A model generated the notes under the pieces. That model was not told where the DNA came from. It worked only from the letters and a program-made list of their open reading frames with translations, and ran no database searches. A DNA stretch of 64,000 nucleotides from an uncultured Candidatus Saccharibacteria bacterium. GTDB taxonomy: Bacteria > Patescibacteriota > CALEFQ01. A program made the position numbers and the translations under genes. Position 1 is the stretch's first letter. Every line of letters starts with the position of its first letter. The DNA lies in contig OZ246404.1 of assembly GCA_965230955.1 (NCBI GenBank), positions 582,410 to 646,409 of the forward strand. Direction: 5' to 3'. Below are positions 1 to 64,000 of the stretch, one piece after another.

Positions 1-290
1 TGTATTCCGTTTCTTGCCGAGCTTTGAGCTGCTGGAGAAGTTCATTCGCTTCCAACCGCGCCCGTTCTTGTTCCTGAGCCGCTTGCTGCTTGGCCGCGGC
101 GACTTTTTTGTCGGCTTCCACCACCTGATCCAAACCGTCGGCGATTTTCTTCTTGCGCGCGGACAGCATTTTGGTCACCGGCTTATAAAGAAAAATCCAC
201 AAGGCGACAAAAACAATACCAAAATTAACCAGCTGGGCGATCAGATGCTTCCAATCAATGCCAAGTTTTGTGAAGAGGCTTAGATCCATG
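1..290 (-). CDS. atpF: F0F1 ATP synthase subunit b, N-terminal part; gene runs off the window start
   Basis: Minus-strand translation from ATG at 290 gives MDLSLFTKLGIDWKHLIAQLVNFGIVFVALWIF... followed by charged coiled-coil KKKIADGLDQVVEADKK. Third gene of an atpB-atpE-atpF order. Confidence 0.65.
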
Positions 291-302
291 GTAATTGTCT
301 AT

Positions 303-373
303 GGTCTTTAGTCTTTAGTCTTTTGTCTTTAGCAATATCGAAATCTAAAGACCAATGACTAAAGACCAAAGAC
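303..373. repeat. Palindromic tandem-heptamer element, GTCTTTG family: GTCTTTAG x4 then loop then inverted CTAAAGAC units; atpF-atpE intercistronic
   Basis: ggtctttagtctttagtcttttgtctttag ... ctaaagaccaatgactaaagaccaaagac; the two arms are reverse complements. Confidence 0.8.
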
Positions 374-377
374 TTTT

Positions 378-679
<302 letters not shown>

Positions 680-681
680 AT

Positions 682-1413
682 TTAGTGGCTCTCCACCGTC
701 GACATTTTGAGGAACACCAAGGTCAGCATGGCGAAAACAAAGGCCTGAATAAACCCGACAAATATTTCCAGGGCGATAAACGGGACCGGGACGATAAAAG
801 TCACCAGATAAGTCATCACGACCAGTAAAACTTCGCCGGCAAAAACATTACCGAACAAACGGAAGGAAAACGATACCAGCTTCGCCACCTCGCCCACCAA
901 CTCGAGAAGGCCGACGAAAAATTTCATCGGATTACTGAAATTGAGAAAACGCTTGGCGTATTTGAAAAATCCCAGCGACGCGATCCCGACCACCTGAACC
1001 GTGACCACGGTAATCGCCGCCAAGACTATCGTCAAGTTCAGATCGGCGGTAGCGGCCCGGAAAATAGGCACCACTTCCTCACTGCCCGGCTCCACTATTC
1101 CGATCGTCCCGAAGCCCGGCAATAAGCCGATCCAGTTGGCCATGATAATGTACAAGAAAAAAGAAGCTACCAGGGGAAAGAAAAATTTTGCTTGCTTGGC
1201 GTTTTCCGTGACGCCTTCCACCATATTCTGCAGTTTTTCAATCATCCATTCCACAAAATTCTGCAAACCGCGCGGACGTTCTTTCAGGCGCGAGCCGGCG
1301 ATAATAGCGAAAATAACAATAACACCCACCACGATCCAGCTGGTCAGCAAAGAATTTGTCACCGCAAACGAACCGATATGAAAAATTACTTCCGGAGTGA
1401 ATGAAATTGGCAT
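682..1413 (-). CDS. atpB: F0F1 ATP synthase subunit a
   Basis: 243 aa polytopic membrane protein with FRLFGNVFAGE and LLPGFG motifs typical of subunit a. Confidence 0.85.
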   Translation of the reverse strand: MPISFTPEVIFHIGSFAVTNSLLTSWIVVGVIVIFAIIAGSRLKERPRGLQNFVEWMIEKLQNMVEGVTENAKQAKFFFPLVASFFLYIIMANWIGLLPGFGTIGIVEPGSEEVVPIFRAATADLNLTIVLAAITVVTVQVVGIASLGFFKYAKRFLNFSNPMKFFVGLLELVGEVAKLVSFSFRLFGNVFAGEVLLVVMTYLVTFIVPVPFIALEIFVGFIQAFVFAMLTLVFLKMSTVESH

Positions 1414-1452
1414 AAAAAAACCATAAAGCGGCTGTTTAAATTTCAGCCGCCT
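1414..1452 (-). terminator. Rho-independent terminator downstream of the 1521..1901 gene
   Basis: Stem gcggctg/cagccgc followed on the minus strand by a T-run (plus strand aaaaaaacc). Confidence 0.4.
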
Positions 1453-1520
1453 TAAATATAGCAGTGATTTTTTTTTAAGTCAACAACCAAACGGCAAAAT
1501 TGTGCAAAACCATCGAAAGA

Positions 1521-1901
1521 TCAGGCGATTTGTTCCACTTCCCAGTGCTCATTGACCCAAAGAAGGTGAATCGGTACCGAAAAACCCCATTTTGCAACAT
1601 TTTCCGCCGCTTTTTGCAAATGAGCGAGGTGAATCTGCTTCTCCACCGGGTTTCCGGCGCAGTCATGATGCGCAACCAGGACTATGTTTTTGGAGCCATG
1701 CTTCTCGACCGAGATACGGACACGAGCCTTAATCGATTCTGCCAGCGGATTGCCCGCCTCCGCCAAAATTTTGTCCGGGCCGGGCTCGGTAATAGTATCG
1801 ACGAAATCGACGCCGAACTGCTTCCTGGCCCAAGTATTAACCGAAAGTTGGGTGCGACCGTCCATGCAATTGATGGCGGTAGCGAAAGTGCCGTGAGACA
1901 T
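1521..1901 (-). CDS. Small beta-carbonic-anhydrase-like protein (CxDxR ... HxxC motifs)
   Basis: NCMDGR and VAHHDCAGN spaced about 60 aa apart as in the beta-CA zinc site; only 126 aa, so assignment is tentative. Confidence 0.3.
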   Translation of the reverse strand: MSHGTFATAINCMDGRTQLSVNTWARKQFGVDFVDTITEPGPDKILAEAGNPLAESIKARVRISVEKHGSKNIVLVAHHDCAGNPVEKQIHLAHLQKAAENVAKWGFSVPIHLLWVNEHWEVEQIA

Positions 1902-2269
1902 AAGAGGAAATTTAAAGTTTAAAAAAAAAAATTCAAAAGAAATTGAAAAAGAAAAAATATAACGATTTAATCTCCGGCTTTAGATTGTTGCCGCATTTCG
2001 GCTAAAACTTCATCGTTCCCTGATGTTTTCTCGGGATTTGCCGGTAATTTTTAAACTTTAGCACGTTTTTTATCCGCAGTAAAATATCGGAAGATCTAAA
2101 GATTAAAGACATGGAATTCAAAAAAATTTAAGGGCGAAAGCCAAAAAATTATTTCGATTTTGAGCTTTAAATTTCTTTTAAGCTTTCTTGTTTTAATTTT
2201 TGACTTTTTGTGGATAACTACCGGTGACAGAAATATTTTAATTTGTTATACTCTCGCTTGCCTCTTTTT

Positions 2270-2390
2270 TTTCTGAGGCAAAAAGAAAAGGCGCTCCTGA
2301 TCGTTCGATATAAACGGAAATAGTGAGTTTCCGCTTCTATCGATATACCTGTTGAAGCAGGTAAAATGATCAGAGCGCCTTTGTGCGTTT
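2270..2390 (-). terminator. Long interrupted hairpin plus T-tract downstream of the 2429..3610 gene
   Basis: aaggcgctcctgatc ... gatcagagcgcctt arms with inner hairpins, followed on the minus strand by ttttctttttg. Confidence 0.3.
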
Positions 2391-2428
2391 TGAGAAAGAT
2401 GAGAAGTCTCCGAGGTCCGGAATGGTGG

Positions 2429-3610
2429 CTACTCATAGCCGAATTCCAGACAAGCGACAGGCCCGACCCAGCTATCATTATCCGTGATAGTCGTGGCCCA
2501 GAAGAGCAGACCGGAGGCGGAGCCGTCAACTTCAGGCCAGATGAAATCAAACACGGTTGTTTGTTCATCCAGGCCGTCAGTTACCAGAAGCGATTCGTAG
2601 GTGAATTCTGTAGTCCAGTTTGGTGCCCAGTAATAGGCCCCGTAGACATCCAGGAGCAGATACGCCGAAGTTGACTCGGAGGCCATGAAAGGCGGGTTCT
2701 GCGTTTTCACCATTCGGCTGGCGAGGACAAATCGGTCACCGGCATGAAACATGCGCGGCGGAAGGCTTTGTCGACGCGGGAGACCGATAGCGACAGCGTC
2801 TTTCGGGTCAGCCAGAAACTCTAACGTGTAAAGAATCTGACTGCGATAGACTCCCCCACGGTCAATGTTGGTGCCGTCGGGATCAGAATATCCCGGGTCA
2901 CCGCTATCGACGGCAAGAGATCCATAGCCGGGAGCGAAGGTGACAGGGTCCAGCATGGGGTCGGCAATGTTGACGATGTCGGTAGAATCCGGTTCGTAGT
3001 CGCCGTATCCCCGAGGATAGTCAACATTCCAGAAAAGGTTGAACGTCTCCGTTGCAGATCCGTAAATCCCATAAAAGAAATTTACGACGATGCAATTAGT
3101 GACAATCTTTTCGGAACTACCACTCACCCCCATTGAATCTTGACCACTGGTACCGATCAGTGTGCACTGTGACATAGTTCCGCTTGATCCAGAATCAAAC
3201 TTGACACCGTTTTCGTGCACGCCGGAAATAACAACAGAATCAATCAGGACATTACTGGCCTGTACAGGGATATACACCACTCTCTTTGAATTATTCGGAG
3301 CTACAATGTGAAGATTGAGAAGAGAACACCCCGAATGGAGAATAACCGCTGCATCAGTTTGCCCATAGCAAGAAGGCACAGCATATGTTACTGCTGATTC
3401 TTCGAGCCCATCAATCGTAACATTGTCTGGTGAATTCCAAAATCTTGGATCCGTGTAGCAGCCAGGCAAAATTACGACTTTGTCACCGGCGACTGAGGCC
3501 GCCAGTGCGTCAGAAACGTTGGGATAGTCCGTAGGGACTATCAGTTGAGCCGCCTCAACCGAGACGACCGCTGTCAGAATGACAAAGAACACTACTACTA
3601 TCCGTTTCAT
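2429..3610 (-). CDS. Secreted hypothetical protein, probable right-handed beta-helix / pectin-lyase-fold
   Basis: N-terminal signal peptide MKRIVVVFFVILTAVVSVEAA; Gly/Ser/Asn/Asp/Thr-rich repetitive beta-strand-like segments. Confidence 0.45.
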   Translation of the reverse strand: MKRIVVVFFVILTAVVSVEAAQLIVPTDYPNVSDALAASVAGDKVVILPGCYTDPRFWNSPDNVTIDGLEESAVTYAVPSCYGQTDAAVILHSGCSLLNLHIVAPNNSKRVVYIPVQASNVLIDSVVISGVHENGVKFDSGSSGTMSQCTLIGTSGQDSMGVSGSSEKIVTNCIVVNFFYGIYGSATETFNLFWNVDYPRGYGDYEPDSTDIVNIADPMLDPVTFAPGYGSLAVDSGDPGYSDPDGTNIDRGGVYRSQILYTLEFLADPKDAVAIGLPRRQSLPPRMFHAGDRFVLASRMVKTQNPPFMASESTSAYLLLDVYGAYYWAPNWTTEFTYESLLVTDGLDEQTTVFDFIWPEVDGSASGLLFWATTITDNDSWVGPVACLEFGYE

Positions 3611-3683
3611 CTTTTTTCCCTCCTTGGAAAAGACAGTTTATACTAGTTGACATGATACACCAATTCGCCCTTTTTGTCAATAC

Positions 3684-4256
3684 CTACTTGTAGATCGCGT
3701 TTTGGTCAGGATATATGACACCCTTCCCGTCCGGGCTATAGAGCACTAAATCCACCCCGATGGCACCGGCCTTGGTCTCCCATTTGGGAGTTTTTTGTGA
3801 CCAAGTATGACCGGATCCAAAAACACTGCCGGAAATCTCCGCCACGCCGTAACTATTCTGGCCATTGACGTTGTTTTCCAGCGGGATAATACCGTAAATA
3901 TCGTTGACAATAAAAGGATGAGGATTACCGTCCTGAATCGGAACAGCGTTGTAAAGTACTCCCCAGCCATTCTGGACGGCCTGATGGACACAATGCTGGG
4001 TTCCGGTACCGGTATCGACTTCCATTTTGTCGCAACCGCCGGTAGAAATAACGTAAACACCAAGATAAGAGCCGATATAATACTTGGCTCCGCCGGAAAT
4101 CTGAAAATAGACCCATTGTCCCAGAGCCAGGGACTGATTGGTACTGGCGGGCGGATCCATCGCCAAAGTCAATTTAAAGTAAGTACCGCCGACGCATAAT
4201 ACGATCCCCAGCAGAAGTAGCAAGGCGACAATTTGATATTTTAGTTTATGAACCAT
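3684..4256 (-). CDS. Secreted or membrane-anchored hypothetical protein
   Basis: N-terminal hydrophobic anchor; no recognisable catalytic motif. Confidence 0.4.
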   Translation of the reverse strand: MVHKLKYQIVALLLLLGIVLCVGGTYFKLTLAMDPPASTNQSLALGQWVYFQISGGAKYYIGSYLGVYVISTGGCDKMEVDTGTGTQHCVHQAVQNGWGVLYNAVPIQDGNPHPFIVNDIYGIIPLENNVNGQNSYGVAEISGSVFGSGHTWSQKTPKWETKAGAIGVDLVLYSPDGKGVIYPDQNAIYK

Positions 4257-4262
4257 AGCACT

Positions 4263-4973
4263 TTAATCCGGGGTTAAGCTCTCGGGCAAAACATAATCAT
4301 GCTCGAGTGAAACGCGCCCGCATAAATCACCGGGGACTTCCGAACCAGTGGAGCATCCGCCTCCCAAGTAGCCAGCCCAGGTATAAGTATAATTTCGATT
4401 ACCCGCCGCCGGATCACCCGGCTGACCGATGGCAGTTTCTACTTTTATATCCCAAACAGTCCAGAGCATTTCCTCCTCCCAATCATCAGGAACAACGGCA
4501 TTGGCATCGGCAGGAATATAATGTTGGTTTATCCGATTTTGTATGTCTGTACCTTTTAGTGGAAATAATACTACCAGCTTGCCGTTTGGTTTCCGGGCTA
4601 AGACACCAAAAGCCGAGACCAGAGTCCCGCCCGGCTCGACACATTTGACATAAGTATGACCGGCGATTTCCGGATCCACCAAAGGCGGAGCGGCGACGTA
4701 TGGAGCGGTCCAATCACTGCAATTGCGCCAAGATCCCATAAATCCCCCTAGATAAGTTCCGAATGGCTTGGGCGGTTCGCGGGTAAGTTGACATCCCTGA
4801 CCACATTCCTGATAAATATGCTGGTAAGCAATGGTGTGTTTTATTTGCAATGTATCCCCGGGAGTCCCCTGGGGCGGAACGGGAGCGGCAAAACCGAGCT
4901 GACCGAAAATCCCCATGCTTAAAAGCACAACGCCGCAAAAAAGTAAGATAAATGTTAGTTTCGGCTTGAACAT
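4263..4973 (-). CDS. Secreted hypothetical protein
   Basis: Signal peptide MFKPKLTFILLFCGVVLLSMGIFG; several Cys residues. Confidence 0.4.
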   Translation of the reverse strand: MFKPKLTFILLFCGVVLLSMGIFGQLGFAAPVPPQGTPGDTLQIKHTIAYQHIYQECGQGCQLTREPPKPFGTYLGGFMGSWRNCSDWTAPYVAAPPLVDPEIAGHTYVKCVEPGGTLVSAFGVLARKPNGKLVVLFPLKGTDIQNRINQHYIPADANAVVPDDWEEEMLWTVWDIKVETAIGQPGDPAAGNRNYTYTWAGYLGGGCSTGSEVPGDLCGRVSLEHDYVLPESLTPD

Positions 4974-5078
4974 AGCTTTTTATTTGTGATTTCAGTATAC
5001 ACTATCCGGCCCAATCGCGCAAAATTATTTGCCCCGTCCGGACTGATATGTTAAAATGGGCTAAATTAAGCTAAATAT

Positions 5079-5447
5079 ATGAAAAAAATATTTCCGGCAG
5101 TTTTACTGGCCATTATCCTGATCGCGCCATCGGCAACTATGGCGGAGGAAACTACTCCCCTGCCAACGGCTACCGAAGAAGCCGGCTCACTACCCGCCTC
5201 CGGATTACCGATCGATATGGAATCTTTAGGTGAAATTGAATTTGGTCCCGACGGCCAAGCGACATTGAGCCCGGACATAGCCGACAAGCTCAATCAAGCG
5301 CTAACCGAAAGAAATAAACCCGCCAATCCGTGGGATCCATATATTCGCATTGGAATTGATATTGCCATCGGTATCGGGGCGGGACTGATCGCCTTTTCGC
5401 TTTTCTGGGTAGTGAAAAATAAAAAAGCCCAAAACGTAAAATCATAA
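5079..5447 (+). CDS. Small secreted protein with C-terminal transmembrane anchor
   Basis: Signal peptide plus C-terminal hydrophobic IGIDIAIGIGAGLIAFSLFWVV. Confidence 0.4.
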   Translation: MKKIFPAVLLAIILIAPSATMAEETTPLPTATEEAGSLPASGLPIDMESLGEIEFGPDGQATLSPDIADKLNQALTERNKPANPWDPYIRIGIDIAIGIGAGLIAFSLFWVVKNKKAQNVKS

Positions 5448-5500
5448 AAAAAATTAGCACCGCTAAAATAAAATTCAAACCGCTATTCTTCTCCCTGCTA

Positions 5501-6214
5501 TTGGCCGGCGTTTTCGTTTTATCCTCCTGCACAGTTCGCCCGATCAGCGACGATACGATCACGAATACTTTGCCGACGCCAACGACTACCTCCGTCACTG
5601 GAACCGCGACACCATTACCCACCGCCGCCGGTTATACCCCGGCGCAATTCAAAGAATATTTCTTTGAAATCGCGCTCGGCACGGAGTTTTACAGTCAAGC
5701 CGATCGCATCCGCAAATGGAAAGAACCGATGACGCTGGAAATAGGAGGTTTCCCCACCGCCGAAGATATCGCCACCCTGAATAAAATCATCAATGAAATC
5801 AACCAAATCACCGACGGAAGAATGACAATCAATATCGTCACCAGCGGCGGAAATTCCAAAATTTGGTTCGCGCCCCTGGATCAGCTCTCCAACTACGAGC
5901 CGAATTATATCCCGGGCAATTGGGGATTTTTCTATGCCAGCTGGGACGGCAAATTCAATATTTACACTACCAATATCGTCATCGCCTCGGACGAGCCGAC
6001 CCAGACAGAGCGCACCCACCTGATCCGCGAGGAACTGACCCAATCGCTGGGGCTGATGCAGGATTCGTCCAAGTACCCCGACAGTATTTTCTACATCGAA
6101 TGGATTGACGGACAAAACTTTTCCGATCTGGACCGAGCCGTAATTGCCCAGCTCTACGATCCGGCAGTCCGAGCCGGGATGACGCAGGCGGAGCTCGAAA
6201 AAATTATAAAATAA
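5501..6214 (+). CDS. Putative lipoprotein of unknown function; start uncertain (TTG at 5501, or further upstream)
   Basis: Lipobox-like VLSSC near the N-terminus; the upstream in-frame stretch KISTAKIKFKPLFFSLLLAGVFVLSSC looks like a complete signal peptide. Confidence 0.4.
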   Translation: MAGVFVLSSCTVRPISDDTITNTLPTPTTTSVTGTATPLPTAAGYTPAQFKEYFFEIALGTEFYSQADRIRKWKEPMTLEIGGFPTAEDIATLNKIINEINQITDGRMTINIVTSGGNSKIWFAPLDQLSNYEPNYIPGNWGFFYASWDGKFNIYTTNIVIASDEPTQTERTHLIREELTQSLGLMQDSSKYPDSIFYIEWIDGQNFSDLDRAVIAQLYDPAVRAGMTQAELEKIIK

Positions 6215-6264
6215 AACTAATCCGCAAACAAACAGCGTGGAAAAAATTATACGATAAAACTAAA

Positions 6265-6292
6265 ACAGCGACGGCCTTAAGGCCGTCGCTGT
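6265..6292. terminator. Bidirectional hairpin between convergent genes
   Basis: Perfect palindrome acagcgacggcc ttaa ggccgtcgctgt. Confidence 0.5.
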
Positions 6293-6316
6293 TGATTGAT
6301 ATCGAAAATTATTTTC

Positions 6317-7294
6317 TCAGCAAATCCTCGGCACCAGCTTACCTTCAGGCATGGGCAAAACCCGCTTCCCGAATTTCGTTTCCAAAATCACTCCCCGCCC
6401 GCGCTCCACCCGCCCGATAATGGCGGGCTTTTGTTTTAATCGGCGCAGGGTTTCGAGAACTTTGACAATCTTGTTTTTGGGCACACCGGCAACGAATCTT
6501 CCCTCGCAAGCCATATCATAAACCGAAAAACCCAGGATATCGCACATGGCCCGGACTTCTTTGTGCACCGGGATTTGTTTTTCCAATAAAACAATCTTCA
6601 CCCGAGACTTTTGCGCCATTTCATTTAGCGTGGCGCTGATCCCCCCGCGGGTGGCATCCTTGCAAGCGGTCAAGGATTCCTTGATGGGCGCGATCAAACG
6701 CCAGAGCGGTTGGCAGTCACTTTTAAGTTTGGTCCGGTAATTAAATCGCTTGGCCAAAATCGCCAAAGCATGCTCCCCGATCCCGCCGGAAACAATGATC
6801 AAGTCGCCGACATTGAGTCCGGAGTTATCCACCGGGCAATCCGCGGCGCCTACGCCGCTGGTATTGATCACAACTCCTTTCACCCCGCCTTTTTCCACCA
6901 CTTTGGTGTCGCCGGTGACGACGGCAATTTTTTCCCGGCGCGAAACGGAAGCGATTGAACGCAATATTTTTTTCAGATCTTCTATCGCGAAACCTTCTTC
7001 GATAATAAGCGAAAGGGAAATCCCGAGCGGTTCAGCTCCCATCACCGCCAGATCATTGATCGTACCGCAAATTGCCAGCCGGCCAATATCACCGCCCGGG
7101 AAAAAGAGCGGGTCAACGATATATGAATCCGTCGTGAAAACCAATTTCGCGCCTGGCCAATTTCGATAAGCCGCGTCCTGATCCCGCCCGCGCCAATCAT
7201 TTGATTTCGGCAAAATTTTAAAAATATCACGCAGGAGTCCCTGCATTTCATTACCCCCGCCACCATGACTGAGTTTGACTTTATTATCTTTCAT
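6317..7294 (-). CDS. hypE: Hydrogenase maturation protein HypE (carbamoyl dehydratase, AIR-synthase-related)
   Basis: PurM-like fold; C-terminus ends in the HypE-signature PRIC. Confidence 0.85.
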   Translation of the reverse strand: MKDNKVKLSHGGGGNEMQGLLRDIFKILPKSNDWRGRDQDAAYRNWPGAKLVFTTDSYIVDPLFFPGGDIGRLAICGTINDLAVMGAEPLGISLSLIIEEGFAIEDLKKILRSIASVSRREKIAVVTGDTKVVEKGGVKGVVINTSGVGAADCPVDNSGLNVGDLIIVSGGIGEHALAILAKRFNYRTKLKSDCQPLWRLIAPIKESLTACKDATRGGISATLNEMAQKSRVKIVLLEKQIPVHKEVRAMCDILGFSVYDMACEGRFVAGVPKNKIVKVLETLRRLKQKPAIIGRVERGRGVILETKFGKRVLPMPEGKLVPRIC

Positions 7295-7404
7295 GAATTT
7301 AAGAGTTTACCCGCCAGCGCCTGATTGGACCGACAAATATTTAGCAAAATCGCGGCCCATATTTTTCACGGTCGTATCTAAAAAATCTAAATACGTAGGC
7401 GCAG

Positions 7405-8121
7405 TCAAAACAACACTCTGCTTGACCAAGCCTTGGCCGCGACCGCATCAACCTCGAGCTTGAGACGAATTTTTATCAGGGGCTGGATCGCTCCCGATAC
7501 CACTTTTTCCACCGAGATGTAGTCATCTGGCCGAAGAATCTTAAGAAATTTTTCCAAGGACTGGGCCACAAAATCTTGCGGCTCCGAAAAATATTCCGCC
7601 AGGCAAGAAATTACTTTCGGACGATCGTTTTTTGGAATAGCCGAACGGTACAAATCGAGAATCTCCGGCTGATTCCGAGCTAAGTTCAGATCAACACCGC
7701 CCTCGATGAAATTGTGAGCCAAAACAGCGCAGACCTCGTCCGGTTTCCGCTCGAGCAATTCAGCCACTCCCGGGACAAGTTTCAAGCCCAGTCGGTAAGC
7801 ATAACCAGACTGGTGGTTATCACTATAGAAATCAGCTCCGTGATTAACTTGACTATGCAACACCAAACCTAAAGCGAGGGGTAATAATTCTGGATATTTA
7901 TCCGCGACAAAAGAATAAAAACGATCGGGATTATTATGTAATAAATCTCGTGAAAGCTTCTCGCCCGAGGCGGTGGATATGTCCGGTAAAATACCGCCTA
8001 AAACTAAGTAGGGATTTTCACTTCCGGTAAGCTTATTGTTTATGTAAGTATGGGCAAGAGGAAGCATATGATAATTATTTACTATATTTATCTTCAATAA
8101 TATTTCGGTGATGCTGGGCAT
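7405..8121 (-). CDS. Hypothetical protein
   Basis: 238 aa, no recognisable motif; sits between hypE and hypD. Confidence 0.3.
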   Translation of the reverse strand: MPSITEILLKINIVNNYHMLPLAHTYINNKLTGSENPYLVLGGILPDISTASGEKLSRDLLHNNPDRFYSFVADKYPELLPLALGLVLHSQVNHGADFYSDNHQSGYAYRLGLKLVPGVAELLERKPDEVCAVLAHNFIEGGVDLNLARNQPEILDLYRSAIPKNDRPKVISCLAEYFSEPQDFVAQSLEKFLKILRPDDYISVEKVVSGAIQPLIKIRLKLEVDAVAAKAWSSRVLF

Positions 8122-8353
8122 TAGTGAAACCGAAGAGTTCCCTACTTTTTTGATCGCTTTTCTTTTTCATCTCCGGCGTCATCTCCTGCCAATTGGCCCA
8201 AATTCGTTCTTGCTCGGTCCTATCCGGTTCTTCGTGTATCAATTCAATCCCCGTCTCCGCCCGCCACCGATGCACCGGGTCATGTAACAAATAATTAGCT
8301 TTATCAGGATAATTCTTCCTTATCTCTTCTGTATTGTAAGGACGCTGATACAT
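8075..8353 (-). CDS. Small hypothetical protein
   Basis: 92 aa ORF, overlaps the next gene by 47 nt; coding status uncertain. Confidence 0.2.
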   Translation of the reverse strand: MYQRPYNTEEIRKNYPDKANYLLHDPVHRWRAETGIELIHEEPDRTEQERIWANWQEMTPEMKKKSDQKSRELFGFTNAQHHRNIIEDKYSK

Positions 8354-8371
8354 AATATTACTTTTGACTTT

Positions 8372-9418
8372 TTACTTATACTCATATTTTATCCGACACG
8401 CCCCCTCCCGCGACACCATACATGCCCCAATCGGTTTCTCCGGAGTGCAAGCGCACCTAAATAATTTACAATCCTCGGGGGCAATCAGCCCCTTGATCAC
8501 GTCGCCGCAACGGCAACCAGGGGTCTTTAGTCGTTGGTCTTTAGTCTTTAGCCGATAATTAGCAATAATCTTTTTGTACCGAACAGCGGCGTCGAATTTA
8601 GCGTACTTTTTCTTTATCTGCATCCCCGATTTCGGAATTTTTCCCAGTCCGCGCCATTCGCTATCGACCGGCTTGAAAACTTCCGCGATTAATTTCTTCG
8701 CCCGCCGATTACCGTTCGGTTTCACTAGCCGGCGGTATTCGTTTTCAACTTTTGACTCCCCGCAGGTAATCTGGCGCAAAAGCATAATAACCGCCAGTAA
8801 AATATCCGTCGGTTCAAAGCCCGCGATTACCTGCGGCTTTTTTATCACGCTGTATGGTTTGAGCCCGGTGATGGCCGAAACGTGGCCGGGATTGATGAAA
8901 CCGTCAATCTTGATCTGCTTATCTCGACTTAATGCCAGCATCGCCGGCGGGAAATACTTGTGGGCGGAATAAACCATGAGCCCGTGCTTGATCGCGGATG
9001 CCGTCATCGGCACCGTGGTCTCAAATCCTAGACCGAAAAAAACAACGGCCGGCTCGTCTTTTTTCCATTTCAGCGCTTCTTCGACGGAATAAACGGCTCT
9101 GACCTTGGCACCACTGGCTTTGACTTGCTCCAGACTCATTTCCGAGCCCGGTACGCGCAACACATCACCATAGCACGCGATCGGGATGCCGCTCAAGGCT
9201 AAACCAACCACGGCGTCAATATCGCTCAGCGGGGTGACGCAAACGGGACAGCCCGGGCCGGTCACGAGCTCAATTTTCTTTGGCAAAACCGCGCGCAGAC
9301 CGGAACGCGAAATCGCCTCGGTGTGCGTGCCGCAGACTTCCATGAGGCGGACTGGTTTACGAAGCGTTGCCGCTAATATTTCTATTTCGCGCGTAAGTTG
9401 TAGGGTGGATGATGGCAT
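8372..9418 (-). CDS. hypD: Hydrogenase maturation protein HypD
   Basis: CGTH, GPGCPVC, PGCRCGDV and CxxP...CMVS.EGAC motifs of HypD. Confidence 0.85.
   Translation of the reverse strand: MPSSTLQLTREIEILAATLRKPVRLMEVCGTHTEAISRSGLRAVLPKKIELVTGPGCPVCVTPLSDIDAVVGLALSGIPIACYGDVLRVPGSEMSLEQVKASGAKVRAVYSVEEALKWKKDEPAVVFFGLGFETTVPMTASAIKHGLMVYSAHKYFPPAMLALSRDKQIKIDGFINPGHVSAITGLKPYSVIKKPQVIAGFEPTDILLAVIMLLRQITCGESKVENEYRRLVKPNGNRRAKKLIAEVFKPVDSEWRGLGKIPKSGMQIKKKYAKFDAAVRYKKIIANYRLKTKDQRLKTPGCRCGDVIKGLIAPEDCKLFRCACTPEKPIGACMVSREGACRIKYEYK
8523..8553. repeat. Half-copy of the GTCTTTG-family element lying in-frame inside hypD
   Basis: gtctttagtcgttggtctttagtctttagcc reads on the coding strand as RLKTKDQRLKT, immediately before the conserved PGCRCGDV. 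Confidence 0.6.
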
Positions 9419-9492
9419 GGTCTTTGGTCTTTAGTCTTTGGTCTTTGGCCCAGAAAAAGCCGGCTAAAGACTAAAGACAAAAGACTAACGAC
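9419..9492. repeat. Palindromic tandem-heptamer element (GTCTTTG family), hypD-hypC junction
   Basis: ggtctttggtctttagtctttggtctttggcc ... ggctaaagactaaagacaaaagactaacgac; abuts the hypD ATG. Confidence 0.8.
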
Positions 9493-9697
9493 CCTTAGCA
9501 AAATCCGCCAACGCCGATTTCGCTTCCTTACTATCTAAAACCCCAATAGCAAACCCCGTATGCACCGTAACATAATCCCCGGCCTTGGCCTCCGGCACCA
9601 ATTCCAGGCTCACTTCTTTTTTTAAACCATTAAATGAAACGACCGCGTGGCGGTCGCGATGGAGTGAGATGATTTTACCGGGGATTGCTAAGCACAT
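9485..9697 (-). CDS. hypC: Hydrogenase maturation chaperone HypC
   Basis: Starts MCLAIPGKI, the HypC N-terminal signature; 70 aa. Confidence 0.8.
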   Translation of the reverse strand: MCLAIPGKIISLHRDRHAVVSFNGLKKEVSLELVPEAKAGDYVTVHTGFAIGVLDSKEAKSALADFAKGR

Positions 9698-9721
9698 GAG
9701 AGGTTGGAGCTATAGATTGCC

Positions 9722-9797
9722 AGTCTTTGGTCTTTAGTCTATAGTCTTTGGCCATAAAATATTCAGGCTAAAGACAAAAGACCAACGGCTAAAGACC
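9722..9797. repeat. Palindromic tandem-heptamer element (GTCTTTG family)
   Basis: agtctttggtctttagtctatagtctttggcc ... ggctaaagacaaaagaccaacggctaaagacc. Confidence 0.8.
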
Positions 9798-9800
9798 TTT

Positions 9801-10163
9801 TCAGCAAGTAGTATGAATTAAAGCATTAACTACTTTATTTTCCTTAACCAAATCATTGTACGTACGAACCGCCTGCGGAGTGATCTGGATAATCAAACGC
9901 GGCACGGCGCCTTCCAGTTTGAGGGAAACCTCTTCATCAACTTCCAGCACGCCTTCCTGTCCGGTACCGATCAAAATCACGTCCGGGTTTCCGCTTAGTA
10001 ATTTGGCCGTTTCCCAATCTCCGACCCGGTGGGTGGTCTTAAATAGTTCATGTAATTTTTTGGCGTCGCGCTCCTCCACCTTATCGCCAATAATCAAAAC
10101 CTGGCCGTATTTTTTGCCATTGACGGTGATCGAGCCGAATTCGCAGGAATCGATTATGGGCAT
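9801..10163 (-). CDS. Mth938-like domain protein; true start MPIIDS, the longer ORF N-terminus is repeat read-through
   Basis: About 120 aa, ends ...ALIHTTC as Mth938/DUF498 members do. ATG at 10161-10163 directly abuts the repeat. Confidence 0.45.
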   Translation of the reverse strand: MPIIDSCEFGSITVNGKKYGQVLIIGDKVEERDAKKLHELFKTTHRVGDWETAKLLSGNPDVILIGTGQEGVLEVDEEVSLKLEGAVPRLIIQITPQAVRTYNDLVKENKVVNALIHTTC

Positions 10164-10230
10164 GGTCTTTAGTCTTTGGTCTTTAGTCTTTGGCCACGCT
10201 TTCAGGCTAAAGACCAACGACGAAAGATCT
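10164..10230. repeat. Palindromic tandem-heptamer element (GTCTTTG family)
   Basis: ggtctttagtctttggtctttagtctttggcc ... ggctaaagaccaacgacgaaagatc. Confidence 0.8.
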
Positions 10231-10232
10231 TT

Positions 10233-11072
10233 TTACACCGCACCCTTAATATCCCTAATCTCCGCATACCGAAACACCGGTCCCTCGTCGCAAACCAATT
10301 TCGGCCCGATGCCGCAATGATGGCACTCGCCCACCCCGCACTGCATATGGCGCTCGAGTGAGATATAAATATCTTCGTCTTGAATATCATGTTTATGCAA
10401 GGCCTCGATCACAAATTTGCACATAACCGAAGGACCGACGATAAAAACCAACGGATGACCGACTAATTTCTTATTATCAACCAAGGCGGTGATCAACCCT
10501 TCATCGCAGACGACAGGGCCCTTTTCTCCGCAATGCTTGTCGACCGTCAGTTCAACTTTGATTTTTTTCCGCCACTCTACCAATTCAGTTTTGTATAATA
10601 AATCGGCTTCACTGCGCGCCCCGTAAAAAAGCTGAACTTCTTTAAAATTTTCCGGCCGAGCGATAGCATCCAAAACAATCGCTCGGAGCGGGACAATCCC
10701 TATCCCACCGGCAATAACGAGCAAATTACGATTTTTCAGCAATTTAGTCGGAAATGATCCTTTCCCGAGAGGCCCGCGGATACCGATCATATCACCGGGT
10801 TTTTTCTTGTGCAGTTCCGATGTCAACCGGCCAACCGCCCGCACCCCGATTTCAAAAGTGTCGGTTTTGAAAGAAGACGACGCGATTCCCACCGGCGCTT
10901 CGCCGTAGCCAGCGATTGAAAACATGACGAATTGACCGGGCAGAAAATAAAAATTATTCTGATCGGCCGGATCGGTAAATTGCAAAACAAAAGTCTTCAC
11001 CCGCGGCGCTTCGTCGCGGATTTGAGTTATTTTAGCCGGTTTTGGTTCGTAGTTATTGATCATTGCTTTCAA
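10233..11072 (-). CDS. FAD/NAD-binding plus C-terminal [2Fe-2S] oxidoreductase subunit, sulfhydrogenase gamma (HydG) / AsrB / PyrK-like
   Basis: Ferredoxin-reductase-type fold with C-terminal CGVGECHHCG...C cluster motif; start is TTG at 11072 or ATG at 11063. Confidence 0.65.
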   Translation of the reverse strand: MKAMINNYEPKPAKITQIRDEAPRVKTFVLQFTDPADQNNFYFLPGQFVMFSIAGYGEAPVGIASSSFKTDTFEIGVRAVGRLTSELHKKKPGDMIGIRGPLGKGSFPTKLLKNRNLLVIAGGIGIVPLRAIVLDAIARPENFKEVQLFYGARSEADLLYKTELVEWRKKIKVELTVDKHCGEKGPVVCDEGLITALVDNKKLVGHPLVFIVGPSVMCKFVIEALHKHDIQDEDIYISLERHMQCGVGECHHCGIGPKLVCDEGPVFRYAEIRDIKGAV

Positions 11073-11449
11073 GTAAGAGTCCTTGGTCTTTGGTCGTTAG
11101 TCTTTGGCCCGAGGAGAGATTTAATTAAAGAACTCAGCAAATTTCCAACTTGGTGACACCGGGCTAATTCGTCATCCACCTTCACTTGATACAATTTTTT
11201 CAGCAGATATAAGATAGTCACCGTCTCGTACAAAGATCCTCTGGATATTCTCAGATATCTGATAAATTCCTTGTCGCTATTACTACTTTGCCCCTCCGCG
11301 ACATTGAGCGAGACAGAAGTCACCGCCCGCCGCAATTGAGCTAACAAACCAAATTTCTCGATGGACGGGCACTTTTCCTGGAAGCGGTAGATCGACTCGG
11401 CCAAAAACATAGCCGCTTGCCAAACTCTTAAACGTTCAAACTTGTACAC
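11069..11449 (-). CDS. Four-helix-bundle protein (the family found in 23S rRNA intervening sequences)
   Basis: About 120 aa helical protein with the LRRA..S..LNIAEG and RGSL.E motifs of this family; C-terminal codons (GPKTNDQRPRT) are read from the repeat half-site. Confidence 0.6.
   Translation of the reverse strand: MYKFERLRVWQAAMFLAESIYRFQEKCPSIEKFGLLAQLRRAVTSVSLNVAEGQSSNSDKEFIRYLRISRGSLYETVTILYLLKKLYQVKVDDELARCHQVGNLLSSLIKSLLGPKTNDQRPRTLT
11082..11110. repeat. Left half-site of a GTCTTTG-family element, separated from its partner by the four-helix-bundle gene
   Basis: ggtctttggtcgttagtctttggcc with no adjacent inverted arm. Confidence 0.7.
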
Positions 11450-11471
11450 AATCCCTCCTCTATAATTAATT

Positions 11472-11496
11472 GGCTAAAGACCAAAGACTAAAGACC
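11472..11496. repeat. Right half-site, inverted partner of 11082..11110
   Basis: ggctaaagaccaaagactaaagacc; reverse complement matches the left half. Confidence 0.7.
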
Positions 11497-11507
11497 TTTT
11501 AAAAATA

Positions 11508-12485
11508 CTACTTCCCATCCTTTATCCTCTGAATATTCTTCATAATATCAATCCCCACCGGGCAAACTTTGATGCATCGGCCGCAGCGGACACAACCGGG
11601 GACTTTGTAGCGCGCCGGATCACGGACGAATTTGTGTTCGTACCAGTAGTAAATTCTCTTCTCGGTATCATCTAGAAAACGGTGATCGCCGGCAATTCGG
11701 GAAAAATCCGGAAAGAAACAAGCCGACCATTCCCGTTTGCGGCGCTGTTCGCCGCTTTTGACTTTCGATTGATCGTCGATATTGAAACAATAACAAGTCG
11801 GGCAGGCCAAGGTGCATTTCCCGCAGGCCAAACAGATTTTGCCCAGTTCCGCCCAAAGCGCCTGATTATAACCGCTCTCCATCTTGCCCTTGATCTCAAC
11901 CATCTCGCGATCCATTCCTTCCTCGGAAATCGGACCGGCATATTTGATATGATCATAATTACGATAACCGAATTTTTCCAACAACCGCTGGCCGTCCTCC
12001 GAGCCGGTATAGACCTTGAAATTCGTTCCGGATTTTTCCAGGAAAATATCGAATTCAAAATGCTCCAAAACATTTTCCCGAAAGCGATCCTGAAAAGCGC
12101 CGAATTCCCGCTGATCGGTCGGCGCCATCGATTGACCGATCACAATGGTTTGTCGTTTCCGCTCCTGGTAATAAACATCGGAGGCGAAAACCTGATTATA
12201 CAAATCCAGCGCGCGCAGATCCAAAACAGTCAGGCCAAACAGCACCTGGGGCTTGCCCACTTTTATTTTCTTGAAAACTTCGCCGTGAATATTGAACATC
12301 GTCTCGGTCGCCGGCAGGAAAAACTTGCGCCAGGGATAATACGTCAGTTGGCCGTTCAGCTTCAGCTCTTCCGGATCGCCGATTTTTTGCGCCAAAAAAC
12401 GCCCATCGCTCTCGACCGGGCCGTACACCAGATTGCCTTCTTTGATCAGGAAGGCGGTGAAGTTTTTTAGTTCGGGGATGGTCAT
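11508..12485 (-). CDS. Iron-sulfur subunit with 2x[4Fe-4S], sulfhydrogenase beta (HydB) / AsrA-like
   Basis: CLACGKCTLACPTC and CVRCGRCIKVCPVG ferredoxin-type motifs; 325 aa. Confidence 0.65.
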   Translation of the reverse strand: MTIPELKNFTAFLIKEGNLVYGPVESDGRFLAQKIGDPEELKLNGQLTYYPWRKFFLPATETMFNIHGEVFKKIKVGKPQVLFGLTVLDLRALDLYNQVFASDVYYQERKRQTIVIGQSMAPTDQREFGAFQDRFRENVLEHFEFDIFLEKSGTNFKVYTGSEDGQRLLEKFGYRNYDHIKYAGPISEEGMDREMVEIKGKMESGYNQALWAELGKICLACGKCTLACPTCYCFNIDDQSKVKSGEQRRKREWSACFFPDFSRIAGDHRFLDDTEKRIYYWYEHKFVRDPARYKVPGCVRCGRCIKVCPVGIDIMKNIQRIKDGK

Positions 12486-12488
12486 GAT

Positions 12489-12540
12489 AGTCTTTGGTCT
12501 TTAGTCTTTGGTCTTTGGCTAAAGACTAAAGACTAACGAC
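12489..12540. repeat. Palindromic tandem-heptamer element (GTCTTTG family) with almost no loop
   Basis: agtctttggtctttagtctttggtctttgg|ctaaagactaaagactaacgac; starts 3 nt from the 11508..12485 ATG. Confidence 0.8.
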
Positions 12541-12576
12541 AAAAGGCCTTTCGGGAAAGCGCCAAAACTTACACAT

Positions 12577-13716
12577 TTACGTCAGCAATAACCAAATCCC
12601 AAACCCCACCAACATACTACCCATCAACAGTTTCATCCATTTTTTCGACCGGTGCTCCCATTCTTTGACCATGGTGATTTTTTTACCGGAATAAACGATG
12701 AATAAAATCACCAGCAGGGGCAGGATAAACATCAGATTATAAATACCGAGATAGCCCACCGTCGTCAGCCGGCTCAGTCCCGAACGAGACAATATATCAA
12801 GTGTCCCGGCATAGAGCGGCAAGGAGCAAGGCATCTCAAAGATAGTCACCAAGGCACCCAAGACCACCGTGGCCGAGATAGTCGCCTTGGCGACCCAGCC
12901 CTGCAGGTACGGCCGAATATATTTGGGTATTTCCAAGCTGAAACCCCGGCCGGGCCAGAAAAAATCTTTCAGATTAATCGCGCCGGTTATTACCAGTATA
13001 GCCCCCAATACCAGGTGAATCAAATTAGAAACGACGGCGTACTGGGGAGTTTGGCTAAAAGTCAAAAGAACCTGATAAAAAAGCAAACCGATGACAAAAT
13101 AAGTGGCAAAAACCGTGATGATATAAATGATTCCGATATTGAGCACCCGTCCCGGCTGTTTGGCAAAAACAATCAGATAACCCAGTAAAAAAACCAGCAT
13201 GCCGATAGCGCAGGGATTTATGCCATCAGCCAATCCGACACCCAAGACGGCACTCAAAGCAATGGCATTGGTCGAAATACCGGAATCAGCTTTTCCTTCT
13301 TCCTGCCCCTGGACAATTTCATTGCCTGCTTTTTCCCAAGCGGGATAGCCGCCTTGCAACACCCGAACCCGGGTAAAACCGTCATCCATCATTTGCTCCG
13401 CCGCCTCCACGCTCGATTGGCATTCGGTCGCGCCGCAATAAGCCACAATACTATCGTCGTGCCGAGCGATTTCGCCGATCTTGTCAATTTGGCTGAGCGC
13501 CCAAAATTTAGCGCCGGGAAGATGGCCGTTGATATATTCCACTTCGCTCCGAACATCAAGCACCAATGGCGGATTACTTCCCGCCAACTCTCTCTGGAGC
13601 TGATCGGCCGTGAGATACTCCACGCCGCGGGCGGCTTGTCCGAAAATCGGCCACCCGGCACAGGCGCCGACCGCTAACATCGCGAGAAATATAAGAAATT
13701 TATTTGCCATCATCGT
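12577..13716 (-). CDS. Periplasmic rhodanese domain fused to a CcdA/DsbD-family thiol-disulfide transporter
   Basis: Rhodanese-like domain with active-site Cys (CGATECQ), followed by a multi-TM CcdA-like domain with a conserved Cys pair. Confidence 0.6.
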   Translation of the reverse strand, partial: TMMANKFLIFLAMLAVGACAGWPIFGQAARGVEYLTADQLQRELAGSNPPLVLDVRSEVEYINGHLPGAKFWALSQIDKIGEIARHDDSIVAYCGATECQSSVEAAEQMMDDGFTRVRVLQGGYPAWEKAGNEIVQGQEEGKADSGISTNAIALSAVLGVGLADGINPCAIGMLVFLLGYLIVFAKQPGRVLNIGIIYIITVFATYFVIGLLFYQVLLTFSQTPQYAVVSNLIHLVLGAILVITGAINLKDFFWPGRGFSLEIPKYIRPYLQGWVAKATISATVVLGALVTIFEMPCSLPLYAGTLDILSRSGLSRLTTVGYLGIYNLMFILPLLVILFIVYSGKKITMVKEWEHRSKKWMKLLMGSMLVGFGIWLLLT

Positions 13717-14509
13717 TTTTTTTCGACGGATCAAGAAAAAGTTCCCCGGCCGGACGACGCTTCCTAAGAAAAGCGAGAACAATAATACCAGCAATCACTA
13801 GCCCGATCCCGATATACTGAGAAATAGTCAAGCCAGCGAAGCGCGGATCGGAATTAGGCAGATCGGTCGCCCGCCAAAAATCAACCGCAAAGCGAGTGAT
13901 TCCTTCCCAAATCAAATAGATGTAAAATAGCGAACCGACCGGCAGTTTTTGTATTTTTCTCAGCCAGAACCAAAGAATCAGAAATATAACCAGATTCGAA
14001 AAAACCAAATACATCGCCGTTTCATGGCGTAACTGTCCGTTGACCATAATGCCCCAAGCCACATCAGTCAGCCGGCCGGGATGATCCTGAATCAAATGAC
14101 AGCCTATCCGACCGATGGCCGTGCCGAGAGCCAGTGCCGGCGCCGCCCAGTCGGACAGGCGCCAGATATTCATTTTCTGACGGCGGGCAAAAAAAATAAA
14201 AACCAAGATAGCGCCAATCAAACCGCCGTAAAAAACCATGCCCCCGTTCCAAATTTTGAGCGCATCAACCCAATGGCCGGCAAAATCCTGCCAGAAAAGT
14301 ATCACGTAAAAAAGACGAGAGCCGATCATCGAGGCGATAAAAACCCACAGGACAAGATCGAGAAGTTTGTCGGTTTTGTAGCCGGCTTGCTTGGCTTGCC
14401 ACAGAATCAAAAGAATCCCAACGATGAACCCCAAGGCGACCAGCACGCCCCACGACTGAATGGTCAAAGGACCTAAATGAAATTCAGTGATTGGCCCATA
14501 AGGAAGCAT
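13700..14509 (-). CDS. lgt: Prolipoprotein diacylglyceryl transferase
   Basis: GGMVFYGGLIG and the HP...R.Y motifs of Lgt. Confidence 0.85.
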   Translation of the reverse strand: MLPYGPITEFHLGPLTIQSWGVLVALGFIVGILLILWQAKQAGYKTDKLLDLVLWVFIASMIGSRLFYVILFWQDFAGHWVDALKIWNGGMVFYGGLIGAILVFIFFARRQKMNIWRLSDWAAPALALGTAIGRIGCHLIQDHPGRLTDVAWGIMVNGQLRHETAMYLVFSNLVIFLILWFWLRKIQKLPVGSLFYIYLIWEGITRFAVDFWRATDLPNSDPRFAGLTISQYIGIGLVIAGIIVLAFLRKRRPAGELFLDPSKKNDDGK

Positions 14510-14522
14510 ATAATTTTTTTAA

Positions 14523-15209
14523 TCAATTAACGTCTTTGATCGGCACGGATACCGTAGCGCAATCTTCCAAGGCGGTGATAATCGCCTCTTTGTCCATCGC
14601 GCCGGGAACCTGAGAACAAATAATTCCGTTTTTGATGAAAAAATTGGTTGGCGTCCCCTGAATTTTAAACAAACTGCTAACTTCGCCGGTAGCATCGACC
14701 AGAATATCGAAATCGATCTTTTGATTAGCCTTATATGTTTTTACCGTTTCCGGAGCCTCGTTCATATTGACCAAAAATACCTGGGATTTCCCGCCGGATT
14801 CTTTCTTCAACTGCTTCAACTCCGGCAACTGTTTCGCGCAATATTTGCACCAGGTATTCCAAAAAGCCAAAATCATCGTCCGGTCTTTATACTCGCTCAA
14901 GTCCACGCGATTTCCTTCGGTGTCCGAGAGGACAATGGCCGGCAGTTCCGAGCCGACATCCAGGCTGTATTTTTGCAGTTGCGCCGCCGCCTCGGCATTT
15001 AGATCCGAATCCGAAGTTGACGTTTGGGTAAAATTAAAAACCAAAACAATCGCCACCACGATCGCCACCACCACTGCGGCGGCAACCAAATTGCGATTTT
15101 CCTTATATCCCTTACGACGAAACCAATCATTGATCCCCCGGCGATAAGGAAAATAAATCACAGCAAAAAGCAGTACCGCGAAAACTATGATTACCAGAGG
15201 AATTATCAT
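14523..15209 (-). CDS. Membrane-anchored thioredoxin-fold thiol-disulfide oxidoreductase (TlpA/ResA-like)
   Basis: N-terminal TM segments plus WCKYC active site. Confidence 0.7.
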   Translation of the reverse strand: MIIPLVIIVFAVLLFAVIYFPYRRGINDWFRRKGYKENRNLVAAAVVVAIVVAIVLVFNFTQTSTSDSDLNAEAAAQLQKYSLDVGSELPAIVLSDTEGNRVDLSEYKDRTMILAFWNTWCKYCAKQLPELKQLKKESGGKSQVFLVNMNEAPETVKTYKANQKIDFDILVDATGEVSSLFKIQGTPTNFFIKNGIICSQVPGAMDKEAIITALEDCATVSVPIKDVN

Positions 15210-15231
15210 GCTTGTATTTTACTGTAACTGG

Positions 15232-15993
15232 CTATTTTTTTAAACTCTTTTCGAAAAAGAAGGCTCCCAGCATGACCATAGCCACGGCAAAACAAATCAG
15301 GAATACCACATCAAAAGCGACCGAAAATTCAGACATACCGATCAGCGCCCAACGGATACCGTCAACGCCATAGGTCAGAGGATTGATATAAGTCAACCAG
15401 CGCCAGGACTCGGGGAAGCCATCGAGCGGGAAAAAAGCGCCGCTGAGAAACATAATCGGAATCAAAATTATCGTCATCAACTGATTGTAGCTTTTGGCAT
15501 TTCGAAAAACGGAACTCAGCACGATACCGAAACCGGAAAACCCGAAAACGATCAGAAACATGAAACAAATGGTGAAAATGATCCCCCACGCTCCACGATC
15601 GGTCTTGGAAAAGAAGAAAACAATGATGATCACGGTCACCAGCAGGGTCAATAATTGCATCGTGATCTCGCTCAGGATTTTGCCGATCAGGATCGAATAG
15701 CGCGAGATGGGCACCACCAATAATTCTTTGATATAGCCACGCTTATCGCGAATGATGGAAAACCCGACAAATATCGCGGCTCCAATAGAAAGTACCGCGA
15801 TCCCCCCGGGACCGAAAAAATCCAGGTAATCGATTTCCAATCCCGGAATTTTGATGAAGCGATTGAGTCCAAAGCCGATAATCAAAATCGCCATCAGCGG
15901 AACAACGATGGAAGTGAAGATCATCCCCGGATCAGCGAAAAACTTTTTCAGTTCCCGCTGCCAGATAGCTGCAATTTCATACCAGTGGATCAT
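15232..15993 (-). CDS. ABC-2 family transporter permease
   Basis: Six-TM ABC-2 type, adjacent to and co-oriented with the ATPase. Confidence 0.6.
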   Translation of the reverse strand: MIHWYEIAAIWQRELKKFFADPGMIFTSIVVPLMAILIIGFGLNRFIKIPGLEIDYLDFFGPGGIAVLSIGAAIFVGFSIIRDKRGYIKELLVVPISRYSILIGKILSEITMQLLTLLVTVIIIVFFFSKTDRGAWGIIFTICFMFLIVFGFSGFGIVLSSVFRNAKSYNQLMTIILIPIMFLSGAFFPLDGFPESWRWLTYINPLTYGVDGIRWALIGMSEFSVAFDVVFLICFAVAMVMLGAFFFEKSLKK

Positions 15994-16935
15994 TTAGGTA
16001 TAGCTGTTAAAACGCTCGCCCGTGTAAGTCAGGAAAACATCCTCCAGCGTCGGCTCTTGTAAATTAAAAGACTTTATATCCAGCGACAATTCATGGATCA
16101 ATCTGATAAGTTCGGCGCCGTTCGCTTCGCCGTTGCTCACCACCAAGCTGATTTCTTTTTCTTTGCGAGTGACCTTTTTTACAAAAGGCAGCCGCTGCAT
16201 GCGCGGAAGCAGTGTTTCCGGCACTTCCGCCAGGCGAATTCGCACCAGGTCGCCGCCCAAGCCGTGCTTCAAATCCTTCGGCGTACCGGTGACCGCAATC
16301 TTCCCTTCATTCATCACCGCCACCCGACCGCAGAGATAATCGGCTTCTTCCAAATAATGAGTCGTCAGCAAAATAGTCAGATTGGTTTCGCGGCTGAGCT
16401 TTTTGATATAGTCCCAGATCAAACGGCGCGTTTTGGGATCCAGGCCGATCGTCGGCTCGTCCAAAAACAAAACTTTGGGCTGATGAATCAGTCCGCGGGC
16501 AATCTCCAAGCGGCGTTTCATGCCGCCGGAAAATGACGAGACTTTCGTCTTGGTTTCACCCTGCAAGCCCACCAGCGCCAGCAACTCATCCACGCGTGGC
16601 CGGCTGACAGCCGGCGGAACATGGTAAAGCCGGGCATGAATATCAAGATTGGAAAAAGCCGTCAGATCTTCGTCCAATATCGTCTCCTGGAAAACCAGCC
16701 CGATGGATCGGCGCGTATCCCGAGATTGTTTGACCACGTCAAAACCACAAACCCGAGCCCGACCGCCGGTCGGCAACAACAACGTCGTCAAAATGGAAAT
16801 AATCGTACTCTTACCGGCGCCGTTAGGACCCAAGAGCCCAAAAACTTCTCCCTGATTAATATGAAAAGACACGCCGTTCACCGCGGTCTTTTGCTTAAAT
16901 TTCTTGACCAAGTTTTCAACTTCTACCGCTGGCAT
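15994..16935 (-). CDS. ABC transporter ATP-binding protein
   Basis: Walker A GPNGAGKST, signature LSGGMKRR, Walker B LFLDEPT. Confidence 0.85.
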   Translation of the reverse strand: MPAVEVENLVKKFKQKTAVNGVSFHINQGEVFGLLGPNGAGKSTIISILTTLLLPTGGRARVCGFDVVKQSRDTRRSIGLVFQETILDEDLTAFSNLDIHARLYHVPPAVSRPRVDELLALVGLQGETKTKVSSFSGGMKRRLEIARGLIHQPKVLFLDEPTIGLDPKTRRLIWDYIKKLSRETNLTILLTTHYLEEADYLCGRVAVMNEGKIAVTGTPKDLKHGLGGDLVRIRLAEVPETLLPRMQRLPFVKKVTRKEKEISLVVSNGEANGAELIRLIHELSLDIKSFNLQEPTLEDVFLTYTGERFNSYT

Positions 16936-17058
16936 TTGGGATTATTGAAAGCTTACCCCGCACTGATTAGTACGGGGAGAAAAAACACTAGGCTAAAATT
17001 TATAAATCCGAAACAATATTAATATTTGAAATACAAATTAAGAGTTTAATATTCGGGC

Positions 17059-17343
17059 TTATGATTTAGAATCCGCTTCGAATTTCTTTTTTTTCGCCTC
17101 TGGTTTTTCAGCGACTGATTTCTCGGCCGGCCGATCGGCTATTTTTTGCAATTCGGCGACCAGTTCGGGAATTTTGTCCTCGCCGAGACCATGGCTTAAC
17201 ACGCCCATTTCCAACGTTTCAAAAGCCGCCGCTCCGCAGGCGAGACAGCCCGGCCCGAAATATCGGCCTAAAATTTCAAACGCCTCATTTCCCAGCATCA
17301 ACGATTCTTGAATAGTCGTGTCCTTGGTTATTTTATTAGCCAT
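17059..17343 (-). CDS. DUF1858-type redox-disulfide protein (hybrid-cluster-protein-associated family)
   Basis: About 90 aa with GCLACG motif and acidic/lysine-rich tail. Confidence 0.45.
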   Translation of the reverse strand: MANKITKDTTIQESLMLGNEAFEILGRYFGPGCLACGAAAFETLEMGVLSHGLGEDKIPELVAELQKIADRPAEKSVAEKPEAKKKKFEADSKS

Positions 17344-17806
17344 TGTTTTCCTTGTTTTTATCTTTCGATATCCCGTTTAAACGGGATGCCGGAAGGGCTT
17401 CGCGGATTAAATCCATGATCGTGGTATTTTCCAGCATGGCATTCAGTTTGCCTTGGATGCGCTGCCAGACGGTGATCAAAGATAAAGAATCGCCCAGTCC
17501 ACTGATTTCCCCATCTTGCTTCTTCCAGTCCCCGGGCGACAGATTTATCGGACCATCAAGTGTTTCGATGATTTTACGGAGAGTGATTTGTCCCGGCTCT
17601 TTGGCCAAATAAAAACCGCCTCCGCAACCGCGCGTCGAGCGCAGGACACCCGCCTTGGCCAATTTCTGAAAAATTTTATTCAAGAAACTGGGCGGAATAT
17701 TTTCCGCGGCAGAAACCTCAGCGGTAAGGACTTTTTTGTGTTCCTGCTGATTAGCCAAATACAGTAAACCACGCAAGCCATATTCGCATTTTCTGGTCAG
17801 TTTCAT
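17336..17806 (-). CDS. Rrf2-family transcriptional regulator
   Basis: MKLTRKCEYGLRGLLYLA helix-turn-helix N-terminus plus GCGGGFYL motif; start called at MKLTRK. Confidence 0.7.
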   Translation of the reverse strand: MKLTRKCEYGLRGLLYLANQQEHKKVLTAEVSAAENIPPSFLNKIFQKLAKAGVLRSTRGCGGGFYLAKEPGQITLRKIIETLDGPINLSPGDWKKQDGEISGLGDSLSLITVWQRIQGKLNAMLENTTIMDLIREALPASRLNGISKDKNKENNG

Positions 17807-17943
17807 ATAATTAAAGAGTCTTTTAGTCCGCTTAAAGTATAGTGAGAACCGGCCCAAAAAGCAAGAAGGAGTATCCACACGCCATGGCAGAAAATTCATC
17901 GCAAAGCTAGACACACGCTAATTACTGTGCCATCATAAATTAA

Positions 17944-19440
17944 ATGAATCACAATATCTGGTTTTACAACCTGACCGCCCTTATTTCCGGCATGGCGATT
18001 ATGGCCGTCGAGATGACCGCCACCAGAATGATGAGCCCTTATTTCGGGACTTCTATTTTCGTTTGGACAAACGTGCTGGGCATAATTATGGCCGCCCTGG
18101 CTCTGGGCTATTGGCTGGGCGGTAAAACCGCCGATCGTTTCCCTACCGCCAAAGTGTTTTTTACCATCGTGGTAATAGCTTCGCTGGTCGTCTTGATTTT
18201 ACCATTTGCCGGACCGGTGACGCTCAAAGGCATCAGCCAATTAATTATTGTCGATGCCAATGCCCTGGTTTCCGCTTCACTGCTGGGGACTATTTTACTC
18301 TTTTTCCCGCCGTTTCTATTCCTGGGACTGATCAGTCCCTATTTGGTTCGCCTGATCAATCAGCGTGTCGAAAAAACCGGGCATACCGCCGGCAATGTCT
18401 TTGCCATGTCCACCATCGGCAGTATCATCGGGACCTTTATTCCTACCTTTGTGACGGTACCGTTGATTGGAGTCAAGCGGACGATTATCGTTTTCGGAGC
18501 GGCACTCTGCCTGCTCGGCGCGATCGGCCTGGGTCGCAAGGCGACCTACGCGCTTGTGCCGGTTTTTGCCGCGGCGCTGATATTTTCTGGGCCTTTCCTG
18601 CTGACCGGCGATCAGATTATCGCGCAAACGGAAAGCCCTTACAGTTACATTGAAGTGTCGGAAGATGACGGCGGAATAAGATATTTAGCTTTCAGCGAAG
18701 CCTACGCCATACAATCGCGCTTTGATCCCAAAAATGTACTAAACGGCGGACTCTACTGGGATTACTATTCTATCTTTCCCCCGCTTTTTTCCGGACAGGA
18801 AGTAAAAACCGCTATTATCGGAAATGCCGGCGGAACCATTCCCCGAATTCTCGATAAATACTATCCCGATATCAAAATAGACGGCGTAGAGCTGGATCCG
18901 GCGGTCAGCCGAGTGGCGCAAGAAAATTTCGCGCCCTTCCCCGAATCACTGACCCTGCATCACACCGATGGGCGTATTTTTCTCGAGCAAGCGGAAGAAC
19001 AGTACCAAATCATCATCATCGATGCCTATAAGGAACTGGCGATCCCGTCCCATTTAAGCAGCCGAGAATTTTTCTCGCTGGTCAAAAAACGACTGACTAG
19101 CGACGGTCTGGTCGCGCTCAATATCAACATCACCAACGAAGACAGTGAAATATACCAGCGCTTGCTGGTCACGCTGCAAAGCATATACGAACAAGTCTAC
19201 GATCTGCCGATTCCTCAGTCTTATAATCGGCTGATTGTCGCGACTGATCGGCAATCAAGCCTGAACGACGATCTCGGCGCCATCGATCCTTCCGCCGGAC
19301 TGGTAAAATACTTCGACTATACCGCTCGCGAGATACGGCGCCCGGACCAGATCTCGGCGCGCCAGATTACCGACGATCAACCGCTGACGGAAATAATCTA
19401 CGACACCATGATTTTGCAGGAACTGATGCGAATAAAATAA
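17944..19440 (+). CDS. Membrane-bound spermidine/spermine synthase-like protein (N-terminal multi-TM domain fused to aminopropyltransferase domain)
   Basis: 8-9 TM segments followed by GNAGG / DGVELDP / IIIDAY SAM-fold motifs. Confidence 0.6.
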   Translation: MNHNIWFYNLTALISGMAIMAVEMTATRMMSPYFGTSIFVWTNVLGIIMAALALGYWLGGKTADRFPTAKVFFTIVVIASLVVLILPFAGPVTLKGISQLIIVDANALVSASLLGTILLFFPPFLFLGLISPYLVRLINQRVEKTGHTAGNVFAMSTIGSIIGTFIPTFVTVPLIGVKRTIIVFGAALCLLGAIGLGRKATYALVPVFAAALIFSGPFLLTGDQIIAQTESPYSYIEVSEDDGGIRYLAFSEAYAIQSRFDPKNVLNGGLYWDYYSIFPPLFSGQEVKTAIIGNAGGTIPRILDKYYPDIKIDGVELDPAVSRVAQENFAPFPESLTLHHTDGRIFLEQAEEQYQIIIIDAYKELAIPSHLSSREFFSLVKKRLTSDGLVALNINITNEDSEIYQRLLVTLQSIYEQVYDLPIPQSYNRLIVATDRQSSLNDDLGAIDPSAGLVKYFDYTAREIRRPDQISARQITDDQPLTEIIYDTMILQELMRIK

Positions 19441-19455
19441 CCGAAGCTGAAAAAT

Positions 19456-19488
19456 AAAAATAGCTAAGAACCTCTTAGCTATTTTTTT
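19456..19488. terminator. Bidirectional rho-independent terminator between convergent genes
   Basis: aaaaatagctaag aacc tcttagctattttttt. Confidence 0.5.
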
Positions 19489-19494
19489 ATAACT

Positions 19495-19878
19495 TCAGGA
19501 TTTTCTCATCATCTGGCCCCAGACAACAAAAAACCACCAGCCGAATCCCCCGCAGAGCGCCGATGACGCCCAAGCGACAAACATCAATTCCGACAGCATA
19601 TTAAACAGCGGGACCAAAAATATAATCAAGCCTAAAAATATAAACATCCAAACCAGTGACCGGCCGGCGTTTTTCCCGGTGGCCGCCGCCGCGATCACCT
19701 TTCGATCGCGCCAATCAGTAAACCAACAGATAATCGCGCCGATCGGCAAACCGGCGACGGTGCCGATCAACAACAAAGGCTGATATCCGATTCCCCACCA
19801 CATACTCAAGAGATAATAAGCAAACCAAGCCAGGCCGGCCAGGCTGATCACCATTTGTATAATAAATTTTAGTTTCAT
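19495..19878 (-). CDS. Hypothetical membrane protein
   Basis: Four hydrophobic helices; start called at MKLKFII. Confidence 0.3.
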   Translation of the reverse strand: MKLKFIIQMVISLAGLAWFAYYLLSMWWGIGYQPLLLIGTVAGLPIGAIICWFTDWRDRKVIAAAATGKNAGRSLVWMFIFLGLIIFLVPLFNMLSELMFVAWASSALCGGFGWWFFVVWGQMMRKS

Positions 19879-19882
19879 GGAA

Positions 19883-20542
19883 TTAGGGTAATTTTTTTGA
19901 CACAGCCTCATCAATCGCGTCCAAATTCAAACGGCCTTCGTATTTTTCGCCATTGATATATAGCGTCGGCGTGGCATTGACTCCGGAACGCAGGCCGCCA
20001 TCTTTCTGGCTCGCGACCAAATCCTTATATTTGCCGCTATTCAATTCGTCTTTGAATTTATTCATATCAAGACCCAGCGACTGGGCCAGTTCATTTAGCT
20101 TTTCTGCGGTCAGCGTGTCCTGATTGGCAAAGACTTTCTGAACCATCTCCCAGAACTTTCCCTGGGCGCCGGCGGCTTCGGTCGCCTCGGCGGCTTTTTG
20201 GGCCAGTGGATGGCCGGCAATCGGAAACTGGCGAAAAACAAAACGAACATCGTCCGGATGTTTTTCCAGAAGCTGATCCACGGTTTTCAATTCAAATTGG
20301 GCGCAAGCCGGGCACTGGAAGTCACTGTAAACCACCAAGGTCACGCGGGGATCAGAGGCGCCGCGCGCATGATCCTGATCGCTGATCGGCTCGGCCAAGG
20401 CATTGTCATAACTCGGCTGAATATTCTCACCGGTCGTGTCCGCCGGGCCGCTGGAAAAATAAATTCCCAGCCAAACAACCGCGACAATGGCGGCAATGAC
20501 GAGGACGGGAATGATTATTAATTTTGGTTCTGGTTTGGACAT
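19883..20542 (-). CDS. DsbA-family thiol:disulfide interchange protein
   Basis: N-terminal anchor plus CPAC active site in a thioredoxin fold. Confidence 0.75.
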   Translation of the reverse strand: MSKPEPKLIIIPVLVIAAIVAVVWLGIYFSSGPADTTGENIQPSYDNALAEPISDQDHARGASDPRVTLVVYSDFQCPACAQFELKTVDQLLEKHPDDVRFVFRQFPIAGHPLAQKAAEATEAAGAQGKFWEMVQKVFANQDTLTAEKLNELAQSLGLDMNKFKDELNSGKYKDLVASQKDGGLRSGVNATPTLYINGEKYEGRLNLDAIDEAVSKKLP

Positions 20543-20551
20543 AATTTTTCA

Positions 20552-20604
20552 AGTCTTTGGTCTTTAGCTGTTGGTCTTTGGCTAAAAACCAAAGACTAAA
20601 GACT
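20552..20604. repeat. Palindromic tandem-heptamer element (GTCTTTG family)
   Basis: agtctttggtctttagctgttggtctttgg ctaaaaaccaaagactaaagact; lies about 10 nt from the 19883..20542 ATG. Confidence 0.8.
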
Positions 20605-20842
20605 ATTTTAGAGCTTTATCAATCTCATCTTTATTAAATCCCAAGATCATCTTGGCGCTTTCGCCCTCGCCGATATAAATGACCGGCACCCCCATCTGCC
20701 CGCTGCGCTGGACGGCTTCTTCGGCGTTTTTAGGATCGCTGACGTCTTTTTCTTCGTATTTGGCGCCGATCTGGCTGAAATACTGCTTGGCCATAGTGCA
20801 ATAACCGCACGACGGCGAAGTGTAAATAAGAATCTTTTTCAT
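20603..20842 (-). CDS. Glutaredoxin-like protein
   Basis: 79 aa with CGYC active site near the N-terminus. Confidence 0.7.
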   Translation of the reverse strand: MKKILIYTSPSCGYCTMAKQYFSQIGAKYEEKDVSDPKNAEEAVQRSGQMGVPVIYIGEGESAKMILGFNKDEIDKALK

Positions 20843-20848
20843 GAAATT

Positions 20849-21145
20849 TTATTTAACGAATAAACTGCCGATAGGATAAAAAATATAACTCAGAGGAGTC
20901 GAGACGGCTCGGTCCCAAAATCGAGCCAGTCCCGAATCGCGTTTCGAGGCGTGATAGAAACACTTCTCTCCGCAACAATCCTTTTGATCACCGGACGATA
21001 ATTCGCCGGACTGATTGAATTTACATTTCAAGTAAATCAAGCGTTCGCTATAATTGACGTGAAAAACACTGACATCAAGGCTAACCAAAAAACAAATTAC
21101 AATTAATGCGATAATAAAGATTTCACTGATGACATTACGCCACAT
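20849..21145 (-). CDS. Small membrane/Cys-rich hypothetical protein
   Basis: N-terminal TM segment plus CCGEKC. Confidence 0.25.
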   Translation of the reverse strand: MWRNVISEIFIIALIVICFLVSLDVSVFHVNYSERLIYLKCKFNQSGELSSGDQKDCCGEKCFYHASKRDSGLARFWDRAVSTPLSYIFYPIGSLFVK

Positions 21146-21223
21146 AGAGTCACTTGTTGATTTTAGCCTTTTTCTTAAGCACTTTCAAGGGGGAACTAAT
21201 CACCCAGGTGTTGATAACATCGG

Positions 21224-21490
21224 TCATGACTTCTTTTTATCGCGATAGACAAACCCCGGACCATTGGAATCTACATCTCCATCCGCTTCCTCTGGCTGAC
21301 GTAGCTTTTTGTCAGGAAAGTTGTCGGGATGCACATCGCCCTCAAACTGGACATTATCTTCTTCCGCGCCGGCAGAATCGGTCGGCTTCTTTTTTTCCGG
21401 ATCCTGGAAAACATCTCCCAATCTCATCATTTCCTGATCTTCCGCCGTGAGCCCCAAGTCTTTGGGACTGACTTCACGATGTTGTGGCAT
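21224..21490 (-). CDS. Acidic hypothetical protein
   Basis: 88 aa, highly acidic, low complexity. Confidence 0.25.
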   Translation of the reverse strand: MPQHREVSPKDLGLTAEDQEMMRLGDVFQDPEKKKPTDSAGAEEDNVQFEGDVHPDNFPDKKLRQPEEADGDVDSNGPGFVYRDKKKS

Positions 21491-21496
21491 AAATTT

Positions 21497-21555
21497 AAGT
21501 TAAAAGGTAAAAGGCAAAAAGCAAAAACAATTTTTACCTTTTACCTTTTGCCTTA
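21497..21555. repeat. Palindromic tandem-heptamer element, AAAAGGT variant
   Basis: aagttaaaaggtaaaaggcaaaaagcaaaaa caa tttttaccttttaccttttgcctta. Confidence 0.7.
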
Positions 21556-21912
21556 GGGATGATCAAGTACTCTCGGCTTTGTTGATTTTATTTTTTCACC
21601 AATCAAAACCAAAATCGCCGCGACCATGAAAGGCACGCCGGTCAACAATGCCGGTAAAAACTCATCGCCCAGCGCCTTGGAACCGTTGTAAGTAGACAGC
21701 ATGATGCCGACAAAAGCCAGCCAAATCGGCATGGGCTCTGGTTTAAACCAAGTAAAGATGGAGACTGAAACCATTCCTAGCAAAAGCGCCAGAAAAAGGA
21801 ACGGTAGTGTTCCCTGTCCGCCGAGAAATTCCCGGCCGGCCAGGTAGACATAGAAAACCGTTGCCAGCGCAGATATCAACGCGCCGATAATTGTCAGAAC
21901 GTGTAATTTCAT
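21553..21912 (-). CDS. Hypothetical membrane protein
   Basis: Four predicted TM helices. Confidence 0.3.
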   Translation of the reverse strand: MKLHVLTIIGALISALATVFYVYLAGREFLGGQGTLPFLFLALLLGMVSVSIFTWFKPEPMPIWLAFVGIMLSTYNGSKALGDEFLPALLTGVPFMVAAILVLIGEKIKSTKPRVLDHP

Positions 21913-21916
21913 ATTT

Positions 21917-22735
21917 TTATACTTTGGCTTTCATGAGGGGGCTAAAAAGCCAGCACAATAAAAAACTGACAAACCCGATCAAAACAATCGTCGCGCCCGA
22001 CGGCCAATCCAGCAGATAAGACGCGATCAAACCGACCACGACCACCGCCAGCGCCAAAATAACAGCATTGCGCTTCATCCCCTTAAAGGTGCGACTAATC
22101 AGCTTAGCCGAAGCCGCCGGAACAATCAACAGCGAGCTAACCAGTATGACTCCAACCAGCTTAACTCCCAAAACGACCGCCACCGCCAAAGAGACATAGA
22201 GAAAAATCGTCAGCCAGGAGGTTTTCAAGCCTTGCAATTCCGCTTGCTGGCGATCTAGTGACAGCAAACCCAGTTTTCGTCCCCAGAGACTTAGCAAGAT
22301 CAATAAAACTGCGGCCACGATTGTGATAATCAACGATTCGTCCAAAGTAACCGCTAGAATGTTGCCAAATAAATAACTGAGTAAATCCGGTTGGTAGCCC
22401 GGTATGACATTGATTACAATCACGCCCAGGGCTAAACTGGCCGTGAAAAAAATCCCAATCAGAGCATCGGAGCTGAGCCCTGTTTTGTGTTCAAATAAAT
22501 ACATCAGGAGAGCGATGCCGATCGCCCAAAGAACGGCCACCCACAAAGGCTGCCAACCAAGCAAAAGACCAAAAGCTATACCGGCCAGCGAAGCATGCGC
22601 CAGTCCGTCGCCAAAAAATGCCATACGTTTGATGGAAACATAAATGCCCAGCACGGCCAAAAGCGCGCCCAAAAAAAGTCCGGCAATTAAGGCCCGTTGC
22701 ATAAACGGAAATTGGAATATCTCAAGCAGAATCAT
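21917..22735 (-). CDS. Metal (Zn/Mn-type) ABC transporter permease
   Basis: ZnuB/TroC-like polytopic permease; overlaps the upstream ATPase by 14 nt. Confidence 0.7.
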   Translation of the reverse strand: MILLEIFQFPFMQRALIAGLFLGALLAVLGIYVSIKRMAFFGDGLAHASLAGIAFGLLLGWQPLWVAVLWAIGIALLMYLFEHKTGLSSDALIGIFFTASLALGVIVINVIPGYQPDLLSYLFGNILAVTLDESLIITIVAAVLLILLSLWGRKLGLLSLDRQQAELQGLKTSWLTIFLYVSLAVAVVLGVKLVGVILVSSLLIVPAASAKLISRTFKGMKRNAVILALAVVVVGLIASYLLDWPSGATIVLIGFVSFLLCWLFSPLMKAKV

Positions 22736-23471
22736 GGTGGTGAGAATAAGTGACCGAATTTTTGCCGTACATCGCCTGCAGGGCGGATTCATTTAAAACT
22801 TGGCCCGGACTGCCATTGCACAGAAGCTTTTGATTCAGACATAAAACTTGCGAAGCATAGCGATAAACAACTTCAAATTCATGGGAAACCAATACCACCG
22901 TCGTCCGGTGTTCTCGGCTGACGTGCTGGATCACCTGATAAAGCGTCTCTTGACCGCCGGTATCAATGCCGCTGGCCGGTTCGTCCAAAAAAAGAATTTG
23001 CGGCTGATCCAATAAAGCCCGCGCCACCAACACCCGCTGAAATTGCCCGCCCGACAATTCTCGCAACAACCTTTTCTGCATCTTGGTCACGCCCAGCCTC
23101 TCGTATAAATCCGTGTGCAGGCATCGCCGAGAAAAACACTCCGGCGAGGATAACTGCAAAAACTCGCCGACGGTAATCGGCAAAGTGCGATCGATTTCCA
23201 AACGCTGGGGTACATAGCCGATTTTTCCTCGAGAAGCTGCCGGCGGCCGGCCAAACAAATTAATTTTTCCCCGGTAGGGAATAAAGCCCGCCAGCGCCCG
23301 CAACAAAGTCGTTTTGCCGGAACCGTTCGGGCCAATAATCGCCGCCACCGCGCCGGCCGGTATCTCAAAACTAACATCAGTCACCACGGGCTGGGGGCCG
23401 AAAGAGACAGTTACATTTTTTACTTGAACCGCGGTTGGCATCTGTTTTTTCAGGGGTAGCCTTAAGGCCAC
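22722..23471 (-). CDS. Metal ABC transporter ATP-binding protein
   Basis: GPNGSGKTTLLRALAG Walker A; about 250 aa, ZnuC-like size. Confidence 0.8.
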   Translation of the reverse strand: MALRLPLKKQMPTAVQVKNVTVSFGPQPVVTDVSFEIPAGAVAAIIGPNGSGKTTLLRALAGFIPYRGKINLFGRPPAASRGKIGYVPQRLEIDRTLPITVGEFLQLSSPECFSRRCLHTDLYERLGVTKMQKRLLRELSGGQFQRVLVARALLDQPQILFLDEPASGIDTGGQETLYQVIQHVSREHRTTVVLVSHEFEVVYRYASQVLCLNQKLLCNGSPGQVLNESALQAMYGKNSVTYSHHHDSA

Positions 23472-23477
23472 CCCTAG

Positions 23478-24518
23478 TTAGGCCGCCGAAATTTCGGCCG
23501 GATCATGTATGCCGGTCTCGGTAATTATCTTTGTGATATATTTGGACGGAGTTACGTCAAAAGCCTGATTTAGAATGGGCAGAGCCGAGTCGATGAATTC
23601 AGGGTTGAGATAGCGCCAGAAATCCGCCGCCGGTCGAGTCTCGATCGGTATCGCCTCGCCCGTCGGCATCGCGCGATCGATCGTCGCCTCCACTGCCGCC
23701 ACGTAAAAAGGAATCTTGTTTTCCCGGGCTAAAACCGCCAGCGGATAAGTCCCGATTTTGTTGGCGACATCGCCATTGGTTGCGATTCGATCCGCTCCCA
23801 CCAAAACCGCCGATATCCGCCCCGCTCTCATAAGCGATCCCGCGGCGTCATCGGCAATCACGTGAAAATCAATCCCCGCTTGTTTCATCTCCCAAGCCGT
23901 CAAGCGCGATCCCTGAAGTTGTGGGCGGGTCTCATCGACGATAACCGTGAAATTTTTACCTTTTTCTTGGGCGGCATAGAGCGGAGCGGTAGCCGTGCCG
24001 TACCAAATGGCCGAAAGCGAGCCGGCATTGCAGTGCGTCAGTATCGTCATTTCGGAAGTTATCAGCTCTTGACCATACTGGCCCAGCCGGAGATTATTGC
24101 TCACTTCCGCTTGGAGAATTTGACTAGCCTCGGTATATAAAACTTCTTTTATCGGCTGATCTTTTGCTCGGGCGGCAGCCGACAGCATTTTATCGACGCC
24201 CCAGGCCAGATTAACCGCGGTTGGGCGGGTTTCGCGCGTCAAACGGTAAGCTACGACCTGCAAATTCTGCATCACTCTTGAATGATCACCGTGATCCGAT
24301 ACCGCCGCCAAATACATTCCCCCGATCCCCGCCGCGCCGATCGCCTGCGCCCCGCGCACTCGCATTGTTTTGATCGCGGCTATGACATCATCCACCGTCA
24401 GCAAATCCAGCCGGACTAATTTTTTCGGCAAGAGCGATTGGTCGATGATTCTGACGCGATCAGGAAAAATCTCGACCGTGTGAGGCAATTTGTTCTTTAA
24501 CTTTTCCGAACTGGTCAT
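23478..24518 (-). CDS. eIF-2B alpha/beta/delta-family isomerase (S-methyl-5-thioribose-1-phosphate isomerase MtnA or ribose-1,5-bisphosphate isomerase)
   Basis: MtnA/e2b2 family hallmarks across the length (RGAQAIG..., catalytic Cys in HCNAGSLS, GADRIAANGD-like GADRIATNGD). Confidence 0.75.
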   Translation of the reverse strand: MTSSEKLKNKLPHTVEIFPDRVRIIDQSLLPKKLVRLDLLTVDDVIAAIKTMRVRGAQAIGAAGIGGMYLAAVSDHGDHSRVMQNLQVVAYRLTRETRPTAVNLAWGVDKMLSAAARAKDQPIKEVLYTEASQILQAEVSNNLRLGQYGQELITSEMTILTHCNAGSLSAIWYGTATAPLYAAQEKGKNFTVIVDETRPQLQGSRLTAWEMKQAGIDFHVIADDAAGSLMRAGRISAVLVGADRIATNGDVANKIGTYPLAVLARENKIPFYVAAVEATIDRAMPTGEAIPIETRPAADFWRYLNPEFIDSALPILNQAFDVTPSKYITKIITETGIHDPAEISAA

Positions 24519-25071
24519 AAAAAAGTCCCAGCTTATTAAGAGCGGCTTCGAATGTTTCTCCAGCGATAAAAATACCGTGATTTTTAAGCAAAACAACTTG
24601 ATTATGGCCGATATTGCCGGCGACTTGCTCCGCCAAGTCCAGCGTGCCGTAAGGCTGATCGGGCAATAAGCAATTCGGTCCGGCCAGCGCCTCGTAATCG
24701 GTAAAACCGGACAAATGCGCGTGAAAAATAAAATTATACTTCGGGCATTTCTGATAACTCAAAAAATGCGACCGGCATTCCGAACTGGGCGGATACTCTC
24801 CCCGGTAGTAAACGGTATCGCCGTCGGCTTTCAGCACTTTGGAAAAATCGGTCGGTTGCAAATTATCGATATAGGCGCCGGTCCGCTTGATGATACAGCC
24901 GTCAGCCGTCCGTCCGCTGAAATTTCCGCCGTTCAAATCCAGGAAACCCCATTTCTGATAAAAGTCTTTCAGGCTAAAAAGCTGCTGGATAATTTGCTTT
25001 TCGTGTTTATCCGGATGCCAATCGCCTTTCTTGACCGCTTTGAATTTTACGCCGTGATAATCTTCACTCAT
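24460..25071 (-). CDS. Class II aldolase/adducin-family protein (MtnB-like dehydratase or fuculose-phosphate-aldolase-like)
   Basis: Class II aldolase fold with metal-binding His residues (HAHLSG..., KNHG). Confidence 0.6.
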   Translation of the reverse strand: MSEDYHGVKFKAVKKGDWHPDKHEKQIIQQLFSLKDFYQKWGFLDLNGGNFSGRTADGCIIKRTGAYIDNLQPTDFSKVLKADGDTVYYRGEYPPSSECRSHFLSYQKCPKYNFIFHAHLSGFTDYEALAGPNCLLPDQPYGTLDLAEQVAGNIGHNQVVLLKNHGIFIAGETFEAALNKLGLFYDQFGKVKEQIASHGRDFS

Positions 25072-25810
25072 TGGTTTTGATTAAGGCGGTCAACGCAATT
25101 TCAGCCGCTTTTGTTTCTTGATCGACCAAATTGCCTTTCTTGGCCAACGCTTGTTCGGCGTATTTCAAAATGCCGTCTTGGATATCTTTGGCGCCGGAGC
25201 GATTGACGACCAAAAAGACGCAGCCGGCTTTGGCTCCGCGGAGCCGCGAGACCAGCAAGACCGTCGAGCCTTCCATTTCCTGAGCCAAGACTCCCATCTG
25301 CCCCAGCTTTTCTTTACGCTCGAACAGATTGGGCGCGTAAAGTCCGTCCACGGAAACGGTGGTTCCGGTATGAAAAGGCGTCCCGGCCTCAACCGCCGCG
25401 CGCCGCAATTCTTGAAACAAATCAAAATCAGCTACCGCCGGCAAACTTGCCGGAGCGTAAGCAAATGTCGTCCCGTCGCCCCGCACGATGCTATCGGGAA
25501 TGACTAATTGTCCGATCTTAACCGCAGGAAGCAAACTTCCGCAAGACCCGACTCGAACGATTATTTTCACGCCGGTACGAATCATTTCTTCCACCGCAAT
25601 CGCCGCCGATGGCCCGCCGATCCCCGTCGAAACAATGGCCACCGGTTTGCCCCGGTAAATACCGCGCCAACTGACAAATTCCCGGTTCTGAGCCACTTTA
25701 ACCGGACTGTCCAACAATCGAGCTAAGCGAGACACCCTAGCCGGATCGCCGACAACGATAGCGCGCTCGGCTAGATCACCGGTATCACATAATAAATGGG
25801 GTTGTTTCAT
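25064..25810 (-). CDS. PNP/UDP-family nucleoside phosphorylase (purine-nucleoside or MTA phosphorylase type)
   Basis: VVGDPARV phosphate-binding motif and EMEG motif of DeoD-type phosphorylases. Confidence 0.6.
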   Translation of the reverse strand: MKQPHLLCDTGDLAERAIVVGDPARVSRLARLLDSPVKVAQNREFVSWRGIYRGKPVAIVSTGIGGPSAAIAVEEMIRTGVKIIVRVGSCGSLLPAVKIGQLVIPDSIVRGDGTTFAYAPASLPAVADFDLFQELRRAAVEAGTPFHTGTTVSVDGLYAPNLFERKEKLGQMGVLAQEMEGSTVLLVSRLRGAKAGCVFLVVNRSGAKDIQDGILKYAEQALAKKGNLVDQETKAAEIALTALIKTNE

Positions 25811-25814
25811 GATT

Positions 25815-25873
25815 GGTCTTTAGTCTTTGGTCTTTAGTCTTTGGCTAACGACAAACGACCAAAGACAAAAGAC
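25815..25873. repeat. Palindromic tandem-heptamer element (GTCTTTG family)
   Basis: ggtctttagtctttggtctttagtctttgg ctaacgacaaacgaccaaagacaaaagac; starts 4 nt from the 25064..25810 ATG. Confidence 0.8.
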
Positions 25874-25934
25874 GATACTTAGACTTTCTTTTTATCTGCG
25901 TGTATTATATCATTAGAAGCTAACAGAGCCAAAT

Positions 25935-26924
25935 ATGATCAATGGAACCAAAATCAAGGCGGAAATGAAGAAACTAGGCCAGCCGGACTATCGGCTGACC
26001 CAGGTTTTTCAAGCAATTTACAACCACGGAGCGGCTTCTTTCGATGATATCCGCCAATTTCCGGCCGATCTGCGCGCTCAACTGAAAGACTTCCCGATAG
26101 TCAATCTCCAGCGGGCGGAAGCGGAAAAGCGTCCCGAGGCGACAAAACTGTCACTGAAAACAGTTGACGGTTTTTTGATCGAAGCGGTCGTCATTCGCAT
26201 GCGCGATTATTATACCGTTTGCTTGAGCACCCAGATCGGCTGCCCGATGCAATGCGCTTTCTGTAAAAGCGGATCGATCCCCTTTCAGCGCAACCTGACC
26301 GCGGAAGAAATTGTCGATCAATTTCAACTTCTGTTTAACACCGTCAAACAAAAACCGCGCAACGTGGTCCTGATGGGTATGGGAGAACCTTTACTGAATT
26401 TCGATAATTCCTTGAAAGCGTTGGAGCTGCTTCATGATCCCCAACGCTGGAATATCGGCCAGCGGCAGATGACAATTTCCACCGTGGGAGTCAAAGGCAT
26501 GATCAGTAAATTGGTCCGCGCCAATATCCATCCCCGCCTAGCGATCAGCCTGCACGCGCCCAACCAGAAAATTCGCGCCCAAATAATTCCGGCCGCCAAG
26601 ACATTTCATCTGGCCGACCTGCTATCGGAAATCAAGGAATACGAACAAGCTTCCAAGCATCAAACGACTTATGAATACGTCATGCTGAATGGAATTAATG
26701 ACCAGCTCTATCACGCCGAGGAATTGGCAAAATTGTTTGATCCGAAAGACAGTATGATTAATTTAATTCCCTATAACTCGGTCTTTGCCAAATACCGATC
26801 CTCCTCGCCCGAGCAAATAAAAAAATTCGCCGGCATACTCCGTAAAACCTTCCGCCGAGTCACCATCCGCCAAAGCGCCGGGGAAAAGATTGCGGCGGCT
26901 TGTGGGCAATTAGCGTATAAATAA
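25935..26924 (+). CDS. rlmN: 23S rRNA (adenine2503-C2)-methyltransferase, radical SAM
   Basis: CPMQCAFC radical-SAM motif plus RlmN/Cfr family pattern (GMGEP, C-terminal Cys). Confidence 0.85.
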   Translation: MINGTKIKAEMKKLGQPDYRLTQVFQAIYNHGAASFDDIRQFPADLRAQLKDFPIVNLQRAEAEKRPEATKLSLKTVDGFLIEAVVIRMRDYYTVCLSTQIGCPMQCAFCKSGSIPFQRNLTAEEIVDQFQLLFNTVKQKPRNVVLMGMGEPLLNFDNSLKALELLHDPQRWNIGQRQMTISTVGVKGMISKLVRANIHPRLAISLHAPNQKIRAQIIPAAKTFHLADLLSEIKEYEQASKHQTTYEYVMLNGINDQLYHAEELAKLFDPKDSMINLIPYNSVFAKYRSSSPEQIKKFAGILRKTFRRVTIRQSAGEKIAAACGQLAYK

Positions 26925-26968
26925 ATGTAGGGGCGACCCCGCGTGGCCGCCCCTACAACCACACTCAC

Positions 26969-27466
26969 ATGAACCCAATCTCTGCTTTTAACAAAATCCG
27001 CGACATCCCCTACCAGATACCACTTTCTTCAAAAGAAAAGGACTGTTGTTGTGGCGGGAAACATCGCCAGCTAAAAGACCTTCTCGCCAAGTGCAATTAT
27101 GAGAGCCGCTATCGCATTTGCACTTTTCGTTGGAGCCAGCTGTCATTACCACCTGAATTATTGGCGGTACAACACGAGGACTTATGCACGCATGTTTTTC
27201 TAGAAGTGAGACTGCACGGCCAGCTGATCATGGTTGATGCCACTTGGGATCCGGGATTAAGAAAAATTCTGCCAGTTAATGACTGGAACGGGAGCTCCAA
27301 CACTACGCTCGCGGTACCTCCGATCGAAATTTTCACCCCAGAAAAAAGTGCGGCACTAATGGTTCACACCACTGACAATGACATTCTAAACGAAAAAGAT
27401 CTGAAGACAAACGGCAGATTCTACCAAGCGTTTAACGAATGGCTTGAGAAAAATCGCCAGCATTAG
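26969..27466 (+). CDS. Hypothetical protein, possibly transglutaminase-like Cys/His/Asp fold
   Basis: Cys-rich N-terminus (CCCGG), then His and Asp spaced as in transglutaminase-like cores; weak. Confidence 0.25.
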   Translation: MNPISAFNKIRDIPYQIPLSSKEKDCCCGGKHRQLKDLLAKCNYESRYRICTFRWSQLSLPPELLAVQHEDLCTHVFLEVRLHGQLIMVDATWDPGLRKILPVNDWNGSSNTTLAVPPIEIFTPEKSAALMVHTTDNDILNEKDLKTNGRFYQAFNEWLEKNRQH

Positions 27467-27515
27467 CAAACTACAATAGCCCAATTGCTCTGAGGCTTTT
27501 TTTGTTTAGAAAAGG

Positions 27516-27543
27516 TTGACTTTTTCGGCAGTTATGGTATAGT
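27516..27543 (+). promoter_or_regulatory. Sigma-70-like promoter for the 27587 gene
   Basis: TTGACT - 16 nt - TATAGT, followed by a strong AGGAGG Shine-Dalgarno sequence about 11 nt before the ATG. Confidence 0.45.
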
Positions 27544-27586
27544 TGTCAGTCGTAAAATTTCAACCTGAAAGGAGGATAAACAGGTT

Positions 27587-28426
27587 ATGAATCAAGAAAA
27601 TAGGGTGACTCGTGAAAGTATTTTCGAAAGTGCAGTCATGTTCGCGTGTATACAAGTAGCAATTCTGGGATGTGCCGGCTGGTTGTTCCAGCGTTACTTT
27701 CCACTTAATGAGGCACACATCATTCCCTTTGCCTGGAGTTGCCTGATCGGATTGTGGATTCTTTCCCTGGTCATGTGCTTTCTCTTTGTATCCTTTCGTG
27801 TCCGCGCAGTCCAACGGGAAAACGATACGGCCAATGAAATCTTGGCGAAGCAACGCGCGGAGCAAGATAAAAGGACTCAAGCACAACACGAACGCGATCT
27901 GAAAGCAGTTGATCGAATCAGTTTTGAGCAAGGAGAAGCCGCCGCACATATCAGCTACTTACTGCCAGAAATCTCATTTCACCTTTCGATACTCTGCTAT
28001 CGTTTCATTTTACAGCCTCTTCCCCGCTCAAGTGAATCGAATCAAGAAGTGTTCTTCTGGGATAATCAGGAAAAGAGCACGGTCGAAATCAGTATTCAAG
28101 ATAACGAGAGTTCCCAGCAATCTTGCGCTTTCGTCACTCTGAGAAAGGATCGACTGCGGGTTATTCATGATCCCAAAGTGACAGTCCCGCAAATAACCCG
28201 CATCCAGATGATCGAGGAAGCAAACGAGTCAAATCTGAATCACGAGAATTCCCCTTATCACAATCTGGACGTATCACACCTGCGTCGAGTGCGTGACAAA
28301 ATTAGCGACATAGTTGATCACCCTCTCGGTGCCTACCCAGACCATTTATTCAAACAGATTCTGGAAAATGCTTTTCTGGTCACCATCACTGCCCCGCCCG
28401 AACCAGCCGAGACATCTGCCGATTGA
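27587..28426 (+). CDS. Hypothetical membrane protein with coiled-coil segment
   Basis: Two N-terminal TM helices then a charged predicted helix; single-gene unit with its own promoter and terminator. Confidence 0.4.
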   Translation: MNQENRVTRESIFESAVMFACIQVAILGCAGWLFQRYFPLNEAHIIPFAWSCLIGLWILSLVMCFLFVSFRVRAVQRENDTANEILAKQRAEQDKRTQAQHERDLKAVDRISFEQGEAAAHISYLLPEISFHLSILCYRFILQPLPRSSESNQEVFFWDNQEKSTVEISIQDNESSQQSCAFVTLRKDRLRVIHDPKVTVPQITRIQMIEEANESNLNHENSPYHNLDVSHLRRVRDKISDIVDHPLGAYPDHLFKQILENAFLVTITAPPEPAETSAD

Positions 28427-28443
28427 ATTTTACGACCAATGAC

Positions 28444-28517
28444 AACTCTCCCCTCCGTCGCACTGACCGAGGGGAGTTTAATTATCTAAAAAACAGCCCG
28501 AGATCGGACTGTTTTTT
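28444..28517. terminator. Two consecutive hairpins (bidirectional terminators)
   Basis: ctcccctc...gaggggag hairpin, then aaaaaacagcccga...tcggactgtttttt. Confidence 0.5.
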
Positions 28518-28535
28518 CGTTGTGCAGATTTATTA

Positions 28536-28685
28536 CTAGTTCGTCGTCGCATTCGGCACTACACCCATATTTATCAGCGCACTCTCAATCCCCAAATATT
28601 TGTAACCGACAAAAGCCGTGATTCCGGCGACAATAATGATCGCGATAATAATAATCAAAAGGATTCGCCTGCCTCGCGTCGTCAT
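28536..28685 (-). CDS. Small predicted membrane peptide (49 aa)
   Basis: Hand-translated: MTTRGRRILLIIIIAIIIVAGITAFVGYKYLG...; single TM helix; not in the 60-aa ORF track. Confidence 0.2.
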   Translation of the reverse strand: MTTRGRRILLIIIIAIIIVAGITAFVGYKYLGIESALINMGVVPNATTN

Positions 28686-28718
28686 GAATTTTCATTTAAT
28701 TGATAATCCAACCATCGA

Positions 28719-28865
28719 CTATTTCGTCATGAACTTATTGCATCCGCCTTGCGGAATCACATCGTGCCCGAAACATTTGCCTGATTTATCGTCGACTTTT
28801 TCATAAAATTTGCACTCGGCGCAAGTTTTACCTTGCGGCGCTTTAGGCGTGTACTGAACGTCCAT
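28719..28865 (-). CDS. Small Cys-rich protein (48 aa) with HiPIP-like Cys spacing
   Basis: Hand-translated: MDVQYTPKAPQGKTCAECKFYEKVDDKSGKCFGHDVIPQGGCNKFMTK. CxxC-x12-C-x10-C with CAECKFY and GKCFG resembling the high-potential iron-sulfur protein signature; no signal peptide. Confidence 0.3.
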   Translation of the reverse strand: MDVQYTPKAPQGKTCAECKFYEKVDDKSGKCFGHDVIPQGGCNKFMTK

Positions 28866-28973
28866 GGGATTTTATTTATTATAAATTATAACTAACGGAT
28901 TTTATACCAGCCACCGATCTCCGCTGATGACTTGTGAATAAATGAAAATAAATCGTTCGCCGATAAAAACCAA

Positions 28974-29858
28974 TCAGCGTAATTTTCGGCGCCTTTCCGC
29001 CGGAAAAACCTCACCGCGCCATCTCTTCAGCTCCTCCAAGTAATCTGAACTGGCACCGCGCGCTTCCGACAAAGAAAAAACTTCCGCCCAAGCCTTGTTT
29101 ATATATAAAAGCTCGGCCTCGCTTAAAACCCGGGCCTTTTCATTTTCCAAAAAAGACAACAACTCATTCGAGGCATCTGCGTTTGATTCTGGATTATTTT
29201 GGGGATGTATTTCTTGCCGCAGTTCATAATTTGTGGTAGCTCGGCGATATAGCTTAATCTTTTCAAATTGACCGGAACGTTCAATCGCCAAAATGCTATC
29301 CCCAAAAGACTGACTAGCCTCACGGTGCATATCCGGCTTGGTGAAACGCGCCACCCCGATCAATTTTTTTTGGAGTTCATATCTTAAAAAAATATCCGCC
29401 AAACTTACTTCAGGGGCTGTTAAAATAACATGGGCTGTCACGCCATATTCCTTTCGGTTCAGGAACGACGCTGTTCCGATTGGTACCTCTGGACGACGCA
29501 TTGTTCCTTCGATAATCATATCACCATGTTGCTCGGCAATTTTTTTGATGCAGCGCTCTACCCAAAAATTAACATCAGACTGAGTTAGATCGGCCGCATC
29601 TCTTTCATTACTCTCGAGAAATTGAGAATAAAATGGGTGATACCCTCTCAAATCGTCGGCATTAACCACCGAGGCCGGCCGGTCAGACAAAGTACTTTGC
29701 AACACCCTGATAAAATGACTCTTACCGGCGCCAGGCTGTCCTCCTAAAATATGAGCCTGGGGTTGATCTTGTCGAATTAGACCATATTCAAATCGGGGCC
29801 AAATTAAATCAGAAAATATTTCGTCTCTTTCTCGGACAGATAAAATATTTTTATCCAT
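28974..29858 (-). CDS. Zeta-toxin family P-loop kinase (PezT / zeta-like toxin)
   Basis: GGQPGAGKS Walker A near the N-terminus, about 290 aa, zeta-toxin topology. Confidence 0.7.
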   Translation of the reverse strand: MDKNILSVRERDEIFSDLIWPRFEYGLIRQDQPQAHILGGQPGAGKSHFIRVLQSTLSDRPASVVNADDLRGYHPFYSQFLESNERDAADLTQSDVNFWVERCIKKIAEQHGDMIIEGTMRRPEVPIGTASFLNRKEYGVTAHVILTAPEVSLADIFLRYELQKKLIGVARFTKPDMHREASQSFGDSILAIERSGQFEKIKLYRRATTNYELRQEIHPQNNPESNADASNELLSFLENEKARVLSEAELLYINKAWAEVFSLSEARGASSDYLEELKRWRGEVFPAERRRKLR

Positions 29859-29868
29859 TCATGAAAAT

Positions 29869-30102
29869 TTATTTCCTGTTCACTATGCGCACAATCTCGT
29901 CAAAATCCTCGTCAGTTATCGCCGCCTTATGATAAAAATCATCCAGAGATTCCTCCAATTTTCGCAATTCAGCTTCTTGTTGGGTAATAAATAACTGCCG
30001 AGGATGTTTTTCTCTTTTTTCGTGATGAATATTAAAACTCACTAGGGATTTGGCCCTGGCAATTAGACCGATAATTACTTCCGACTTCATTAACTGATCC
30101 AT
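29869..30102 (-). CDS. Putative antitoxin of the zeta-toxin module
   Basis: 77 aa acidic helical protein immediately upstream of and co-oriented with the toxin; assignment by position. Confidence 0.35.
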   Translation of the reverse strand: MDQLMKSEVIIGLIARAKSLVSFNIHHEKREKHPRQLFITQQEAELRKLEESLDDFYHKAAITDEDFDEIVRIVNRK

Positions 30103-30214
30103 AATTTTGCGATTTCAGGCTGGAATTTTGTAATGTATATATCTTAACTACTAAATACCTGATCAGCCCGGTTTCAGAAGCTCGATAAGCCCCCAGCCTT
30201 ATTTTGATAAGAAA

Positions 30215-30478
30215 CTAGCTGAAATTATATTTCTTCTTGATCGCCTCGCTGATTTTCCAGGTGCAATCAAGTCCCTGCGGGAAAACCACCCGGTCACCGG
30301 CACCGAAACTAACCGTTTGCCCGTCCGCCGTCTTGACCGAAGCCCGGCCGGACAATATATGGCAAGTTTCCGTCTGGTCATAGTGATAAGGAAACTCTGA
30401 GGGTTCTTTACTCCACTCGGGCCAAGATTCAGCTAGCTTGATTTGATCGGGAGTGGGTTTTGAAATAATTATTGGCAT
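30215..30478 (-). CDS. Small cupin-domain protein
   Basis: 87 aa with the beta-barrel signature of single-domain cupins (DUF861-like). Confidence 0.4.
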   Translation of the reverse strand: MPIIISKPTPDQIKLAESWPEWSKEPSEFPYHYDQTETCHILSGRASVKTADGQTVSFGAGDRVVFPQGLDCTWKISEAIKKKYNFS

Positions 30479-30485
30479 ATTTTTT

Positions 30486-31256
30486 CTAATACGAATAACT
30501 ATCTACGAGAGCCCCTGTTCCGGCTTTAAGATATGCGGTATCACCAGTGTTATTCCAAATAGCTTTGTCACTGCCAAAACTATAAGTTCCCGTATTTGTA
30601 TATACTCTTATCGATTTCCCCGCACCTAAATTTAAGGCTGGAAATGTAAATTTGTGCTTATCTTTATCTTCCAGAGTCCATCCACCCAAACTCTGAGCCA
30701 TTTTCCCATTATTTTTTATTTCAACATATTCATCGGACTCTTTACTACCACTTCCATTATAGAAAATATTTGTAATTATAACATTGGGAGCTATTCGATA
30801 AATGGTATCGTTCGAAGCCCCCTTCCCCAAACTGCGCATTATGCGAAACGCATCGGCCGGCCGATTTAGAAAGTATCTTCTAAGATTATCTGGATTGATA
30901 TACCACGCCTCGCCATGCGCCTGAACCTGAAGCAGTATTCGCCCAAGATATCTACGAGAGAAAGAGGTATCTCCAGATTGAGTGTCAGTCGGTATCCTCT
31001 TTAGTGAATCATTATTTATGCCTAACCCCAATAACCTCATGATCGCGAAAGCGTCATTCGGTCGCCCAAGATAGTACCTAAAACCATCAACCGGGTTTAT
31101 ATACCAAGCCTCACCATTACCCTGGACCTGCAACAATATGTATCCAGTAAGAGAATCAGAGGCGGGACCATCAGCTTTGGCAAAATTTACCCCTAATATC
31201 ATAGTTACTGCCATAATAACGCCAACTGCAAGAACCAAAAAAAAGTTCTTTTTCAT
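30486..31256 (-). CDS. Secreted protein with two internal about 50-aa repeats and a C-terminal lamin-tail-like (LTD) domain
   Basis: Signal peptide; duplicated ILLQVQ(G/A)xGEAWYINP..RY(Y/F)L.RP.DAF.IMR.LG; C-terminal YVEIKNNG...GWTLED...FTFP pattern. Confidence 0.45.
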   Translation of the reverse strand: MKKNFFLVLAVGVIMAVTMILGVNFAKADGPASDSLTGYILLQVQGNGEAWYINPVDGFRYYLGRPNDAFAIMRLLGLGINNDSLKRIPTDTQSGDTSFSRRYLGRILLQVQAHGEAWYINPDNLRRYFLNRPADAFRIMRSLGKGASNDTIYRIAPNVIITNIFYNGSGSKESDEYVEIKNNGKMAQSLGGWTLEDKDKHKFTFPALNLGAGKSIRVYTNTGTYSFGSDKAIWNNTGDTAYLKAGTGALVDSYSY

Positions 31257-31306
31257 ATTTTCCTAAAAATACAGGTGTGTCCTTAGAACACATCTGCTTT
31301 TAATCA

Positions 31307-32101
31307 TCATTCCGGTGCCACATGAATGACCCGACCGCTGCCGGCAATATTTTGGCGCACTTCCGGTATACCTTTGTATAAAACCTCGCCGCTCCCACTG
31401 ATTTTTACATCTAAGAGGCTTCTAACATCCAAAGCCACCCGCCCCGAGCCGCTGATATCCACCCGAGCTTCCTGGCTGATCAAATCCCGGGCGTGATACT
31501 CGCCCGAGCCGTCGATTTTGATCGACTGGCGCTCGGCCTGGCCGGTAAGCGAAAAACGTCCCGAGCCAAAAACTTCACTGGATATCTCCTTGACCCGGAG
31601 GCGCATCTCGGCTTGGGCGCTGCCCGAAATATTCAAATCCAATTTATCGAGCACCAATTCGGTATCCGGCGTATAAATTTGCGCGGAACCGGAAATTTTT
31701 ATTTGCTGCAAATCCTTGACCTGCAAATCAATCTCCAAATCGGACAAAGGCATAAATAGGATCCAAATCACCGGATCTTTTTGATTGATTTTAAGAACAC
31801 CATCCCGCACTTCGGTTTCCACATTGGCGATCATCTGGCTATCCCCTTTCAGAACCAATCTCTCCGTCTCGCCCTGTGTCACATTGATTTTAGCCGAACC
31901 GCTATAATCCAATTTACTGAAATCACCGACACCGCGCTCTTCTTCGACAATCTCCGACTCGCCCCGCAAATAACGATAACTCCCGTAGACAGCCGTAATC
32001 GCCACCACCGAAAGAATGATCGCGATCACGCTCAAGGTCATGGCCGCAGTAGTTTTGCCGGAAGAGACCGGCTGGTCGTTGGTATTATTGTTTGTTTCCA
32101 T
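31307..32101 (-). CDS. Membrane-anchored DUF2807 / GIN-domain (adhesin head-like) protein
   Basis: N-terminal TM segment; repeated ISGSG... beta-solenoid-like units typical of the putative auto-transporter adhesin head GIN domain. Confidence 0.45.
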   Translation of the reverse strand: METNNNTNDQPVSSGKTTAAMTLSVIAIILSVVAITAVYGSYRYLRGESEIVEEERGVGDFSKLDYSGSAKINVTQGETERLVLKGDSQMIANVETEVRDGVLKINQKDPVIWILFMPLSDLEIDLQVKDLQQIKISGSAQIYTPDTELVLDKLDLNISGSAQAEMRLRVKEISSEVFGSGRFSLTGQAERQSIKIDGSGEYHARDLISQEARVDISGSGRVALDVRSLLDVKISGSGEVLYKGIPEVRQNIAGSGRVIHVAPE

Positions 32102-32211
32102 TTTGGAGATTTAATGATTACTACTATATTCTAGACAAAAATCAAATTCCCGTCAAAAAAACGGGGCTTATCATAAGCACCCGCACGTTCAGTCAAAGTA
32201 CCAACTCTGGA

Positions 32212-33123
32212 TCAATCAAGTTTACCGGCCGGACTAAATTCAGTCGGTAAAGGCGCATCCATTTTCAAAATCTTGCCTGTTCGCGGATGCTTGAACTCCA
32301 AAGATAAAGCGTGAAGCATTAGACGAGAAGCACCTTTCTTACGGCCATAGCGATCATCGCCCACTATCGGAAACCCGAGCTTGGCCAATTGCGCCCGCAA
32401 TTGATGCTTGCGCCCGGTATGGGGAAACATTTGCAACAGCGCCGTTTTCACTCCCCGGTTTTTGACCAATACCTTTGTCTCGGCCATGACTCCGCCGGGT
32501 ACTTTTTGGTCGGCCGGATGAACGATCACACGACCGCCCTGAAATTCAAAGATATTTTGCAATACTTTTTCATCCCATGACGGCACACCTTGAACTACCG
32601 CCCAATATTCCTTGGTTACTCCACGCTGTTGAAATTGTTCCGCCAGATCGTGAGCGATATCACGCCTCTTAGCGATAACCATAACACCGGAAGTCCCTTT
32701 ATCCAAACGATGAACCAACGCCGGCTGAGCAAAAGGATCGGCGGATGGATACGCCTGCAACATAGCGTCAATGACCGAACGGCTGCCAACCTGGCCCGAT
32801 TGCACCGCTATTCCCGCCGGCTTGTTTATGACGATCAAATCATCGTCCTCGTATAGTATCGGCCAGGGAATAGCCCGCGTTTCCCCCGGACAAACTTCTG
32901 TTCTTTTGATACCAATTTGAATTTCTTGCGGTTCCCAAATCTCGATTACATCTCCGGCTTTGATCTTAGTCGTGCCGACGGTCGACACACGGCCATTCAG
33001 CTTTATTTTTCTCTTACGGATTAATTTCAAAATCAACGTTTTGGGAACGTCGGAATACCACTTAGATAAGCCGCGCTGCAATGTCAGTCCGGCGGCGGTT
33101 ACAGGCACAACTATTTTTTTCAT
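32212..33123 (-). CDS. RluA-family 23S rRNA pseudouridine synthase (RluD-like)
   Basis: S4-like N-terminus and HRLDKGTSGVMV catalytic-Asp motif. Confidence 0.8.
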   Translation of the reverse strand: MKKIVVPVTAAGLTLQRGLSKWYSDVPKTLILKLIRKRKIKLNGRVSTVGTTKIKAGDVIEIWEPQEIQIGIKRTEVCPGETRAIPWPILYEDDDLIVINKPAGIAVQSGQVGSRSVIDAMLQAYPSADPFAQPALVHRLDKGTSGVMVIAKRRDIAHDLAEQFQQRGVTKEYWAVVQGVPSWDEKVLQNIFEFQGGRVIVHPADQKVPGGVMAETKVLVKNRGVKTALLQMFPHTGRKHQLRAQLAKLGFPIVGDDRYGRKKGASRLMLHALSLEFKHPRTGKILKMDAPLPTEFSPAGKLD

Positions 33124-33304
33124 ATAACTTATGCCTATTTTGACACCAAATACATTTTGTGGCAACCTGCTTGCCGGTAGACAGGGATATTATTGGACAC
33201 GGCACTGATATTATGTTATGTTGTTGTTGCCTGTTAATATCCTTTTAAACGAGTGAAAAAAAGGTCGTATTGACAGCTTTATTCAATCAGTGAGTACAAA
33301 TTCA

Positions 33305-33610
33305 ATGAACGCAAAACTTTATGTTGGCGGAGTCTCCTTCAGCTCGACAGACGATTCTCTGAAGCAATTCTTCGCTAGCGCCGGCACGGTGAAAGACGCT
33401 AAAATCATCACCGACCGAGAAACAGGCCGCTCTCGCGGATTCGGCTTCGTCGAAATGAGCACGGATGAAGAAGCCCAAAAAGCGATTGAGACCCTGAACG
33501 GTCAAGAGCTCGATGGCCGCAAACTGCGCATCGACATTGCCCGCCCGCAAGCCCCTCGTGGGGATCGCGGCGGCGACCGTGGTGGCCGCTTCGGTAATCG
33601 CGATCGTTAA
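33305..33610 (+). CDS. RRM-type RNA-binding protein with Gly/Arg-rich tail
   Basis: RNP2 KLYVGG and RNP1 RGFGFVEM motifs; C-terminal RGDRGGDRGGRFGNRDR. Confidence 0.75.
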   Translation: MNAKLYVGGVSFSSTDDSLKQFFASAGTVKDAKIITDRETGRSRGFGFVEMSTDEEAQKAIETLNGQELDGRKLRIDIARPQAPRGDRGGDRGGRFGNRDR

Positions 33611-33683
33611 TTCTTTCGAGATATCCGAAAAAGCTCCGCCTGAGAAGACGGGGCTTTTGTTTTCAGCGAATATTTCTGAAATT

Positions 33684-34766
33684 TTATTCGTCAGATAACC
33701 TGAATTTATAGGCGGCAATGGTCAGCGCCACGGCGATCCAGCCGCAAACAATTATCATATTTCGCGGATCGGTGAAGGGTGAGCCGTTCTCAAGCGCGAT
33801 CGTTCGAACCATGCGCAAAAGAGGCGCCAGCGGCAAAAATTCCACCACCGAAAACAGCCAGCGCGGCAGCTGATCAATCGGGAAAAACACTCCGGCCAAG
33901 AACATCATCGGGATAGTAATGGCCGTCGCCATTCCCTGGGCGGCATCAGTGGTTTTGGAAAGCGCAGCGACCACAAATCCAATCGATTGGAACAGGACGG
34001 CGCCAAGCAGAGAAAAAGCATACAACAACCACAGTGGGCCGATAATATGGGCGCCAAAAACAAGAATCCCCACCAATAAAATAATCGTGATCTGAATAAC
34101 ATTCAGCACCAAGCGGGAAAAAACTTCCGACAACACAAAACGCCAAGACTTGAGCGGTGTCGTCGTCAATCGTTTGAGGATCTTATCTTCGCGATAATTG
34201 GCCAAGCTGATACCCACGCCCTGTACGGAAGAGTTCATCATGGACATACCGATCAAACCGACCAAGACAAAATCAAAATAAGTCAGGTCGTTGGTATTGG
34301 TTTTTTCTTCTTCGATGCCAAACAAAATCTGCGTCTGCTGAATTTCCAAGCTGACCTGGGTTAAAAATTTATCCACAAAACCAAGGACAACGCCGTTAGT
34401 CTGGACGTTGGCCGGATCATAAATTACTTTTACCTTGGTGGGCGAATCCGGTTGTCCCGACCCGAAGGCTTCCGGAATCTGGACAATCGCCGTAATCTGC
34501 CCTTTTTTCAGTAAATCTCTGGCTTCATCCACCGACAAATCTTTTTGTAATTTTAAAACATCGCTTTCTTCCATGGCGGTCTGTAAAGACTGCGCCACCG
34601 CCGAATCAGAGTCATTAATCATGGCAATCGTGCCGGAACTATCGCTGCCACTCCCGAAAAACGCGCCAAAAACAAAAGTAAAAGCCAAAGGGAAAACCAA
34701 ACCCCACACCAGCGATTGGCGGTTGCGAAACATCATTTTAAGATTGGCCCAGAAAAGTTCAAGCAT
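33684..34766 (-). CDS. ABC-2 family transporter permease
   Basis: N-terminal TM segment, large extracytoplasmic loop, five C-terminal TM segments; paired with the ATPase. Confidence 0.6.
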   Translation of the reverse strand: MLELFWANLKMMFRNRQSLVWGLVFPLAFTFVFGAFFGSGSDSSGTIAMINDSDSAVAQSLQTAMEESDVLKLQKDLSVDEARDLLKKGQITAIVQIPEAFGSGQPDSPTKVKVIYDPANVQTNGVVLGFVDKFLTQVSLEIQQTQILFGIEEEKTNTNDLTYFDFVLVGLIGMSMMNSSVQGVGISLANYREDKILKRLTTTPLKSWRFVLSEVFSRLVLNVIQITIILLVGILVFGAHIIGPLWLLYAFSLLGAVLFQSIGFVVAALSKTTDAAQGMATAITIPMMFLAGVFFPIDQLPRWLFSVVEFLPLAPLLRMVRTIALENGSPFTDPRNMIIVCGWIAVALTIAAYKFRLSDE

Positions 34767-34768
34767 GC

Positions 34769-35683
34769 TTATTCCTCAATACTCTTACCGGTAATTTCGA
34801 TAAATAAATCCTCTAACGTCGCCTGCCGGATAACCAGACTTTCCGGCTCCAATTTATGGATCCAGGGCAGGGCTTGATTCACTTTTTCCTGAGAAACCAA
34901 ACGGATTTCAAAATGCTTCTCTTTGCCGGCCACGGTACTGACTTGCCCCAATTGTTGCAATTCCCGCATTGACCCATCACCCAGCATTTTAGAAAAGAAA
35001 GTAATTTTGAAAGGATACTTAGTTCGCTTGACCAGTTGATGGGTTTCATCCATGGCAATGATTTTACCCTCGTCCATGATCGCCACCCGATCACAGAGAA
35101 TTTCCGCTTCATCCATATAATGCGTCGTCAAAACTATCGTCTTGCCTTTCAGCTTTATTTTTTCGATCAATTTCCAAAGATTGCGCCGAGCCAGCGGATC
35201 CAAGCCAGTAGTCGGCTCATCCAGAAAAACAATCTCCGGATCGTTGACCAGGCTGGCCACGATCGAAAAACGCTGTTTCTGGCCGCCGGATAATTTATTT
35301 ACGAAAACCCTCCGCTTGCTCTGTAGATTAACCATATCGAGCAATTCGGAAGCCGGCAGGCGCTGGGGATAAAAACCGCCGAAAAGATTCAGGATTTCTT
35401 CCAGGGTCAAGAAATTAAAATAGGCGGAAGATTGCAACTGCACGCCGACTTTTGATTTGATCGCATCAAGATCGCGACAGACATCGTGCCCGAGAACCTC
35501 GACGCGCCCGCCGTTTGGTTTTCGCAAGCCCTCAATAATTTCCATGGTCGTAGTCTTCCCCGCTCCATTTTCCCCGAGCAAGCCGAAAACTTCTCCGCGT
35601 TTAACGCTAAAAGACACGCCGTTGACGGCGGTTAATTTTTTGTATTTTTTTACCAAATTGTCGACTCGAATAACCTCATCCAT
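34769..35683 (-). CDS. ABC transporter ATP-binding protein
   Basis: GENGAGKTT Walker A, LSGGQKQR signature, FLDEPT Walker B; start called at MDEVIRV. Confidence 0.85.
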   Translation of the reverse strand: MDEVIRVDNLVKKYKKLTAVNGVSFSVKRGEVFGLLGENGAGKTTTMEIIEGLRKPNGGRVEVLGHDVCRDLDAIKSKVGVQLQSSAYFNFLTLEEILNLFGGFYPQRLPASELLDMVNLQSKRRVFVNKLSGGQKQRFSIVASLVNDPEIVFLDEPTTGLDPLARRNLWKLIEKIKLKGKTIVLTTHYMDEAEILCDRVAIMDEGKIIAMDETHQLVKRTKYPFKITFFSKMLGDGSMRELQQLGQVSTVAGKEKHFEIRLVSQEKVNQALPWIHKLEPESLVIRQATLEDLFIEITGKSIEE

Positions 35684-35755
35684 GATAAAGTACTTAAGCA
35701 ACAATAATCTACCAGATAAGCCAAAACTTGGCAACCCGGGACCGAAGCGCCAAAT

Positions 35756-36031
35756 CTATTCCTCATCGACTTCCTTTTTCCCCGCCGCTAATTCCGCGAC
35801 TTGTTCCGGATCGCGTTCCAGTAACAACGCCTGAAACTCGCCGATGTGAGTTTTTTCTTCTTTGGCAATATCCAGCAGCATCTCTTTTAATTTTGGATCC
35901 GTGGCGACTTCGGCCATTTGGAGATAAAGATTGACCGCATCCAGCTCGGCAATTAATCCCACCCTAGCGATTTCGGCATCTTTTTTCTCGGGCGGAACCT
36001 GGCTCAAGTCGACTGGTAATTGTGACATCAT
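35756..36031 (-). CDS. Small ferritin-like / rubrerythrin-like diiron-domain protein
   Basis: About 90 aa helical protein with E...Y and EEKTH (ExxH) motifs. Confidence 0.35.
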   Translation of the reverse strand: MMSQLPVDLSQVPPEKKDAEIARVGLIAELDAVNLYLQMAEVATDPKLKEMLLDIAKEEKTHIGEFQALLLERDPEQVAELAAGKKEVDEE

Positions 36032-36036
36032 AAAAT

Positions 36037-38571
36037 TTATTTTATTTTCGGCTGACGATGAAGATTGAAAAATTTAAAGAGTTCAAACCATAAAACACTG
36101 ATCAAACCGGCGCCGGCACACACCAGTATATCCCAAATATTCAAAGCTTCAAAATAAAACAGCTTTTGCAACCACGGTACATAAATCACCAAGGCCAAAC
36201 AACCGACCGCCAAGGAAATGATCAACCACAGGAAACGATTCGGCATTTTCAAACTACTCAGAGCCGTGCGCGACCAAGACCGATTAATCATAATCAAACC
36301 CAGATTTCCCACGATCAGTGTGGTAAAAGTCAAGGCACGAATTTTACCCTCAGGCAAATTCAACAATTGAGCGCTGATAAAAACAGCCATGACAAAAAGG
36401 GAAACCACCAGCCCCTGAGAAAAACTGATAAGGCCGACCCGGCGGCTGAAAAGCGGCTGGCGCTGATCGCGGGGCGGCCGGCGCATCACGTCCAATTCAC
36501 CTCGTTCCGCCTCAAAAATCAGAGAACAGGCCGGATCGATTACCAGTTCCAAAAAAGCGATATGCACCGGGAAAAGAACCAGCGGCCAGTTAAAAAACAC
36601 CGGTAGTAACGACACGGCAATAATTGGAATGTGCACCGAAAAAATATACGCCATCGCTTTCTTGAGGTTGTCAAAAATTTTCCGTCCCAGCCTGACACCG
36701 GCCACAATCGACGTAAAATTATCGTCGAGCAGGATGATCGAGGCCGATTCCTTGGCCACATCTGTTCCCCGCTGTCCCATCGCTACCCCGATATGCGCTG
36801 ATTTTAGCGCCGGGGCATCATTCACTCCGTCACCGGTCATCGCCACAATTTCGCCGCCGGCTTTTAGGGCTTGAACTATTTTCCACTTTTGCTCCGGCAT
36901 GATCCTGGCAAAGACACTGATATTTTTTATTCTTTTTTGTAATTCAGGAACGGACATTTCACTCAAGGCCGGGCCGGTAATGACTGTTTGTGGATTTTGC
37001 AGGCCGATTTGGCCGGCAATATTAATGGCGGTTTGGGGATAATCACCGGTAATCATGACCACTCTGATACCGGCCCGATAGCATTCCTGCACGGCCGCCG
37101 GTACGTTTTCGCGGATCGGATCAGCCAAACCAATCAAACCGAGAAATTTAAAGGGAAAATCATGCTGCTGTTGGGGTAAAATTTCTTGGCTGAACGTCGC
37201 TTCCGCCACACCCAAAACGCGCAATCCCTGTCCGGCCATATTTTCAACGGCAAGCATCGCCTTGTCCTTTTCCTCCGTACCCAAATGGCACAAATCGATG
37301 ATTGCTTCCGGCGATCCCTTCGCGGCAATCAAATATTGATCACGGCTCGTCGATTTCCAGACATGCGACACCGACAGCAAGCTCCTGGAGAGCGGATATT
37401 GTTTGACGAGAGTCTCACCGTTATGCCAATGATCGGTCTTGACCAGATGATGATGGCCAAAGTCCCTGATAGCTTTCTCTGTCGGATCATATGGCTTGGG
37501 CTGTCCGGCCAGAACGGCATATTCGGCCAACCGATGAAAATATTCCGGCAACTCCCCTCGATCTTCATGATACCGGCCAGCCGCATAAATTTTCGCGACC
37601 GCCATCTTGTTTTGCGTCACCGTTCCGGTTTTATCAACGGCCAAAACAGTCGTTTCTCCCAGCGACTCGATGGCGGAAATACGCCGAGTTAAAACCTGCT
37701 TTTTAGACAAACGCCAAGCGCCCAGCGCCAAAAAAACGGTCATCACTACCGGAAATTCTTCCGGCAGAACCGACATGCTCATGGCAATACCGCCAAGCAG
37801 AGCTCCGAGAAAATCTCCCCGAGTCAGCCAATAAACCAGCACAAACAGCAAGCAAAAACCGGCCCCGGCGATAGTAAAAGTGATTACCAATTTTCTGGTT
37901 TCCCGCTGTACCGGAGCGGTTTCCGACTTGATCGTCTTGACCGCCTGGCCAATTTTGCCTATTTCAGTCTCGATACCTATTTTCCGCACCAGCGCCCGAG
38001 CTTGTCCGGCCACCACCAAAGTACCGGAATAAACCCACTCCGGCTGAACTTCTTTTTTTTCATCGGCTCTGTGATCGGACCGTTTGTGGACAGGCAAAGA
38101 TTCGCCGGTCAGCAAAGATTCGTCGACGGTCAGATTGTCAGACGCAATAATTACCGAGTCGGCGGGAACTCGGTCACCCTCTTTAATTACAATCAAATCC
38201 CCGGGAACCAATTCTCGACCCGGTATCTGTCGCTCTACTCCATCGCGAACAACCGTGGCATGCGGCGCCGACAACTCGCGCAAAGCGGCCAGCGCTTTTT
38301 CTGTTTTTTTCTCTTGATAATAAGTAATCCAAATGACTACCGTCACAAATACTAGTAAAATCAGAGCTTCCGACAGAGAGCCCAAGGCCAAATAAAGCGC
38401 CCCGGCCGCTAACAGCAGTATAAACATCGGCTCGCGCAGCACTTCCAAAAATATTTTCCACCCCCGATTGGCTTTCTGCGACGGCAACTCATTCCAACCA
38501 AATTTACCCTGCAGTTCACGAGCCCGGGCCTCGGTCAATCCTTCTTTTTTTTCTATCGTCTCCTGGCTCAT
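36037..38571 (-). CDS. Cation-transporting P-type ATPase (type II, Ca2+/Mg2+-like)
   Basis: DKTGTVTQN phosphorylation site, MITGD, GDGVNDAPALK, ten TM segments; 844 aa. Confidence 0.85.
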   Translation of the reverse strand: MSQETIEKKEGLTEARARELQGKFGWNELPSQKANRGWKIFLEVLREPMFILLLAAGALYLALGSLSEALILLVFVTVVIWITYYQEKKTEKALAALRELSAPHATVVRDGVERQIPGRELVPGDLIVIKEGDRVPADSVIIASDNLTVDESLLTGESLPVHKRSDHRADEKKEVQPEWVYSGTLVVAGQARALVRKIGIETEIGKIGQAVKTIKSETAPVQRETRKLVITFTIAGAGFCLLFVLVYWLTRGDFLGALLGGIAMSMSVLPEEFPVVMTVFLALGAWRLSKKQVLTRRISAIESLGETTVLAVDKTGTVTQNKMAVAKIYAAGRYHEDRGELPEYFHRLAEYAVLAGQPKPYDPTEKAIRDFGHHHLVKTDHWHNGETLVKQYPLSRSLLSVSHVWKSTSRDQYLIAAKGSPEAIIDLCHLGTEEKDKAMLAVENMAGQGLRVLGVAEATFSQEILPQQQHDFPFKFLGLIGLADPIRENVPAAVQECYRAGIRVVMITGDYPQTAINIAGQIGLQNPQTVITGPALSEMSVPELQKRIKNISVFARIMPEQKWKIVQALKAGGEIVAMTGDGVNDAPALKSAHIGVAMGQRGTDVAKESASIILLDDNFTSIVAGVRLGRKIFDNLKKAMAYIFSVHIPIIAVSLLPVFFNWPLVLFPVHIAFLELVIDPACSLIFEAERGELDVMRRPPRDQRQPLFSRRVGLISFSQGLVVSLFVMAVFISAQLLNLPEGKIRALTFTTLIVGNLGLIMINRSWSRTALSSLKMPNRFLWLIISLAVGCLALVIYVPWLQKLFYFEALNIWDILVCAGAGLISVLWFELFKFFNLHRQPKIK

Positions 38572-38583
38572 AGCCTGATTTAC

Positions 38584-39498
38584 CTATTTTAGAGACTCGG
38601 AAATAATTTTGGCATTTTGGGTTAAGGTTTCGAGATAACCCTGCCCCTCTTGGCCCGCCCCCAGCGGATCCAACACCTGAACCCGGATGCCGAGATCGGT
38701 CAAAAAAGCATCCAAGGCGGCAGTCGATAACTGCGGTTCACTGAAAATAGTTTTGACCTGGTAGCGCCGGACGGTTTCTTGCAATTCTTTCAGATACTGC
38801 GGCGTCGGTTCTTTGCCGGCCGATGGTTCAAAAGTGGCCGCGACTACCAAGTCCATTTCGGCCGCAAAATACTCCCAGGCGTCATGGAATGTTATAATTT
38901 TATCAGTTTTTATGCCGGCAAATTCTTGGCGGCTGGCTTCCTTGGCCAGCATCGCCTCTTGATTAAATTTTTCTAAGTTGGCCGCGTAGAATTCGGCGTT
39001 CGCCGGATCGATTGTTTGAAGTTTCGCTGTTATGTTGCGGGCTATTTGGCCGGCATTATCAAACGAGAGCCAGTAATGCGGATCATCCGGACCGGCCTCA
39101 TCGCTATCTTTATTGGCTCGTAGTGCGATACCATTATCCACCGTGACCAGTGTCGCCGGATCAGCCACCATTTCGCCGGCCCAATCATCCAAACCGTGGC
39201 CAATAGTGAAAACCGCCGCCGCTCCTTGTAATTTGGTCAATTCGGAAATGGTCGGTTCGAAAGTGTGTGGACTGGCCCCGGGAGGCAATAAAACCACGGC
39301 CGTAACTTTATCTCCGCCGATACTTTTGACAATCGATTGAAGCGGCGGGATCGAAACCGCCACTTTGACACCCGTATCAATCGGCGGTGATTGGAGCTGA
39401 GTCATTTTCGTCGGTGTCGAAGAACTGACCAAAAGCCACAAAGCGGCCAGGGTAATCGCCGTGACAACCAATATGAAGCTGAGCTGTGACCAGCGCAT
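38584..39498 (-). CDS. Metal ABC transporter substrate-binding protein (ZnuA/TroA family)
   Basis: Signal peptide, DPHYWL motif, cluster-9 SBP architecture. Confidence 0.7.
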   Translation of the reverse strand: MRWSQLSFILVVTAITLAALWLLVSSSTPTKMTQLQSPPIDTGVKVAVSIPPLQSIVKSIGGDKVTAVVLLPPGASPHTFEPTISELTKLQGAAAVFTIGHGLDDWAGEMVADPATLVTVDNGIALRANKDSDEAGPDDPHYWLSFDNAGQIARNITAKLQTIDPANAEFYAANLEKFNQEAMLAKEASRQEFAGIKTDKIITFHDAWEYFAAEMDLVVAATFEPSAGKEPTPQYLKELQETVRRYQVKTIFSEPQLSTAALDAFLTDLGIRVQVLDPLGAGQEGQGYLETLTQNAKIISESLK

Positions 39499-39603
39499 AA
39501 TTTGAAAATTATTCGATAATAGCTAAATTATACCTGATTGTGAGCCAAAAACAAATGGCTGATCTTTTTAGACCAGCCACTCTCTACATTCTCCCTCCTC
39601 AAT

Positions 39604-39948
39604 TTAATCCCCGGAAGATCTGATCGCCGCTTCCAACAAACCTTCAGTCAACTCATAAACATCAAGCACCAGCGCCAGAACAGGTTCTGAAAGATCCTCC
39701 CAAACCTCAATCCGATCACCGGTCTGCCACCTGACGATGTGCTTTGATTCTTTCACGGGCATCATCAAGTCCATACGCACCCATTCAACGGCATCTTCCT
39801 GGGAAGGAAATCGGAGCTTGATCGCCAAGGGCTCAAGCAGATACCCGCCCAGCCCCTGTTCGTCTTCACGAGAAAATACCACCGTCTTTTTTTCTGGCAC
39901 CCATAGAGCCATCCCGTCAACACCGATAAAGTGCTTTATAATGAACAC
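39604..39948 (-). CDS. Hypothetical protein
   Basis: 114 aa, no motif. Confidence 0.25.
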   Translation of the reverse strand: MFIIKHFIGVDGMALWVPEKKTVVFSREDEQGLGGYLLEPLAIKLRFPSQEDAVEWVRMDLMMPVKESKHIVRWQTGDRIEVWEDLSEPVLALVLDVYELTEGLLEAAIRSSGD

Positions 39949-40114
39949 AAAACCTCCTCTCTGGCTTGAAGTTGAGCCGCAATATCACCGTCTGATGGTG
40001 ACAGTATAATTGTAATTCAAAAAAAATCAAGGGGCGGAAGAGAAAAATCAGGTTCGAATAATAAATAAGAAAAAACTGCCCGGCGAAAGTATCGCGAGGC
40101 AGCAGCTGGAAAAA

Positions 40115-40462
40115 CTAGGGATTGTAATGTCCCGGCCGACGCGCCCATTCGGCTCGAAGCGCGTCAAAGCTTTTCGGAATTTTTTGGGCATGAAGCAGTG
40201 AGCACAAGTCGGGATAGCCCAGACAACGCACCCAATCAAGATTCACGCCGAGAAATCGACATGTATCGCCTCGGTGCGGACACCCCCGTTTCTGACACTT
40301 CACTTCGTCCCATTGCCGGCAAGATTGATCAATGGCGCGCTGCTCAGACAAAGAAATTTCTTGCCCGAAATAAACTTTCCGCAACACGCTCTCGATCGTG
40401 TCGAACAAATGATTGACCGGCGATTCGCAAGTACTGAACATACCTCCTGACATAATCGACAC
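40115..40462 (-). CDS. Cys-rich hypothetical protein
   Basis: Seven Cys including CQKRGCPHRGDTC. Confidence 0.25.
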   Translation of the reverse strand: MSIMSGGMFSTCESPVNHLFDTIESVLRKVYFGQEISLSEQRAIDQSCRQWDEVKCQKRGCPHRGDTCRFLGVNLDWVRCLGYPDLCSLLHAQKIPKSFDALRAEWARRPGHYNP

Positions 40463-40508
40463 CTCCTTCTGCTTTTCTATCGGTTAGTATCCAAATATTG
40501 CTAAAGAC

Positions 40509-41861
40509 TTATTTAGTCGTCAAATCCTCCGCCGGCGTTCCGTCTACCGGGATTTCTTCCGGTAGCGGGAAAACCTCTTGTTCCGGGAAATAATAATGCA
40601 GCTGCTTGTAATTTTCCCGTTCCAAAAAATGGATCGCCCCCGGCGCGGTCTCGCCCAGGCGCTTAAGCTTATCCGCCATCAAGCCGTCGCGCTTGGCCAG
40701 ATCAGTCGCAGTGAAAAATTCATGGCCGCTCAAGAAACCGCTGGCGTTATAAATCATCAAGGCGACAGTCAAAGCCGAGAGAAAAACATAGCCGGCCACT
40801 CGACCGATCTTGGGCCAAACCACCCTCATTTCATCAGAAAACCAGATCAGCCCCCAGGCCAGAACCAGGATCAGCGCCGGTATAAATGAGAGCAGGTACC
40901 CCCGCTCGCCGATATGGATAAAAATATAAAATAGAATCGGCGGGATCGCCCACAGTCCCAGAGTTGCCAGGCGCGGATCGTTTTTTATTTTCCGAGGCGA
41001 GATCAAGTAACCGGCAAAGAAAATCACGAGCGATGTGCCTTTCAGCGAATCGGTTAAAAATTGCATGAATAAATTATAATTAGCGCGGAGCCCTCCCGCT
41101 CCCTGCTCGGCCACCGAGAAACTGCCGACATAGCCGACCTGGGAAAACATCGCCTGGAAAAAGCTGCCGAATCCGCCGGTCCAGAAAATTGTCCCCAATA
41201 GCCAAGCGGAACAGACAGCGATCACGATTCCCCAGGCTTTCCAAAAATACGGCCGGCCGAATTTGAGCGTGACATATAGCCAAAACGGGATCAGAAAGAG
41301 CAAAACATCTTGACGGAAGCCGCCGACAAAAGCGAGAGTAAAACTACCCCAATAAAGATATTTTATATTATTTGGATTCTTGATGAATTTGTAGCCGATC
41401 AGAACGACCACCATCATCAAAAAACACAACAGAGTATAGCTCATGGCGATTTCCGAATTGGCCCAGAAAACCTTACCAAAAATCAGAATCAGCGCCGCGA
41501 TCAAACCGACACGGCGATTAACCATTTCTTTGCCCAGTAAATACAAAACCACTACCGCCCCGGCTGACGCGATAATACTGATCCAAACCAAGGAGGCATT
41601 AACGTCACTGGTGAGCCAGGTCAGTATTTTAGCCGTCAACACATAAAGCACATATCCGGGCGGATGCGGCTCATGCGCCAGCATATCGAAATTCTGCGTC
41701 CCCAGCGCTACCGTACCCGAATCCCAGGCAAACAGATAGTGCGTCATATACGGCAGGCGAGAAACGATCGTAACCACCGCCAAAACCGCGGCAATCAAAA
41801 AATCAACCCCGGGCAGGGATTGCCAGATAGATGGCTTTGTGGTCTTAAATATTCCTGACAT
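40509..41861 (-). CDS. Polytopic GT-C-type glycosyltransferase (PMT/ArnT-like)
   Basis: About 12 TM segments with a conserved acidic motif in the first loop; 450 aa. Confidence 0.45.
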   Translation of the reverse strand: MSGIFKTTKPSIWQSLPGVDFLIAAVLAVVTIVSRLPYMTHYLFAWDSGTVALGTQNFDMLAHEPHPPGYVLYVLTAKILTWLTSDVNASLVWISIIASAGAVVVLYLLGKEMVNRRVGLIAALILIFGKVFWANSEIAMSYTLLCFLMMVVVLIGYKFIKNPNNIKYLYWGSFTLAFVGGFRQDVLLFLIPFWLYVTLKFGRPYFWKAWGIVIAVCSAWLLGTIFWTGGFGSFFQAMFSQVGYVGSFSVAEQGAGGLRANYNLFMQFLTDSLKGTSLVIFFAGYLISPRKIKNDPRLATLGLWAIPPILFYIFIHIGERGYLLSFIPALILVLAWGLIWFSDEMRVVWPKIGRVAGYVFLSALTVALMIYNASGFLSGHEFFTATDLAKRDGLMADKLKRLGETAPGAIHFLERENYKQLHYYFPEQEVFPLPEEIPVDGTPAEDLTTK

Positions 41862-41969
41862 ATTATTAGAAAAGTTTACTGAATTTAGTCAACTTTGTAA
41901 ATGAATAATCCGGCAACAATTTAAAATAAAAAAGGGCTCACGACATTCCATGAGCCCGAAACCATTCTC

Positions 41970-42437
41970 TTAAGCAACCGGCGCATTCTCCGAATCCGGA
42001 GATTGAGATTGCTTCTTCGTGTCAAAGTACGACGCACACGAAGAACATTCTTTCAATGCAATATGATACATTGCATCTTCCAACGCAGCGGCGGAGTCGA
42101 CAAATGAAGGACGGTGCATACCATCTTCCAGCTTTGGGGAACAGCCAACAAATCTTTGATCTGTTTCCGGAGCATTCGACCGATAATTCCAGTAGGCAAA
42201 AAATTGATCGATCTTCATCATGGCTTCCTTGCAACTTCCAGATTTGCTCGAGAATAACGTCATATGCAATACCAGAAAAAGACCAGTGATTAGACTTCCG
42301 TAAATGAACAAGGGATATATGACTGAAATTACCGTTGGCAAATCCGAACCATCTTTGGCACTGCCGTACATAGTAAGCAAACCGAGCCAAAGAAATACAA
42401 TTGCCACTGACTGCCACAAACTAAATCGATGCTTCAT
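41970..42437 (-). CDS. Hypothetical membrane protein
   Basis: Two or three TM segments then a Cys-containing soluble tail. Confidence 0.3.
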   Translation of the reverse strand: MKHRFSLWQSVAIVFLWLGLLTMYGSAKDGSDLPTVISVIYPLFIYGSLITGLFLVLHMTLFSSKSGSCKEAMMKIDQFFAYWNYRSNAPETDQRFVGCSPKLEDGMHRPSFVDSAAALEDAMYHIALKECSSCASYFDTKKQSQSPDSENAPVA

Positions 42438-42634
42438 CGAAACCTCCTATATCTGAGACGATGTCTCGGCGCGAGATGATGTTCTATCTATACTACAATA
42501 AACAAAGTTTGTCAATGACCGATGATAATGTGTACGATAGATTGCCATATAATAAACTACTACCACCAGATTACTGCAAACAAAAAAGCCCGTGGTTCTC
42601 AATGAGTCCACTGACGGCTTATGAAGCTAAAGAA

Positions 42635-42964
42635 TTATACCAAGCCTGATTCCTTAGCGAATTCGGCAAATGCCGGATCGGTAACCGGAATGAGATCTCC
42701 TACCTGGACAAAAAAAATGATTCGAGGATTAGTGTCTGCCGTGGCCGATTCCAGTTCGCTCTCCGAACACGCGATAACAGCGGACTTAGGATGACCTTTG
42801 CCGATCAGAATGACCGGCAAAAAACCTTCGGGCACACACGACCACGGAAATCCTGAATTTGATGGCGCTATTAGGCCCACTCGATACAGAAAGACTTCAT
42901 TGTTTTCATTCTTTGGGTTTACAAAATACCCCATTTTGACCTCCTCTTGAGTTGTCGGCGACAA
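42635..42964 (-). CDS. Hypothetical protein
   Basis: 109 aa, no motif. Confidence 0.25.
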   Translation of the reverse strand: MSPTTQEEVKMGYFVNPKNENNEVFLYRVGLIAPSNSGFPWSCVPEGFLPVILIGKGHPKSAVIACSESELESATADTNPRIIFFVQVGDLIPVTDPAFAEFAKESGLV

Positions 42965-43030
42965 AAAACATCACCGATTTACCAGTGATGCTATCACAAA
43001 TATAGTTTTTGTCAACTGATAAACAAATGC

Positions 43031-43927
43031 TCAATTCCCCACCAGCTCCGCCGGGAAAAAGCGGTCAAACGCCAGCCAGGAAGCGACGTCAAAATGTTTT
43101 AGGGCATAGGCGAAAACAGGGACGACACAGCCGCAAGTATTGCACTTAACACCAGCGCCAATCGTGCAGGGCTTTTTTATATTCAGATTGGCATCAAAAG
43201 CAATGAAACTTCGGCCCGTGAAATAGCAATTTTTATGATATTTCTTCTCGCGCCAAGATTTGATCATATAAGGAGTGATCAAAACGATATCTTTGTTTTG
43301 GCGGTAAAGTTCCAGGAGCTTATTTATCGTCCAATCCAATTTTTCTGCCTGTAGCAGCAGAGGATCTTCCTCGCCTCGATGCGAAGTATAGGTGCTGAAA
43401 GTGATTCCGGCCACACCGCTCTCTCGAGCAATACGAACCAAATCCTCGACATAACGATAATTATTCGTCGTCAAGGTTGGGGCAAGTATCACCCGCTTAT
43501 CGTTTTTGACATTGGCCATTACTTTCCGGAAAACATCCGCTCCCCTTATCTTGTTATGGACCGCTTCCGGCCCGTCGATACTGACCGCAATCCGCCGCCT
43601 GATTTTTGGATCCACTTTTATGACTCCGTTTGATACCAGCATCATCGATGGAAATATTTTGTCCGCCGCCTCGATTAAACGCGGGCGCAACGTCGGTTCC
43701 CCGCCGGTGAGATAAGCGGTATTCGCACCTTTCGCCCGGTGGTCTTTAAATACCTGTATCCAAGTCTCGTCCGACAATTCTTTGGAAGAATTGTAAGTTT
43801 TTTTCCAATAACAATGCTCGCACTCGAGATTACAGCGCGAGGTGATATCGTAATTGACAACGCGGGGAAAATCTTGTTTTTTCAGCGCTGCCGATGCAAA
43901 TTGGGCAAAACGAGTTAATTTCGACAT
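43031..43927 (-). CDS. Radical SAM protein with C-terminal Cys-rich (SPASM-like) region
   Basis: CNLECEHC radical-SAM motif; C-terminal CTIGAGVKCNTCGC. Confidence 0.65.
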   Translation of the reverse strand: MSKLTRFAQFASAALKKQDFPRVVNYDITSRCNLECEHCYWKKTYNSSKELSDETWIQVFKDHRAKGANTAYLTGGEPTLRPRLIEAADKIFPSMMLVSNGVIKVDPKIRRRIAVSIDGPEAVHNKIRGADVFRKVMANVKNDKRVILAPTLTTNNYRYVEDLVRIARESGVAGITFSTYTSHRGEEDPLLLQAEKLDWTINKLLELYRQNKDIVLITPYMIKSWREKKYHKNCYFTGRSFIAFDANLNIKKPCTIGAGVKCNTCGCVVPVFAYALKHFDVASWLAFDRFFPAELVGN

Positions 43928-44022
43928 AGTTTTAGAGGACCCGTCTATTATACACGGGGAGGCATAAAAAGACAGGTAAATAGAAGAGTGGTCGTTAATT
44001 CCCCGCTGATTTGGATGAAAAA

Positions 44023-44679
44023 TTAAAAGAAAAATTTCACGCCACGGAAGAGTAACAACACGGCAAACCCGATGAATATAATGGAAACGATATACTTGCC
44101 GCACTTTACCATAAACCGATTAACTTTGTTCAAGAGAAGAGTGGCAGTATGAGGGAAAATCAGCGTCAGTAGAAGCGGGAGTAACACCGGCGCGGTGAAG
44201 CAAATCATACTGAAAGCTATCAAAAAAATATTGCCCCCACCCGAAAGATTGGCGACACTGATCTCTTTGGCACCGGCAAAAATTAGAAATAGAGCGTCAA
44301 TATTGAGAATATTAAGAACAAAACCCAGCATCAAACTGCGCCAGACAAGGTGAGATGTCTGAGATTGATCCCCCTTAGCTCTTTCGCCCTTGGAGCGCAG
44401 GGCTTTGATGGCGAAGAAGACAAACAGCATTCCCAGTGCCAAATCAATAATGGCCGAGACGACAGAGGGACCGCTCTCAGGGACGGTCACTTGCCCGACA
44501 AAAAATCCGGCAATCGCCACCGGGATTCCCAGTACCAGCATCCCCAACATAAAAGCCAGGGTCCGTAATTTCGGGCGCAGTGACGAACTCAGATAAAAAA
44601 TCGCCAGCACCAAAAACATTGGACTGGCAAAAAGCAAGGCGACATCAAGCGGGATAATTTTGGCGAGAAATTCGTACAT
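44023..44679 (-). CDS. Hypothetical membrane protein
   Basis: Six TM segments. Confidence 0.3.
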   Translation of the reverse strand: MYEFLAKIIPLDVALLFASPMFLVLAIFYLSSSLRPKLRTLAFMLGMLVLGIPVAIAGFFVGQVTVPESGPSVVSAIIDLALGMLFVFFAIKALRSKGERAKGDQSQTSHLVWRSLMLGFVLNILNIDALFLIFAGAKEISVANLSGGGNIFLIAFSMICFTAPVLLPLLLTLIFPHTATLLLNKVNRFMVKCGKYIVSIIFIGFAVLLLFRGVKFFF

Positions 44680-44882
44680 AAATTAACTAAGACGGGATTT
44701 AGGTCCCCTATATACGGGTACTGGCTCCAGTATAACTCTTTTCCGGACATCTTTCCAGAAACACTTTGATACGTCTTGGGCAGAATACGCCAAGACGGTC
44801 GGCGGCTTATTTCCGTATTTTAACTTGATAACATCCTACGCGGTCATATGGCATCAGACAGTTTCAACTGCAATCTTCATCA

Positions 44883-44923
44883 AAAAAAGCCCGGCAGTGA
44901 AAACACTGTCGGGCAAAAATTTG
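44883..44923 (-). terminator. Rho-independent terminator of argS
   Basis: gcccgacagtg tttt cactgccgggc followed by a T-run on the minus strand. Confidence 0.55.
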
Positions 44924-44927
44924 AACA

Positions 44928-46736
44928 TCACATTTTATCCGGAACGGGAATCGAAAGCAATTTTAGTGCGTTGGTCATGGTGATCAGAGTCGCTTTCAGT
45001 AGACCAACTCTGGCCGCTTGCAAAGCCGGCTCTGATCGAACCACCGAATGTTTGTGGTAAAAGGTGTTGACCAGCTTTGACAACCCGAGAACATAACGAG
45101 GAATCAGCGCGGTATCATAATGAGTAGCTGCTGTGATCACCGTATGGGGGAAATCCGCGATTGTCCGTAGAAGCGCTTTTTCTTCGCCCGAATCCAACTT
45201 TCCGTAATCCAAGACAGGATTAGAATCCTCGGTTGTGATTTTAGCTAGGATGCTTCCGATCCTGGTCACCGTATACTGAATATATGGCCCGGTATCACCT
45301 TGAAGATTGAGCGACTTGGCGGGATCAAACGTCATTCCGATTCGCGGAGTCACCAAGAGGATATAGAAATTGATTGCGCCAATAGCTACTTGATGCGCAA
45401 TCTGTTTTGCTTCCGCTTCTGGCAGGGACTCCTCTCTCTGACCGATCTTTTCCAGCACCATCTGCTCGATATCCTTCAGTAAGTCATCAGCGTCCACCAC
45501 CTTTCCTTCACGAGATTTCATCCGACCTTCCGGCAGTGATACCATCCCATAGGAAAAGTGATATAAGCCTTTGGCCCAGGGATAACCAAGCATTTCCATG
45601 ATTTTGAAAAGGCACTGGAAATGATGATTCTGCTCTTCCGCCACCACGTAAATCGATCGCGCCAGAGAAAATTCTTCCTGCTTAAGTACCGCGGTTCCGA
45701 TATCCTGGGTCGTGTAGAGAGCCGTACCATCGGCGCGCAACAAAGCCTTTTTGCCCAGATCTTTAAGATCAACCTGGACCGAGCCATCAGTGTCGTGAGT
45801 GAATATTCCGCGTTCGATTCCTTTGGCAACAATATCGCGTCCAAGACCGGAGGTCTTGGATTCATAGTACCATTTGTCAAACCCGACGCCATAAGCGAGG
45901 TAAGTTTCCCGAAAACCCGAAAGTACCCATTCGTTCATTTGCTGCCACAATTCCCGGACTGCTGGAACTCCTGCTTCCCATTGTCGCAACATCGTTCGCG
46001 CGGCAGTGCCGAATTCCGAATCAGGCAAGTTGAAAAATTTTTCTTTCTCTTTGCCCTCGGGAGGCTGTTTGGGATCAAACCCTTGTTGCTTGGCCCAGGA
46101 AATGTATTCCGCGTGAAAGTGTTTTTCGAACATGACGTAGTAATTGCCCACAAAATGATCACCTTTTTGGTTCTCACTTTGCGGAGTTTTACCGTCACCG
46201 AATTTCTGGTACGCTACCATGGACTTGCAGATATGGATACCGCGGTCGTTTACCAGGATCGCCGCCACGACATCAAACCCGGCGGCTCGCAGTAATTGGA
46301 TAAGAGACCAGCCCAAGGTGTTATTGCGGACGTGACCGAGATGCAGAGGCTTGTTGGTGTTCGGGGAGGAATATTCAACCATGACTCTCTCGCTCGTCTT
46401 TGATGCCTGCCCGTAGGCCGGGCCTTCTGACATGACCTGTTCGATCACCAGTTTGGCAAAAAAAGCCGAGTCCAAGGTAACATTGACGAAGGGGCCTGCA
46501 GCTTCCGCTGTGCCGACATAATCTTTGGCCGCTAGAAAACTAGCCAACGCTGTCGCTAATGACTTAGAATCGCGCTTGACCGGTTTGGCAAAACGGAAAC
46601 ACGGAATGGAAATATCGGCCGCGACGTGAGCGGGAGGTGCCTGTATTTCGACTGGCACATCAGCAGGAAGTTTTAGGGCATCATGGACATCAGCTCGAAC
46701 TTGATCGCGCAGTTTTTGGACGGTTGTTGTTTTCAT
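44928..46736 (-). CDS. argS: Arginine--tRNA ligase
   Basis: Class I HIGH (PNTNKPLHLGHVRN), KMSK-like motif, DALR anticodon-binding C-terminus; 602 aa. Confidence 0.9.
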   Translation of the reverse strand: MKTTTVQKLRDQVRADVHDALKLPADVPVEIQAPPAHVAADISIPCFRFAKPVKRDSKSLATALASFLAAKDYVGTAEAAGPFVNVTLDSAFFAKLVIEQVMSEGPAYGQASKTSERVMVEYSSPNTNKPLHLGHVRNNTLGWSLIQLLRAAGFDVVAAILVNDRGIHICKSMVAYQKFGDGKTPQSENQKGDHFVGNYYVMFEKHFHAEYISWAKQQGFDPKQPPEGKEKEKFFNLPDSEFGTAARTMLRQWEAGVPAVRELWQQMNEWVLSGFRETYLAYGVGFDKWYYESKTSGLGRDIVAKGIERGIFTHDTDGSVQVDLKDLGKKALLRADGTALYTTQDIGTAVLKQEEFSLARSIYVVAEEQNHHFQCLFKIMEMLGYPWAKGLYHFSYGMVSLPEGRMKSREGKVVDADDLLKDIEQMVLEKIGQREESLPEAEAKQIAHQVAIGAINFYILLVTPRIGMTFDPAKSLNLQGDTGPYIQYTVTRIGSILAKITTEDSNPVLDYGKLDSGEEKALLRTIADFPHTVITAATHYDTALIPRYVLGLSKLVNTFYHKHSVVRSEPALQAARVGLLKATLITMTNALKLLSIPVPDKM

Positions 46737-48001
46737 GGATTCTTCCCTTCAATAGAATTTCGCTGCCAAGGTTGGGTCATGCAGTGAAAACCGCCATGTC
46801 CCAGTAACAACTGGGGACACGGAACGGCCACCACATAGCGCTGTTTATCCCGGATTTCAAATGTCGGATCGATAAACCGATCCGCCTGGACAAACTCATA
46901 ACCTACCCGACAAAGCTCTTCTATCGTAGCATAATTGCAGTCTGGAATCAAGGTGAGCCCGGGTCGCAAAGTGAAAAGATTTGAACCTTCCCACCGCTGC
47001 TCGCGGTCTTGGATGAGACGATCATGGCCGCCACAGGATATCAGATTGTTGACAGGAACTTTGTAATGGTCGAACGCGGTCAGGAGACTGGGAAATTCCC
47101 CGATCTTCACCGATCCATTTTCTGACAAGGTCAACGCCAGCACCTTGACACCCACTTGCCCATTAGACGGCTCAATCAGCGGTTTGTAAACCACGAAGTC
47201 CCCATCATTGATCTGGGAGTAAATCGTATCGAGGTGCATACACATGCGATCGCGTGGCATGCTGACCGCCAGAATGTTTCTGATACCGAGGTCAAATAAG
47301 GAAGTGCGACACAAGGAGAGGATTGTTTCGAGTTTGGTCCGCTCGCTAACCCCGACCATCAACAGATCTTCACGCAGGGGGAAAACGTCTCCCCCTTCCA
47401 TGTTGTAAGGTTCCTGCGGCAGAATCAAATGATCCTTTGAAAGCGAATAAACGGGATGATATTGTAATATCGCTTTCATGACAATCGCTTCGCGCATTCG
47501 AGGCACTTTGGCGAAAAGAGACAAGAAAATCTTATCCCCTACTACCGCCGCCATGTCACGTGTAAACATGGAATTTGGAATAGGATTAGCGATGACCCGG
47601 CCATCCAGTTTGCCTGAGAAAACACAATTGACGAAGTCGGTAGTCGAAAGAGCTTCGGGATCACCCATCTCTTGGTGAATTCCGATATCGAGAGCCAAGA
47701 TCTTTTTGAGATGCGAACAAGCATCAATCGTTTCCCCAAAAAGTGCCTCTAAAAACAGAACTCCAGAGGGACCGGTCACTTTTTGCATGCAGGCGACCAA
47801 AACACCGAATTCTGATCTTGCCCGAGGGACATCGAGAATGTCGTCAAACAACAGCTGCTGAGCTTGTTCTGGTGAGACTGCTTCCAAGGCAGTCTCAGGA
47901 AAATTGACGACGACCTGGCGCAATAGCCCGTTCTCATTTCGTACACACAAATTTGACACACCAGCACCACATTGACGGTTGCTTTCGCTTATTTCCTGCA
48001 T
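46733..48001 (-). CDS. Arginine deiminase-family protein (amidinotransferase superfamily)
   Basis: C-terminal catalytic GHGGFHCMTQP motif and overall ADI length (422 aa). Confidence 0.7.
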   Translation of the reverse strand: MQEISESNRQCGAGVSNLCVRNENGLLRQVVVNFPETALEAVSPEQAQQLLFDDILDVPRARSEFGVLVACMQKVTGPSGVLFLEALFGETIDACSHLKKILALDIGIHQEMGDPEALSTTDFVNCVFSGKLDGRVIANPIPNSMFTRDMAAVVGDKIFLSLFAKVPRMREAIVMKAILQYHPVYSLSKDHLILPQEPYNMEGGDVFPLREDLLMVGVSERTKLETILSLCRTSLFDLGIRNILAVSMPRDRMCMHLDTIYSQINDGDFVVYKPLIEPSNGQVGVKVLALTLSENGSVKIGEFPSLLTAFDHYKVPVNNLISCGGHDRLIQDREQRWEGSNLFTLRPGLTLIPDCNYATIEELCRVGYEFVQADRFIDPTFEIRDKQRYVVAVPCPQLLLGHGGFHCMTQPWQRNSIEGKNP

Positions 48002-48120
48002 AAATACCTCCTATGGTTGCAGGGTTAATGTAAAGTTCCTACCACCCTACCAACTTTCTAAAAGGTTGTCAATCGAGGCAAACTGTGGTATTTTAAAGAA
48101 TACAATTCACTTGAAAACAT

Positions 48121-49218
48121 ATGCCAAAAATAAACCCGACCAAGGTCGCCTCAAAAATATATCGCGAAGTATTAGCCATACAAAGGAACGAAAGAGTCCT
48201 CATTGTCGCAGATTTTCGTCCCGCAAATTACCAAGTCGCAACTATTTTAGGAAAAACGATTTCCTCCCAGGGTAATCACTTTAATATTGTTTTTCAAAAA
48301 CCTCGAGCCAAAGGACAGCCCATGGACATGACTGTGTACTCCGCTCTATTACAAAAACCAAACGTCCTAATTTCCCTCGGCCGGATTGGCAATGATCCTT
48401 TTATGGGCAAGAAAGTATATCGACATAACGGACGCACCTTTGAAAATTATTTTTACTATTTAATTGATGGGGGCATTTCCCGCGGAGCCTATGGTTTTAC
48501 CGACACCGCTGAGGAATACTGGAATTTGATTGACCTTGATTATAGCAAAATGCATCGACTGGCCAATATTTTAAAAAAGCATTTAGATAAAGCTGAAGCC
48601 GTCATAATAAAAGATCCGCCCACCGGGACTGAATGTCATTTTGAAATTCGCCGTCATCGCGCCTGGCTAGATGATGCTTTTTATCATCAGCCGGGACACT
48701 CCGGCAACCTGCCGGCCGGAGAAGTTTTCATCACTCCCGATCGGCATACCGGAGAAGGAACTATCTTTGTGCGGGGCAGCGGCCAGCTAATAAAACTTAC
48801 TCGTCGGCTGGCAACCCCCATGAAACTACGCGTGAAAAATAATCTAGCCGTAGATTTCGTTGGTCCAACCGCCCATCAGTTAGAACGAGATCTCGCCGGG
48901 ATAGCCAATGATATGGTAAAGAAAACACGTACCGGGAAACTTTCGAAACAAAAAATGTCTGAATACCAGCACAATATTTACCATGTGGGCGAAATCGGTT
49001 TTGGTCTGAATCCCAAAGCCAGGATTGGCGGCAAAAATATGCTAATTGACGAAAAGACGTATGGCACGGTACACATTGCTCTCGGAGACGACTACGATGG
49101 AGATTCTCCGGCCCCGATTCATTTGGATCAGATGATCGGCTATCCGGAAGTATATCTGATAACCAACGGTAAAAGGCAGCTGATTTTGCGCAACAAGGAA
49201 TATTTATTCGACCTTTAA
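48121..49218 (+). CDS. Aminopeptidase, M29 (AmpS/PepS thermophilic metalloprotease) family
   Basis: Conserved Glu/His/Asp metal-binding positions of M29 (e.g. HVGEIGFG, HIALG), 365 aa. Confidence 0.65.
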   Translation: MPKINPTKVASKIYREVLAIQRNERVLIVADFRPANYQVATILGKTISSQGNHFNIVFQKPRAKGQPMDMTVYSALLQKPNVLISLGRIGNDPFMGKKVYRHNGRTFENYFYYLIDGGISRGAYGFTDTAEEYWNLIDLDYSKMHRLANILKKHLDKAEAVIIKDPPTGTECHFEIRRHRAWLDDAFYHQPGHSGNLPAGEVFITPDRHTGEGTIFVRGSGQLIKLTRRLATPMKLRVKNNLAVDFVGPTAHQLERDLAGIANDMVKKTRTGKLSKQKMSEYQHNIYHVGEIGFGLNPKARIGGKNMLIDEKTYGTVHIALGDDYDGDSPAPIHLDQMIGYPEVYLITNGKRQLILRNKEYLFDL

Positions 49219-49251
49219 ATTGGCGAGGATAATTTTTTCCGCCACTAGTCC

Positions 49252-49280
49252 TTGACACCGCAGTCAAGAATTGATAGAGT
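49252..49280 (+). promoter_or_regulatory. Putative promoter of the tRNA-Arg array, with a CTTGAC-N6-GTCAAG palindrome over the -35
   Basis: TTGACA - 17 nt - TAGAGT, 19 nt upstream of the first tRNA. Confidence 0.35.
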
Positions 49281-49299
49281 GCTCGGATCTTGTTTCTTC

Positions 49300-49373
49300 G
49301 CGCCTATAGCTCAATTGGATAGAGCACCGGACTACGAATCCGTCGGTCAGGGGTTCGAATCCCCTTAGGCGCA
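49300..49373 (+). tRNA. tRNA-Arg (anticodon ACG)
   Basis: Cloverleaf folded by hand: acceptor gcgccta/taggcgc, anticodon loop cuACGaa, T-loop ttcgaat; CCA not encoded. Confidence 0.85.
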
Positions 49374-49379
49374 TGAAGA

Positions 49380-49453
49380 GCGGCTATAGCTCAATTGGAT
49401 AGAGCGCTGGACTTCGAATCCAGAGGTCGGGAGTTCGATCCTCCCTAGCCGCA
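49380..49453 (+). tRNA. tRNA-Arg (anticodon TCG)
   Basis: Acceptor gcggcta/tagccgc, anticodon stem ctgga/tccag, loop cuUCGaa. Confidence 0.85.
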
Positions 49454-49461
49454 AACGGAGC

Positions 49462-49535
49462 GCACCTGTAGCTCAGTTGGATAGAGCAGTGGACTTCTAA
49501 TCCACCGGTCGCGGGTTCGAGCCCCGCCAGGTGCA
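49462..49535 (+). tRNA. tRNA-Arg (anticodon TCT)
   Basis: Acceptor gcacctg/caggtgc, anticodon stem gtgga/tccac, loop cuUCUaa. Confidence 0.85.
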
Positions 49536-49544
49536 TGCTACAAC

Positions 49545-49618
49545 GCGGCAGTAGCTCAGTTGGATAGAGTATCAGACTCCGAATCTGAAGGCCGGGGGTT
49601 CAAATCCCCTCTGCCGCA
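49545..49618 (+). tRNA. tRNA-Arg (anticodon CCG)
   Basis: Acceptor gcggcag/ctgccgc, anticodon stem tcaga/tctga, loop cuCCGaa. Confidence 0.85.
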
Positions 49619-49623
49619 TTATC

Positions 49624-49697
49624 GGGCCAGTAGCTCAGATGGATAGAGCACGGGACTCCTAATCCTGAGGCCACGGGTTCGAATCCCGTCTGGCTCA
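49624..49697 (+). tRNA. tRNA-Arg (anticodon CCT)
   Basis: Acceptor gggccag/ctggctc, anticodon stem cggga/tcctg, loop cuCCUaa. Confidence 0.85.
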
Positions 49698-49705
49698 TGC
49701 CTTAA

Positions 49706-49747
49706 CCGACAGACCTTGCAGAAATGCACTAGGCTGTCGGTTTTTTC
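49706..49747 (+). terminator. Rho-independent terminator of the tRNA-Arg array
   Basis: ccgacag ... ctgtcgg followed by tttttt. Confidence 0.55.
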
Positions 49748-49825
49748 TTGCAAAAAAAAACACCGGCCAATCGTCGATGTTTTTGATCAAATAGTCTCGC
49801 ACAGCAAATCAAGGATCTGGGATTA

Positions 49826-51214
49826 TCACCATCCGAACTGACGCCCCACGTCTTCAGAAGTTTCACGCCTACGGGCAACCGTAAGAATTCCGTTTTGGGC
49901 AATAATTTTTGCTGGCGAGGACAACAAGCAATGATGTGAACTCAAGGCATCTTGATAAGCCCCAGTATCTAAAATACCGAGATATTGTTCAGGCATTTCT
50001 TTATCCGCCGCTGGGCTAATTACCGGTAAAGACAAATAGCCATTACCTGTGTATTTATCATCAGAATCACACGAAGAACCGGCCAGCCAAACACGCGCCA
50101 ATGATTGGCTAGTCAAATTATTGACCGGCACAACCTGCCATTTCTGTTGAACCGCCCAAGTATCACACAAGTCATTCATAAAACTACCGTCCAGAACATA
50201 CCATTTACGAGCTACCGCTTTCTCAATATCTTTTTGGTGTATGACTTTAAAAACTGAGATCTGCGCCGGTGCCACCAAATGTCTCCCCCACTCGACAATA
50301 ATATCTGGGGATACCTGATACTTGGATTGAAAGGTAGCCAACACCTCAACAATACCACGCACCGTTCGATCAATTGAATAAGATTTATTTTTTTCGTAAG
50401 TAACAGGAAATCCGCCCCCCATATCAATTGCATTCAGACCGGGATTGAGTTTTTTTAGAAAAACAAAAACCTTCATAGCTTCACGTAATAATTTGACCAG
50501 ATCATCCGGATTTTCTACCTGTGATCCGATATGATAATGAAGCAATTTCAGATTCTTGATGTGTCCTATTTTCTTAATTTCGTCCGTTGACATACCAAAT
50601 CGATTCACTTTCTTATCCCAATGAGACTGAACTTTTACATCAATATCTATTCTGACCCCGACATCCGCATTTACACGCCATTTATGACTGTTAAAATACT
50701 CCAACTCGTCAGTATCTTCGATGACTGGAATTACTTTTAGCCCTCTAGTCTTAAGATCGGTAATTAGCCCTAAATACTGATTCGTTTTAGGGCCGTTACA
50801 TATGATCTTAATTCTATCATTGAATCTATCCTGTTCCCACAGTTTTTTAACCAGCCAAAGTTCGTTAGCTGAACTCACTTCCAAATTACCATCCTCACTA
50901 ATGACCGGCAGAACATATTCTTTGTTCTGATTGACTTTCATTGGATAATGATAAAAAAACTTTCCCTTATAGTGAAAGTTTTTTATGTGCCGCGAAAAAG
51001 AATCAATCAAAAAATTTAGACGTTGTTCAATCACAAAAGGAAACACGATTTCCAACGGCGTTCCAAATTTCTTGATAATATCAGGAAGATTATACTGATA
51101 ATTCCCTTCGTTAACTACCAATTCTCCTTCCTTGTTTATATCATAAAAATCGGTGTCGAGTTCTTTTTTGCCCAGCTTCCAAATCTTTTTATAATCAGGA
51201 TTATGATTGCCCAT
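49826..51214 (-). CDS. PLP-dependent decarboxylase of the Orn/DAP/Arg fold-III family, SpeA-like biosynthetic arginine decarboxylase
   Basis: LLHYHIGSQ, YPMKVNQ, ICNGPK, MGGGFPVTY and SSCDSDD align with the SpeA motifs HFHLGSQ, YPIKVNQ, VCNGYK, VGGGLGVDY and TCDSDG; 462 aa; AT-rich codon usage. Confidence 0.65.
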   Translation of the reverse strand: MGNHNPDYKKIWKLGKKELDTDFYDINKEGELVVNEGNYQYNLPDIIKKFGTPLEIVFPFVIEQRLNFLIDSFSRHIKNFHYKGKFFYHYPMKVNQNKEYVLPVISEDGNLEVSSANELWLVKKLWEQDRFNDRIKIICNGPKTNQYLGLITDLKTRGLKVIPVIEDTDELEYFNSHKWRVNADVGVRIDIDVKVQSHWDKKVNRFGMSTDEIKKIGHIKNLKLLHYHIGSQVENPDDLVKLLREAMKVFVFLKKLNPGLNAIDMGGGFPVTYEKNKSYSIDRTVRGIVEVLATFQSKYQVSPDIIVEWGRHLVAPAQISVFKVIHQKDIEKAVARKWYVLDGSFMNDLCDTWAVQQKWQVVPVNNLTSQSLARVWLAGSSCDSDDKYTGNGYLSLPVISPAADKEMPEQYLGILDTGAYQDALSSHHCLLSSPAKIIAQNGILTVARRRETSEDVGRQFGW

Positions 51215-51313
51215 TGCTATTTTTAATTTTTAATTTTTAATCCCCAATTTAAAGATCTATAATAATTCGTAATTAGAAGTGTATCATATCCAGGCATCTT
51301 GTAAATATTCGCA

Positions 51314-52114
51314 CTAGAAAACCTTTCTTGTGTTTAACCAATTCAAACCATCCCGGACGGCCTTTTGAGCAGTGGCGGTATCGTGCCCGCCGCGTTGGTA
51401 AAATTTCCACTCAAACTGACCTTTCGGAAGCTTTCTCGATATTAATCTCCCGTAGCGTAAAGACTTAGTGAAACTAACGCACCGGTCTTGTTTTCCATGG
51501 CCAATAAACATTTTTGCCCGAGATAAATACCCAATATTTGACATCGGCGATAAATCGTCAAGATTTTCCAAATGACGCTTCCACTGAGATTTCAAGATAC
51601 CCCGATACAGATGAGAATACCCGTCTTCTTTCATACTTTCCAAAAAGCGCTTATTTGTTTCTTCTCCAGGAACACTACCACACGAACCACTATCAACCAC
51701 CGGGAAAATCAAAATTAATTCCTTAATCAATGGATTGAAACGAGGCAAAAGAGGGATATAGGTACCCCCGAAACTCCGGCCGACAAAAACCACTCGTTGG
51801 TATTTAAAACGGCGCTTGTCATTAAGTAAGGCATTCTTCCCAACACAACCATTGGTAAAATACTTATACAAATCCAGGAAGGTCTTAATACAGTTTTTGG
51901 GGGTGAAAACCCCATCACTGCGTCCGTAACCAAGATAATCAGGCACAAATAAGTCAAAGCCCGCTTGATTGATTATATCGGCTCCTGGCAGTGTTCCGTT
52001 ATCTGGCGGCAGAGGTGCGCCAATTCCATATACAACAACCTGCTTAACGGGATGACTACAAGGATAGTACATGCCAGCAATTTTTTTGAATTTATATAGT
52101 TGACTTCTGGCCAT
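51314..52114 (-). CDS. Alpha/beta-hydrolase-fold protein
   Basis: GRSFGG nucleophile elbow (GxSxG) plus a downstream His; start called at MARSQLYKF. Confidence 0.5.
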   Translation of the reverse strand: MARSQLYKFKKIAGMYYPCSHPVKQVVVYGIGAPLPPDNGTLPGADIINQAGFDLFVPDYLGYGRSDGVFTPKNCIKTFLDLYKYFTNGCVGKNALLNDKRRFKYQRVVFVGRSFGGTYIPLLPRFNPLIKELILIFPVVDSGSCGSVPGEETNKRFLESMKEDGYSHLYRGILKSQWKRHLENLDDLSPMSNIGYLSRAKMFIGHGKQDRCVSFTKSLRYGRLISRKLPKGQFEWKFYQRGGHDTATAQKAVRDGLNWLNTRKVF

Positions 52115-52174
52115 TTTTGAAATGTTTAAATAGGGCCGGGGGAAACTTACTGTTTCTCCCAGCCCCAAACTACC

Positions 52175-52978
52175 TCAGATTCCGATTTCAATTGTCGGGG
52201 TAGCTGCCTGCCAACTGTGCAGGTCAAAGCGAGCAACTTCGAATAAAGGGCTACGCTTACGTTCGATGTTCACCATCAAGGTTCCCAATTTCGAAAGTGC
52301 CTGATCCGGTGCCAAGTAACTATACAGACACCCAACCGTCAGCGATTCCCCGAAACTATTTACCAATTCAGGAATCAAGGCAAGATTCTTGCGCGTGAAT
52401 GACAGATTAGAAATTTGGAGTTTCCGCTTAGCCCATTCGATAACTCGTTTCTCCAATGGAAATCCTGTCAAATCATCTGGGCAAGGTTCTTTTGTTGAAA
52501 TTGTCAGGTCGCATTTTACCGACAGCTCACGGTACGTAGAATACCTGAACTGTATTCGGTCGTACAGTTGTCGCACTTCCTCAACGGCTTGCGAATAGAT
52601 CAGAGAGTGCCGATCAAGAATCCTAGATATTTCACCGTTTTCGGCATCTGTCGATATAACTCCCAGGTCGGCAAACACCACTGCCACCGAAACATTGATG
52701 TTGGTACAGTATTCAGTAACAACATCCAGCAGGCGCCTTACGGCAAGCCATTTACCGCTCACCCTGCTCCCTTCGATACTTGTGGCCTCCGCCAGCAAGC
52801 GCGACTCATTGATTGGCCCTTCTTGGTACAGGGGACAGACCGGAATCACAAAATGTAATCCGTGCCGAGGAATCAACATATCCCAATTCTGGCAATGGAT
52901 ATCCATATCCCGATCTTTTCCCCTGATACTACGAAGTTTCTTCTCGAAACTACTTCGAAATTCGCTATCAGGTACCAT
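52175..52978 (-). CDS. Hypothetical protein; start MVPDSEF preceded by a GGGAGGGGAAA Shine-Dalgarno sequence
   Basis: About 267 aa, no recognisable motif; co-oriented with the decarboxylase and hydrolase in the AT-rich block. Confidence 0.35.
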   Translation of the reverse strand: MVPDSEFRSSFEKKLRSIRGKDRDMDIHCQNWDMLIPRHGLHFVIPVCPLYQEGPINESRLLAEATSIEGSRVSGKWLAVRRLLDVVTEYCTNINVSVAVVFADLGVISTDAENGEISRILDRHSLIYSQAVEEVRQLYDRIQFRYSTYRELSVKCDLTISTKEPCPDDLTGFPLEKRVIEWAKRKLQISNLSFTRKNLALIPELVNSFGESLTVGCLYSYLAPDQALSKLGTLMVNIERKRSPLFEVARFDLHSWQAATPTIEIGI

Positions 52979-53128
52979 TTTCCCCTCCCTTCTGAAAGAC
53001 AAAAACAGAAAATAGATGATTTCAATTTTAGCAATAACCGCAAAAAAGTCAAGCGGAAAACAAAAGCCTGTAATTCACCACTACACTTTTTATTCCCCCC
53101 CCCTATATCCCCTGTTACCCTAAAAGTC

Positions 53129-53160
53129 AAAAACCGCCCGCCGAGTCGGCGGGCGGTTTT
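53129..53160. terminator. Bidirectional rho-independent terminator
   Basis: aaaaaccgcccgcc gagt cggcgggcggtttt. Confidence 0.5.
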
Positions 53161-53214
53161 GTTATAATCGAGCAGTTATCCGGCCCACCCAGGTCACTCG
53201 ATACTATTTTTCTG

Positions 53215-53289
53215 TGGCTGGGGAGATAGGATTCGAACCTATGTATGGCGCCTCCAGAGGGCGCTGCCTTACCGCTTGGCTACTCCCCA
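53215..53289 (-). tRNA. tRNA-Gln (anticodon CTG), CCA encoded
   Basis: Minus-strand cloverleaf: acceptor tggggag/ctcccca (U1-A72), anticodon stem gcgcc/ggcgc, loop cuCUGga, T-arm atagg ttcgaat cctat, then g + cca. Confidence 0.75.
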
Positions 53290-53292
53290 ATA

Positions 53293-53367
53293 AAGTCAAA
53301 AGTCAAAAATCAAAAGTAAAAAGTTGGAATATCGAACTTTAGACTTTTGACTTTTGACTTTTTACTT
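53293..53367. repeat. Palindromic tandem-heptamer element, GTCAAAAG variant (tRNA-Gln / ftsX junction)
   Basis: aagtcaaaagtcaaaaatcaaaagtaaaaag ... ctttagacttttgacttttgactttttactt. Confidence 0.75.
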
Positions 53368-54273
53368 CCTCAAGTATCGCCCAACGGCGATTGATGAACT
53401 AATGATCCCCAACAGCACTCCCAGGGCCACCATGCCGCCGGCAATCCAAAGCATATTCTGGGTGAAAAAATGCACCATGTCAAGGCTTTCCCCTTCGAAG
53501 AAGGCTGTGATTTTAGGATTGGCGGCATTGAGAATCGGATAAAGCAAAACCAATGTAACCACCGCGCCAATAATGCCATAGATGACACCTTCCAGTAAAA
53601 ATGGCCCGCGAATAAACCAATTAGTCGCGCCGACCAGTTTCATGATTCCGATCTCCTCTTTGTGGGTATATATAGCCAGACGAACGGTATTGAAAACCAC
53701 TAAAATCGCAATTATCACGAAAGCTCCACCGACGGCGATACCGCCCTTCCGGATAGTACTGGCGATCCGCACCAGCCGGTCAATCACGTCTTTATTTTCC
53801 TGAAAATCAACTTTTAGAATTACGTCGGAGAAACGATCGCTTGATAAATAATCGGATATTCCCTCATAATCCTCAGTCTGAATCGCCTTGATCACCAGTG
53901 AGGCTTCCAGTGGATTCTCCTGGAGTTCTTCCAACGATTTCAGGATCAAATCGTCGTCTTTATGAGCTTGCTTGAATTGATTCAGCGCTTCTTCCTTGCT
54001 GATGAATTTTGTCGTCTCCACATTGTTCAAGTTTTGAACCTGCGCTCGCACCTCTAAAATTCGATCCTCCTGAGCCGCGGTTTTGAAATAAACCGTCAGG
54101 TCGACCTTCTTTTGGACCTGATCTACCGCCGCGTTGGCCAGCAAGTTCAAGATGACGATCGTAGTAATGATAAAAAGCGTCACGACCATAATAACAGTGG
54201 TCGCCACACTTAACCAAATATTGCGCCAAAAATTATCCAGACCGAATTTTACGACTCTAAGGAAACCAGACAT
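53362..54273 (-). CDS. ftsX: Cell division permease FtsX
   Basis: Four TM segments with a large periplasmic loop, paired with ftsE; the ORF N-terminus (MTFDLWLSL) is read from the repeat, so start is called at MSGFLRV. Confidence 0.7.
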   Translation of the reverse strand: MSGFLRVVKFGLDNFWRNIWLSVATTVIMVVTLFIITTIVILNLLANAAVDQVQKKVDLTVYFKTAAQEDRILEVRAQVQNLNNVETTKFISKEEALNQFKQAHKDDDLILKSLEELQENPLEASLVIKAIQTEDYEGISDYLSSDRFSDVILKVDFQENKDVIDRLVRIASTIRKGGIAVGGAFVIIAILVVFNTVRLAIYTHKEEIGIMKLVGATNWFIRGPFLLEGVIYGIIGAVVTLVLLYPILNAANPKITAFFEGESLDMVHFFTQNMLWIAGGMVALGVLLGIISSSIAVGRYLRK

Positions 54274-54280
54274 AAGGGAA

Positions 54281-54352
54281 AGCCAAAGGTCAAAAGTCAA
54301 AGGTCAAAAATTGATGAACAACTTTTTACTTTTGACTTTTTACTTTTGACTT
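54281..54352. repeat. Palindromic tandem-heptamer element, GTCAAAAG variant (ftsE-ftsX junction)
   Basis: agccaaaggtcaaaagtcaaaggtcaaaaa ... ctttttacttttgactttttacttttgactt. Confidence 0.75.
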
Positions 54353-55034
54353 AGAGTATGTACTTCCCCGTATCTTGATTGCGGACTAATTTGCCTTCGT
54401 CCATCGTAATGACTCGGCGCTTGATCGCATTCACAATTTCACGATTATGACTAACCATCACCACCGTCGTGCCCAGCTCGTTTATTTTCAGGAGTAACTG
54501 AACGATTTCCCAGGCATTGAGTGAATCCAAATTCCCGGTCGGCTCATCGGCCACCAGCAGCTTCGGCTTATGAATCAAAGCGCGTGCTATCGCTACTCGC
54601 TGTTTTTCTCCGCCGGAAAGCTGATGTGGGAAAAGATTCGCCCGCTTGCTCAAATTAACGATATCAAGAATTTTGGGAACTTGTTCTTTTATTTCGCGCC
54701 GTGAACGTCCGCAAACTTCCATGGCAAAAGAAACATTCTCCGCCGCCGTCTTTTTTTCCAATAATTTGAAATCTTGGAAGACGACGCCAATCTGACGACG
54801 AAACATCGGTATATGCTTTTTTTTGATCAAACCGACGTCCCAGTTATTGACTACGATGCGTCCCTTGTCCGGCTTCTCTTCGGCAATCAACAAACGAACC
54901 AGTGTCGATTTACCGGCACCGCTCTGCCCCACAATCGTCACAAATTCACCATCAGCCACATTAAAACTGACGTCTTCCAACGCGACGACCTTTTGTTTGG
55001 CATAATCTTTACTAACGCCTTCGACCTCAATCAT
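54351..55034 (-). CDS. ftsE: Cell division ATP-binding protein FtsE
   Basis: GQSGAGKSTL Walker A, LSGGEKQR, LVADEPTGNLD; 227 aa. Confidence 0.85.
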   Translation of the reverse strand: MIEVEGVSKDYAKQKVVALEDVSFNVADGEFVTIVGQSGAGKSTLVRLLIAEEKPDKGRIVVNNWDVGLIKKKHIPMFRRQIGVVFQDFKLLEKKTAAENVSFAMEVCGRSRREIKEQVPKILDIVNLSKRANLFPHQLSGGEKQRVAIARALIHKPKLLVADEPTGNLDSLNAWEIVQLLLKINELGTTVVMVSHNREIVNAIKRRVITMDEGKLVRNQDTGKYIL

Positions 55035-55170
55035 AGTTCAACCTTAAAATGACGGCTCCGACCAGCGCTGAGGCTGGTCTTTTTTTTCTCCCGCATGGAT
55101 GCTGGAGTGAACCGTAAATATATTTTATCACACTTGAATTAACGCCGCAAGCGGCAAAAGCCCCTGATTC

Positions 55171-56278
55171 TTAGGCATTTTTACGGCCAACTTGCCATTT
55201 CAAGAAGCTTTCCACAAAACCTGTCAATTCTCCGCCCAAAACACGATCAGGCGCCTTTTCCTCATATTCAGTCCGGTGATCTTTTACCATTTTATACGGG
55301 TGAAGGACGTACGAGCGAATCTGGTTTCCCCAACCCGCTGAAACATGCTGTCCGCGCGCTTTCAAGCGTTCCTCTTCCGCCTGGCGCTGTTGCAAGGCCA
55401 GTATCTTGGCTTGCAAAATTTTCAGCGCGGTCTCTTTGTTTTGATACTGAGAACGTTCGGTCTGACACTCCACCACCAATTTAGACGGAATATGGGTCAG
55501 ACGCACTGCGGAACTTGTTTTGTTTACTTTTTGACCACCGGCACCGGAAGAACGAAAGGTATCCACGCGCAAATCCTCGGGATCAACGGCAATTTCTTTG
55601 GGATCCTCGATTTCCGGAATAACTTCCACCAGGGCAAATGAAGTTTGGCGCAGAGCATCGGAATTGAACGGCGATTGTCGTACCAGCCGGTGGACGCCGC
55701 CCTCCGACTGTAACATCCCGTAAGCGTAGCGTCCGATCACTCGAAAGGTCGAGCTCTTGATCCCGGCTTCTTCACCTCGGCTTTCGGCAACCATTTCAAC
55801 ATTGAATTCTTTTTTTTCGCAGTAGCGTAAAATCATTCGGCGCAACATCTCGGCCCAATCCTGGGCGTCAACTCCGCCCGCTCCGGCATGAATAGAAACG
55901 ATCGCATTACGTTCGTCGTATTGACCGCTCAGCAGAACTTGGAATTCATGTTTTTCAAAAAGAGTCGCCAGGTCTTTGGCTTTCTGGCGTAATTCCGGAT
56001 AAATCGCTTCCGCTCGTTCCTTTTCCGCCTCACGCGACATCTCCAGCGCTTCCCGCGTCTCGCGCTCCAGGCCTTCCCATAATTCCACTTGCTGTTTGAG
56101 CGATCCCAGCCGCTGCATTATTTCTCTGGCGCGCTGATTATTTTTCCAAAACTCCGGCTCTTCACTCAGAGCCGTCAGTTGGATTATTTTTTGTTTTTTA
56201 CCCGAGATGTCAAAGAGAGTCCAATGTCTTTTGGATTCGCTGAATCAAATCTTCGAGACGGGTAATGGTTTCTTTCAT
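55171..56278 (-). CDS. prfB: Peptide chain release factor 2 with programmed +1 frameshift (frame 0 MKETITRLEDLIQRIQKTLDSL-UGA, then +1 from L-D-I-S-G-K...)
   Basis: GGQ motif (SSGAGGQKVNKTSSAVRLTHIP) in the long ORF. Upstream short ORF ends at the canonical CUU UGA C shift site (plus-strand gtcaaag at 56209..56215). Confidence 0.85.
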
Positions 56279-56291
56279 ATAAAAATTATAA

Positions 56292-58040
56292 TTACTTCCA
56301 GGTGAATGATCCGGCCGCCAGTTTGATGCCCCCATTCAAGTTCACAGCGATATCAAGATCGCCCAATTCCGCGGTGGTATACATCCTAACCTGGCGATCA
56401 TCTAAAAATTTACGCAATTCCGGCGATGCCTGCTCCTGAAATTCCGACCAACTGGCGGATTTTATAACCAGACGCGGATTAACAGCCTCGATGAAAGACT
56501 GCTCGTTCGCGTCGAAACCGTCATTACCGTGATGAGGCAAAATCATAACCGCAGAAGATAAATCCGCCTCAGCCGCCAGCAATTCCTCCATACTGGATCC
56601 ATAGATATCGCCCGGCATGAGAATCGCCGTCTCGCCAAAAATCAGCCGCGCCACCAGGGAATTATTATTTACCGCCTCGTCGTTTTCACTGATCCCCGAT
56701 AAAGTTTTTTCCGGATGCAAAATTTCCAGCCGTACATTGTCTTCCAATTCCACAACCTCGCCGCGCGCCACCAGCTTGACCCGGTCGGTCACCTGCCCCA
56801 AGGACTTGGCCAGTTCCGCGTAAGTATCAAAAGGATAGCCTTCACCGTTGATGTAAATCCGGCCGACATCAAAATTGTTCAAAATTTCCGACGCCCCGCC
56901 AATATGATCCCAATGCGGGTGACTTAAAAACAGGTAATCAATTTGGCTTATTCCGCGCCGGCGCAGAGCCTCAATTACCACATTGGCGCGACTCGGGTGA
57001 GCCGTATCAAAAACCAAAACTTTTCCGGATGGCGTTCGCGCGATGTAACAATCGCCGTGCTCGGTCGCCACCGCCGTAAAATTTAAATCATCCGCCGAAG
57101 CAAAATCCGGCCCCGCCGCCACTCGCGGAGCAGCGGACTTAACACCGACATCTTTGCCGGCGGACAGATCCATCGCCAGCGCCGGGATACCGGATGTATC
57201 GAGATTTTCGAATTCCGGTTTCAGCTCTATCGTTTGCTGTTTAAAATCATTGGGGATTTGGAGCGCAAAAGTAAAAGTTCCTTCTTGACCCGGCCCAACT
57301 TCCGACTGGTCCAGCCAAGCAACCCGCCGATCATCAACCCACCGGTTAGCCGCCTTGAAATGATTAGCCGCTTCAGCATCGGTCAACGACAAAGCCAGAG
57401 GATTGGCACCAAAGTTTTTCCAAACGGTGTTGCCGGTATTTTTATAGCGCGCCCAAGCGGTCACGGTACTTCCCGGCTTGACGGCCGGCGGCAACGAATG
57501 ATCAATCAATTCCAGGCCGTATTTCGGATCCTCCACGGTCAGCCGCCACTCGATCGGTTCCAGACCCTTAAGCGGTTTTAAATTCGTATCAACCACATTG
57601 AATCTGGCCGTGTATTTGCCCGGATCTTGATCAGTATCAATAGTAAAGAAAAAATGACCTCTCTGTCCGACCGCGACCTCATCCTCCCAAAGTTCAACTT
57701 TATTTTGAGACATCCAAGTAGAGTGATCCGTATACCACGGATCACTGATTAGCTTGGCCGACTCCAATAAAACCGAGTCCGGTCCATCGTGCGTCCAGCG
57801 ATCCGGACCGGTATTTTCGATCTCCAGCCAGAGATTACTCTTTTGGCCGGGAATCAACTTGGGATTTTCCGACTGGGCAATAAAAGTTGCCGATTGCGTC
57901 GACTTGCCGGCAAATATCTCCGACAAACTAAAAGTCCCCGTGGCCAAGCGCGCCAGAAGCGCGATGACAATAACCGGGATAACGCAGATGGCTATTTCTT
58001 TATAGGCGGTACGGAGAAGAGGCATACGACAATTATACAA
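56292..58040 (-). CDS. Membrane-anchored metallo-beta-lactamase-fold hydrolase (ComEC/Rec2-related MBL domain) with N-terminal Ig/CARDB-like repeats
   Basis: LSHPHWDHIGG metal-binding motif in the C-terminal half; N-terminal TM segment and three similar beta-rich modules. Confidence 0.55.
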   Translation of the reverse strand: MYNCRMPLLRTAYKEIAICVIPVIVIALLARLATGTFSLSEIFAGKSTQSATFIAQSENPKLIPGQKSNLWLEIENTGPDRWTHDGPDSVLLESAKLISDPWYTDHSTWMSQNKVELWEDEVAVGQRGHFFFTIDTDQDPGKYTARFNVVDTNLKPLKGLEPIEWRLTVEDPKYGLELIDHSLPPAVKPGSTVTAWARYKNTGNTVWKNFGANPLALSLTDAEAANHFKAANRWVDDRRVAWLDQSEVGPGQEGTFTFALQIPNDFKQQTIELKPEFENLDTSGIPALAMDLSAGKDVGVKSAAPRVAAGPDFASADDLNFTAVATEHGDCYIARTPSGKVLVFDTAHPSRANVVIEALRRRGISQIDYLFLSHPHWDHIGGASEILNNFDVGRIYINGEGYPFDTYAELAKSLGQVTDRVKLVARGEVVELEDNVRLEILHPEKTLSGISENDEAVNNNSLVARLIFGETAILMPGDIYGSSMEELLAAEADLSSAVMILPHHGNDGFDANEQSFIEAVNPRLVIKSASWSEFQEQASPELRKFLDDRQVRMYTTAELGDLDIAVNLNGGIKLAAGSFTWK

Positions 58041-58064
58041 GATTGGTCCCAGACTTCAACCCAA

Positions 58065-58180
58065 GTAATATCAAATCACAAATAACCAATATCAAATAAA
58101 TGATCAAGTCTCAATTACAAATGTTTATAATTGGAGCTTGAATTTTATTGGATATTGGTTATTTGTTATTGGATATTACT
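58065..58180. repeat. Palindromic tandem-repeat element, ATATCAAAT/CACAAAT variant
   Basis: agtaatatcaaatcacaaataaccaatatcaaataa ... ttattggatattggttatttgttattggatattact; arms are near-perfect reverse complements. Confidence 0.65.
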
Positions 58181-59057
58181 TCAGCAGTTTTACAATCTCA
58201 CTCGGCAACTCCGCCACTTTTACTCCCGCCGCCTCGAGCGCCTCTTGCTTGGATTGCGCCGTGCCCGCTTTGCCGGAAACGATCGCGCCGGCGTGCCCCA
58301 TGGTCTTGCCCGGCGGCGCCGTCCGTCCGGCAATATAGGCCACCACCGGTTTGGTCACGTGATCTTTGATATATTCGGCCGCGGCTTCTTCCAAATTGCC
58401 GCCGATCTCGCCGATCAAAACAATCTTATCCGTCTCCGGATCTTTTTCAAACAATTCCAAAACATCGATATAATTACTGCCAACAATCGGATCGCCGCCG
58501 ATCCCGACACAAGTACTTTGACCAATCTTGTTTTTCGACAAATGATTAACGATTTCGTAAGTCAGCGTCCCGGATTTGGAAACAACACCGACCCGCCCGT
58601 GCTGAAAAATCTTGGCCGGCATAATTCCAGCCTTGGCTTCGCCCGGCGTGATCACTCCCGGACAATTCGGCCCGATAACGTGCAAGCCTTTTTCGCGCGC
58701 GAAATTCACAATCGCCAGTGCGTCATGGACCGGCACATGCTCGGTAATGATTATCAGATTCAAACCCGCCGCCAGATCTTCTAAGGCCGATTTCTTCACA
58801 AACGGCGCCGGGACAAAATGTATCGCCCAATTTTTATCGGTTGTGCGGGCGGCCGGCTGGCCGCCCCTACCGGACAACGCTTCGGAGATCGTGTTAAATA
58901 CCGGCACCCCTTCGATTGTCTGTCCCCCTTTCTTCGGAGTGACCCCGGCCACGATATTCGTCCCGTATTCCAGCATCATTTTGGTATGAAAAGAACCTTG
59001 ACCGCCGGTAATCCCACGAACGATGAAACGAGAGTTTTTGTTGATTAGGATTGACAT
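58176..59057 (-). CDS. sucD: Succinate--CoA ligase subunit alpha
   Basis: CoA-binding Rossmann N-terminus, phosphohistidine loop MGHAGAI; 293 aa. Confidence 0.9.
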   Translation of the reverse strand: MSILINKNSRFIVRGITGGQGSFHTKMMLEYGTNIVAGVTPKKGGQTIEGVPVFNTISEALSGRGGQPAARTTDKNWAIHFVPAPFVKKSALEDLAAGLNLIIITEHVPVHDALAIVNFAREKGLHVIGPNCPGVITPGEAKAGIMPAKIFQHGRVGVVSKSGTLTYEIVNHLSKNKIGQSTCVGIGGDPIVGSNYIDVLELFEKDPETDKIVLIGEIGGNLEEAAAEYIKDHVTKPVVAYIAGRTAPPGKTMGHAGAIVSGKAGTAQSKQEALEAAGVKVAELPSEIVKLLK

Positions 59058-59173
59058 GGAATAATTCAGAATTCAAAATGAAAAAGGCAAAATCATTGTA
59101 ATTATACTTATTCCTGCTATTATGTACAGACGCTTTGGAGGCATAATCATATTCACGAAAGGAGGATAAAATC

Positions 59174-59617
59174 GTGAACGCAAAGCATTGGGGATTCTAT
59201 TTGACATTCAAAATTTTGGCATTGGCTTTAGCCGCGGTTTTTGTGACCGGATGGATCGGCAACGCGACGCCCCAAACAATCATATCACATGGGGTTATCG
59301 CTGTATCCCTGAACACTATCGGTGCAGTTTTTGTCGTCGCCCTCACTATATTTGCCGCGTTGTTGGACTATTATTGCACTTGGCTACTATTGGATTGGCA
59401 TCGGCCAAAAGAATGGTACGGCGGGAGTAACTTTTTCTTGCCTCTTTGTGCTATTGGCCCGCTCCTCGGATTACTGGTTACTGTCATCATGGGTCGAATC
59501 CAAACATACGAACATTTATGGCTCTACCTGATCATCGTCAGTTGTTCTCTACCCACCATGATCATCCCAACAATTATCCTGCTTCGTTCACCCGAACCAC
59601 CGAAGTTTCCGAGTTAA
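59174..59617 (+). CDS. Hypothetical membrane protein
   Basis: Four TM segments. Confidence 0.3.
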   Translation: MNAKHWGFYLTFKILALALAAVFVTGWIGNATPQTIISHGVIAVSLNTIGAVFVVALTIFAALLDYYCTWLLLDWHRPKEWYGGSNFFLPLCAIGPLLGLLVTVIMGRIQTYEHLWLYLIIVSCSLPTMIIPTIILLRSPEPPKFPS

Positions 59618-59795
59618 GCCCCTACCACTATTCCCCGACCTGCTGCCGACAGCAGGTTTTTTCTTTATCCGCGCAGGCGCCATCTATCACTCAGGACATA
59701 ATACCTTAATTTCTATTGACGAAGCTAGACTGGATAGTTAGAATGCAACGATAGTCACAAATCATTCAACTGTTTTCATGAAAAGGAGGATGATC

Positions 59796-60392
59796 ATGAC
59801 AACAATTGCAAGAAGAGCTCTATTAAGCGTGTGGGACAAGACAGATATCGTGATGTTCGCACAAGGATTAAACCAACGCGGGTTCGAAATCATCTCGACT
59901 GGTGGCACAGCGAAGGTGTTAACCGATGCCGGAATTTCTGTCACCACTGTCGAACAAGTAACCAGTTTCCCGGAATGCTTCGGCGGAAGATTAAAGACTC
60001 TTCATCCCAGAATAATGGGCGGCATACTGCGACGACGCGACAACATCACAGACAATGAATCAGCTATTTTGCTGGGCATTGCCGATATCGACCTGGTGGT
60101 TGTCAACTTATACCCCTTCCAAACGGTCACGAGCCAGCCAGACTGCACATTCGAGGAAGCGATTGAAAATATCGACATCGGCGGTCCAAGTATGATCCGA
60201 GCAGCCGCCAAGAATCATGAGTCCGTGGTAGTTGTGGTTGATCCGCGCGATTATCGCAAAATTTTGCGGGAACTTGCGCCAGGTTATACCTGGATCAGTC
60301 CGCAACTGAAATTCCAGTTGGCAGTAAAAGTTTTTAAACTTACTGCTAAATACGACCGGGCAATCTATAATTACTTAAAAAACAGATATTAG
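59796..60392 (+). CDS. IMP cyclohydrolase domain protein (PurH N-terminal MGS-like domain only)
   Basis: Near-collinear match to PurH residues 1-200 (SVSDKTG..., LSTGGTA, KTLHP, GGIL, NLYPF, DIGGPSMIRAAAKNH). ORF stops where the AICAR transformylase domain would begin; AGGAGG Shine-Dalgarno sequence 6 nt upstream. Confidence 0.7.
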   Translation: MTTIARRALLSVWDKTDIVMFAQGLNQRGFEIISTGGTAKVLTDAGISVTTVEQVTSFPECFGGRLKTLHPRIMGGILRRRDNITDNESAILLGIADIDLVVVNLYPFQTVTSQPDCTFEEAIENIDIGGPSMIRAAAKNHESVVVVVDPRDYRKILRELAPGYTWISPQLKFQLAVKVFKLTAKYDRAIYNYLKNRY

Positions 60393-60424
60393 ACAAAATC
60401 GTCAACGTGACTATCATATCGATC

Positions 60425-60459
60425 CAGCCTATCCATTAGAGATAGGCTGTTTCTTTTTT
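60425..60459. terminator. Rho-independent terminator
   Basis: cagcctatc cattaga gataggctg then tttctttttt. Confidence 0.5.
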
Positions 60460-60647
60460 CGGCAACAGAGCAAATAGATAATGGGCAAAATGCCGGCCGT
60501 ATTCAGAATCAAAATCAGGACAAACCAGACCGGCTGATTGTTTCGTCCGGCGCGCCAGAGGCCAAAGCCCTTCCAGACCATTTCCCAGATCATTAAGGGA
60601 ATTAGCCAGATTAGCCATGGGCTTAAATCGATGGTTTCGAGAATCAT
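60429..60647 (-). CDS. Small membrane protein
   Basis: 72 aa, two TM segments. Confidence 0.25.
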   Translation of the reverse strand: MILETIDLSPWLIWLIPLMIWEMVWKGFGLWRAGRNNQPVWFVLILILNTAGILPIIYLLCCRKKKQPISNG

Positions 60648-60760
60648 AAAGTTTCACTAATTAATCTCATTGTAATCATTCTTATTGACAGTTGTTTTTT
60701 TTCGTGAAAGAATGGCAACAGAGAAACAAATCAATGTCATTTCCAGATAGGAGGGACGAT

Positions 60761-61147
60761 ATGAATGACATAACAAAGTTATGGATTAGAATTGGCAGTA
60801 GCGATCTTGCCGCCGCGATCTGTGTGTTAATAATCCTGGGGACATTCGATGCCAAGTCGACAGAGGTAATCAAGACTTTTATAGCTATCCTGGCTTTAGT
60901 CGGCTGGTTTTTTACCACCATGATTCACTCCTGTTGTATCGCGAATCTCGTTTATCCAGGCAAGACTGGAGATAAAAAGTTTTTCTTAGGGGCCCCTGTA
61001 ATTTTGATTGGGACGTTGATAATAACAGTATCCGGATCTCTTCAGTACAATTGCGCCGCTTCCTTTCCCTATCTATTTTCCCTAGGCATAGCCGCCAAAA
61101 TCATGTGGTATCACTGGCTAACTTTCTATCCAAAACCACAAGAATGA
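60761..61147 (+). CDS. Hypothetical membrane protein
   Basis: Four TM segments; AGGAGGGA Shine-Dalgarno sequence upstream of MNDITK. Confidence 0.3.
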   Translation: MNDITKLWIRIGSSDLAAAICVLIILGTFDAKSTEVIKTFIAILALVGWFFTTMIHSCCIANLVYPGKTGDKKFFLGAPVILIGTLIITVSGSLQYNCAASFPYLFSLGIAAKIMWYHWLTFYPKPQE

Positions 61148-61167
61148 ATGGTTATGATTCGACTCTC

Positions 61168-61199
61168 AAACCTGTTGGCACGACGCTAACAGGTTTTTT
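61168..61199. terminator. Bidirectional terminator between convergent genes
   Basis: aaacctgtt ggcacgacgcta aacaggtttttt. Confidence 0.45.
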
Positions 61200-61232
61200 A
61201 TTTGGAAAACACTTACCTGCACCAATAAATTA

Positions 61233-62336
61233 TTAATTCCGGATTGCCACAATCTCCCGCGCCGCTTTTTCCATTTCGTCTTCAAACTTTATTCCCGCCT
61301 TCAGCAAAATCGCCTTCGCTTCTTTTTCTCTAGTGCCGACCACGCGCAAGACAACGGGAATACTTAAACCTTTTTCTTTCACGAAATCAACCAGCCCCTG
61401 CGCGATCTCGTCCGCCCGTGTGATTCCGCCGAATATATTGATAAAAATCTTTTTCACCCCCGGCTTTTTGAGCGCGATCGTCAGCGCTTTTTTCATTTGC
61501 TCGGACGTCGCTCCGCCGCCGACATCAAGAAAATTCGCCACTCGGCCGCCGAAGTGCGCCAGCGTGTCCAGCGTCGCCATCACCAGCCCGGCGCCATTGC
61601 CAATCACCGCGATATCGCCGTCAAGCTCGACATAAGACATACTTTCCACGTTCGCCTCTTTTTCCAACGCGGTATAATCGTCCGTTTTATACTTCGCCAG
61701 TTCGGGATGACGAAAAAGCGCGTTGTCATCGATAACCACTTTCGCATCCAGCGCCATCAATTCGCCTGATTTTAACCGTACCAGTGGATTGATCTCAACC
61801 AAGGTCCCATCTTTTTCCACAAACAAGCGATACAGTTTTTGGATGATATCAATCACTTCGGCGGAAATACCGACTTGAGATTTTATATTTTGAATTTCCT
61901 TTGAATTTTGGATTTTAAATTTTTTGATTTTATCGGGGTTCTCCGCCGCAATCGTTTCCACATCAACACTTCCCTCTTCACAAAAAACGACCATCGGACA
62001 TTTGGCTACTCGATCAATCGTGATAGACAAATACATCTCAGCGCTCACGTCGAGAAAGCCGTAAATCAGGATTTCCTCGACCTTGAGCCCGCTAATCGTC
62101 ATATCAAAAATGCGTGCCACTTCACGCTCCACAATCTCTGGTTTGTTATCGACAAAAACTATACCGCCAGCCTTCTTGCGCTTGCCTTTAGCCACCTGCG
62201 CCTTGATCGAAACTTTGGGCCCCATTTTGTATACTTCCGCCGGTACAGCTTCGCCTTTTCTAATTAAAACGCCGCCGGGAGTACGGATCCCGTATTGCTC
62301 GAAAATTTCTTTGCCTTGGTATTCTTTTAAATTCAT
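61233..62336 (-). CDS. sucC: Succinate--CoA ligase (ADP-forming) subunit beta
   Basis: ATP-grasp N-terminus MNLKEYQGKEIF..., CoA-ligase C-terminal domain; 367 aa. Confidence 0.9.
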   Translation of the reverse strand: MNLKEYQGKEIFEQYGIRTPGGVLIRKGEAVPAEVYKMGPKVSIKAQVAKGKRKKAGGIVFVDNKPEIVEREVARIFDMTISGLKVEEILIYGFLDVSAEMYLSITIDRVAKCPMVVFCEEGSVDVETIAAENPDKIKKFKIQNSKEIQNIKSQVGISAEVIDIIQKLYRLFVEKDGTLVEINPLVRLKSGELMALDAKVVIDDNALFRHPELAKYKTDDYTALEKEANVESMSYVELDGDIAVIGNGAGLVMATLDTLAHFGGRVANFLDVGGGATSEQMKKALTIALKKPGVKKIFINIFGGITRADEIAQGLVDFVKEKGLSIPVVLRVVGTREKEAKAILLKAGIKFEDEMEKAAREIVAIRN

Positions 62337-62344
62337 AAATTAAG

Positions 62345-62426
62345 TATCAGGTAACAATTAACAAGTAACAAATAAGAAAATTCCCTTCCAATTTGTCACT
62401 TGTTACCTGTTACTTGATACCTGATA
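62345..62426. repeat. Palindromic tandem-heptamer element, GTAACAA variant; overlaps the last codons of the 62403..62966 gene
   Basis: tatcaggtaacaattaacaagtaacaa ... ttgtcacttgttacctgttacttgatacctgata. Confidence 0.65.
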
Positions 62427-62966
62427 TCCCGTTTCCACCGCCTTTACATTATCATCCGGTAATTTTTTCGGAATCGCCCGGCGCAAATTTACTTTCGATA
62501 AATCAATCTCCAGGTAAGCCAAGAGAGAACCCAGCGCGATTGTGCTGCCATAAATCGGCTTGCCGAATTTTTCTCGCCCCAGGCCAAAAAAATCATGAAC
62601 ATCGCCGTCGGTCCGCACTCCTTTTTGGGCAATGATATTGCGCCCGGTGAATTTCTTGCCGGTCACCCCAAGTTCGAGCAGAAAATCAGCTTGATCGACG
62701 ACTGGATTTACCACCTTTTTTTTATCAAACGCGATATAAGCCACACTGGCTCCGCCGCGCGAGGCCGCGTCGTAATCATTAAGGACGGTAACGTCAACAT
62801 CGAGCTGCATTAAAATCTCGCCCAAAATCGCCGCCAGCATTTTGACGCCTTGTCCGCCCGTCCCGGCCACAATAATTTTCGCGTGGTTTAACATATCCTT
62901 AATTTCCGGGCGAGCGCCCTCCTTCGCTAAAGCTACGGAGGATGAACCGCTCGCCCCTACTAACAT
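62403..62966 (-). CDS. 2-oxoacid:ferredoxin oxidoreductase gamma subunit
   Basis: IIVAGTGGQGV nucleotide-binding-like motif and size (187 aa) typical of PorG/KorC. Confidence 0.75.
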   Translation of the reverse strand: MLVGASGSSSVALAKEGARPEIKDMLNHAKIIVAGTGGQGVKMLAAILGEILMQLDVDVTVLNDYDAASRGGASVAYIAFDKKKVVNPVVDQADFLLELGVTGKKFTGRNIIAQKGVRTDGDVHDFFGLGREKFGKPIYGSTIALGSLLAYLEIDLSKVNLRRAIPKKLPDDNVKAVETGYQVSSNR

Positions 62967-62995
62967 CTCTTAATATCTTAATATTCTTAATATCT
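62967..62995. repeat. One-armed tandem heptamer run (TCTTAAT x4) directly upstream of the 62403..62966 start codon
   Basis: ctcttaatatcttaatattcttaatatct; no inverted partner nearby. Confidence 0.5.
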
Positions 62996-62999
62996 TTTT

Positions 63000-63740
63000 T
63001 TAATCTTTTTTCACAATCCCAATCTCGCCATCCGCTAACAAACCAACAGGTTTCGGATTTATTTTGAACTGCTCCTTGTACGCCAGAATCATCTCCGCCG
63101 GACTTTTTACTTTGTTCATCTTACCCCAGCGCTCGGGACAATCGGATTTGATATCAACCAGCGCGAAACCCGGCCAAGCCAGCGCTTCGGCCAAACATTT
63201 TTTCAGATGCGGCACATGAAAAACAGTCGAACGAGCGTAAAAATACCGGCGATTGGAAGTGATTATTCCCTGAATATTTATCGGATTGGCTTCCGATCCT
63301 TGAGGAGTGGTAAGAGTGACGCTCCCCGGCCGTGTCGTCGGCGCACTTTGTCCGCCGGTCATACCGTATATTTCATTATTAACCAGAACGACTGTAACAT
63401 TGGCATCGCGCCGGCTGGTGTGGAGCAAATGATTTCCGCCGATACTGGTCAAATCGCCGTCACCGGAAGCCACGACAACTTTTAAGTCCGGCCGATAGGC
63501 CGCGATTGCTTCCGCCACTGGCAGAGCCCGCCCGTGCGTGGTATGAAGAGAATCCATCTTGAAATATCCCGCCATCCGTCCGGTACAGCCGATCCCGGAA
63601 ACCACGGTGGCATTTTTGCTATTTAATCCCGCCGCCGCCATGACACCCGCCAGCTGGTGAAAAATAATACCAATGCCACAACCGGCACACCATAGTGTCG
63701 GCATTCGTTCTTGTTTAATTAAGTCTTTAGCTTCGGCCAT
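63000..63740 (-). CDS. 2-oxoacid (2-oxoglutarate/pyruvate-type):ferredoxin oxidoreductase beta subunit, TPP-binding
   Basis: WCAGCGIG Cys motif and GDGD TPP-binding motif. Confidence 0.85.
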   Translation of the reverse strand: MAEAKDLIKQERMPTLWCAGCGIGIIFHQLAGVMAAAGLNSKNATVVSGIGCTGRMAGYFKMDSLHTTHGRALPVAEAIAAYRPDLKVVVASGDGDLTSIGGNHLLHTSRRDANVTVVLVNNEIYGMTGGQSAPTTRPGSVTLTTPQGSEANPINIQGIITSNRRYFYARSTVFHVPHLKKCLAEALAWPGFALVDIKSDCPERWGKMNKVKSPAEMILAYKEQFKINPKPVGLLADGEIGIVKKD

Positions 63741-63755
63741 AAAATATTCTTATCC

Positions 63756-63824
63756 GTAAAATGAATATTTTTTCGCGCCTAGAGCCGCCTTCGGCTAAAC
63801 GGCGCTCAAAAACATTCATTTTAC
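63756..63824. ncRNA. Compound stem-loop element in the korA-korB intergenic region (function unknown)
   Basis: Outer 17-bp stem gtaaaatgaatattttt / aaaaacattcattttac enclosing a gcgcc...ggcgc stem and an agccg-cctt-cggct hairpin. Confidence 0.3.
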
Positions 63825-64000
63825 AGATATACTTTCTAATTGTTTTAATACCGGCGTCAATTTAATCTCGCCGCCGAGTAGCGCTATCCGCCTCACCTCG
63901 CGCTTTAACACGCGTTCGATCTCGCCGGCGTACTGGCCGTCATTGGCTTCAACTACCACGATTTTTTTATAATCTTTGGCCGCGTCCTTTAGTTCTTTCT
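63816..64000 (-). CDS. 2-oxoacid:ferredoxin oxidoreductase alpha subunit, C-terminal fragment; gene continues beyond the window
   Basis: Minus-strand translation ...KELKDAAKDYKKIVVVEANDGQYAGEIERVLKREVRRIALLGGEIKLTPVLKQLESISVK-stop resembles KorA/PorA C-termini; sits in alpha-beta-gamma operon order. Confidence 0.55.
   Translation of the reverse strand, partial: KELKDAAKDYKKIVVVEANDGQYAGEIERVLKREVRRIALLGGEIKLTPVLKQLESISVK

Follow-up and report, generated by a model that had tools for sequence, protein, structure and literature searches.

Heptamer hairpins at the junctions of the hydrogenase/hyp operon

The hypD gene lies in a hydrogenase/hyp operon on the minus strand of the window, as we call the whole 64,000-nucleotide stretch of DNA analyzed here. 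Its product is a full-length member of the Pfam family PF01924 (E=6.8e-130, positions 5-351 of 351) and matches T. kodakarensis HypD (2z1d) at 5.5e-79 in phmmer. None of the HypD motifs is missing, with CGTH, GPGCPVC, GFETT, PGHVS, and the C-terminal Fe-S cysteines all present; the invariant HypD columns include C29, G30, H32, G54-C60, F132, T134, T135, and P177-V180, as well as C302, C304, C317, C324, and C341.

The operon also carries many copies of a repeat made of four tandem heptamers, which read GTCTTTR on one strand and YAAAGAC on the other and end in a GGCC/AGCC boundary. Most copies form inverted pairs with the structure (GTCTTTR)4-AGCC-[4-12 nt]-GGCC-(AAAGACY)4, and the arrays almost always hold 4 units (3-5). 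Full hairpins have computed folding energies of -22 to -43 kcal/mol. This heptamer-built family of intercistronic hairpins is so far undescribed. The features relevant to the analysis are as follows.

297-373, minus strand: heptamer-family hairpin at the atpE/atpF junction
6264-6293, minus strand: canonical GC-rich intrinsic terminator after hypE, the operon end
8372-9418, minus strand: hypD, an intact ORF of 348 aa
8522-8553, minus strand: repeat arm internal to hypD, 32 nt, four heptamers plus the family GGCY boundary
9419-9493, minus strand: full hairpin at the hypC/hypD junction, 11-nt loop; the 3' arm, GGCC(AAAGACY)4, abuts the hypD ATG
9722-9797, minus strand: full hairpin at the junction of the DUF498 gene and hypC
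10164-10232, minus strand: full hairpin separating the NAD-binding/Fe-S subunit gene from the DUF498 gene, whose ATG is abutted by the 3' arm
11079-11109, minus strand: 3' arm of a split element, translated as the tail of a PF05635 ORF
11472-11496, minus strand: 5' arm of the split element
12488-12548, minus strand: full hairpin upstream of the Fer4_22 hydrogenase-subunit gene, 4-nt loop, with 3 nt between the 3' arm and the ATG
20553-20605, minus strand: heptamer-family hairpin upstream of a DsbA-like thioredoxin gene
25813-25873, minus strand: heptamer-family hairpin between divergent PNP_UDP_1 and RlmN-like radical SAM genes

Every junction of the operon upstream of hypD has a heptamer hairpin, namely the one before Fer4_22 and those at Fer4_22/PF05635, PF05635/NAD-binding subunit, NAD-binding subunit/DUF498, DUF498/hypC, and hypC/hypD. 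The gap between an AAAGACY arm and the next ATG is 0-24 nt for the hypD, DUF498, Fer4_22, hypC, atpF, and PNP genes, none of which has a Shine-Dalgarno sequence (GGAGG). The hypC/hypD hairpin, for example, has its 5' arm, (GTCTTTR)4-AGCC, on the sense strand, lacks a Shine-Dalgarno sequence, and folds at -43.2 kcal/mol on the plus strand and -32.4 kcal/mol on the minus strand. In the four full operon elements, folding is 5-11 kcal/mol more favorable on the antisense (plus) strand than on the sense strand, since a G·U pair on one becomes an A·C mismatch on the other.

Seven of the ten heptamer sites in the window fall within 8.5-12.5 kb. A family specific to hydrogenase genes was nevertheless rejected, given the copies at atpE/atpF, at the DsbA-like gene, and between the PNP and RlmN-like genes. 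We also rejected a role as terminators: a consensus terminator scan called none of the heptamer hairpins, and the operon terminator is the element at 6264-6293. Since an ordinary terminator after hypE ends the operon, the heptamer hairpins are intercistronic elements. An Rfam scan of the 64 kb placed no family on any arm, with only 6 tRNAs reaching the gathering score.

The split element illustrates how arms and coding sequence can merge. A PF05635 gene (11069-11449) with its own strong Shine-Dalgarno sequence, AGAGGAGGG, occupies the loop between the two arms, and the arm at 11079-11109 is translated as its C-terminal tail, GPKTNDQRPRTLT, up to the stop codon, in the same heptamer/codon register as in hypD (see below). 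In the PF05635 orthologue of the related locus L083, a stop codon stands just ahead of the arm. Arms are thus readily absorbed into ORFs.

A single arm is translated within hypD

The hypD gene itself contains an arm of this family. GTCTTTAGTCGTTGGTCTTTAGTCTTTAGCC occupies 8523-8553 on the plus strand, inside the ORF; the sense strand reads GGCT AAAGACT AAAGACC AACGACT AAAGACC. Its codons, CGG CTA AAG ACT AAA GAC CAA CGA CTA AAG ACC, encode R289-LKTKDQRLK-T299, preceded by IIANY and followed by the Fe-S-domain motif PGCRCGDV, exactly where the original prediction had placed the peptide RLKTKDQRLKT. The prediction further held that the repeat is a multiple of three in length and keeps the frame. 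The frame is indeed kept, but the length is not as described: the segment measures 31 nt and the arm with its family boundaries 32 nt, while the 11 codons of R289-T299 span 33 nt (8522-8554).

At up to 3 mismatches, the 31-mer has 6 matches in the window compared to 0 in 100 shuffles, and the 16-mer core of the repeat has 44 matches compared to 0.42 expected. The match of the hypD segment to the repeat family is therefore far beyond chance, and, with the ORF intact, the proposal that one arm of a palindromic heptamer family is embedded in frame and translated in hypD holds. Two copies are closest to the hypD arm, which differs by 2 mismatches from the intergenic 3' arm at 10165-10195 (part of the hairpin at 10164-10232) and also by 2 mismatches from the reverse complement of the 5' arm at 9766-9796. 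Arms with 2 differences from the hypD arm thus lie 1.2-1.6 kb upstream. No inverted partner was found within hypD, making this a lone arm, and it is the only one of ~30 heptamer arms in the 64 kb that is deep inside a conserved gene.

Translated in the sense direction, the arm cycles through the hydrophilic residues L-K-T-K-D-Q-R. To stay free of stops, this frame needs a C in the unit that falls in the YAA codon phase, and the hypD arm has CAA at this position. The antisense reading gives either stops or the hydrophobic VFSLWSL, which explains the orientation seen in hypD. CTA, the rarest leucine codon (5% of Leu codons), occurs twice in the arm, as expected from an origin at the DNA level. 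Importantly, the 33 nt are identical to those of the window in L081 and L082, independent assemblies of a related organism, so the arm is not an assembly artifact.

The arm lies in a length-variable linker of HypD

The linker that holds the arm was measured between the near-invariant A277 and the invariant C302. It is 24 aa long in the window, compared to a mode of 21 aa (83 of 110 homologues at ≤65% identity) and a range of 19-30 aa. The nearest outgroups (P0011-P0014) have linkers of 19-20 aa; in the repeat-free L127 and L129, the linker measures 20 and 19 aa and reads LPKPTKTARG and IPSPKEIKG, respectively. In this region, the T. kodakarensis protein has 6 residues fewer than that of the window. 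In the ingroup, the linker is 23-26 aa long in nine of ten lineages and 38 aa in the remaining one.

These lengths bear on the prediction that the repeat adds 11 residues to HypD. Relative to repeat-free orthologues, the net difference is only +3 to +5 residues. A linker is present in all HypDs, so the alignment reveals no clean 11-aa insertion, although it does bear out that ingroup linkers are longer than the 19-20 aa of the outgroups. Since all HypDs have the linker and that of the outgroups is 19-20 aa, the arm mostly overwrote older, K-rich linker codons. The outgroup DNA at this site reads CCAAAG.

We modeled the position of the loop, as the original prediction had suggested. The AlphaFold model of the window HypD has an overall pLDDT of 92.3 and a TM-score of 0.92 to HypD 3vys_B. 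Residues 291-300 are the least confident block of the model (mean pLDDT of 64 versus 92.3 overall). In this model, the arm-encoded residues are predicted to be a floppy surface linker ahead of the Fe-S domain.

Related lineages carry different heptamer arrays at the same site

We compared this site between the window and nine HypDs with 76-87% identity, for which the DNA was fetched; only about ten ingroup sequences exist. Seven of the ten lineages have an array of about four heptamers at the hypD linker, and the unit differs by lineage (AAAGAC, ATAGAC, AAAGAT, AACGCAA, or AACGTAA). The linkers of the relatives are as follows.

L081 (P0002): 33 nt identical to the window
L084 (P0004): GGCC(AAAGACY)4, displaced by exactly 7 nt, gene length identical
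L086 (P0007): CATAGAC x3 + CAAAGAC in a displaced register, with an ATAGAC-type intergenic arm on the contig
L087 (P0008): CAAAGAT x4
L083 (P0003): AACGCAA x4-5
L088 (P0010): AACGTAA / AAAATGT / AAAACGC units
L085, L128, and L089 (P0005, P0006, and P0009): no period-7 array; hairpin-like sequence CCGGC-GAAA-GCCGG

In two lineages (L084 and L086), the arm is thus shifted by one unit without a change in gene length. The unit in hypD does not always match those nearby: L084 has an AAAGAC-type array in hypD yet an ATAGAC-type arm upstream, and 20 kb of L083 showed no AACGCAA arm that could have served as donor. AAAGAT-type arms are intergenic in L085 and L089, and an AAAATGT array lies at the hypD 3' junction of L087. 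No other copies of CCGGC-GAAA-GCCGG were found that would make it a GC-hairpin family. The L089 linker has an extra 36-nt insertion that, judged by eye, is GC-rich and palindromic. Lone sense arms before start codons in the relatives were considered and rejected, as the junctions hold full hairpins whose 5' arms fall below the period-7 filter. Orientation is uninformative for full palindromes.

In the outgroups and distant loci covered, the site is free of arrays. In the outgroup genomes L127 (GCA_042571345.1) and L129 (GCA_030607525.1), the operon is compact, its genes overlap, and 33 kb of sequence contained no period-7 array. Ingroup operons, by contrast, have a hairpin at every junction. 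Among 80 distant hypD loci serving as controls (813 kb), there were 21 period-7 runs, with 0 inside hypD. A scan of genome contigs with HypD as the query yielded only outgroups and controls, with no match above 60% identity, and a search of metagenome contigs with the degenerate pattern C[RC]CG[DEK]VIKG returned 37 loci, 0 of them from the clade. The gene is also a mosaic, with P0003 and P0002 being 97% identical over residues 1-190 and 77% identical over residues 191-283, which makes the neighbor-joining tree unreliable for ordering gains and losses. A translated search for RLKTKDQ repeats in 5.8 billion proteins, which is insensitive to segments of 11 aa, returned only 13 short hypothetical ORFs (40-79 aa), with no hint of abundant in-frame copies of the array.

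Since close relatives carry arrays at the same linker, the view that the insertion was a one-off event in this genome does not stand. In its general form, this view would have a mobile half-element insert in frame and add 11 residues, in the style of RPEs or MITEs. The copy does match the family and keeps the frame, and ingroup linkers are longer than those of the outgroups. Nevertheless, the net gain is just 3-5 aa, and only a single arm is present, whose flanks (TATC|GGCT...GACC|CCTGG) show no target-site duplication. The 7-nt shift in L084 and L086, which leaves gene length unchanged, and the other unit types at the same site likewise speak against a single insertion, as does the lack of any transposase (Y1_Tnp included), RAYT, or integrase among ~48 of the window's 69 candidate ORFs. 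We consider such an insertion very unlikely.

Selection on the protein could also have favored a longer, charged, flexible linker, with the nucleotide periodicity being incidental. Consistent with this idea, the linkers are hydrophilic and K-rich family-wide, and their length is held at 23-26 aa in all but one of the ingroup lineages. However, a 7-nt period has no meaning for a protein below 7 aa, and the peptides diverge between lineages (RLKTKDQRLKT, LVNAKRKTQNAK, and RRKPDRLATQKQ) while the DNA periodicity stays. The rare codons in the arm also count against protein-level adaptation, to which we give correspondingly little weight.

Because seven is not divisible by three, slippage by one unit would shift the frame of hypD and could toggle hydrogenase maturation, making the arm a contingency (phase-variation) locus. 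Heptanucleotide phase-variable loci are known from other bacteria, and the 3' arm of the intergenic hypC/hypD element has 4 units in the window versus 5 in L081. In hypD, though, there are four units only, and these are interrupted (T/C at Y and one AACGAC unit), which would suppress slippage. Array copy number does not differ between the window, L081, and L082, and two protein clusters have only members of 347-348 aa, so no length variants were seen. Fixed four-unit arms also occur in the non-coding copies. We consider phase variation very unlikely.

Conservation of the hypD arm and a possible role in cis

The hypD genes of the window and L081 are 82.8% identical (180 differences), and the arm falls within a 46-nt perfect run that is tied for the longest in the gene. 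The probability of such a run is ~0.003 under uniform divergence; as the ~130 nt around the arm are 87-95% identical, a fairer estimate is ~0.03. The hypC/hypD element provides a comparison: between the same two sequences, its 5' arm is identical at 30 of 30 positions, and its loop differs. With the intergenic arm equally kept, arms seem to be generally kept or homogenized, and the hypD copy is not special in its conservation.

The 46-nt match could nevertheless reflect a functional cis-element, that is, an internal arm kept for an action at the RNA or DNA level. In one version, the hypD copy would act as an "anti-arm" that pairs over long range with the (GUCUUUR)4 5' arms in the polycistronic mRNA. 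In the other, it would be an extra site for a predicted factor that recognizes the arrays beside start codons. Although the unit itself turns over, 7 of 10 lineages retain a period of 7 nt and about four units at the site. In the sense RNA, 4 of the 5 upstream 5' arms pair most stably with the hypD arm, with duplexes of -41.9, -29.6, -49.6, and -43.7 kcal/mol compared to -26.9, -24.0, -28.2, and -34.4 kcal/mol for pairing with their own partners. In favor of the second version, intergenic arms directly precede start codons without a Shine-Dalgarno sequence, as do the TAACTGA repeats, which have been proposed to bind a translational regulator (MacGregor 2015, PMC4679880).

Several observations weigh against either version. 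No complementary arm was found in 20 kb around the AACGCAA array of L083 or in 8.7 kb around the AACGTAA array of L088, and P0005, P0006, and P0009 have no array at all. That these lineages lack a partner argues against a conserved pairing role. The better pairing would be trivial if the hypD copy descends from the reverse complement of a 5' arm, and local hairpins with loops of 4-12 nt would kinetically outcompete a partner 0.9-4 kb away. In addition, no start codon follows the internal arm. A cis-acting function of the hypD copy is therefore rather unlikely in our estimation.

Were such a function to exist, an anti-arm would link hypD translation or mRNA folding to the unmasking of upstream start sites; alternatively, the hypD arm would be a further site for a factor that binds heptamer arrays. 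In either case, a nucleic acid periodicity would be selected within coding sequence across species while its unit co-evolves. That the arrays form an operon-wide post-transcriptional cis-system in Shine-Dalgarno-poor CPR, with the hypD copy as a selected working part, strikes us as distinctly unlikely.

A probable passenger arm in a permissive linker

We favor, with a probability of about 0.6, the explanation that the hypD segment is a tolerated, translated passenger arm that was installed and remodeled by ectopic conversion in a permissive linker. Both conversion as the mechanism and the neutrality of the hypD copy are what we infer from sequence comparisons. Hairpin elements would have colonized every hydrogenase/hyp operon junction in the ancestor of a small Patescibacteria clade, and one arm would have been copied into the lysine-rich, surface-exposed HypD linker before the Fe-S domain. 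The copying was probably by ectopic gene conversion or template switching at a stretch of A-rich microhomology, for which the CCAAAG of the outgroups is a possible seed. The copied arm would have replaced most of the earlier linker for a net gain of 3-5 residues. It could persist as long as the YAA-phase unit has C, when sense translation yields a hydrophilic loop (LKTKDQR) without stops. Further rounds of conversion from other arms would preserve the 7-nt periodicity while swapping the unit type in some lineages, and conversion paired out of register would move the boundary of the arm by one unit with gene length unchanged. The passenger arm would require no function of the hypD copy.

The hypD copy has the exact family boundaries GGCY...GACC, and its residues fall in the most length-variable part of the HypD family, both of which support a passenger arm. 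Conversion is indicated by arrays in which every unit bears the same change and by the one-unit shift of GGCC at constant length, patterns that would be hard to obtain via independent point mutations. On the other side, the 33-nt identity in a gene that is 82.8% identical could mean selection at the nucleotide level. P0005, P0006, and P0009 also lack a period-7 array, the 20 kb of L083 show no donor, and the units of L084 are mismatched locally.

Relationship to known repeats

By analogy, the closest counterparts of this family appear to be the cyanobacterial STRR, the TAACTGA repeats, and the four-heptamer elements of Geobacter. No unit sequence is shared with any of them, the unit here being AAAGACY/GTCTTTR.

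TAACTGA heptamer direct repeats occur in marine Beggiatoaceae, cyanobacteria, and Bacteroidetes as arrays of 2-43 units that are mostly intergenic and end a few nucleotides before start codons without a Shine-Dalgarno sequence; a minority lies in ORFs, mostly at the protein periphery, with one orientation translatable and the other giving stops (MacGregor 2015, PMC4679880). The hypD-operon family likewise consists of short tandem 7-nt arrays that are mostly intergenic and precede starts lacking a Shine-Dalgarno sequence. It differs in its unit (AAAGACY), its size of ~4 units, its arrangement as inverted pairs forming 20-30-bp hairpins, and its Patescibacteria (CPR) host. Moreover, the hypD copy is found in a domain linker of a conserved enzyme and not at a terminus.

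STRR form 7-bp tandem-repeat hairpins between hupS and hupL (PMC2670836). Like the family described here, they are hairpins between hydrogenase genes, with a proposed role in transcript stability or translational coupling, and are tolerated inside a functional gene; the units and the phylum differ. We know of no report of STRR as a translated segment of HypD. The Geobacter metallireducens elements consist of GGACCGG x4, and their 49 copies lie "within genes ... as well as between genes" (Aklujkar 2009, PMC2700814). Four tandem heptamers per element, within and between genes, are also what we observe. However, the Geobacter unit is GC-rich and not shared, the elements are not described as inverted pairs, and no comparison of orthologues at the same site is given.

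REP, BIME, and REPIN sequences are imperfect palindromes of 20-40 nt with a GTAG/CGTC head that are associated with the RAYT (Y1) transposase and are extragenic by definition; the classical role of REPs is the stabilization of mRNA segments. They resemble the heptamer family in being short palindromic repeats between operon genes. The heptamer family has no GTAG/CGTC head, and its stems are tandem heptamers.

The original prediction had likened the hypD segment to the Rickettsia palindromic elements (RPEs), which are whole palindromes of ~150 bp in dozens of unrelated genes, each encoding a conserved peptide (PMC10969869). The likeness extends to the effect on the protein, in that a repeat is translated in frame at a structurally tolerant site of a conserved protein, but not to the features that define RPEs. 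The hypD gene has one 32-nt arm rather than a palindrome of ~100-150 bp, the ~30 arms in 64 kb include one internal case and one C-terminal tail, and the hypD peptide is not conserved between relatives. The repeat is therefore not a member of the RPEs.

That selfish or structural DNA can reshape proteins when small repeats are captured in frame is known but seldom documented. The HypD linker shows such capture at one orthologous site across about ten related, uncultivated CPR genomes along with repeat-free outgroups, and the ingroup states range from the same unit to a variant or different unit, a shifted register, and absence. This comparative series at a single orthologous site is the most valuable part of the data. 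The site could thus serve as a compact natural system for the spread of arms by conversion and their absorption into loops. Beyond hypD, the genome is a streamlined one of 1.1 Mb in which heptamer hairpins adjoin starts without a Shine-Dalgarno sequence; in a conserved operon, the hairpins also coincide with the places where genes were inserted.

The arms also matter for annotation, as spurious N-terminal extensions, C-terminal tails, and small ORFs can result from them. The same hairpin architecture recurs in the window with other heptamers, namely AAAGTCA, AAAAGGY, and GTAACAA.

Operon junctions in ingroup and outgroup relatives

In the outgroup loci L127 and L129, the operon order is SfLAP-Fer4_22-NAD_binding-HypC-HypD-HypE; these operons are compact and repeat-free, and their genes overlap. 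When we compared the ingroup operons of the window, L083, L085, L088 and L089, a hairpin was found at every junction, and the variable extra genes of ingroup operons were located exactly at these hairpin junctions.

Extra genes of ingroup operons
DUF498 gene, ingroup hairpin junction
PF05635 gene, ingroup hairpin junction
Acetyltransferase gene, hairpin junction in L089
444-aa ORF, hairpin junction in L085
Methyltransferase gene, or 92-aa and 238-aa ORFs, after hypD in ingroup operons

The heptamer hairpins may be hot spots of recombination or insertion. The PF05635 gene of the window, whose product belongs to the '23S rRNA intervening sequence protein' family of four-helix-bundle proteins, lies exactly in a hairpin loop, between ...AGCC and GGCC...:

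11069-11496, minus strand, PF05635 gene and surrounding heptamer hairpin

The strong Shine-Dalgarno sequence (AGAGGAGGG) belongs to this gene itself, and the 3' arm of the hairpin encodes the last 13 residues of its ORF. The insertion is likewise present in L083, with the ORF stopping just ahead of the 3' arm; in L088, as judged from its 5' side, the gene occupies this junction too, lying 3' of the 5' arm that comes after Fer4_22.

Artefactual ORF features produced by repeat arms

Arms of the repeat also give rise to artefactual ORF features in the window:

9801-10217, minus strand, artefactual ORF feature
8364-8558, plus strand, artefactual ORF feature
10932-11156, plus strand, artefactual ORF feature

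In the DUF498 ORF, whose true start codon is the ATG at 10163, an arm yields an artefactual N-terminal extension (MVFSLKAWPKTKDQRLKT). Arms also give small ORFs on the antisense strand with a high content of VFSLWSLVF, and public databases contain 40-79-aa 'hypothetical proteins' of this type.

The hypD linker in relatives

Compared with the HypD protein of L081 (P0002), that of L083 (P0003, encoded at 9945-10988) was 97% identical over residues 1-190 but only 77% identical over residues 191-283, a pattern that marks the L083 hypD as a recombinant mosaic; its breakpoint does not coincide with the repeat arm. Where the hypD linker lacks a heptamer array, in three of the ingroup lineages, it contains an in-frame CCGGC-GAAA-GCCGG (5-bp stem, GAAA loop):

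L085, 9328-9341, linker hairpin
L128, 904-917, linker hairpin
L089, about 3840-3900, linker hairpin

No further copies of this hairpin were found among the retrieved loci. The L089 linker (P0009) has an additional 12-aa (36-nt) insertion, which by eye appears GC-rich and palindromic. In four HypD proteins with 55-57% identity (P0024, P0030, P0032 and P0056), the linker is 24-25 aa long and has an 8-aa periodicity in protein sequence (NLKIKRLKNLKIQ, GLKIQRFKDSKIQ), which suggests that tandem 8-nt or 24-nt DNA repeats could occupy the same hypD site in other CPR lineages.

Hairpin architecture and strand preference

All four full operon elements (9419-9493, 9722-9797, 10164-10232 and 12488-12548) folded 5-11 kcal/mol better on the antisense than on the sense strand of the genes, since at the R/Y and AGCC/GGCC positions a G·U pair on the former is matched by an A·C mismatch on the latter. 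In the window, the units AAAGTCA, AAAAGGY and GTAACAA likewise form ~4 units, a short loop and ~4 inverted units, with hairpins of -22 to -34 kcal/mol:

613-679, element of another heptamer unit
53291-53368, element of another heptamer unit
54284-54352, element of another heptamer unit
21497-21555, element of another heptamer unit
62351-62413, element of another heptamer unit

Their sites include the atpB/atpE gap, a position only 2 nt away from the tRNA gene at 53218-53289, and an FtsX/ABC-ATPase gene junction. Since these units build the same architecture, the common theme is the architecture rather than the unit sequence.

Two more distant CPR-like contigs bearing hyp genes (L003, 8093-8823; L004, 4960-5705) have heptamer arrays of yet other units (GTAACTC, GGAAATT, TGTATCT) near hypD, none of them inside it. 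Elsewhere in the window, a five-tRNA gene cluster lies at 49300-49697 on the plus strand. Minus-strand ORFs predominate (45 of 52 long ORFs) and GC skew is negative throughout, consistent with a location in a single replichore arm.

Follow-up and report, generated by a model that had tools for sequence, protein, structure and literature searches.

Why should a small four-helix-bundle gene stand between hydB and hydG, enclosed by the two halves of a palindromic repeat? The window (the whole 64-kb stretch of DNA analysed) holds two inverted arrays of RGTCTTT heptads at this junction, 11472-11496 and 11079-11109, separated by 362 nt and enclosing the ORF, in agreement with the preliminary description, which had placed the gene inside a split palindromic element. 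Its right arm (11472-11496) stands as first described, and its left arm begins at 11079 and not at 11082.

The cassette and its protein

Compared over 25 nt each, the arms (11085-11109 and 11472-11496) are 84% complementary, and they pair with each other when the 441-nt element is folded to minimum free energy. The heptads keep the register GTCTTTR x4 at 11079-11106 and YAAAGAC x3 at 11475-11495. The hydB stop codon is followed, 11 nt on, by the 5' arm, and the 3' arm ends 15 nt ahead of the likely hydG start codon, ATG 11063 rather than TTG 11072. The loop leader, nearly matched by those of L003 and L007, contains a perfect (consensus) Shine-Dalgarno sequence, GGAGG, 6 nt ahead of the GTG start of the ORF. 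This sequence pairs in the window fold with an anti-Shine-Dalgarno sequence at the 3' end of the ORF; the pairing is not conserved in L003/L007, and sequestration of the ribosome-binding site was dropped as a general mechanism. The window contains 28 copies of the motif GTCTTTRGTC, where shuffled sequence would give 0.15, and chance is excluded as the source of the GTCTTT arrays. The features are collected in Table 1.

Table 1. Coordinates of the cassette, its host genes and the remaining heptad structures of the window
Feature	Coordinates	Strand	Description
5' arm (transcript sense)	11472..11496	-	GG-TCTTTAG-TCTTTGG-TCTTTAG-CC, three RGTCTTT heptads
Loop leader	11450..11471	-	22 nt, AATTAATTATAGAGGAGGGATT
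Four-helix-bundle gene (PF05635 / TIGR02436)	11069..11449	-	126 aa
3' arm (transcript sense)	11079..11109	-	GGCC-AAAGACT-AACGACC-AAAGACC-AAGGAC, four YAAAGAC heptads
Upstream host gene, HydB/ShyB-like 4Fe-4S subunit (sulfhydrogenase beta-like)	11508..12485	-	
Downstream host gene, HydG/ShyC-like FAD/NAD subunit (sulfhydrogenase gamma-like)	10233..11063	-	
Cargo-less hairpin	12489..12548	.	Rhodanese/SfLAP gene-hydB junction; loop 2-4 nt; 3 nt ahead of hydB ATG
Cargo-less hairpin	10164..10229	.	hydG-DUF498 junction; adjoins DUF498 ATG
Cargo-less hairpin	9723..9797	.	DUF498-hypC junction
Cargo-less hairpin	9419..9493	.	hypC-hypD junction; hypC stop codon inside 5' arm; 3' arm adjoins hypD ATG
Cargo-less hairpin	297..373	.	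5 + 4 heptads; most stable fold of the set, -34.1 kcal/mol
Cargo-less hairpin	20553..20603	.	9 nt upstream of DsbA-like gene 19883-20542
Cargo-less hairpin	25816..25873	.	Divergent intergenic region; 4 nt upstream of phosphorylase gene 25064-25810
Lone half-array	8523..8550	.	Four heptads in frame within hypD; LKTKDQRLKT encoded in variable linker

The ORF belongs to the four-helix-bundle family, scoring 98.1 bits against PF05635 (cut-off 33.8; E 4e-28) and 100.6 bits against TIGR02436 (cut-off 24; E 5e-29). PF05635 is the sole match in the Pfam search, which gave no HUH/Y1 transposase of the REP/RAYT kind. The family is large, comprising 37,817 clusters at 50% identity. The AlphaFold model displays four helices with a pLDDT of 91.2, codons 1-113 accounting for the fold and C-terminal residues 116-126 being predicted as disordered (pLDDT < 50). 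At its C-terminus the ORF is about 13 codons longer than in close relatives, the TAG at which these stop having been lost from the window ORF, with read-through into the 3' arm; some 10-11 codons at the end of the ORF do come from the left arm, as had been noticed from the sequence. The top structural match of the model is XCC0516 (2GSC; TM 0.83-0.89, rmsd 1.5-1.6 Å), establishing an XCC0516/BT_0352-like fold, and the comparison with 2RLD gives a TM of about 0.7-0.8. Because dN/dS lies at 0.07-0.2 and the confident model matches XCC0516, the protein is shown, at the level of sequence and predicted structure, to be functional and under purifying selection.

The next structural match after XCC0516 is Avd, the RNA-binding protein of a diversity-generating retroelement (DGR) of a Bordetella phage (4DWL, 8UB7; TM 0.67-0.78), and PF05635 is the commonest family beside DGR reverse transcriptases (PMC10053308). 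That the gene encodes a DGR accessory protein, or is a DGR remnant, is nevertheless very improbable and at this locus effectively refuted: no reverse transcriptase domain, adjacent or otherwise, turned up in the 64-kb window among ORFs of 100 aa or longer, no template/variable repeat pair came to notice, a PDB sequence search with the protein returns XCC0516 only and not Avd, and the cassette is located inside a housekeeping operon.

Empty and filled hairpins in the window and its relatives

Seven further complete palindromes are present in the window, with loops of about 2-18 nt against the 362 nt of the gene-bearing one, matching the short spacing of the arms previously reported elsewhere in the stretch. 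Altogether, 18 tandem heptad arrays of 2-5 units occur within the 64 kb, forming tandem 7-nt arrays like those of the STRR-like and GGGAATC-like families. The short hairpins fold with energies of -22.7 to -34.1 kcal/mol (z-scores -4.2 to -7.6). Between the window and L007, identity of orthologous hairpins is 93-100%, with 65 of 66 positions matching for the hairpin at 9419-9493, despite a dS of 1.44 for hydB, which shows the strong conservation of the arms. An Rfam scan of the window recovered six tRNAs only, with no rRNA and no known RNA family at the element. Nor are these intrinsic terminators, since the sense-strand hairpins run into the next start codon and the T-run lies on the antisense strand only. 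The terminator scan picks up none of the hairpins, and a terminator or promoter explanation was dropped, the scan performing no better than on shuffles.

Alternatively, the hairpins could serve the host as regulators, whether as REP-like mRNA stabilisers, translational-coupling devices or antisense terminators, and the four-helix-bundle gene would be a separate selfish gene that favours hairpin loops as a safe site, just as rRNA intervening sequences (IVSs) favour helix tips. In its favour are the ratio of seven empty hairpins to one filled, a conservation much higher than that of synonymous sites and the position of the hairpins against start codons; the A-run ahead of the 5' arm, read on the opposite strand, is a T-run after the hairpin, resembling an antisense terminator. 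This explanation is unlikely, however, as every hairpin is absent from relatives that do not carry the gene, and the heptad type moves with the gene into different contexts.

Among more distant relatives (L096 and L097/98, HydB 69-73% identical), the hydB and hydG reading frames share an ATGA overlap, and hairpins are absent across 12 kb. The spacing check suggested in the preliminary description, carried out on L096 and L097, upholds its claim that a normally adjacent pair is interrupted here, and the comparison identifies the gene with its arms as an insertion between hydB and hydG. At the hydG-DUF498 junction, L140 carries a 119-aa homologue within the hairpin, whose boundaries are the same as those of the empty hairpin of the window and, identically, of L007 and L132. 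A filled/empty polymorphism, and with it the proposed carriage of the gene as cargo in the loop, is thereby shown directly. The converse situation, a gene at the same site without repeats, did not materialise, as L003, L007 and L132-139 carry gene and repeats together.

Two patterns of variation concern the history of the element. Window and L003 are 97.7% identical over the arm, the Shine-Dalgarno sequence and codons 1-44, falling to 67% over the rest of the ORF, with hydB at 80%. Constraint at the nucleotide level on the 5' half of the ORF was rejected, since pS is equal in both ORF halves of the Nostocales copies, and the mosaic is therefore read as recombination. Heptad copy number varies among close relatives (2, 3 or 4 units), and a switch from GTCTTTR to GTCTATR affects both arms and several junctions together, in parallel with the type of the four-helix-bundle gene. 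This suggests that protein type co-evolves with heptad type, a link drawn from two groups only, with conflicting host-gene trees.

Such variation raises the possibility that the element is mobile as DNA, in the manner of foldback elements, MITEs or REP-RAYT systems. The arrays would then be terminal repeats whose hairpin or cruciform form in DNA is recognised, the protein would bind, copy or regenerate them, the short hairpins would be non-autonomous, and RNA processing could remain a secondary property. Presence/absence and filled/empty polymorphism among relatives, the recombination indicated by the mosaic, the variable number of heptad units and the concerted change of arms and junctions in step with gene type are all consistent with it. 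The cargo-less hairpins are likewise concentrated near the gene, four of the seven lying within 3 kb (P = 0.003), and the statistics of stem mismatches are symmetric between strands: G:U on the sense strand counts 59 against 78 for A:C. With no G:U excess, the mismatches do not point to selection on pairing in the sense RNA in particular, and the wobble test for such pairing gave no signal. A mobile DNA element is possible but doubtful, given that the protein is a helical bundle of 115 aa in which no motif of a nuclease, recombinase or polymerase can be recognised, that the 64-kb window contains no transposase, integrase or reverse transcriptase, and that the copies inspected by eye have inverted arms but no visible direct repeat or target-site duplication at their outer boundaries. 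The narrow base on which gene type is linked to heptad type, and the discordance of the host-gene trees with one another, also count against it.

Recurrence of the architecture across phyla

Other copies of the gene are bracketed in the same manner, for instance L004, L008/9 and L140, as the preliminary description would have it. Across metagenomes and genomes of many phyla, inverted tandem repeats bracket 71 of the 88 four-helix-bundle genes sampled (about 80%), arms being called where flanking inverted repeats exceeded the 99th percentile of shifted controls; the remaining 17 have no significant arms. Among 168 other genes of these loci, only 4 are flanked in this way (Fisher p = 2e-41). Of the 71 armed loci, 63 have repeats with a period of 7, and the heptad sequence is lineage-specific yet mostly of the form R-G-T-N-N-N-N. 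At the median, arms begin 4 nt past the upstream stop codon and end 7 nt ahead of the downstream start codon. The placement of a four-helix-bundle gene within inverted heptad arrays is thus general across phyla.

The breadth of this recurrence bears on two of the alternatives. Unrelated half-repeats might surround an ordinary small gene by chance juxtaposition or assembly artefact, and short-read contigs do often end at the arms (L001, L002, L130), that is, break at repeats. The same structure nevertheless recurs in assemblies made independently of one another from many samples (L001-L003, L007, L132-L139), in finished genomes and on plasmids, while the motif excess in the window and the difference between 71/88 and 4/168 exclude chance, making such an origin scarcely credible. 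Regarding host regulatory hairpins, an R-G-T anchor common to gene-flanking arms of many phyla is unexpected for a host-specific structure, and 23 of the 34 loci with at least 3 kb available outside the element have no second array of the same heptad nearby.

The unit also occurs in various settings. On Nostocales plasmids, arms and gene together are found in at least three gene contexts, and in Xanthomonas the homologues looked up, which share 82-85% identity with XCC0516, are placed between accB and accC with GGGAATC heptamers on their flanks. G exceeds C in the 5' arm at 61 loci against 6; since the palindrome is the same on both strands, this bias describes the class of palindrome and not the orientation of the gene, and an arm polarity relative to the gene was dropped. 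Co-orientation with neighbouring genes amounts to 74-82% against a 66% baseline (p = 0.02), an enrichment too weak to serve as proof of co-transcription. Viral carriers were rejected, as none of the 16 viral contigs containing GTCTTTR x3 carries the four-helix-bundle gene, and the one inspected in detail (L111) is an unrelated iteron region.

Interpretation and relation to known systems

The locus is best explained, with a probability of roughly 0.6, as a stem-loop cassette of the IVS type, co-transcribed with its host operon and cut by RNase III, the short hairpins being its cargo-less form. The cassette is a widespread, self-contained unit, consisting of a PF05635 gene with its own ribosome-binding site inside inverted RGTCTTT / AAAGACY arrays, placed exactly between the hydB stop codon and the hydG start codon and presumably transcribed with the operon. 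Pairing of the arrays would produce a stem of about 25-30 bp, most likely an RNase III substrate by analogy with 23S rRNA IVSs encoding S23p. Cleavage would free the message of the four-helix-bundle gene and divide the host messages on its two sides, allowing the element to reside harmlessly in essential transcripts. The short hairpins at other operon junctions would be the same element without cargo, the cargo being found in one hairpin or another according to the relative. The 64-kb window, which covers part of the genome only, has no RNase III gene. RNA processing alone leaves the tandem-heptad form of the arms and the R-G-T-N-N-N-N unit unexplained. The four-helix-bundle protein may act on the heptads.

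A broader reading is offered tentatively, its odds somewhat short of even. PF05635 proteins may be dedicated partners of bacterial heptanucleotide arrays, the cassette representing the autonomous form of an ancient and very widespread element. On this view, cargo-less copies would make up the intergenic heptamer families, namely GGGAATC of Xanthomonas, GTCTTTR of the window and, probably, TAACTGA and the STRRs of cyanobacteria, and an ORF-bearing rRNA IVS would be a copy inserted into rRNA. Each subunit of the protein, which forms a pentameric ring in XCC0516 (the single homologue examined), would recognise one heptad, and the protein would set or preserve the heptad sequence of every copy in a genome.

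The common architecture ties rRNA intervening sequences to unexplained 7-base repeats scattered in bacterial genomes, merging three puzzles that have been treated separately: the function of the four-helix-bundle/S23/IVS protein, the origin of rRNA IVSs and the hundreds of intergenic heptamers found in many bacteria. A search of the open-access full-text literature found no paper joining PF05635 to heptamer arrays, which does not by itself prove novelty. Four-helix-bundle genes have previously been scored as CRISPR-associated (PMC3936711, PMC10910872), and selfish insertion between cas genes, as in the published cmr3-IVP-cmr2, may explain that scoring. For annotation, the arms entail contig breaks and spurious C-terminal extensions. 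Culturable hosts of the cassette include Xanthomonas (accB-accC, with the XCC0516 homologue crystallised) and, on plasmids, Nostoc and Calothrix.

Among known systems, Avd is a pentamer that binds RNA within the DGR ribonucleoprotein. It resembles the window protein in its homologous four-helix-bundle fold, and because Avd binds RNA, a nucleic-acid-binding role of the window protein is plausible by analogy; the genomic setting and flanks differ, and the window contains no reverse transcriptase in its ORFs of at least 100 aa. REP elements are dispersed short intergenic palindromes, with few RAYT gene copies flanked by inverted palindromes and empty copies far outnumbering the gene-bearing ones. 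RAYTs, however, are HUH/Y1 transposases and REPs are not built of tandem heptads, whereas the window protein is a non-enzymatic-looking helical bundle, limiting the likeness to an analogy of architecture.

The closest parallel to the stem-loop cassette is the ORF-bearing 23S rRNA IVS (Coxiella burnetii, Leptospira, Brucella, Xanthomonas-type S23p). In Coxiella, the IVS combines an S23p ORF with GACAGAT tandem heptamers in the stem and is excised by RNase III, which cuts at the first heptamer (PMC4990558); this agrees with the IVS-like layout originally suggested for this element. Shared features include a PF05635 protein in the loop, terminal inverted repeats giving a stem of about 28 bp around the ORF (a stem also present at the window locus), tandem heptamers on the 5' side of the stem, in strain-variable copy number in Coxiella, and an ORF that reads in the same direction as the host transcript. 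Unlike an IVS, the window element belongs to a protein-coding operon, not to 23S helix 25 or 45 (the Rfam scan of the window detecting no rRNA), is placed between stop and start codons and not on an rRNA helix tip, and has cargo-less copies of its stem at other junctions. The Coxiella ORF appears decaying and untranslated, in contrast to the window ORF with its perfect Shine-Dalgarno sequence and dN/dS of 0.07-0.2.

STRR heptamers of Calothrix and Nostoc were reportedly described by Mazel et al. in 1990. Published intergenic heptamer families include GGGAATC in Xanthomonas, with 70-75 convergent inverted pairs per genome, GGGGAYT in Nostoc (PMC4692102), and TAACTGA in Beggiatoaceae, cyanobacteria and Bacteroidetes (PMC4679880), their origin and function being described as unknown in both papers, which mention neither the four-helix-bundle/S23p gene nor IVSs. 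The window unit RGTCTTT differs from these families in sequence and resembles them in its tandem 7-nt units, mostly intergenic and often beside start codons at the position of the ribosome-binding site; it is precisely the GGGAATC family of Xanthomonas that borders the four-helix-bundle gene of the XCC0516 type.

The gene-bearing cassette and the empty hairpins of the window

The four-helix-bundle gene, a 126-aa ORF with a GTG start matching PF05635 (E 4e-28) and TIGR02436 (E 5e-29), is the sole gene of its family in the window and lies in a stretch of exclusively minus-strand genes, between sulfhydrogenase beta-like (hydB) and gamma-like (hydG) genes. The preliminary description had placed it between inverted GTCTTTG-family arms that elsewhere lie close together, and both points are confirmed. 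According to a repeat finder, the inverted arms on either side of the PF05635 ORF measure 25 nt, are 84% complementary and are spaced by 362 nt. A register-aware scan detected 18 heptad arrays of 2-5 units; these make up seven compact palindromes with loops of about 2-18 nt, alongside the split pair around the gene and a lone half-array inside hypD. Dinucleotide shuffles predict 0.15 occurrences of GTCTTTRGTC in the window, where this motif is present 28 times.

Table. Coordinates of the features in the window; cassette parts are numbered in transcript sense
Feature	Position	Strand	Description
Compact palindromes	297-373, 9419-9493, 9723-9797, 10164-10229, 12489-12548, 20553-20603, 25816-25873
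A-runs	373-384, 9797-9803, 10229-10236, 11496-11506, 20603-20610		AAAAG ahead of 5' arms, transcript sense
Hyd/Hyp genes	6317-12485		HydB-like, HydG-like, DUF498, HypC, HypD, HypE
hypD	8372-9418	minus
Half-array in hypD	8523-8550		four in-frame YAAAGAC heptads
Cassette 1, hydB end			stop codon TAG, then 11 nt
Cassette 2, right arm	11472-11496		5' arm in transcript sense; plus-strand sequence GGCTAAAGACCAAAGACTAAAGACC; three RGTCTTT units, GCC at end
Cassette 3, leader			22 nt, perfect GGAGG 6 nt ahead of GTG
Cassette 4, four-helix-bundle ORF	11069-11449	minus
Cassette 5, left arm	11079-11109		3' arm in transcript sense; plus-strand sequence GTCCTTGGTCTTTGGTCGTTAGTCTTTGGCC; GGCC and four AAAGACY units, translated as last ORF codons
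Cassette 6, hydG start	ATG at 11063	minus	stop codon TGA, then 5 nt, then hydG ATG
Zeta-toxin family gene	28974-29858		PF06414, E 2e-34; stretch of lower G+C (0.44)
tRNA genes	49300-49697	plus	five in tandem, very short spacers

The cargo-less hairpins match the gene-bearing element in outline: the 5' arm begins 0-4 nt past the upstream stop codon (about 30 nt at rhod|hydB), and the 3' arm in most copies ends 0-9 nt ahead of the downstream ATG, the exceptions being 13 nt at 297-373 and 24 nt at DUF498|hypC. Hairpin RNA folds range from -22.7 to -34.1 kcal/mol (z-scores -4.2 to -7.6). The inverted arrays enclosing the gene are able to pair over about 25-30 bp, and when the 441-nt element is folded in full, its minimum-free-energy structure has the two arms paired with each other. 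Most 5' arms are preceded by an A-run, so that palindrome and T-run on the opposite strand resemble an antisense intrinsic terminator; this A-run was not seen in other lineages.

The strong Shine-Dalgarno (SD) sequence of the cassette stands out, because just 8 of 59 window genes have an SD-like tetramer in the 22 nt ahead of the start codon; the genome seems to use such pairing very little. The gene's SD is also found in the compared loci L003, L007, L132 and L140. A 1-nt deletion in the window removed the TAG stop used in L003 and L007, so the window ORF runs 13 codons further, into the arm, and this C-terminal tail is predicted to be disordered.

The half-array in hypD encodes LKTKDQRLKT, a variable linker immediately before the HypD C-x-C motif. 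At the equivalent position L007 carries a different array, (AACGCAA)x4 (6140-6167), and HypD of hairpin-free relatives is 5 residues shorter there. No hydrogenase large or small subunit was detected among window ORFs of at least 100 aa, nor in the relatives L096 and L097, and the HydB/HydG pair may instead be an AsrAB-like or sulfide-dehydrogenase-like module.

Insertion and differing cargo sites among relatives

Going by the source names of its HydB homologues, the organism belongs to the Patescibacteria. The proposed interruption of a normally adjacent hydB-hydG pair is borne out by L096 (HydB 73% identical) and L097/98 (69%), which share the window's gene order, have hydB and hydG overlapping by ATGA and carry no heptad arrays across 12 kb; in L099 (62%) a heptad-free gap of 43 nt separates the two genes. 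Closer relatives (L003, L007, L132-L139; HydB 83-87% identical) have the armed gene at hydB|hydG, with other hairpins at the same junctions as the window. After hydG, L140 reads TAA-tt-(GTCTAYR)x4-GACC-gaaaaAGGAGGgtc-ATG, followed by a 119-aa homologue and (YRTAGAC)x4-tct-ATG of DUF498. The hydG|DUF498 hairpin filled in L140 is empty in the window, L007 and L132, with equal outer boundaries, which directly supports a cargo gene in the loop. On these comparisons, the cassette is an insertion whose cargo sits in different hairpins in different relatives; the element entered between cistrons, and its cargo-less copies occupy further junctions.

Window and L003 hydB share 80% nucleotide identity (dS 1.44). 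Orthologous hairpin arms of window and L007 are 93-100% identical, a conservation far above neutral expectation, whereas synonymous substitutions in the neighbouring genes have reached saturation; 56/56 positions agree in the rhod|hydB arms and 65/66 in the hypC|hypD hairpin, loop included, while the loops of two other orthologous hairpins have diverged. Orthologous cargo-less hairpins are either strongly constrained or actively homogenised.

The cassette itself is a mosaic. Its 5' arm, leader and first 44 codons (window 11317-11496, L003 2575-2760) show 97.7% identity (dS 0.04) between window and L003, against 66.7% for codons 45-110, where dN/dS is 0.07; the gene, besides having its own SD, is under purifying selection. 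Since both ORF halves show equal synonymous divergence in Nostocales copies, the mosaic is best read as recombination rather than general RNA constraint. The 5' arm holds 3 heptads in the window, 4 in L003 and 2 in L007. In L130/L131, L140 and most L132 junctions the unit is GTCTATR/YATAGAC instead of GTCTTTR/YAAAGAC, a switch affecting both arms and several junctions together. GTCTATR loci carry a different four-helix-bundle type (identity 76-77% within types, about 60% between), a co-variation that is suggestive only, because the HydB and DUF498 trees disagree.

Distribution across lineages

When close homologues were aligned and the alignment was used to scan one genome per species, nine loci in eight named taxonomic groups emerged, nearly all with inverted tandem repeats around the gene and a unit differing by lineage. 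A metagenome scan with a broader alignment added 80 loci selected by protein similarity alone; the sampled proteins share 34-50% identity with that of the window and represent a portion of the PF05635 family. The arm score was that of the top local inverted repeat joining two stretches, one covering the 150 nt ahead of the ORF and the other running from 45 nt before the ORF end (stop codon included) to 150 nt past it. The preliminary description had counted armless copies, and relatives with the gene at this site without repeats, against an inserted cargo; as found, arms scoring above the 99th percentile of 1,046 position-shifted controls are present at 71 of the 88 analysable loci, and L003, L007 and L132-L139 have arms. 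The period is 7 in 63 of these 71. The same threshold is passed by 4/168 of the remaining genes in the sampled loci that encode at least 100 aa (Fisher p = 2e-41), one being the L007 DUF498 gene, flanked by two empty hairpins.

Arms start a median of 4 nt past a same-strand upstream stop codon (48/68 elements) and end a median of 7 nt short of a same-strand downstream start codon (46/68), which identifies the element as an intercistronic cassette. Of the 34 loci whose flanks were long enough, 11 had additional arrays of the element's heptad close by. GT forms part of the heptad consensus at 50/60 loci (57% expected from arm composition, P = 1e-5), AGT at 34/60 (16% expected, P = 4e-13) and ACT at just 2/60, giving a typical unit R-G-T-N-N-N-N; exceptions are G-rich types, GGGGCTT and TAGGGAY among them, and two loci arranged the opposite way.

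Matches of tblastn against plasmids were almost exclusively cyanobacterial, annotated "four helix bundle protein" or "S23 ribosomal protein". In Calothrix brevissima the arms are GGGTGTA/TACACCC, and five Nostocales plasmids, representing at least three gene contexts, encode proteins 76-100% identical whose genes all have AGTCAGR/YCTGACT arms. An unannotated Azospirillum copy is enclosed by GAGGACR arms. The homologues looked up in Xanthomonas citri and X. campestris share 82-85% identity with crystallised XCC0516 (PDB 2GSC) and lie between accB and accC, in the order TGA, 6 nt, GGGAATC-GGGAGTG-GAGAATC-GGGAATC, gene, CCCATTC-CCCATTC-TCGACTC-CCTATTC-CC, accC ATG. This heptamer is the GGGAATC family, for which Rehm et al. 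counted 186 arrays in X. campestris, 70 convergent inverted pairs among them, and described the origin as unknown (PMC4692102); XCC0516, accBC and IVSs are not mentioned there.

Locus L068 (about 2800-3650) carries two cassettes in tandem, each with AGTCNTG-type arms, and L093 a second ORF of ~120 aa between the same TGGGTGA-type heptads. Homologues with 50% identity to the protein of the window occur in tRNA gene clusters of other Patescibacteria, where they adjoin a tRNA gene (L008/L009, 5940-6480) or lie between tRNA genes (L006, 9850-10438); these copies are in stable-RNA transcripts already subject to processing. Two IMG/VR contigs filed as viral (L117, L118) hold several complete GTCTTTR palindromes, with no four-helix-bundle gene in the available stretches, and may be misfiled Patescibacteria DNA or phage of the window's host.

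The protein, the proposed processing and known systems

In the AlphaFold model of the window protein (pLDDT 91.2), residues 1-113 make up four helices. The closest structure is XCC0516 (TM 0.83-0.89), also the sole match in a PDB sequence search, followed by BT_0352 and then Bordetella phage Avd, alone and within the DGR ribonucleoprotein (TM 0.6-0.78). A profile search for the family returned 37,817 clusters at 50% identity, nearly all of 110-130 aa. The 64-kb window contains no reverse transcriptase among its ORFs of at least 100 aa, and no transposase, integrase, RNase III gene or rRNA; lacking reverse transcriptase and rRNA, the locus is neither a DGR nor an rRNA IVS.

By analogy with the homologous Coxiella IVS, the element would be co-transcribed with the operon and its stem cut by RNase III, a reading given a probability of roughly 0.5-0.6; cleavage would free the messages from one another and keep the insertion from doing harm. 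The stop and start codons placed tightly at the stem base may preserve the coupling once given by the ancestral ATGA overlap. RNA processing does not account for tandem-heptad arms with an R-G-T anchor, the absence of sense-strand wobble bias among stem mismatches, a unit changing in concert across arms and loci, or the creation of new copies. These features point, tentatively, to DNA-level copying or homogenising of the arrays, possibly with the four-helix-bundle protein as the factor recognising the heptads.

The gene-in-hairpin finding of the preliminary description is thus real and its interpretation supported. A full-text search of open-access papers found no link of the PF05635 family to heptamer arrays, and the general association of this very large family, rRNA intervening sequences and bacterial heptamer repeats is apparently undescribed. 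In two CRISPR surveys 23S_rRNA_IVP is counted among the cas-associated genes, with one example between cmr3 and cmr2 (PMC3936711, PMC10910872), a position that fits intercistronic insertion. The Coxiella IVS stem contains three to four GACAGAT heptamers, varying in copy number between strains, and is cut by RNase III at the first repeat (PMC4990558). Unlike the known IVS element, that of the window lies outside rRNA and has cargo-less copies.

Follow-up and report, generated by a model that had tools for sequence, protein, structure and literature searches.

On the minus strand of the 64-kb window (the whole stretch of DNA that was analysed), the junction between a rhodanese-SfLAP gene and a Fer4_22 gene is occupied by a hairpin-forming element. 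In the minus-strand reading, positions 12486-12548 comprise a 5' arm, GTCGTTAGTCTTTAGTCTTTAG, and a 3' arm, CCAAAGACCAAAGACTAAAGACCAAAGAC, followed by tatc and then the ATG at 12485. The units of this family (family 1) are (GTCTTTR)n in the 5' arm and (YAAAGAC)n in the 3' arm. In the whole window at least 13 tandem-heptamer hairpins, belonging to five sequence families, were found (Table 1). Family 2 is built of (AAGTCAA)n and (TTGACTT)n units in the 5' and 3' arms, respectively, and the family 4 element has 38-nt arms of CCAATAT/AACAAAT-type heptamers with an inner hairpin in the loop. The analysis covered this window together with six related contigs.

Table 1. Tandem-heptamer hairpins and related arrays of the 64-kb window
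Element	Coordinates	Strand	Location and spacing
Family 1 hairpin	12486..12548	-	rhodanese-SfLAP / Fer4_22 junction; 3' arm 4 nt before ATG 12485
Family 1 hairpin	9419..9494	-	hypC-hypD; hypC TAG inside 5' arm; 3' arm flush with hypD ATG 9418
Family 1 hairpin	9719..9797	-	DUF498-hypC; 3' arm ends 24 nt before hypC ATG 9697
Family 1 hairpin	10164..10224	-	NAD/FAD-binding subunit-DUF498; 3' arm flush with ATG 10163
Family 1 split element	11064..11507	-	5' arm 11476-11496; 3' arm 11079-11107, just before NAD-binding subunit ATG 11063
Family 1 hairpin	20550..20607	-	glutaredoxin-dsbA-like; glutaredoxin TAG within 5' arm; 3' arm ~10 nt before ATG 20542
Family 1 hairpin	25811..25876	-	PNP phosphorylase 5' leader; 4 nt before ATG 25810
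Family 1 hairpin	296..376	-	atpE-atpF; arm ends 7 nt before atpF ATG 289
Family 1 single-arm array, CTAAAGAC units	8523..8551	-	inside hypD coding sequence
Family 2 hairpin	617..682	-	atpB-atpE; stem 2 nt after atpB stop; U-rich arm 13-14 nt before ATG 605
Family 2 hairpin	53290..53368	-	ftsX stop-tRNA-Gln; arm ends 2 nt before tRNA 5' end 53289
Family 2 hairpin	54276..54354	-	ftsE-ftsX; ftsE TAA at stem base; U-rich arm ~6 nt before ATG 54273
Family 3 hairpin, (AAAGGTA)n / (TACCTTT)n	21494..21556	-	119-aa ORF / 88-aa ORF (ATG 21490)
Family 4 hairpin	58062..58182	-	293-aa ORF / 582-aa ORF (ATG 58025)
Family 5 hairpin, (GGTAACA/AGTAACA)n	62345..62428	-	POR-gamma ORF end inside 5' arm; 3' arm ~8 nt before ATP-grasp ATG 62336
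One-armed direct array, period 8-9, TCTTAATA on plus strand	62968..62996	-	2 nt before POR-gamma ATG 62966
One-armed direct array, (ATTAAAA)3	51219..51241	-	4 nt before Orn/Arg decarboxylase ATG 51214

Inverted pairs forming long stems account for 13 of the 16 arrays of the window, the only one-armed arrays being those at 51219-51241 and 62968-62996 and the array before 8353. TRF detected arrays with a period of 7 and 3-4.7 copies at each of the elements, the pattern AAAGACYAAAGAC, with at most one mismatch allowed, was counted 43 times (0.17 expected), and the longest inverted repeats of the window are all heptamer elements. Twelve hairpins lie in co-directional spacers (one of them before a tRNA gene) and one in a divergent spacer; the five convergent spacers of the window hold none. 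Measured from the preceding stop codon, the stems begin at -3 to +5 nt; they end 0-14 nt before the start, are predicted to comprise 17-51 bp and have folding energies of -20 to -49 kcal/mol. The PNP hairpin has no co-directional gene upstream and lies downstream of a promoter-like TTGGCT-17-TATAAT sequence with TG before the second hexamer (25932-25904). An Rfam scan of the window returned six tRNAs only and no rRNA.

The sense and antisense strands are similarly stable (-379 versus -392 kcal/mol, summed) and contain 16 and 22 G:U pairs, respectively, so that the sense-strand G:U excess expected of an RNA-selected hairpin was not found. This lack of sense-strand bias in either stability or G:U pairs fits a palindrome at the DNA level. 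Most arms carry in-frame stops in two or three frames, an observation which, with five families, is not statistically meaningful. Two other identities were discarded: integron attC sites, since syntenic core genes flank the elements and RYYYAAC/GTTRRRY cores are, by eye, missing from the arms, and CRISPR arrays, since spacers are, again by eye, absent.

The first-pass annotation had placed the ATG of seven genes 0-10 nt from a repeat arm, which holds for six of them: hypD and the DUF498/Mth938-like gene (0 nt each), the Fer4_22/sulfhydrogenase-beta-like gene and the PNP phosphorylase gene (4 nt each), ftsX (about 6 nt) and the dsbA-like gene (about 10 nt). The seventh, atpE (605), is separated from its arm by 13-14 nt. 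Arm-adjacent cases that had not been listed are atpF, the 88-aa ORF at 21490, the ATP-grasp gene at 62336, the NAD-binding subunit gene at 11063, hypC and tRNA-Gln. The one-armed run described before the gamma-subunit gene at 62966 was confirmed; this gene encodes the gamma subunit of POR/OFOR, not that of ATP synthase.

The arm-adjacent start codons are real. The N-termini of the genes are colinear from residue 1 with their orthologues in element-free relatives, the 120 Fer4 homologues are of equal length (query coverage 90-100%), and Pfam models begin within a few residues of the arm-adjacent ATGs. Moreover, the same ftsX ATG (54273) is used by a 303-aa gene call in a Logan contig (L122). 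As the arms abut the true starts and no SD-bearing start was found downstream of them, the possibility that these genes begin further downstream, with normal Shine-Dalgarno (SD) sequences, has to be abandoned.

It had also been noted that the arms contain no SD, and indeed GGAG, GAGG and AGGA are all absent at the arm-adjacent starts. The genes with strong SD sequences named for contrast (27587, 48001, 52978, 59796 and 60761) are real, though they represent a minority: an SD precedes 9 of the 74 genes of the window by the first-ATG rule and 15 of the 74 by the best candidate start. Approximately 80-88% of the window genes are therefore SD-less, and a missing SD is the norm. The difference between arm-adjacent genes (SD in 0/15) and the others (13/59) is marginal (p = 0.058). 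The idea that the CAAAGAC units pair with the anti-SD did not stand up either, since the best duplex reaches only about -1.4 kcal/mol (range -1.4 to +2) when scored against a generic 16S rRNA tail, CACCUCCUUUC. Strong AGGAGG sites elsewhere in the window indicate that a canonical anti-SD exists.

Two syntenic relatives, L128 (GCA_042571345.1, 'Patescibacteria group bacterium'; Fer4 protein 73% identical) and L131 (69%), are free of the elements. At most of the element sites their junctions measure -56 to +4 nt and carry no SD, the exceptions being two L131 junctions, NAD>hypC (23 nt) and hypC>hypD (37 nt). The element-free junctions read TAAttcATG, TAGATG or an ATGA overlap, likewise with no SD; hypC and hypD of L128 overlap by 8 nt, and the glutaredoxin-dsbA junction is 1-4 nt wide in both relatives. 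Since the same junctions are tight and SD-less where the elements are missing, the elements lie inside junctions that have no bases to spare, and this is why an arm touches the AUG. The genes never had an SD, hence the repeats replaced none.

Elements are found at the same junctions in the closer relatives L124-L127 (83%), L129/L130 (86%) and L133; for example, L124, L129 and L133 have an orthologue of the 12486-12548 element, which L128 and L131 lack. Four related lineages share the elements, junction for junction, by inheritance. When the window is compared with L133, 342 of 372 element bases (92%) are identical, as opposed to 61% at codon position 3 of the flanking genes. The hypC-hypD element matches its L133 counterpart at all 58 aligned bases, and the locus-specific loop at hypC>hypD is fully conserved. 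The differences between the window and L133 include insertions and deletions of whole heptamers. In L124 and L129 the two arms co-vary, TCTAT in the 5' arms being accompanied by ATAGA in the 3' arms, and a lineage-wide switch of the unit from GTCTTTR to GTCTATR is seen. Conservation of the arms far above the synonymous rate could mean purifying selection for a specific function and not concerted evolution.

At the strain level the arrays are stable. The Logan contigs L121-L123 are 100% identical to the window, and L124-L127, recovered in four samples, show no more than one substitution each relative to one another and no indel. A phase-variable repeat was therefore rejected at this level: whole-heptamer indels separate only lineages that are approximately 84% identical in protein sequence. 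None of the 30 window proteins scanned matched a transposase family, no target-site duplication is visible when the elements are compared with the empty sites of L128, and no IS was found in the window. With neither a transposase nor target-site duplications nor copy-number polymorphism among strains, neither mobility nor ongoing slippage is demonstrated. A MITE would combine terminal inverted repeats with a target-site duplication and a related autonomous IS; inverted arms are present in the window elements. The host lineage is a probable Patescibacteria clade with the elements in one sub-lineage; an exact-sequence look-up of HypD returned no match, and no description of such hairpins in Patescibacteria was found in the literature.

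The conservation of the sequence itself, beyond what pairing alone asks for, together with the lineage-wide unit switch, would be expected if the heptamer arrays were binding sites for a sequence-specific DNA- or RNA-acting protein. Precedents for such sites have been proposed (PMC4679880 and, as far as its figure legends go, PMC2700814). According to the latter legends, Geobacter metallireducens contains paired tandem heptanucleotide arrays that are putative global-regulator sites; like the window elements, they consist of four to five tandem heptanucleotides, drawn as two strands looping back, at tens of loci within and between genes, but their units (MTYCTGA, GGACCGG) are different and a relation to start codons is not reported in the legends (PMC2700814). 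No candidate binding protein was identified, however, and with five unrelated unit families in 64 kb several such factors would be needed. As homogenisation of tandem units explains the conservation without any binding factor, we consider this possibility highly improbable.

A stem of 17-50 bp lying 0-14 nt from an AUG must be dealt with by initiating ribosomes, and the first-pass annotation suggested that the elements double as translation-initiation contexts. The observation behind this suggestion is sound, as the arms do abut true starts that have no SD, but the argument that an SD was displaced and that the elements must for this reason substitute for it fails. A stronger form of the suggestion is that the arms are dedicated SD-substituting contexts, working either as A-rich standby sites or through regulated opening and closing of the start region by the hairpin. 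It is in accord with the position of the arms 0-14 nt from true AUGs, all of them SD-less, with the A-rich 3' arm of family 1 and with the unusually costly start regions of hypD and DUF498 (see below). An A-rich standby site cannot be the general rule, though, since only one family has an A-rich arm next to the AUG, the arm in that position being U-rich in the other four. One arm abuts tRNA-Gln, not a start codon. Together with the arrays inside hypD, the U-rich arms and the tRNA-adjacent arm indicate that the elements are not specific to translation.

The energy needed to open positions -15 to +13 has a median of 7.4 kcal/mol at arm-adjacent starts and 9.4 kcal/mol at the others (p = 0.2). 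Opening is costly at hypD and DUF498, whose 17 kcal/mol are the second and third highest values among the 74 genes, so a real effect on the initiation of these two genes is likely. Apart from them, all values fall within the normal range of the window, and the supposition that the hairpins generally block access of the 30S subunit is not supported.

The orientation of an inverted repeat is identical on both strands, which makes a test of orientation relative to downstream genes meaningless for the hairpins. Direct arrays were taken from a scan of genome contigs with AAAGACYAAAGACYAAAGAC, the matches listed belonging mainly to Pyrinomonadaceae and Bacteroidota. In the A-rich orientation, 20 of the 133 listed (YAAAGAC)n arrays from many unrelated phyla are followed within 15 nt by the ATG of an ORF of at least 80 codons; in the opposite orientation this holds for 6 of 133, and at random positions for 6.0%. 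Such A-rich arrays thus seem to be favoured, or at least tolerated, as leaders, and this enrichment upstream of starts in other phyla speaks for a dedicated initiation context.

The closest precedent for that role, and for the elements as a whole, is provided by the TAACTGA repeats, heptamer direct repeats that lie upstream of start codons in marine Beggiatoaceae and occur also in some Cyanobacteria and Bacteroidetes (MacGregor 2015, PMC4679880). Their largest class ends 1 nt before the start codon, canonical RBSs are rare beside them, and the genome concerned is SD-poor (25% of genes); binding of S1, Csp or a CsrA-like protein has been proposed (PMC4679880). Both systems consist of short tandem heptamer arrays that are almost all intergenic and lie close to starts without an RBS. 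However, the TAACTGA arrays are direct (a single one of 170 is inverted) and are predicted to lack structure (PMC4679880), whereas 13 of our 16 arrays are inverted, their units are YAAAGAC, AAGTCAA, AAAGGTA and others, their host is a probable Patescibacterium, and they entered junctions that the comparative loci show to have been ancestrally tight.

Against dedicated initiation contexts it must be held that a missing SD is the genome norm and is ancestral at these very junctions, that the AUG-proximal arm is U-rich in four of the five families, that one arm adjoins a tRNA gene, that opening energies are overall no different, that sense-strand RNA is not favoured over antisense, and that the SD comparison does not go beyond marginal significance. 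Taken together, we regard this role of the arms as very unlikely.

One element of family 1 carries a gene. The split element between the Fer4 and NAD-binding subunit genes contains a 23S_rRNA_IVP (four-helix-bundle) gene at 11069-11449, which has its own SD (GAGGAGG) and a GTG start and matches PF05635 with E = 4e-28. As the 5' arm is followed by the IVP gene and then by the 3' arm, the gene sits in the loop. The same arrangement was found in L124 and L133, while at the site of the split element L128 and L131 have an ATGA overlap of the Fer4 and NAD genes. Outside this group, IVP homologues of Bacteroidota lie between sdhA and sdhB, with flanks that are complementary and partly tandem-repeat, and in L139 an IVP homologue lies between fadB-like and thiolase genes, with (CCTCAAC)3 extending up to the thiolase ATG. 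Altogether, four of the five IVP loci examined have complementary tandem-repeat arms at operon junctions; at the fifth (L136), located between two tRNA genes, a paired arm is not evident. A metagenome scan with the IVP protein produced one locus, matched solely via the arm-encoded tail. The presence of PF05635 genes in junction hairpins of three phyla suggests a wider element family that includes the rRNA intervening sequences.

In Coxiella, the intervening sequence (IVS) of 23S rRNA forms a 28-bp stem with an S23p ORF in the loop and is cut by RNase III at mid-stem (PMC4990558). The layout of 11064-11507, i.e. terminal inverted repeats with a PF05635 ORF in the loop, is that of a 23S rRNA IVS (PMC4990558). 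Unlike the intervening sequences of Coxiella and Leptospira, the window elements are located in protein-coding operons or beside a tRNA gene and not in helix 9, 25 or 45 of 23S rRNA, most copies have no ORF, and the stems are heptamer arrays.

It is conceivable that RNase III processes the mRNA at the stems, which would then be the counterparts in mRNA of rRNA intervening sequences. A cut in the stem would split the polycistronic RNA, and what is left of the arm would serve the downstream cistron as a short unstructured leader; the hairpins that have no gene would derive from the full form, represented by the copy with the IVP gene. This would also account for the tRNA-adjacent copy and the 5' UTR copy, and it agrees with predicted stems of 17-51 pairs, in or near the range of the Coxiella stem, with the S23p/IVP ORF with its own SD that is conserved in a loop in three lineages, and with the IVP genes that other phyla carry in operon junctions between complementary flanks. 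RNase III substrates usually keep their structure and not their sequence; here the sequence itself is conserved, and there is no sense-strand bias. We think it unlikely that the stems are such processing sites, yet this role is compatible with the explanation we prefer (see below) and does not exclude it.

That the stems start so close to the preceding stop codon (-3 to +5 nt) invites the thought that the elements serve the upstream cistron as REP-like stability or attenuation elements and that their contact with the next AUG is incidental. Protection from 3'-to-5' exonucleases, partial termination of transcription or stalling of ribosomes at the stop codon in the stem base would each set the relative expression of neighbouring cistrons. 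The location of elements between genes for subunits of unequal stoichiometry, e.g. atpB/atpE/atpF, is in line with such an effect, as is the apparent resemblance of multi-copy intergenic palindromes to REP/BIME. However, the hairpins were not flagged as intrinsic terminators and are not G+C-rich, with no U tract in family 1. Intrinsic termination was rejected as their identity, given that the five hairpins of 8300-12700 all went unflagged, that the number of hits equalled chance expectation and that the stems are AU-rich. Moreover, none of the elements lies in a convergent spacer of the window, and the PNP copy has no upstream cistron to serve. In our opinion this function is decidedly unlikely.

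REP/BIME sequences of Enterobacteria and pseudomonads are multi-copy imperfect palindromes that lie between a stop codon and the next gene in operons, are co-transcribed and form stable mRNA hairpins. Their arms are not tandem arrays; a conserved GTAG head marks the REPs, which are associated with RAYT (IS200/IS605-like) transposases. The window hairpins share with them the multi-copy imperfect palindromes and the extragenic location inside operons, but their stems are longer and AU-rich, the arms are tandem arrays, and neither a GTAG head (the arms begin with GTCTTT, AAGTCAA etc.) nor, among the 30 window proteins scanned, a RAYT was seen. Lineage-specific families of intergenic tandem heptamers are also known as the cyanobacterial STRRs, which have other units and belong to another phylum; STRRs are not known to be obligate hairpins flush with start codons.

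Based on our observations, we suggest that the elements are REP/IVS-like palindromic heptamer arrays which are tolerated at tight, SD-less junctions because the stem rejoins stop and start, an explanation that we hold to be about equally likely to be right or wrong. Each is a self-complementary element whose arms are short tandem arrays of one heptamer; most occupy stop-start junctions of operons, one a 5' leader and one a tRNA leader, and they did not displace or replace an SD. On the mRNA, the element would fold into a stem of 17-50 bp, the base of which sets the upstream stop codon beside the downstream AUG again. The ancestral SD-independent, termination-coupled initiation could then continue across the stem base, and insertions would be tolerated precisely at these places because stop and AUG are again adjacent. 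A stem of repeated units can, in addition, re-pair in a shifted register, for which reason opening the ribosome-binding window would be no costlier than at ordinary genes.

The persistence and uniformity of the elements may be due to copying from arm to arm and from unit to unit (concerted evolution), to selection, or to both. At the RNA level, RNase III would probably cut the long stem, as it does in the intervening sequences of 23S rRNA. In ribosome shunting on the CaMV 35S leader and in bypassing in T4 gene 60, both single specialised viral cases, translation likewise resumes beyond a stem after a short stop-to-stem distance. The analogy is a functional one only. Two observations run counter to tolerated insertion with retained coupling: the PNP element has no upstream ORF to which initiation could be coupled, and the orientation bias of the direct arrays listed (20 versus 6) hints that such arrays can be favoured as leaders.

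A broader proposal, which seems to us decidedly improbable, is that junction hairpins form a general class of selfish IVS-like cassettes in mRNAs and rRNA which insert exactly between stop and start and are functionally 'invisible' there. Their stems would consist of tandem heptamers, with an S23p/four-helix-bundle gene in the loop of some of them. Terminating ribosomes would re-initiate across the stem base in a shunt-like manner, or RNase III would excise the stem. If true, a single mechanism would unite the intervening sequences of rRNA, the heptamer repeats near start codons and SD-independent translational coupling.

SD-less translation inside operons is poorly understood, and it matters for those phyla in which SD-less genes are the rule. 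The window constitutes a natural experiment in this respect: in one lineage, hairpins of 60-120 nt lie in junctions that measure 0-4 nt in its relatives, evidently without putting the operons out of function. Both termination-reinitiation across structure and the processing of operon mRNAs by RNase III can be put to the test in this concrete system. In practical terms, short-read assemblies are interrupted at the elements, and gene callers that rely on start codons or RBSs can be misled by them. Heptamer arrays are also found within a coding sequence, that of hypD, in which 8523..8551 specifies a portion of the variable linker ahead of the CxC motif.

The window is coded almost wholly on the minus strand, and its gene junctions carry hairpins built from tandem heptamers. 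In the hairpin preceding Fer4 (a Fer4_22/sulfhydrogenase-beta-like gene), the two arms are arrays of a single heptamer, GTCTTTR in the 5' arm and YAAAGAC in the 3' arm, which pair with each other. With at most one mismatch, AAAGACYAAAGAC occurs 43 times in the window against 0.17 expected. Tandem Repeats Finder detected period-7 arrays throughout, and heptamer hairpins account for all of the longest inverted repeats. There are 13 complete hairpins, one gene-split hairpin, three one-armed arrays and one array within a coding sequence (CDS), and the hairpin units fall into five families: YAAAGAC (family 1), AAGTCAA (2), AAAGGTA (3), the CCAATAT/AACAAAT type (4) and GGTAACA/AGTAACA (5).

The array within the hypD CDS encodes RLKTKDQRLKTP, part of a linker variable among relatives and located directly ahead of the CxC motif. 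At the junction of hypD and the next ORF, where the relative L124 has TAAtcaaagcaATG only, the family 2 units lack a partner arm and may represent an array in formation or in decay. The junction hairpin preceding the OFOR beta-subunit gene is of another, non-heptamer sequence type.

Repeat elements and other features (window positions unless a contig is named)
Feature	Position	Strand	Details
Hairpin preceding Fer4	12486-12548	minus	5' arm GTCGTTAGTCTTTAGTCTTTAG; 3' arm CCAAAGACCAAAGACTAAAGACCAAAGAC directly after; then tatc and ATG 12485
Gene-split element, Fer4/NAD junction	11476-11496 and 11079-11107 (arms)	minus	PF05635 gene 11069-11449
Same arrangement in relatives	L124 11019-11423; L133 7080-7382
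PF05635 homologue loci	L137 1501-1863; L138 1501-1863; L139 1501-1848
Array within hypD CDS	8523-8551	minus	single arm, four CTAAAGAC-type heptamers
hypD/next ORF (ATG 8353) junction	8354-8371	minus	2-3 family 2 units (AAGTAAAAAGTCAAAAGTAA)
Non-heptamer hairpin	63751-63829	minus	29-nt arms, 86% complementary; ends ~10 nt 5' of OFOR beta-subunit ATG at 63740
Arm-to-ATG spacing			hypD, DUF498 0 nt; Fer4, PNP 4 nt; ftsX ~6 nt; dsbA ~10 nt; atpE 13-14 nt
Further arm-adjacent starts	289; 11063; 21490; 62336; 		atpF; NAD-binding subunit; 88-aa ORF; ATP-grasp; hypC (24 nt)
Strong Shine-Dalgarno starts	3610, 27587, 39948, 40453, 42437, 42934, 52978, 59174, 59796, 60761
Five tandem tRNA-Arg genes	49300-49697	plus	anticodons ACG, TCG, TCT, CCG, CCT
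Arginine-related genes	44928-48001; 49826-51214	minus	argS, arginine-deiminase-family, Orn/Arg decarboxylase
(GTCTTTG)n ... (CAAAGAC)n hairpins	L004, L021, L037, L040, L048, L054, L079, L089
Heptamer-array hairpin in G+C-rich contig	L135 ~1500-1600		GGTCTTT/GGTCGTT ... AGACCAA/CGACCAA
Contig breaks inside hairpins	L122 end (= window 54351); L129 3726-3762; L130 1235-1272

The first-pass annotation had noticed that repeat arms abut start codons. They do adjoin true starts, and the observation is far from what chance would give. The downstream genes encode HypD, DUF498 (Mth938-like), a Fer4_22 protein (JGI name: sulfhydrogenase beta), a DsbA-like thioredoxin, a PNP phosphorylase, FtsX and ATP synthase c, and the Pfam models begin within a few residues of the annotated ATGs. 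Homologues of the Fer4 protein (at least 120, among the matches listed) are of near-equal length with 90-100% query coverage, and orthologues in element-free relatives start at the same residue (window/relative: MTIPELKNF/MTTDNLKQF, MCLAIPGKI/MCLAIPGKI, MINNYEPKP/MINQYEPKS). From these model starts, lengths and N-termini it follows that the starts are true; no alternative start with a Shine-Dalgarno (SD) sequence lies further downstream in the arm-adjacent genes.

It had also been proposed that the arms leave no room for an SD sequence and may therefore serve as initiation contexts; that they must do so is not supported. When all 74 well-supported window genes were scored against a generic 16S tail, just nine reached the threshold of -8 kcal/mol at the first ATG, and just 15 did so with the best candidate start within the first 30 codons, two of these matches being probably spurious internal sites. 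SD sequences were present in 0 of 15 arm-adjacent genes versus 13 of 59 others (Fisher p = 0.058). Their absence beside the arms is thus nothing special, being shared with most genes of the window. The strong SD sequences cited as a contrast are real, but they belong to an unusual minority, mostly orphans (8 of 10 scanned have no Pfam match) preceded mostly by long spacers (~55-370 nt). The conserved housekeeping genes of the window are without SD.

The history of the junctions argues in the same direction. Window proteins were matched only in Logan assemblies, at 100% identity, and syntenic contigs at graded distance were reached through Fer4 protein homologues. Two of them are element-free: L128 (GCA_042571345.1, labelled 'Patescibacteria group bacterium'; 73% identical) and L131 (69%). 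There the junctions read TAAttcATG 5' of Fer4, TAGATG 5' of hypC and TAAaacaATG 5' of dsbA, while Fer4 and the NAD-binding subunit gene (NAD) overlap as ATGA and hypC and hypD by 8 nt; none of these tiny junctions of L128 and L131 carries an SD. Heptamer hairpins occupy the same junctions, flush with the ATG, in the closer relatives L124-127 (83%), L129/130 (86%) and L133. The elements therefore entered, or grew within, spaceless SD-less junctions, and the arms touch the AUG because they sit in junctions of 0-4 nt. Arm contact with the start codon records that history, and the arm-adjacent genes, like most window genes, have never had an SD.

The distance between the upstream stop codon and the stem base is -3 to +5 nt, the stop often falling within the first unit, and 0-14 nt separate the stem end from the next AUG; hence stop and start are neighbours again in the folded RNA, as they were ancestrally. 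Opening the region from -15 to +13 at the start was computed to require a median of 7.4 kcal/mol in 11 hairpin-adjacent genes versus 9.4 in 59 others (p = 0.2), the only outliers among the former being hypD and DUF498 (17 kcal/mol). Opening energy would stay ordinary because a stem of repeated units can re-pair in shifted register. A translation-specific role is also argued against by an arm ending 2 nt 5' of tRNA-Gln, by a hairpin in a 5' leader downstream of a good promoter match with no ORF upstream, and by the U-rich arm adjoining the AUG in four of the five families. Initiation is probably affected at the two zero-spacing junctions (hypD, DUF498) and conceivably at the remaining arm-adjacent starts. 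A reading of the hairpins as terminators was rejected, as they are not terminator-like; none occurs in the convergent spacers of the window.

Aligned with their counterparts in L133, the window's elements match at 342 of 372 bases (92%), versus 61% identity at third codon positions in the adjoining genes, and some of the differences are whole heptamers gained or lost. Arms are ~95% and loops ~72% identical, as counted from alignments with small numbers. In several L124 and L129 elements GTCTATR/YATAGAC has replaced GTCTTTR/YAAAGAC, with both arms changed in step. This is co-variation, yet it does not demonstrate selection on the mRNA, since summed stability is equal for sense and antisense transcripts (-379 versus -392 kcal/mol) and the hairpins show no sense-strand G:U enrichment (16 sense versus 22 antisense). 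DNA-level copying from unit to unit and from arm to arm would give the same picture. Phase variation is unlikely, since samples of one strain all have the same repeat copy number. Logan short-read contigs end within heptamer hairpins, which shows that the elements interrupt assembly and that there are probably many of them across the genome.

The gene-split element offers a further clue. Its arms lie 370 nt apart, and the loop holds a gene for a PF05635 23S rRNA intervening sequence (IVS) protein, a four-helix bundle, with its own strong SD. The two hydrogenase subunit genes on either side overlap each other in element-free relatives; L124 and L133 share the arrangement seen in the window. The layout, though in mRNA, is that of the Coxiella 23S rRNA IVS, which has a 28-bp terminal-inverted-repeat stem, carries an S23p ORF in its loop and is cut by RNase III in mid-stem (PMC4990558). 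More distant homologues of the protein are encoded between sdhA and sdhB, flanked by complementary sequences, in Formosa maritima and a Cytophagales MAG, and in L139 between fadB-like and thiolase genes, where (CCTCAAC)3 reaches the thiolase ATG; flanks in Bacteroidota and one further contig are complementary, partly tandem repeats. Given the gene in the loop and its distant homologues at junctions, the heptamer hairpins may be related to IVS-type cassettes but lack the gene, and by analogy RNase III cleavage would be a plausible fate for them.

Based on these observations, we give about an even chance to the elements being REP/IVS-like palindromic heptamer arrays, which would be tolerated at stop-start junctions because the stem makes stop and start neighbours again, with concerted evolution, selection or both maintaining their uniformity. 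The closest precedents are start-proximal TAACTGA repeats, REP elements, rRNA IVSs and the paired heptanucleotide arrays noted for Geobacter (PMC2700814).

An inverted repeat is identical on both strands, therefore orientation relative to start codons, suggested as a check, is meaningless for hairpins and applies to direct arrays. At unrelated loci from a pattern scan (at least 120, among the matches listed), an ATG opening an ORF of at least 80 codons lay within 15 nt 3' of (YAAAGAC) arrays of at least three units in 20 of 133 cases in the A-rich orientation, 6 of 133 in the opposite one, and at 6.0% of random positions (enrichment p = 1.4e-4; orientation bias p = 0.009). Many phyla thus appear to favour or tolerate A-rich arrays as leaders, the same as described by MacGregor for Beggiatoaceae TAACTGA arrays, whose largest class ends 1 nt 5' of the start codon and of whose repeat-bearing spacers just ~10% have an RBS (PMC4679880). 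Inverted-array hairpins of the family 1 unit also occur in Acidobacteriota (Pyrinomonadaceae, Vicinamibacterales) and Bacteroidota contigs, therefore unit and architecture are not restricted to one phylum. The hairpin of the G+C-rich contig L135 appears to sit within a CDS, reminiscent of in-frame palindromic element insertions.

Elsewhere in the window, five tandem tRNA-Arg genes with all five anticodons directly adjoin the arginine-related genes.
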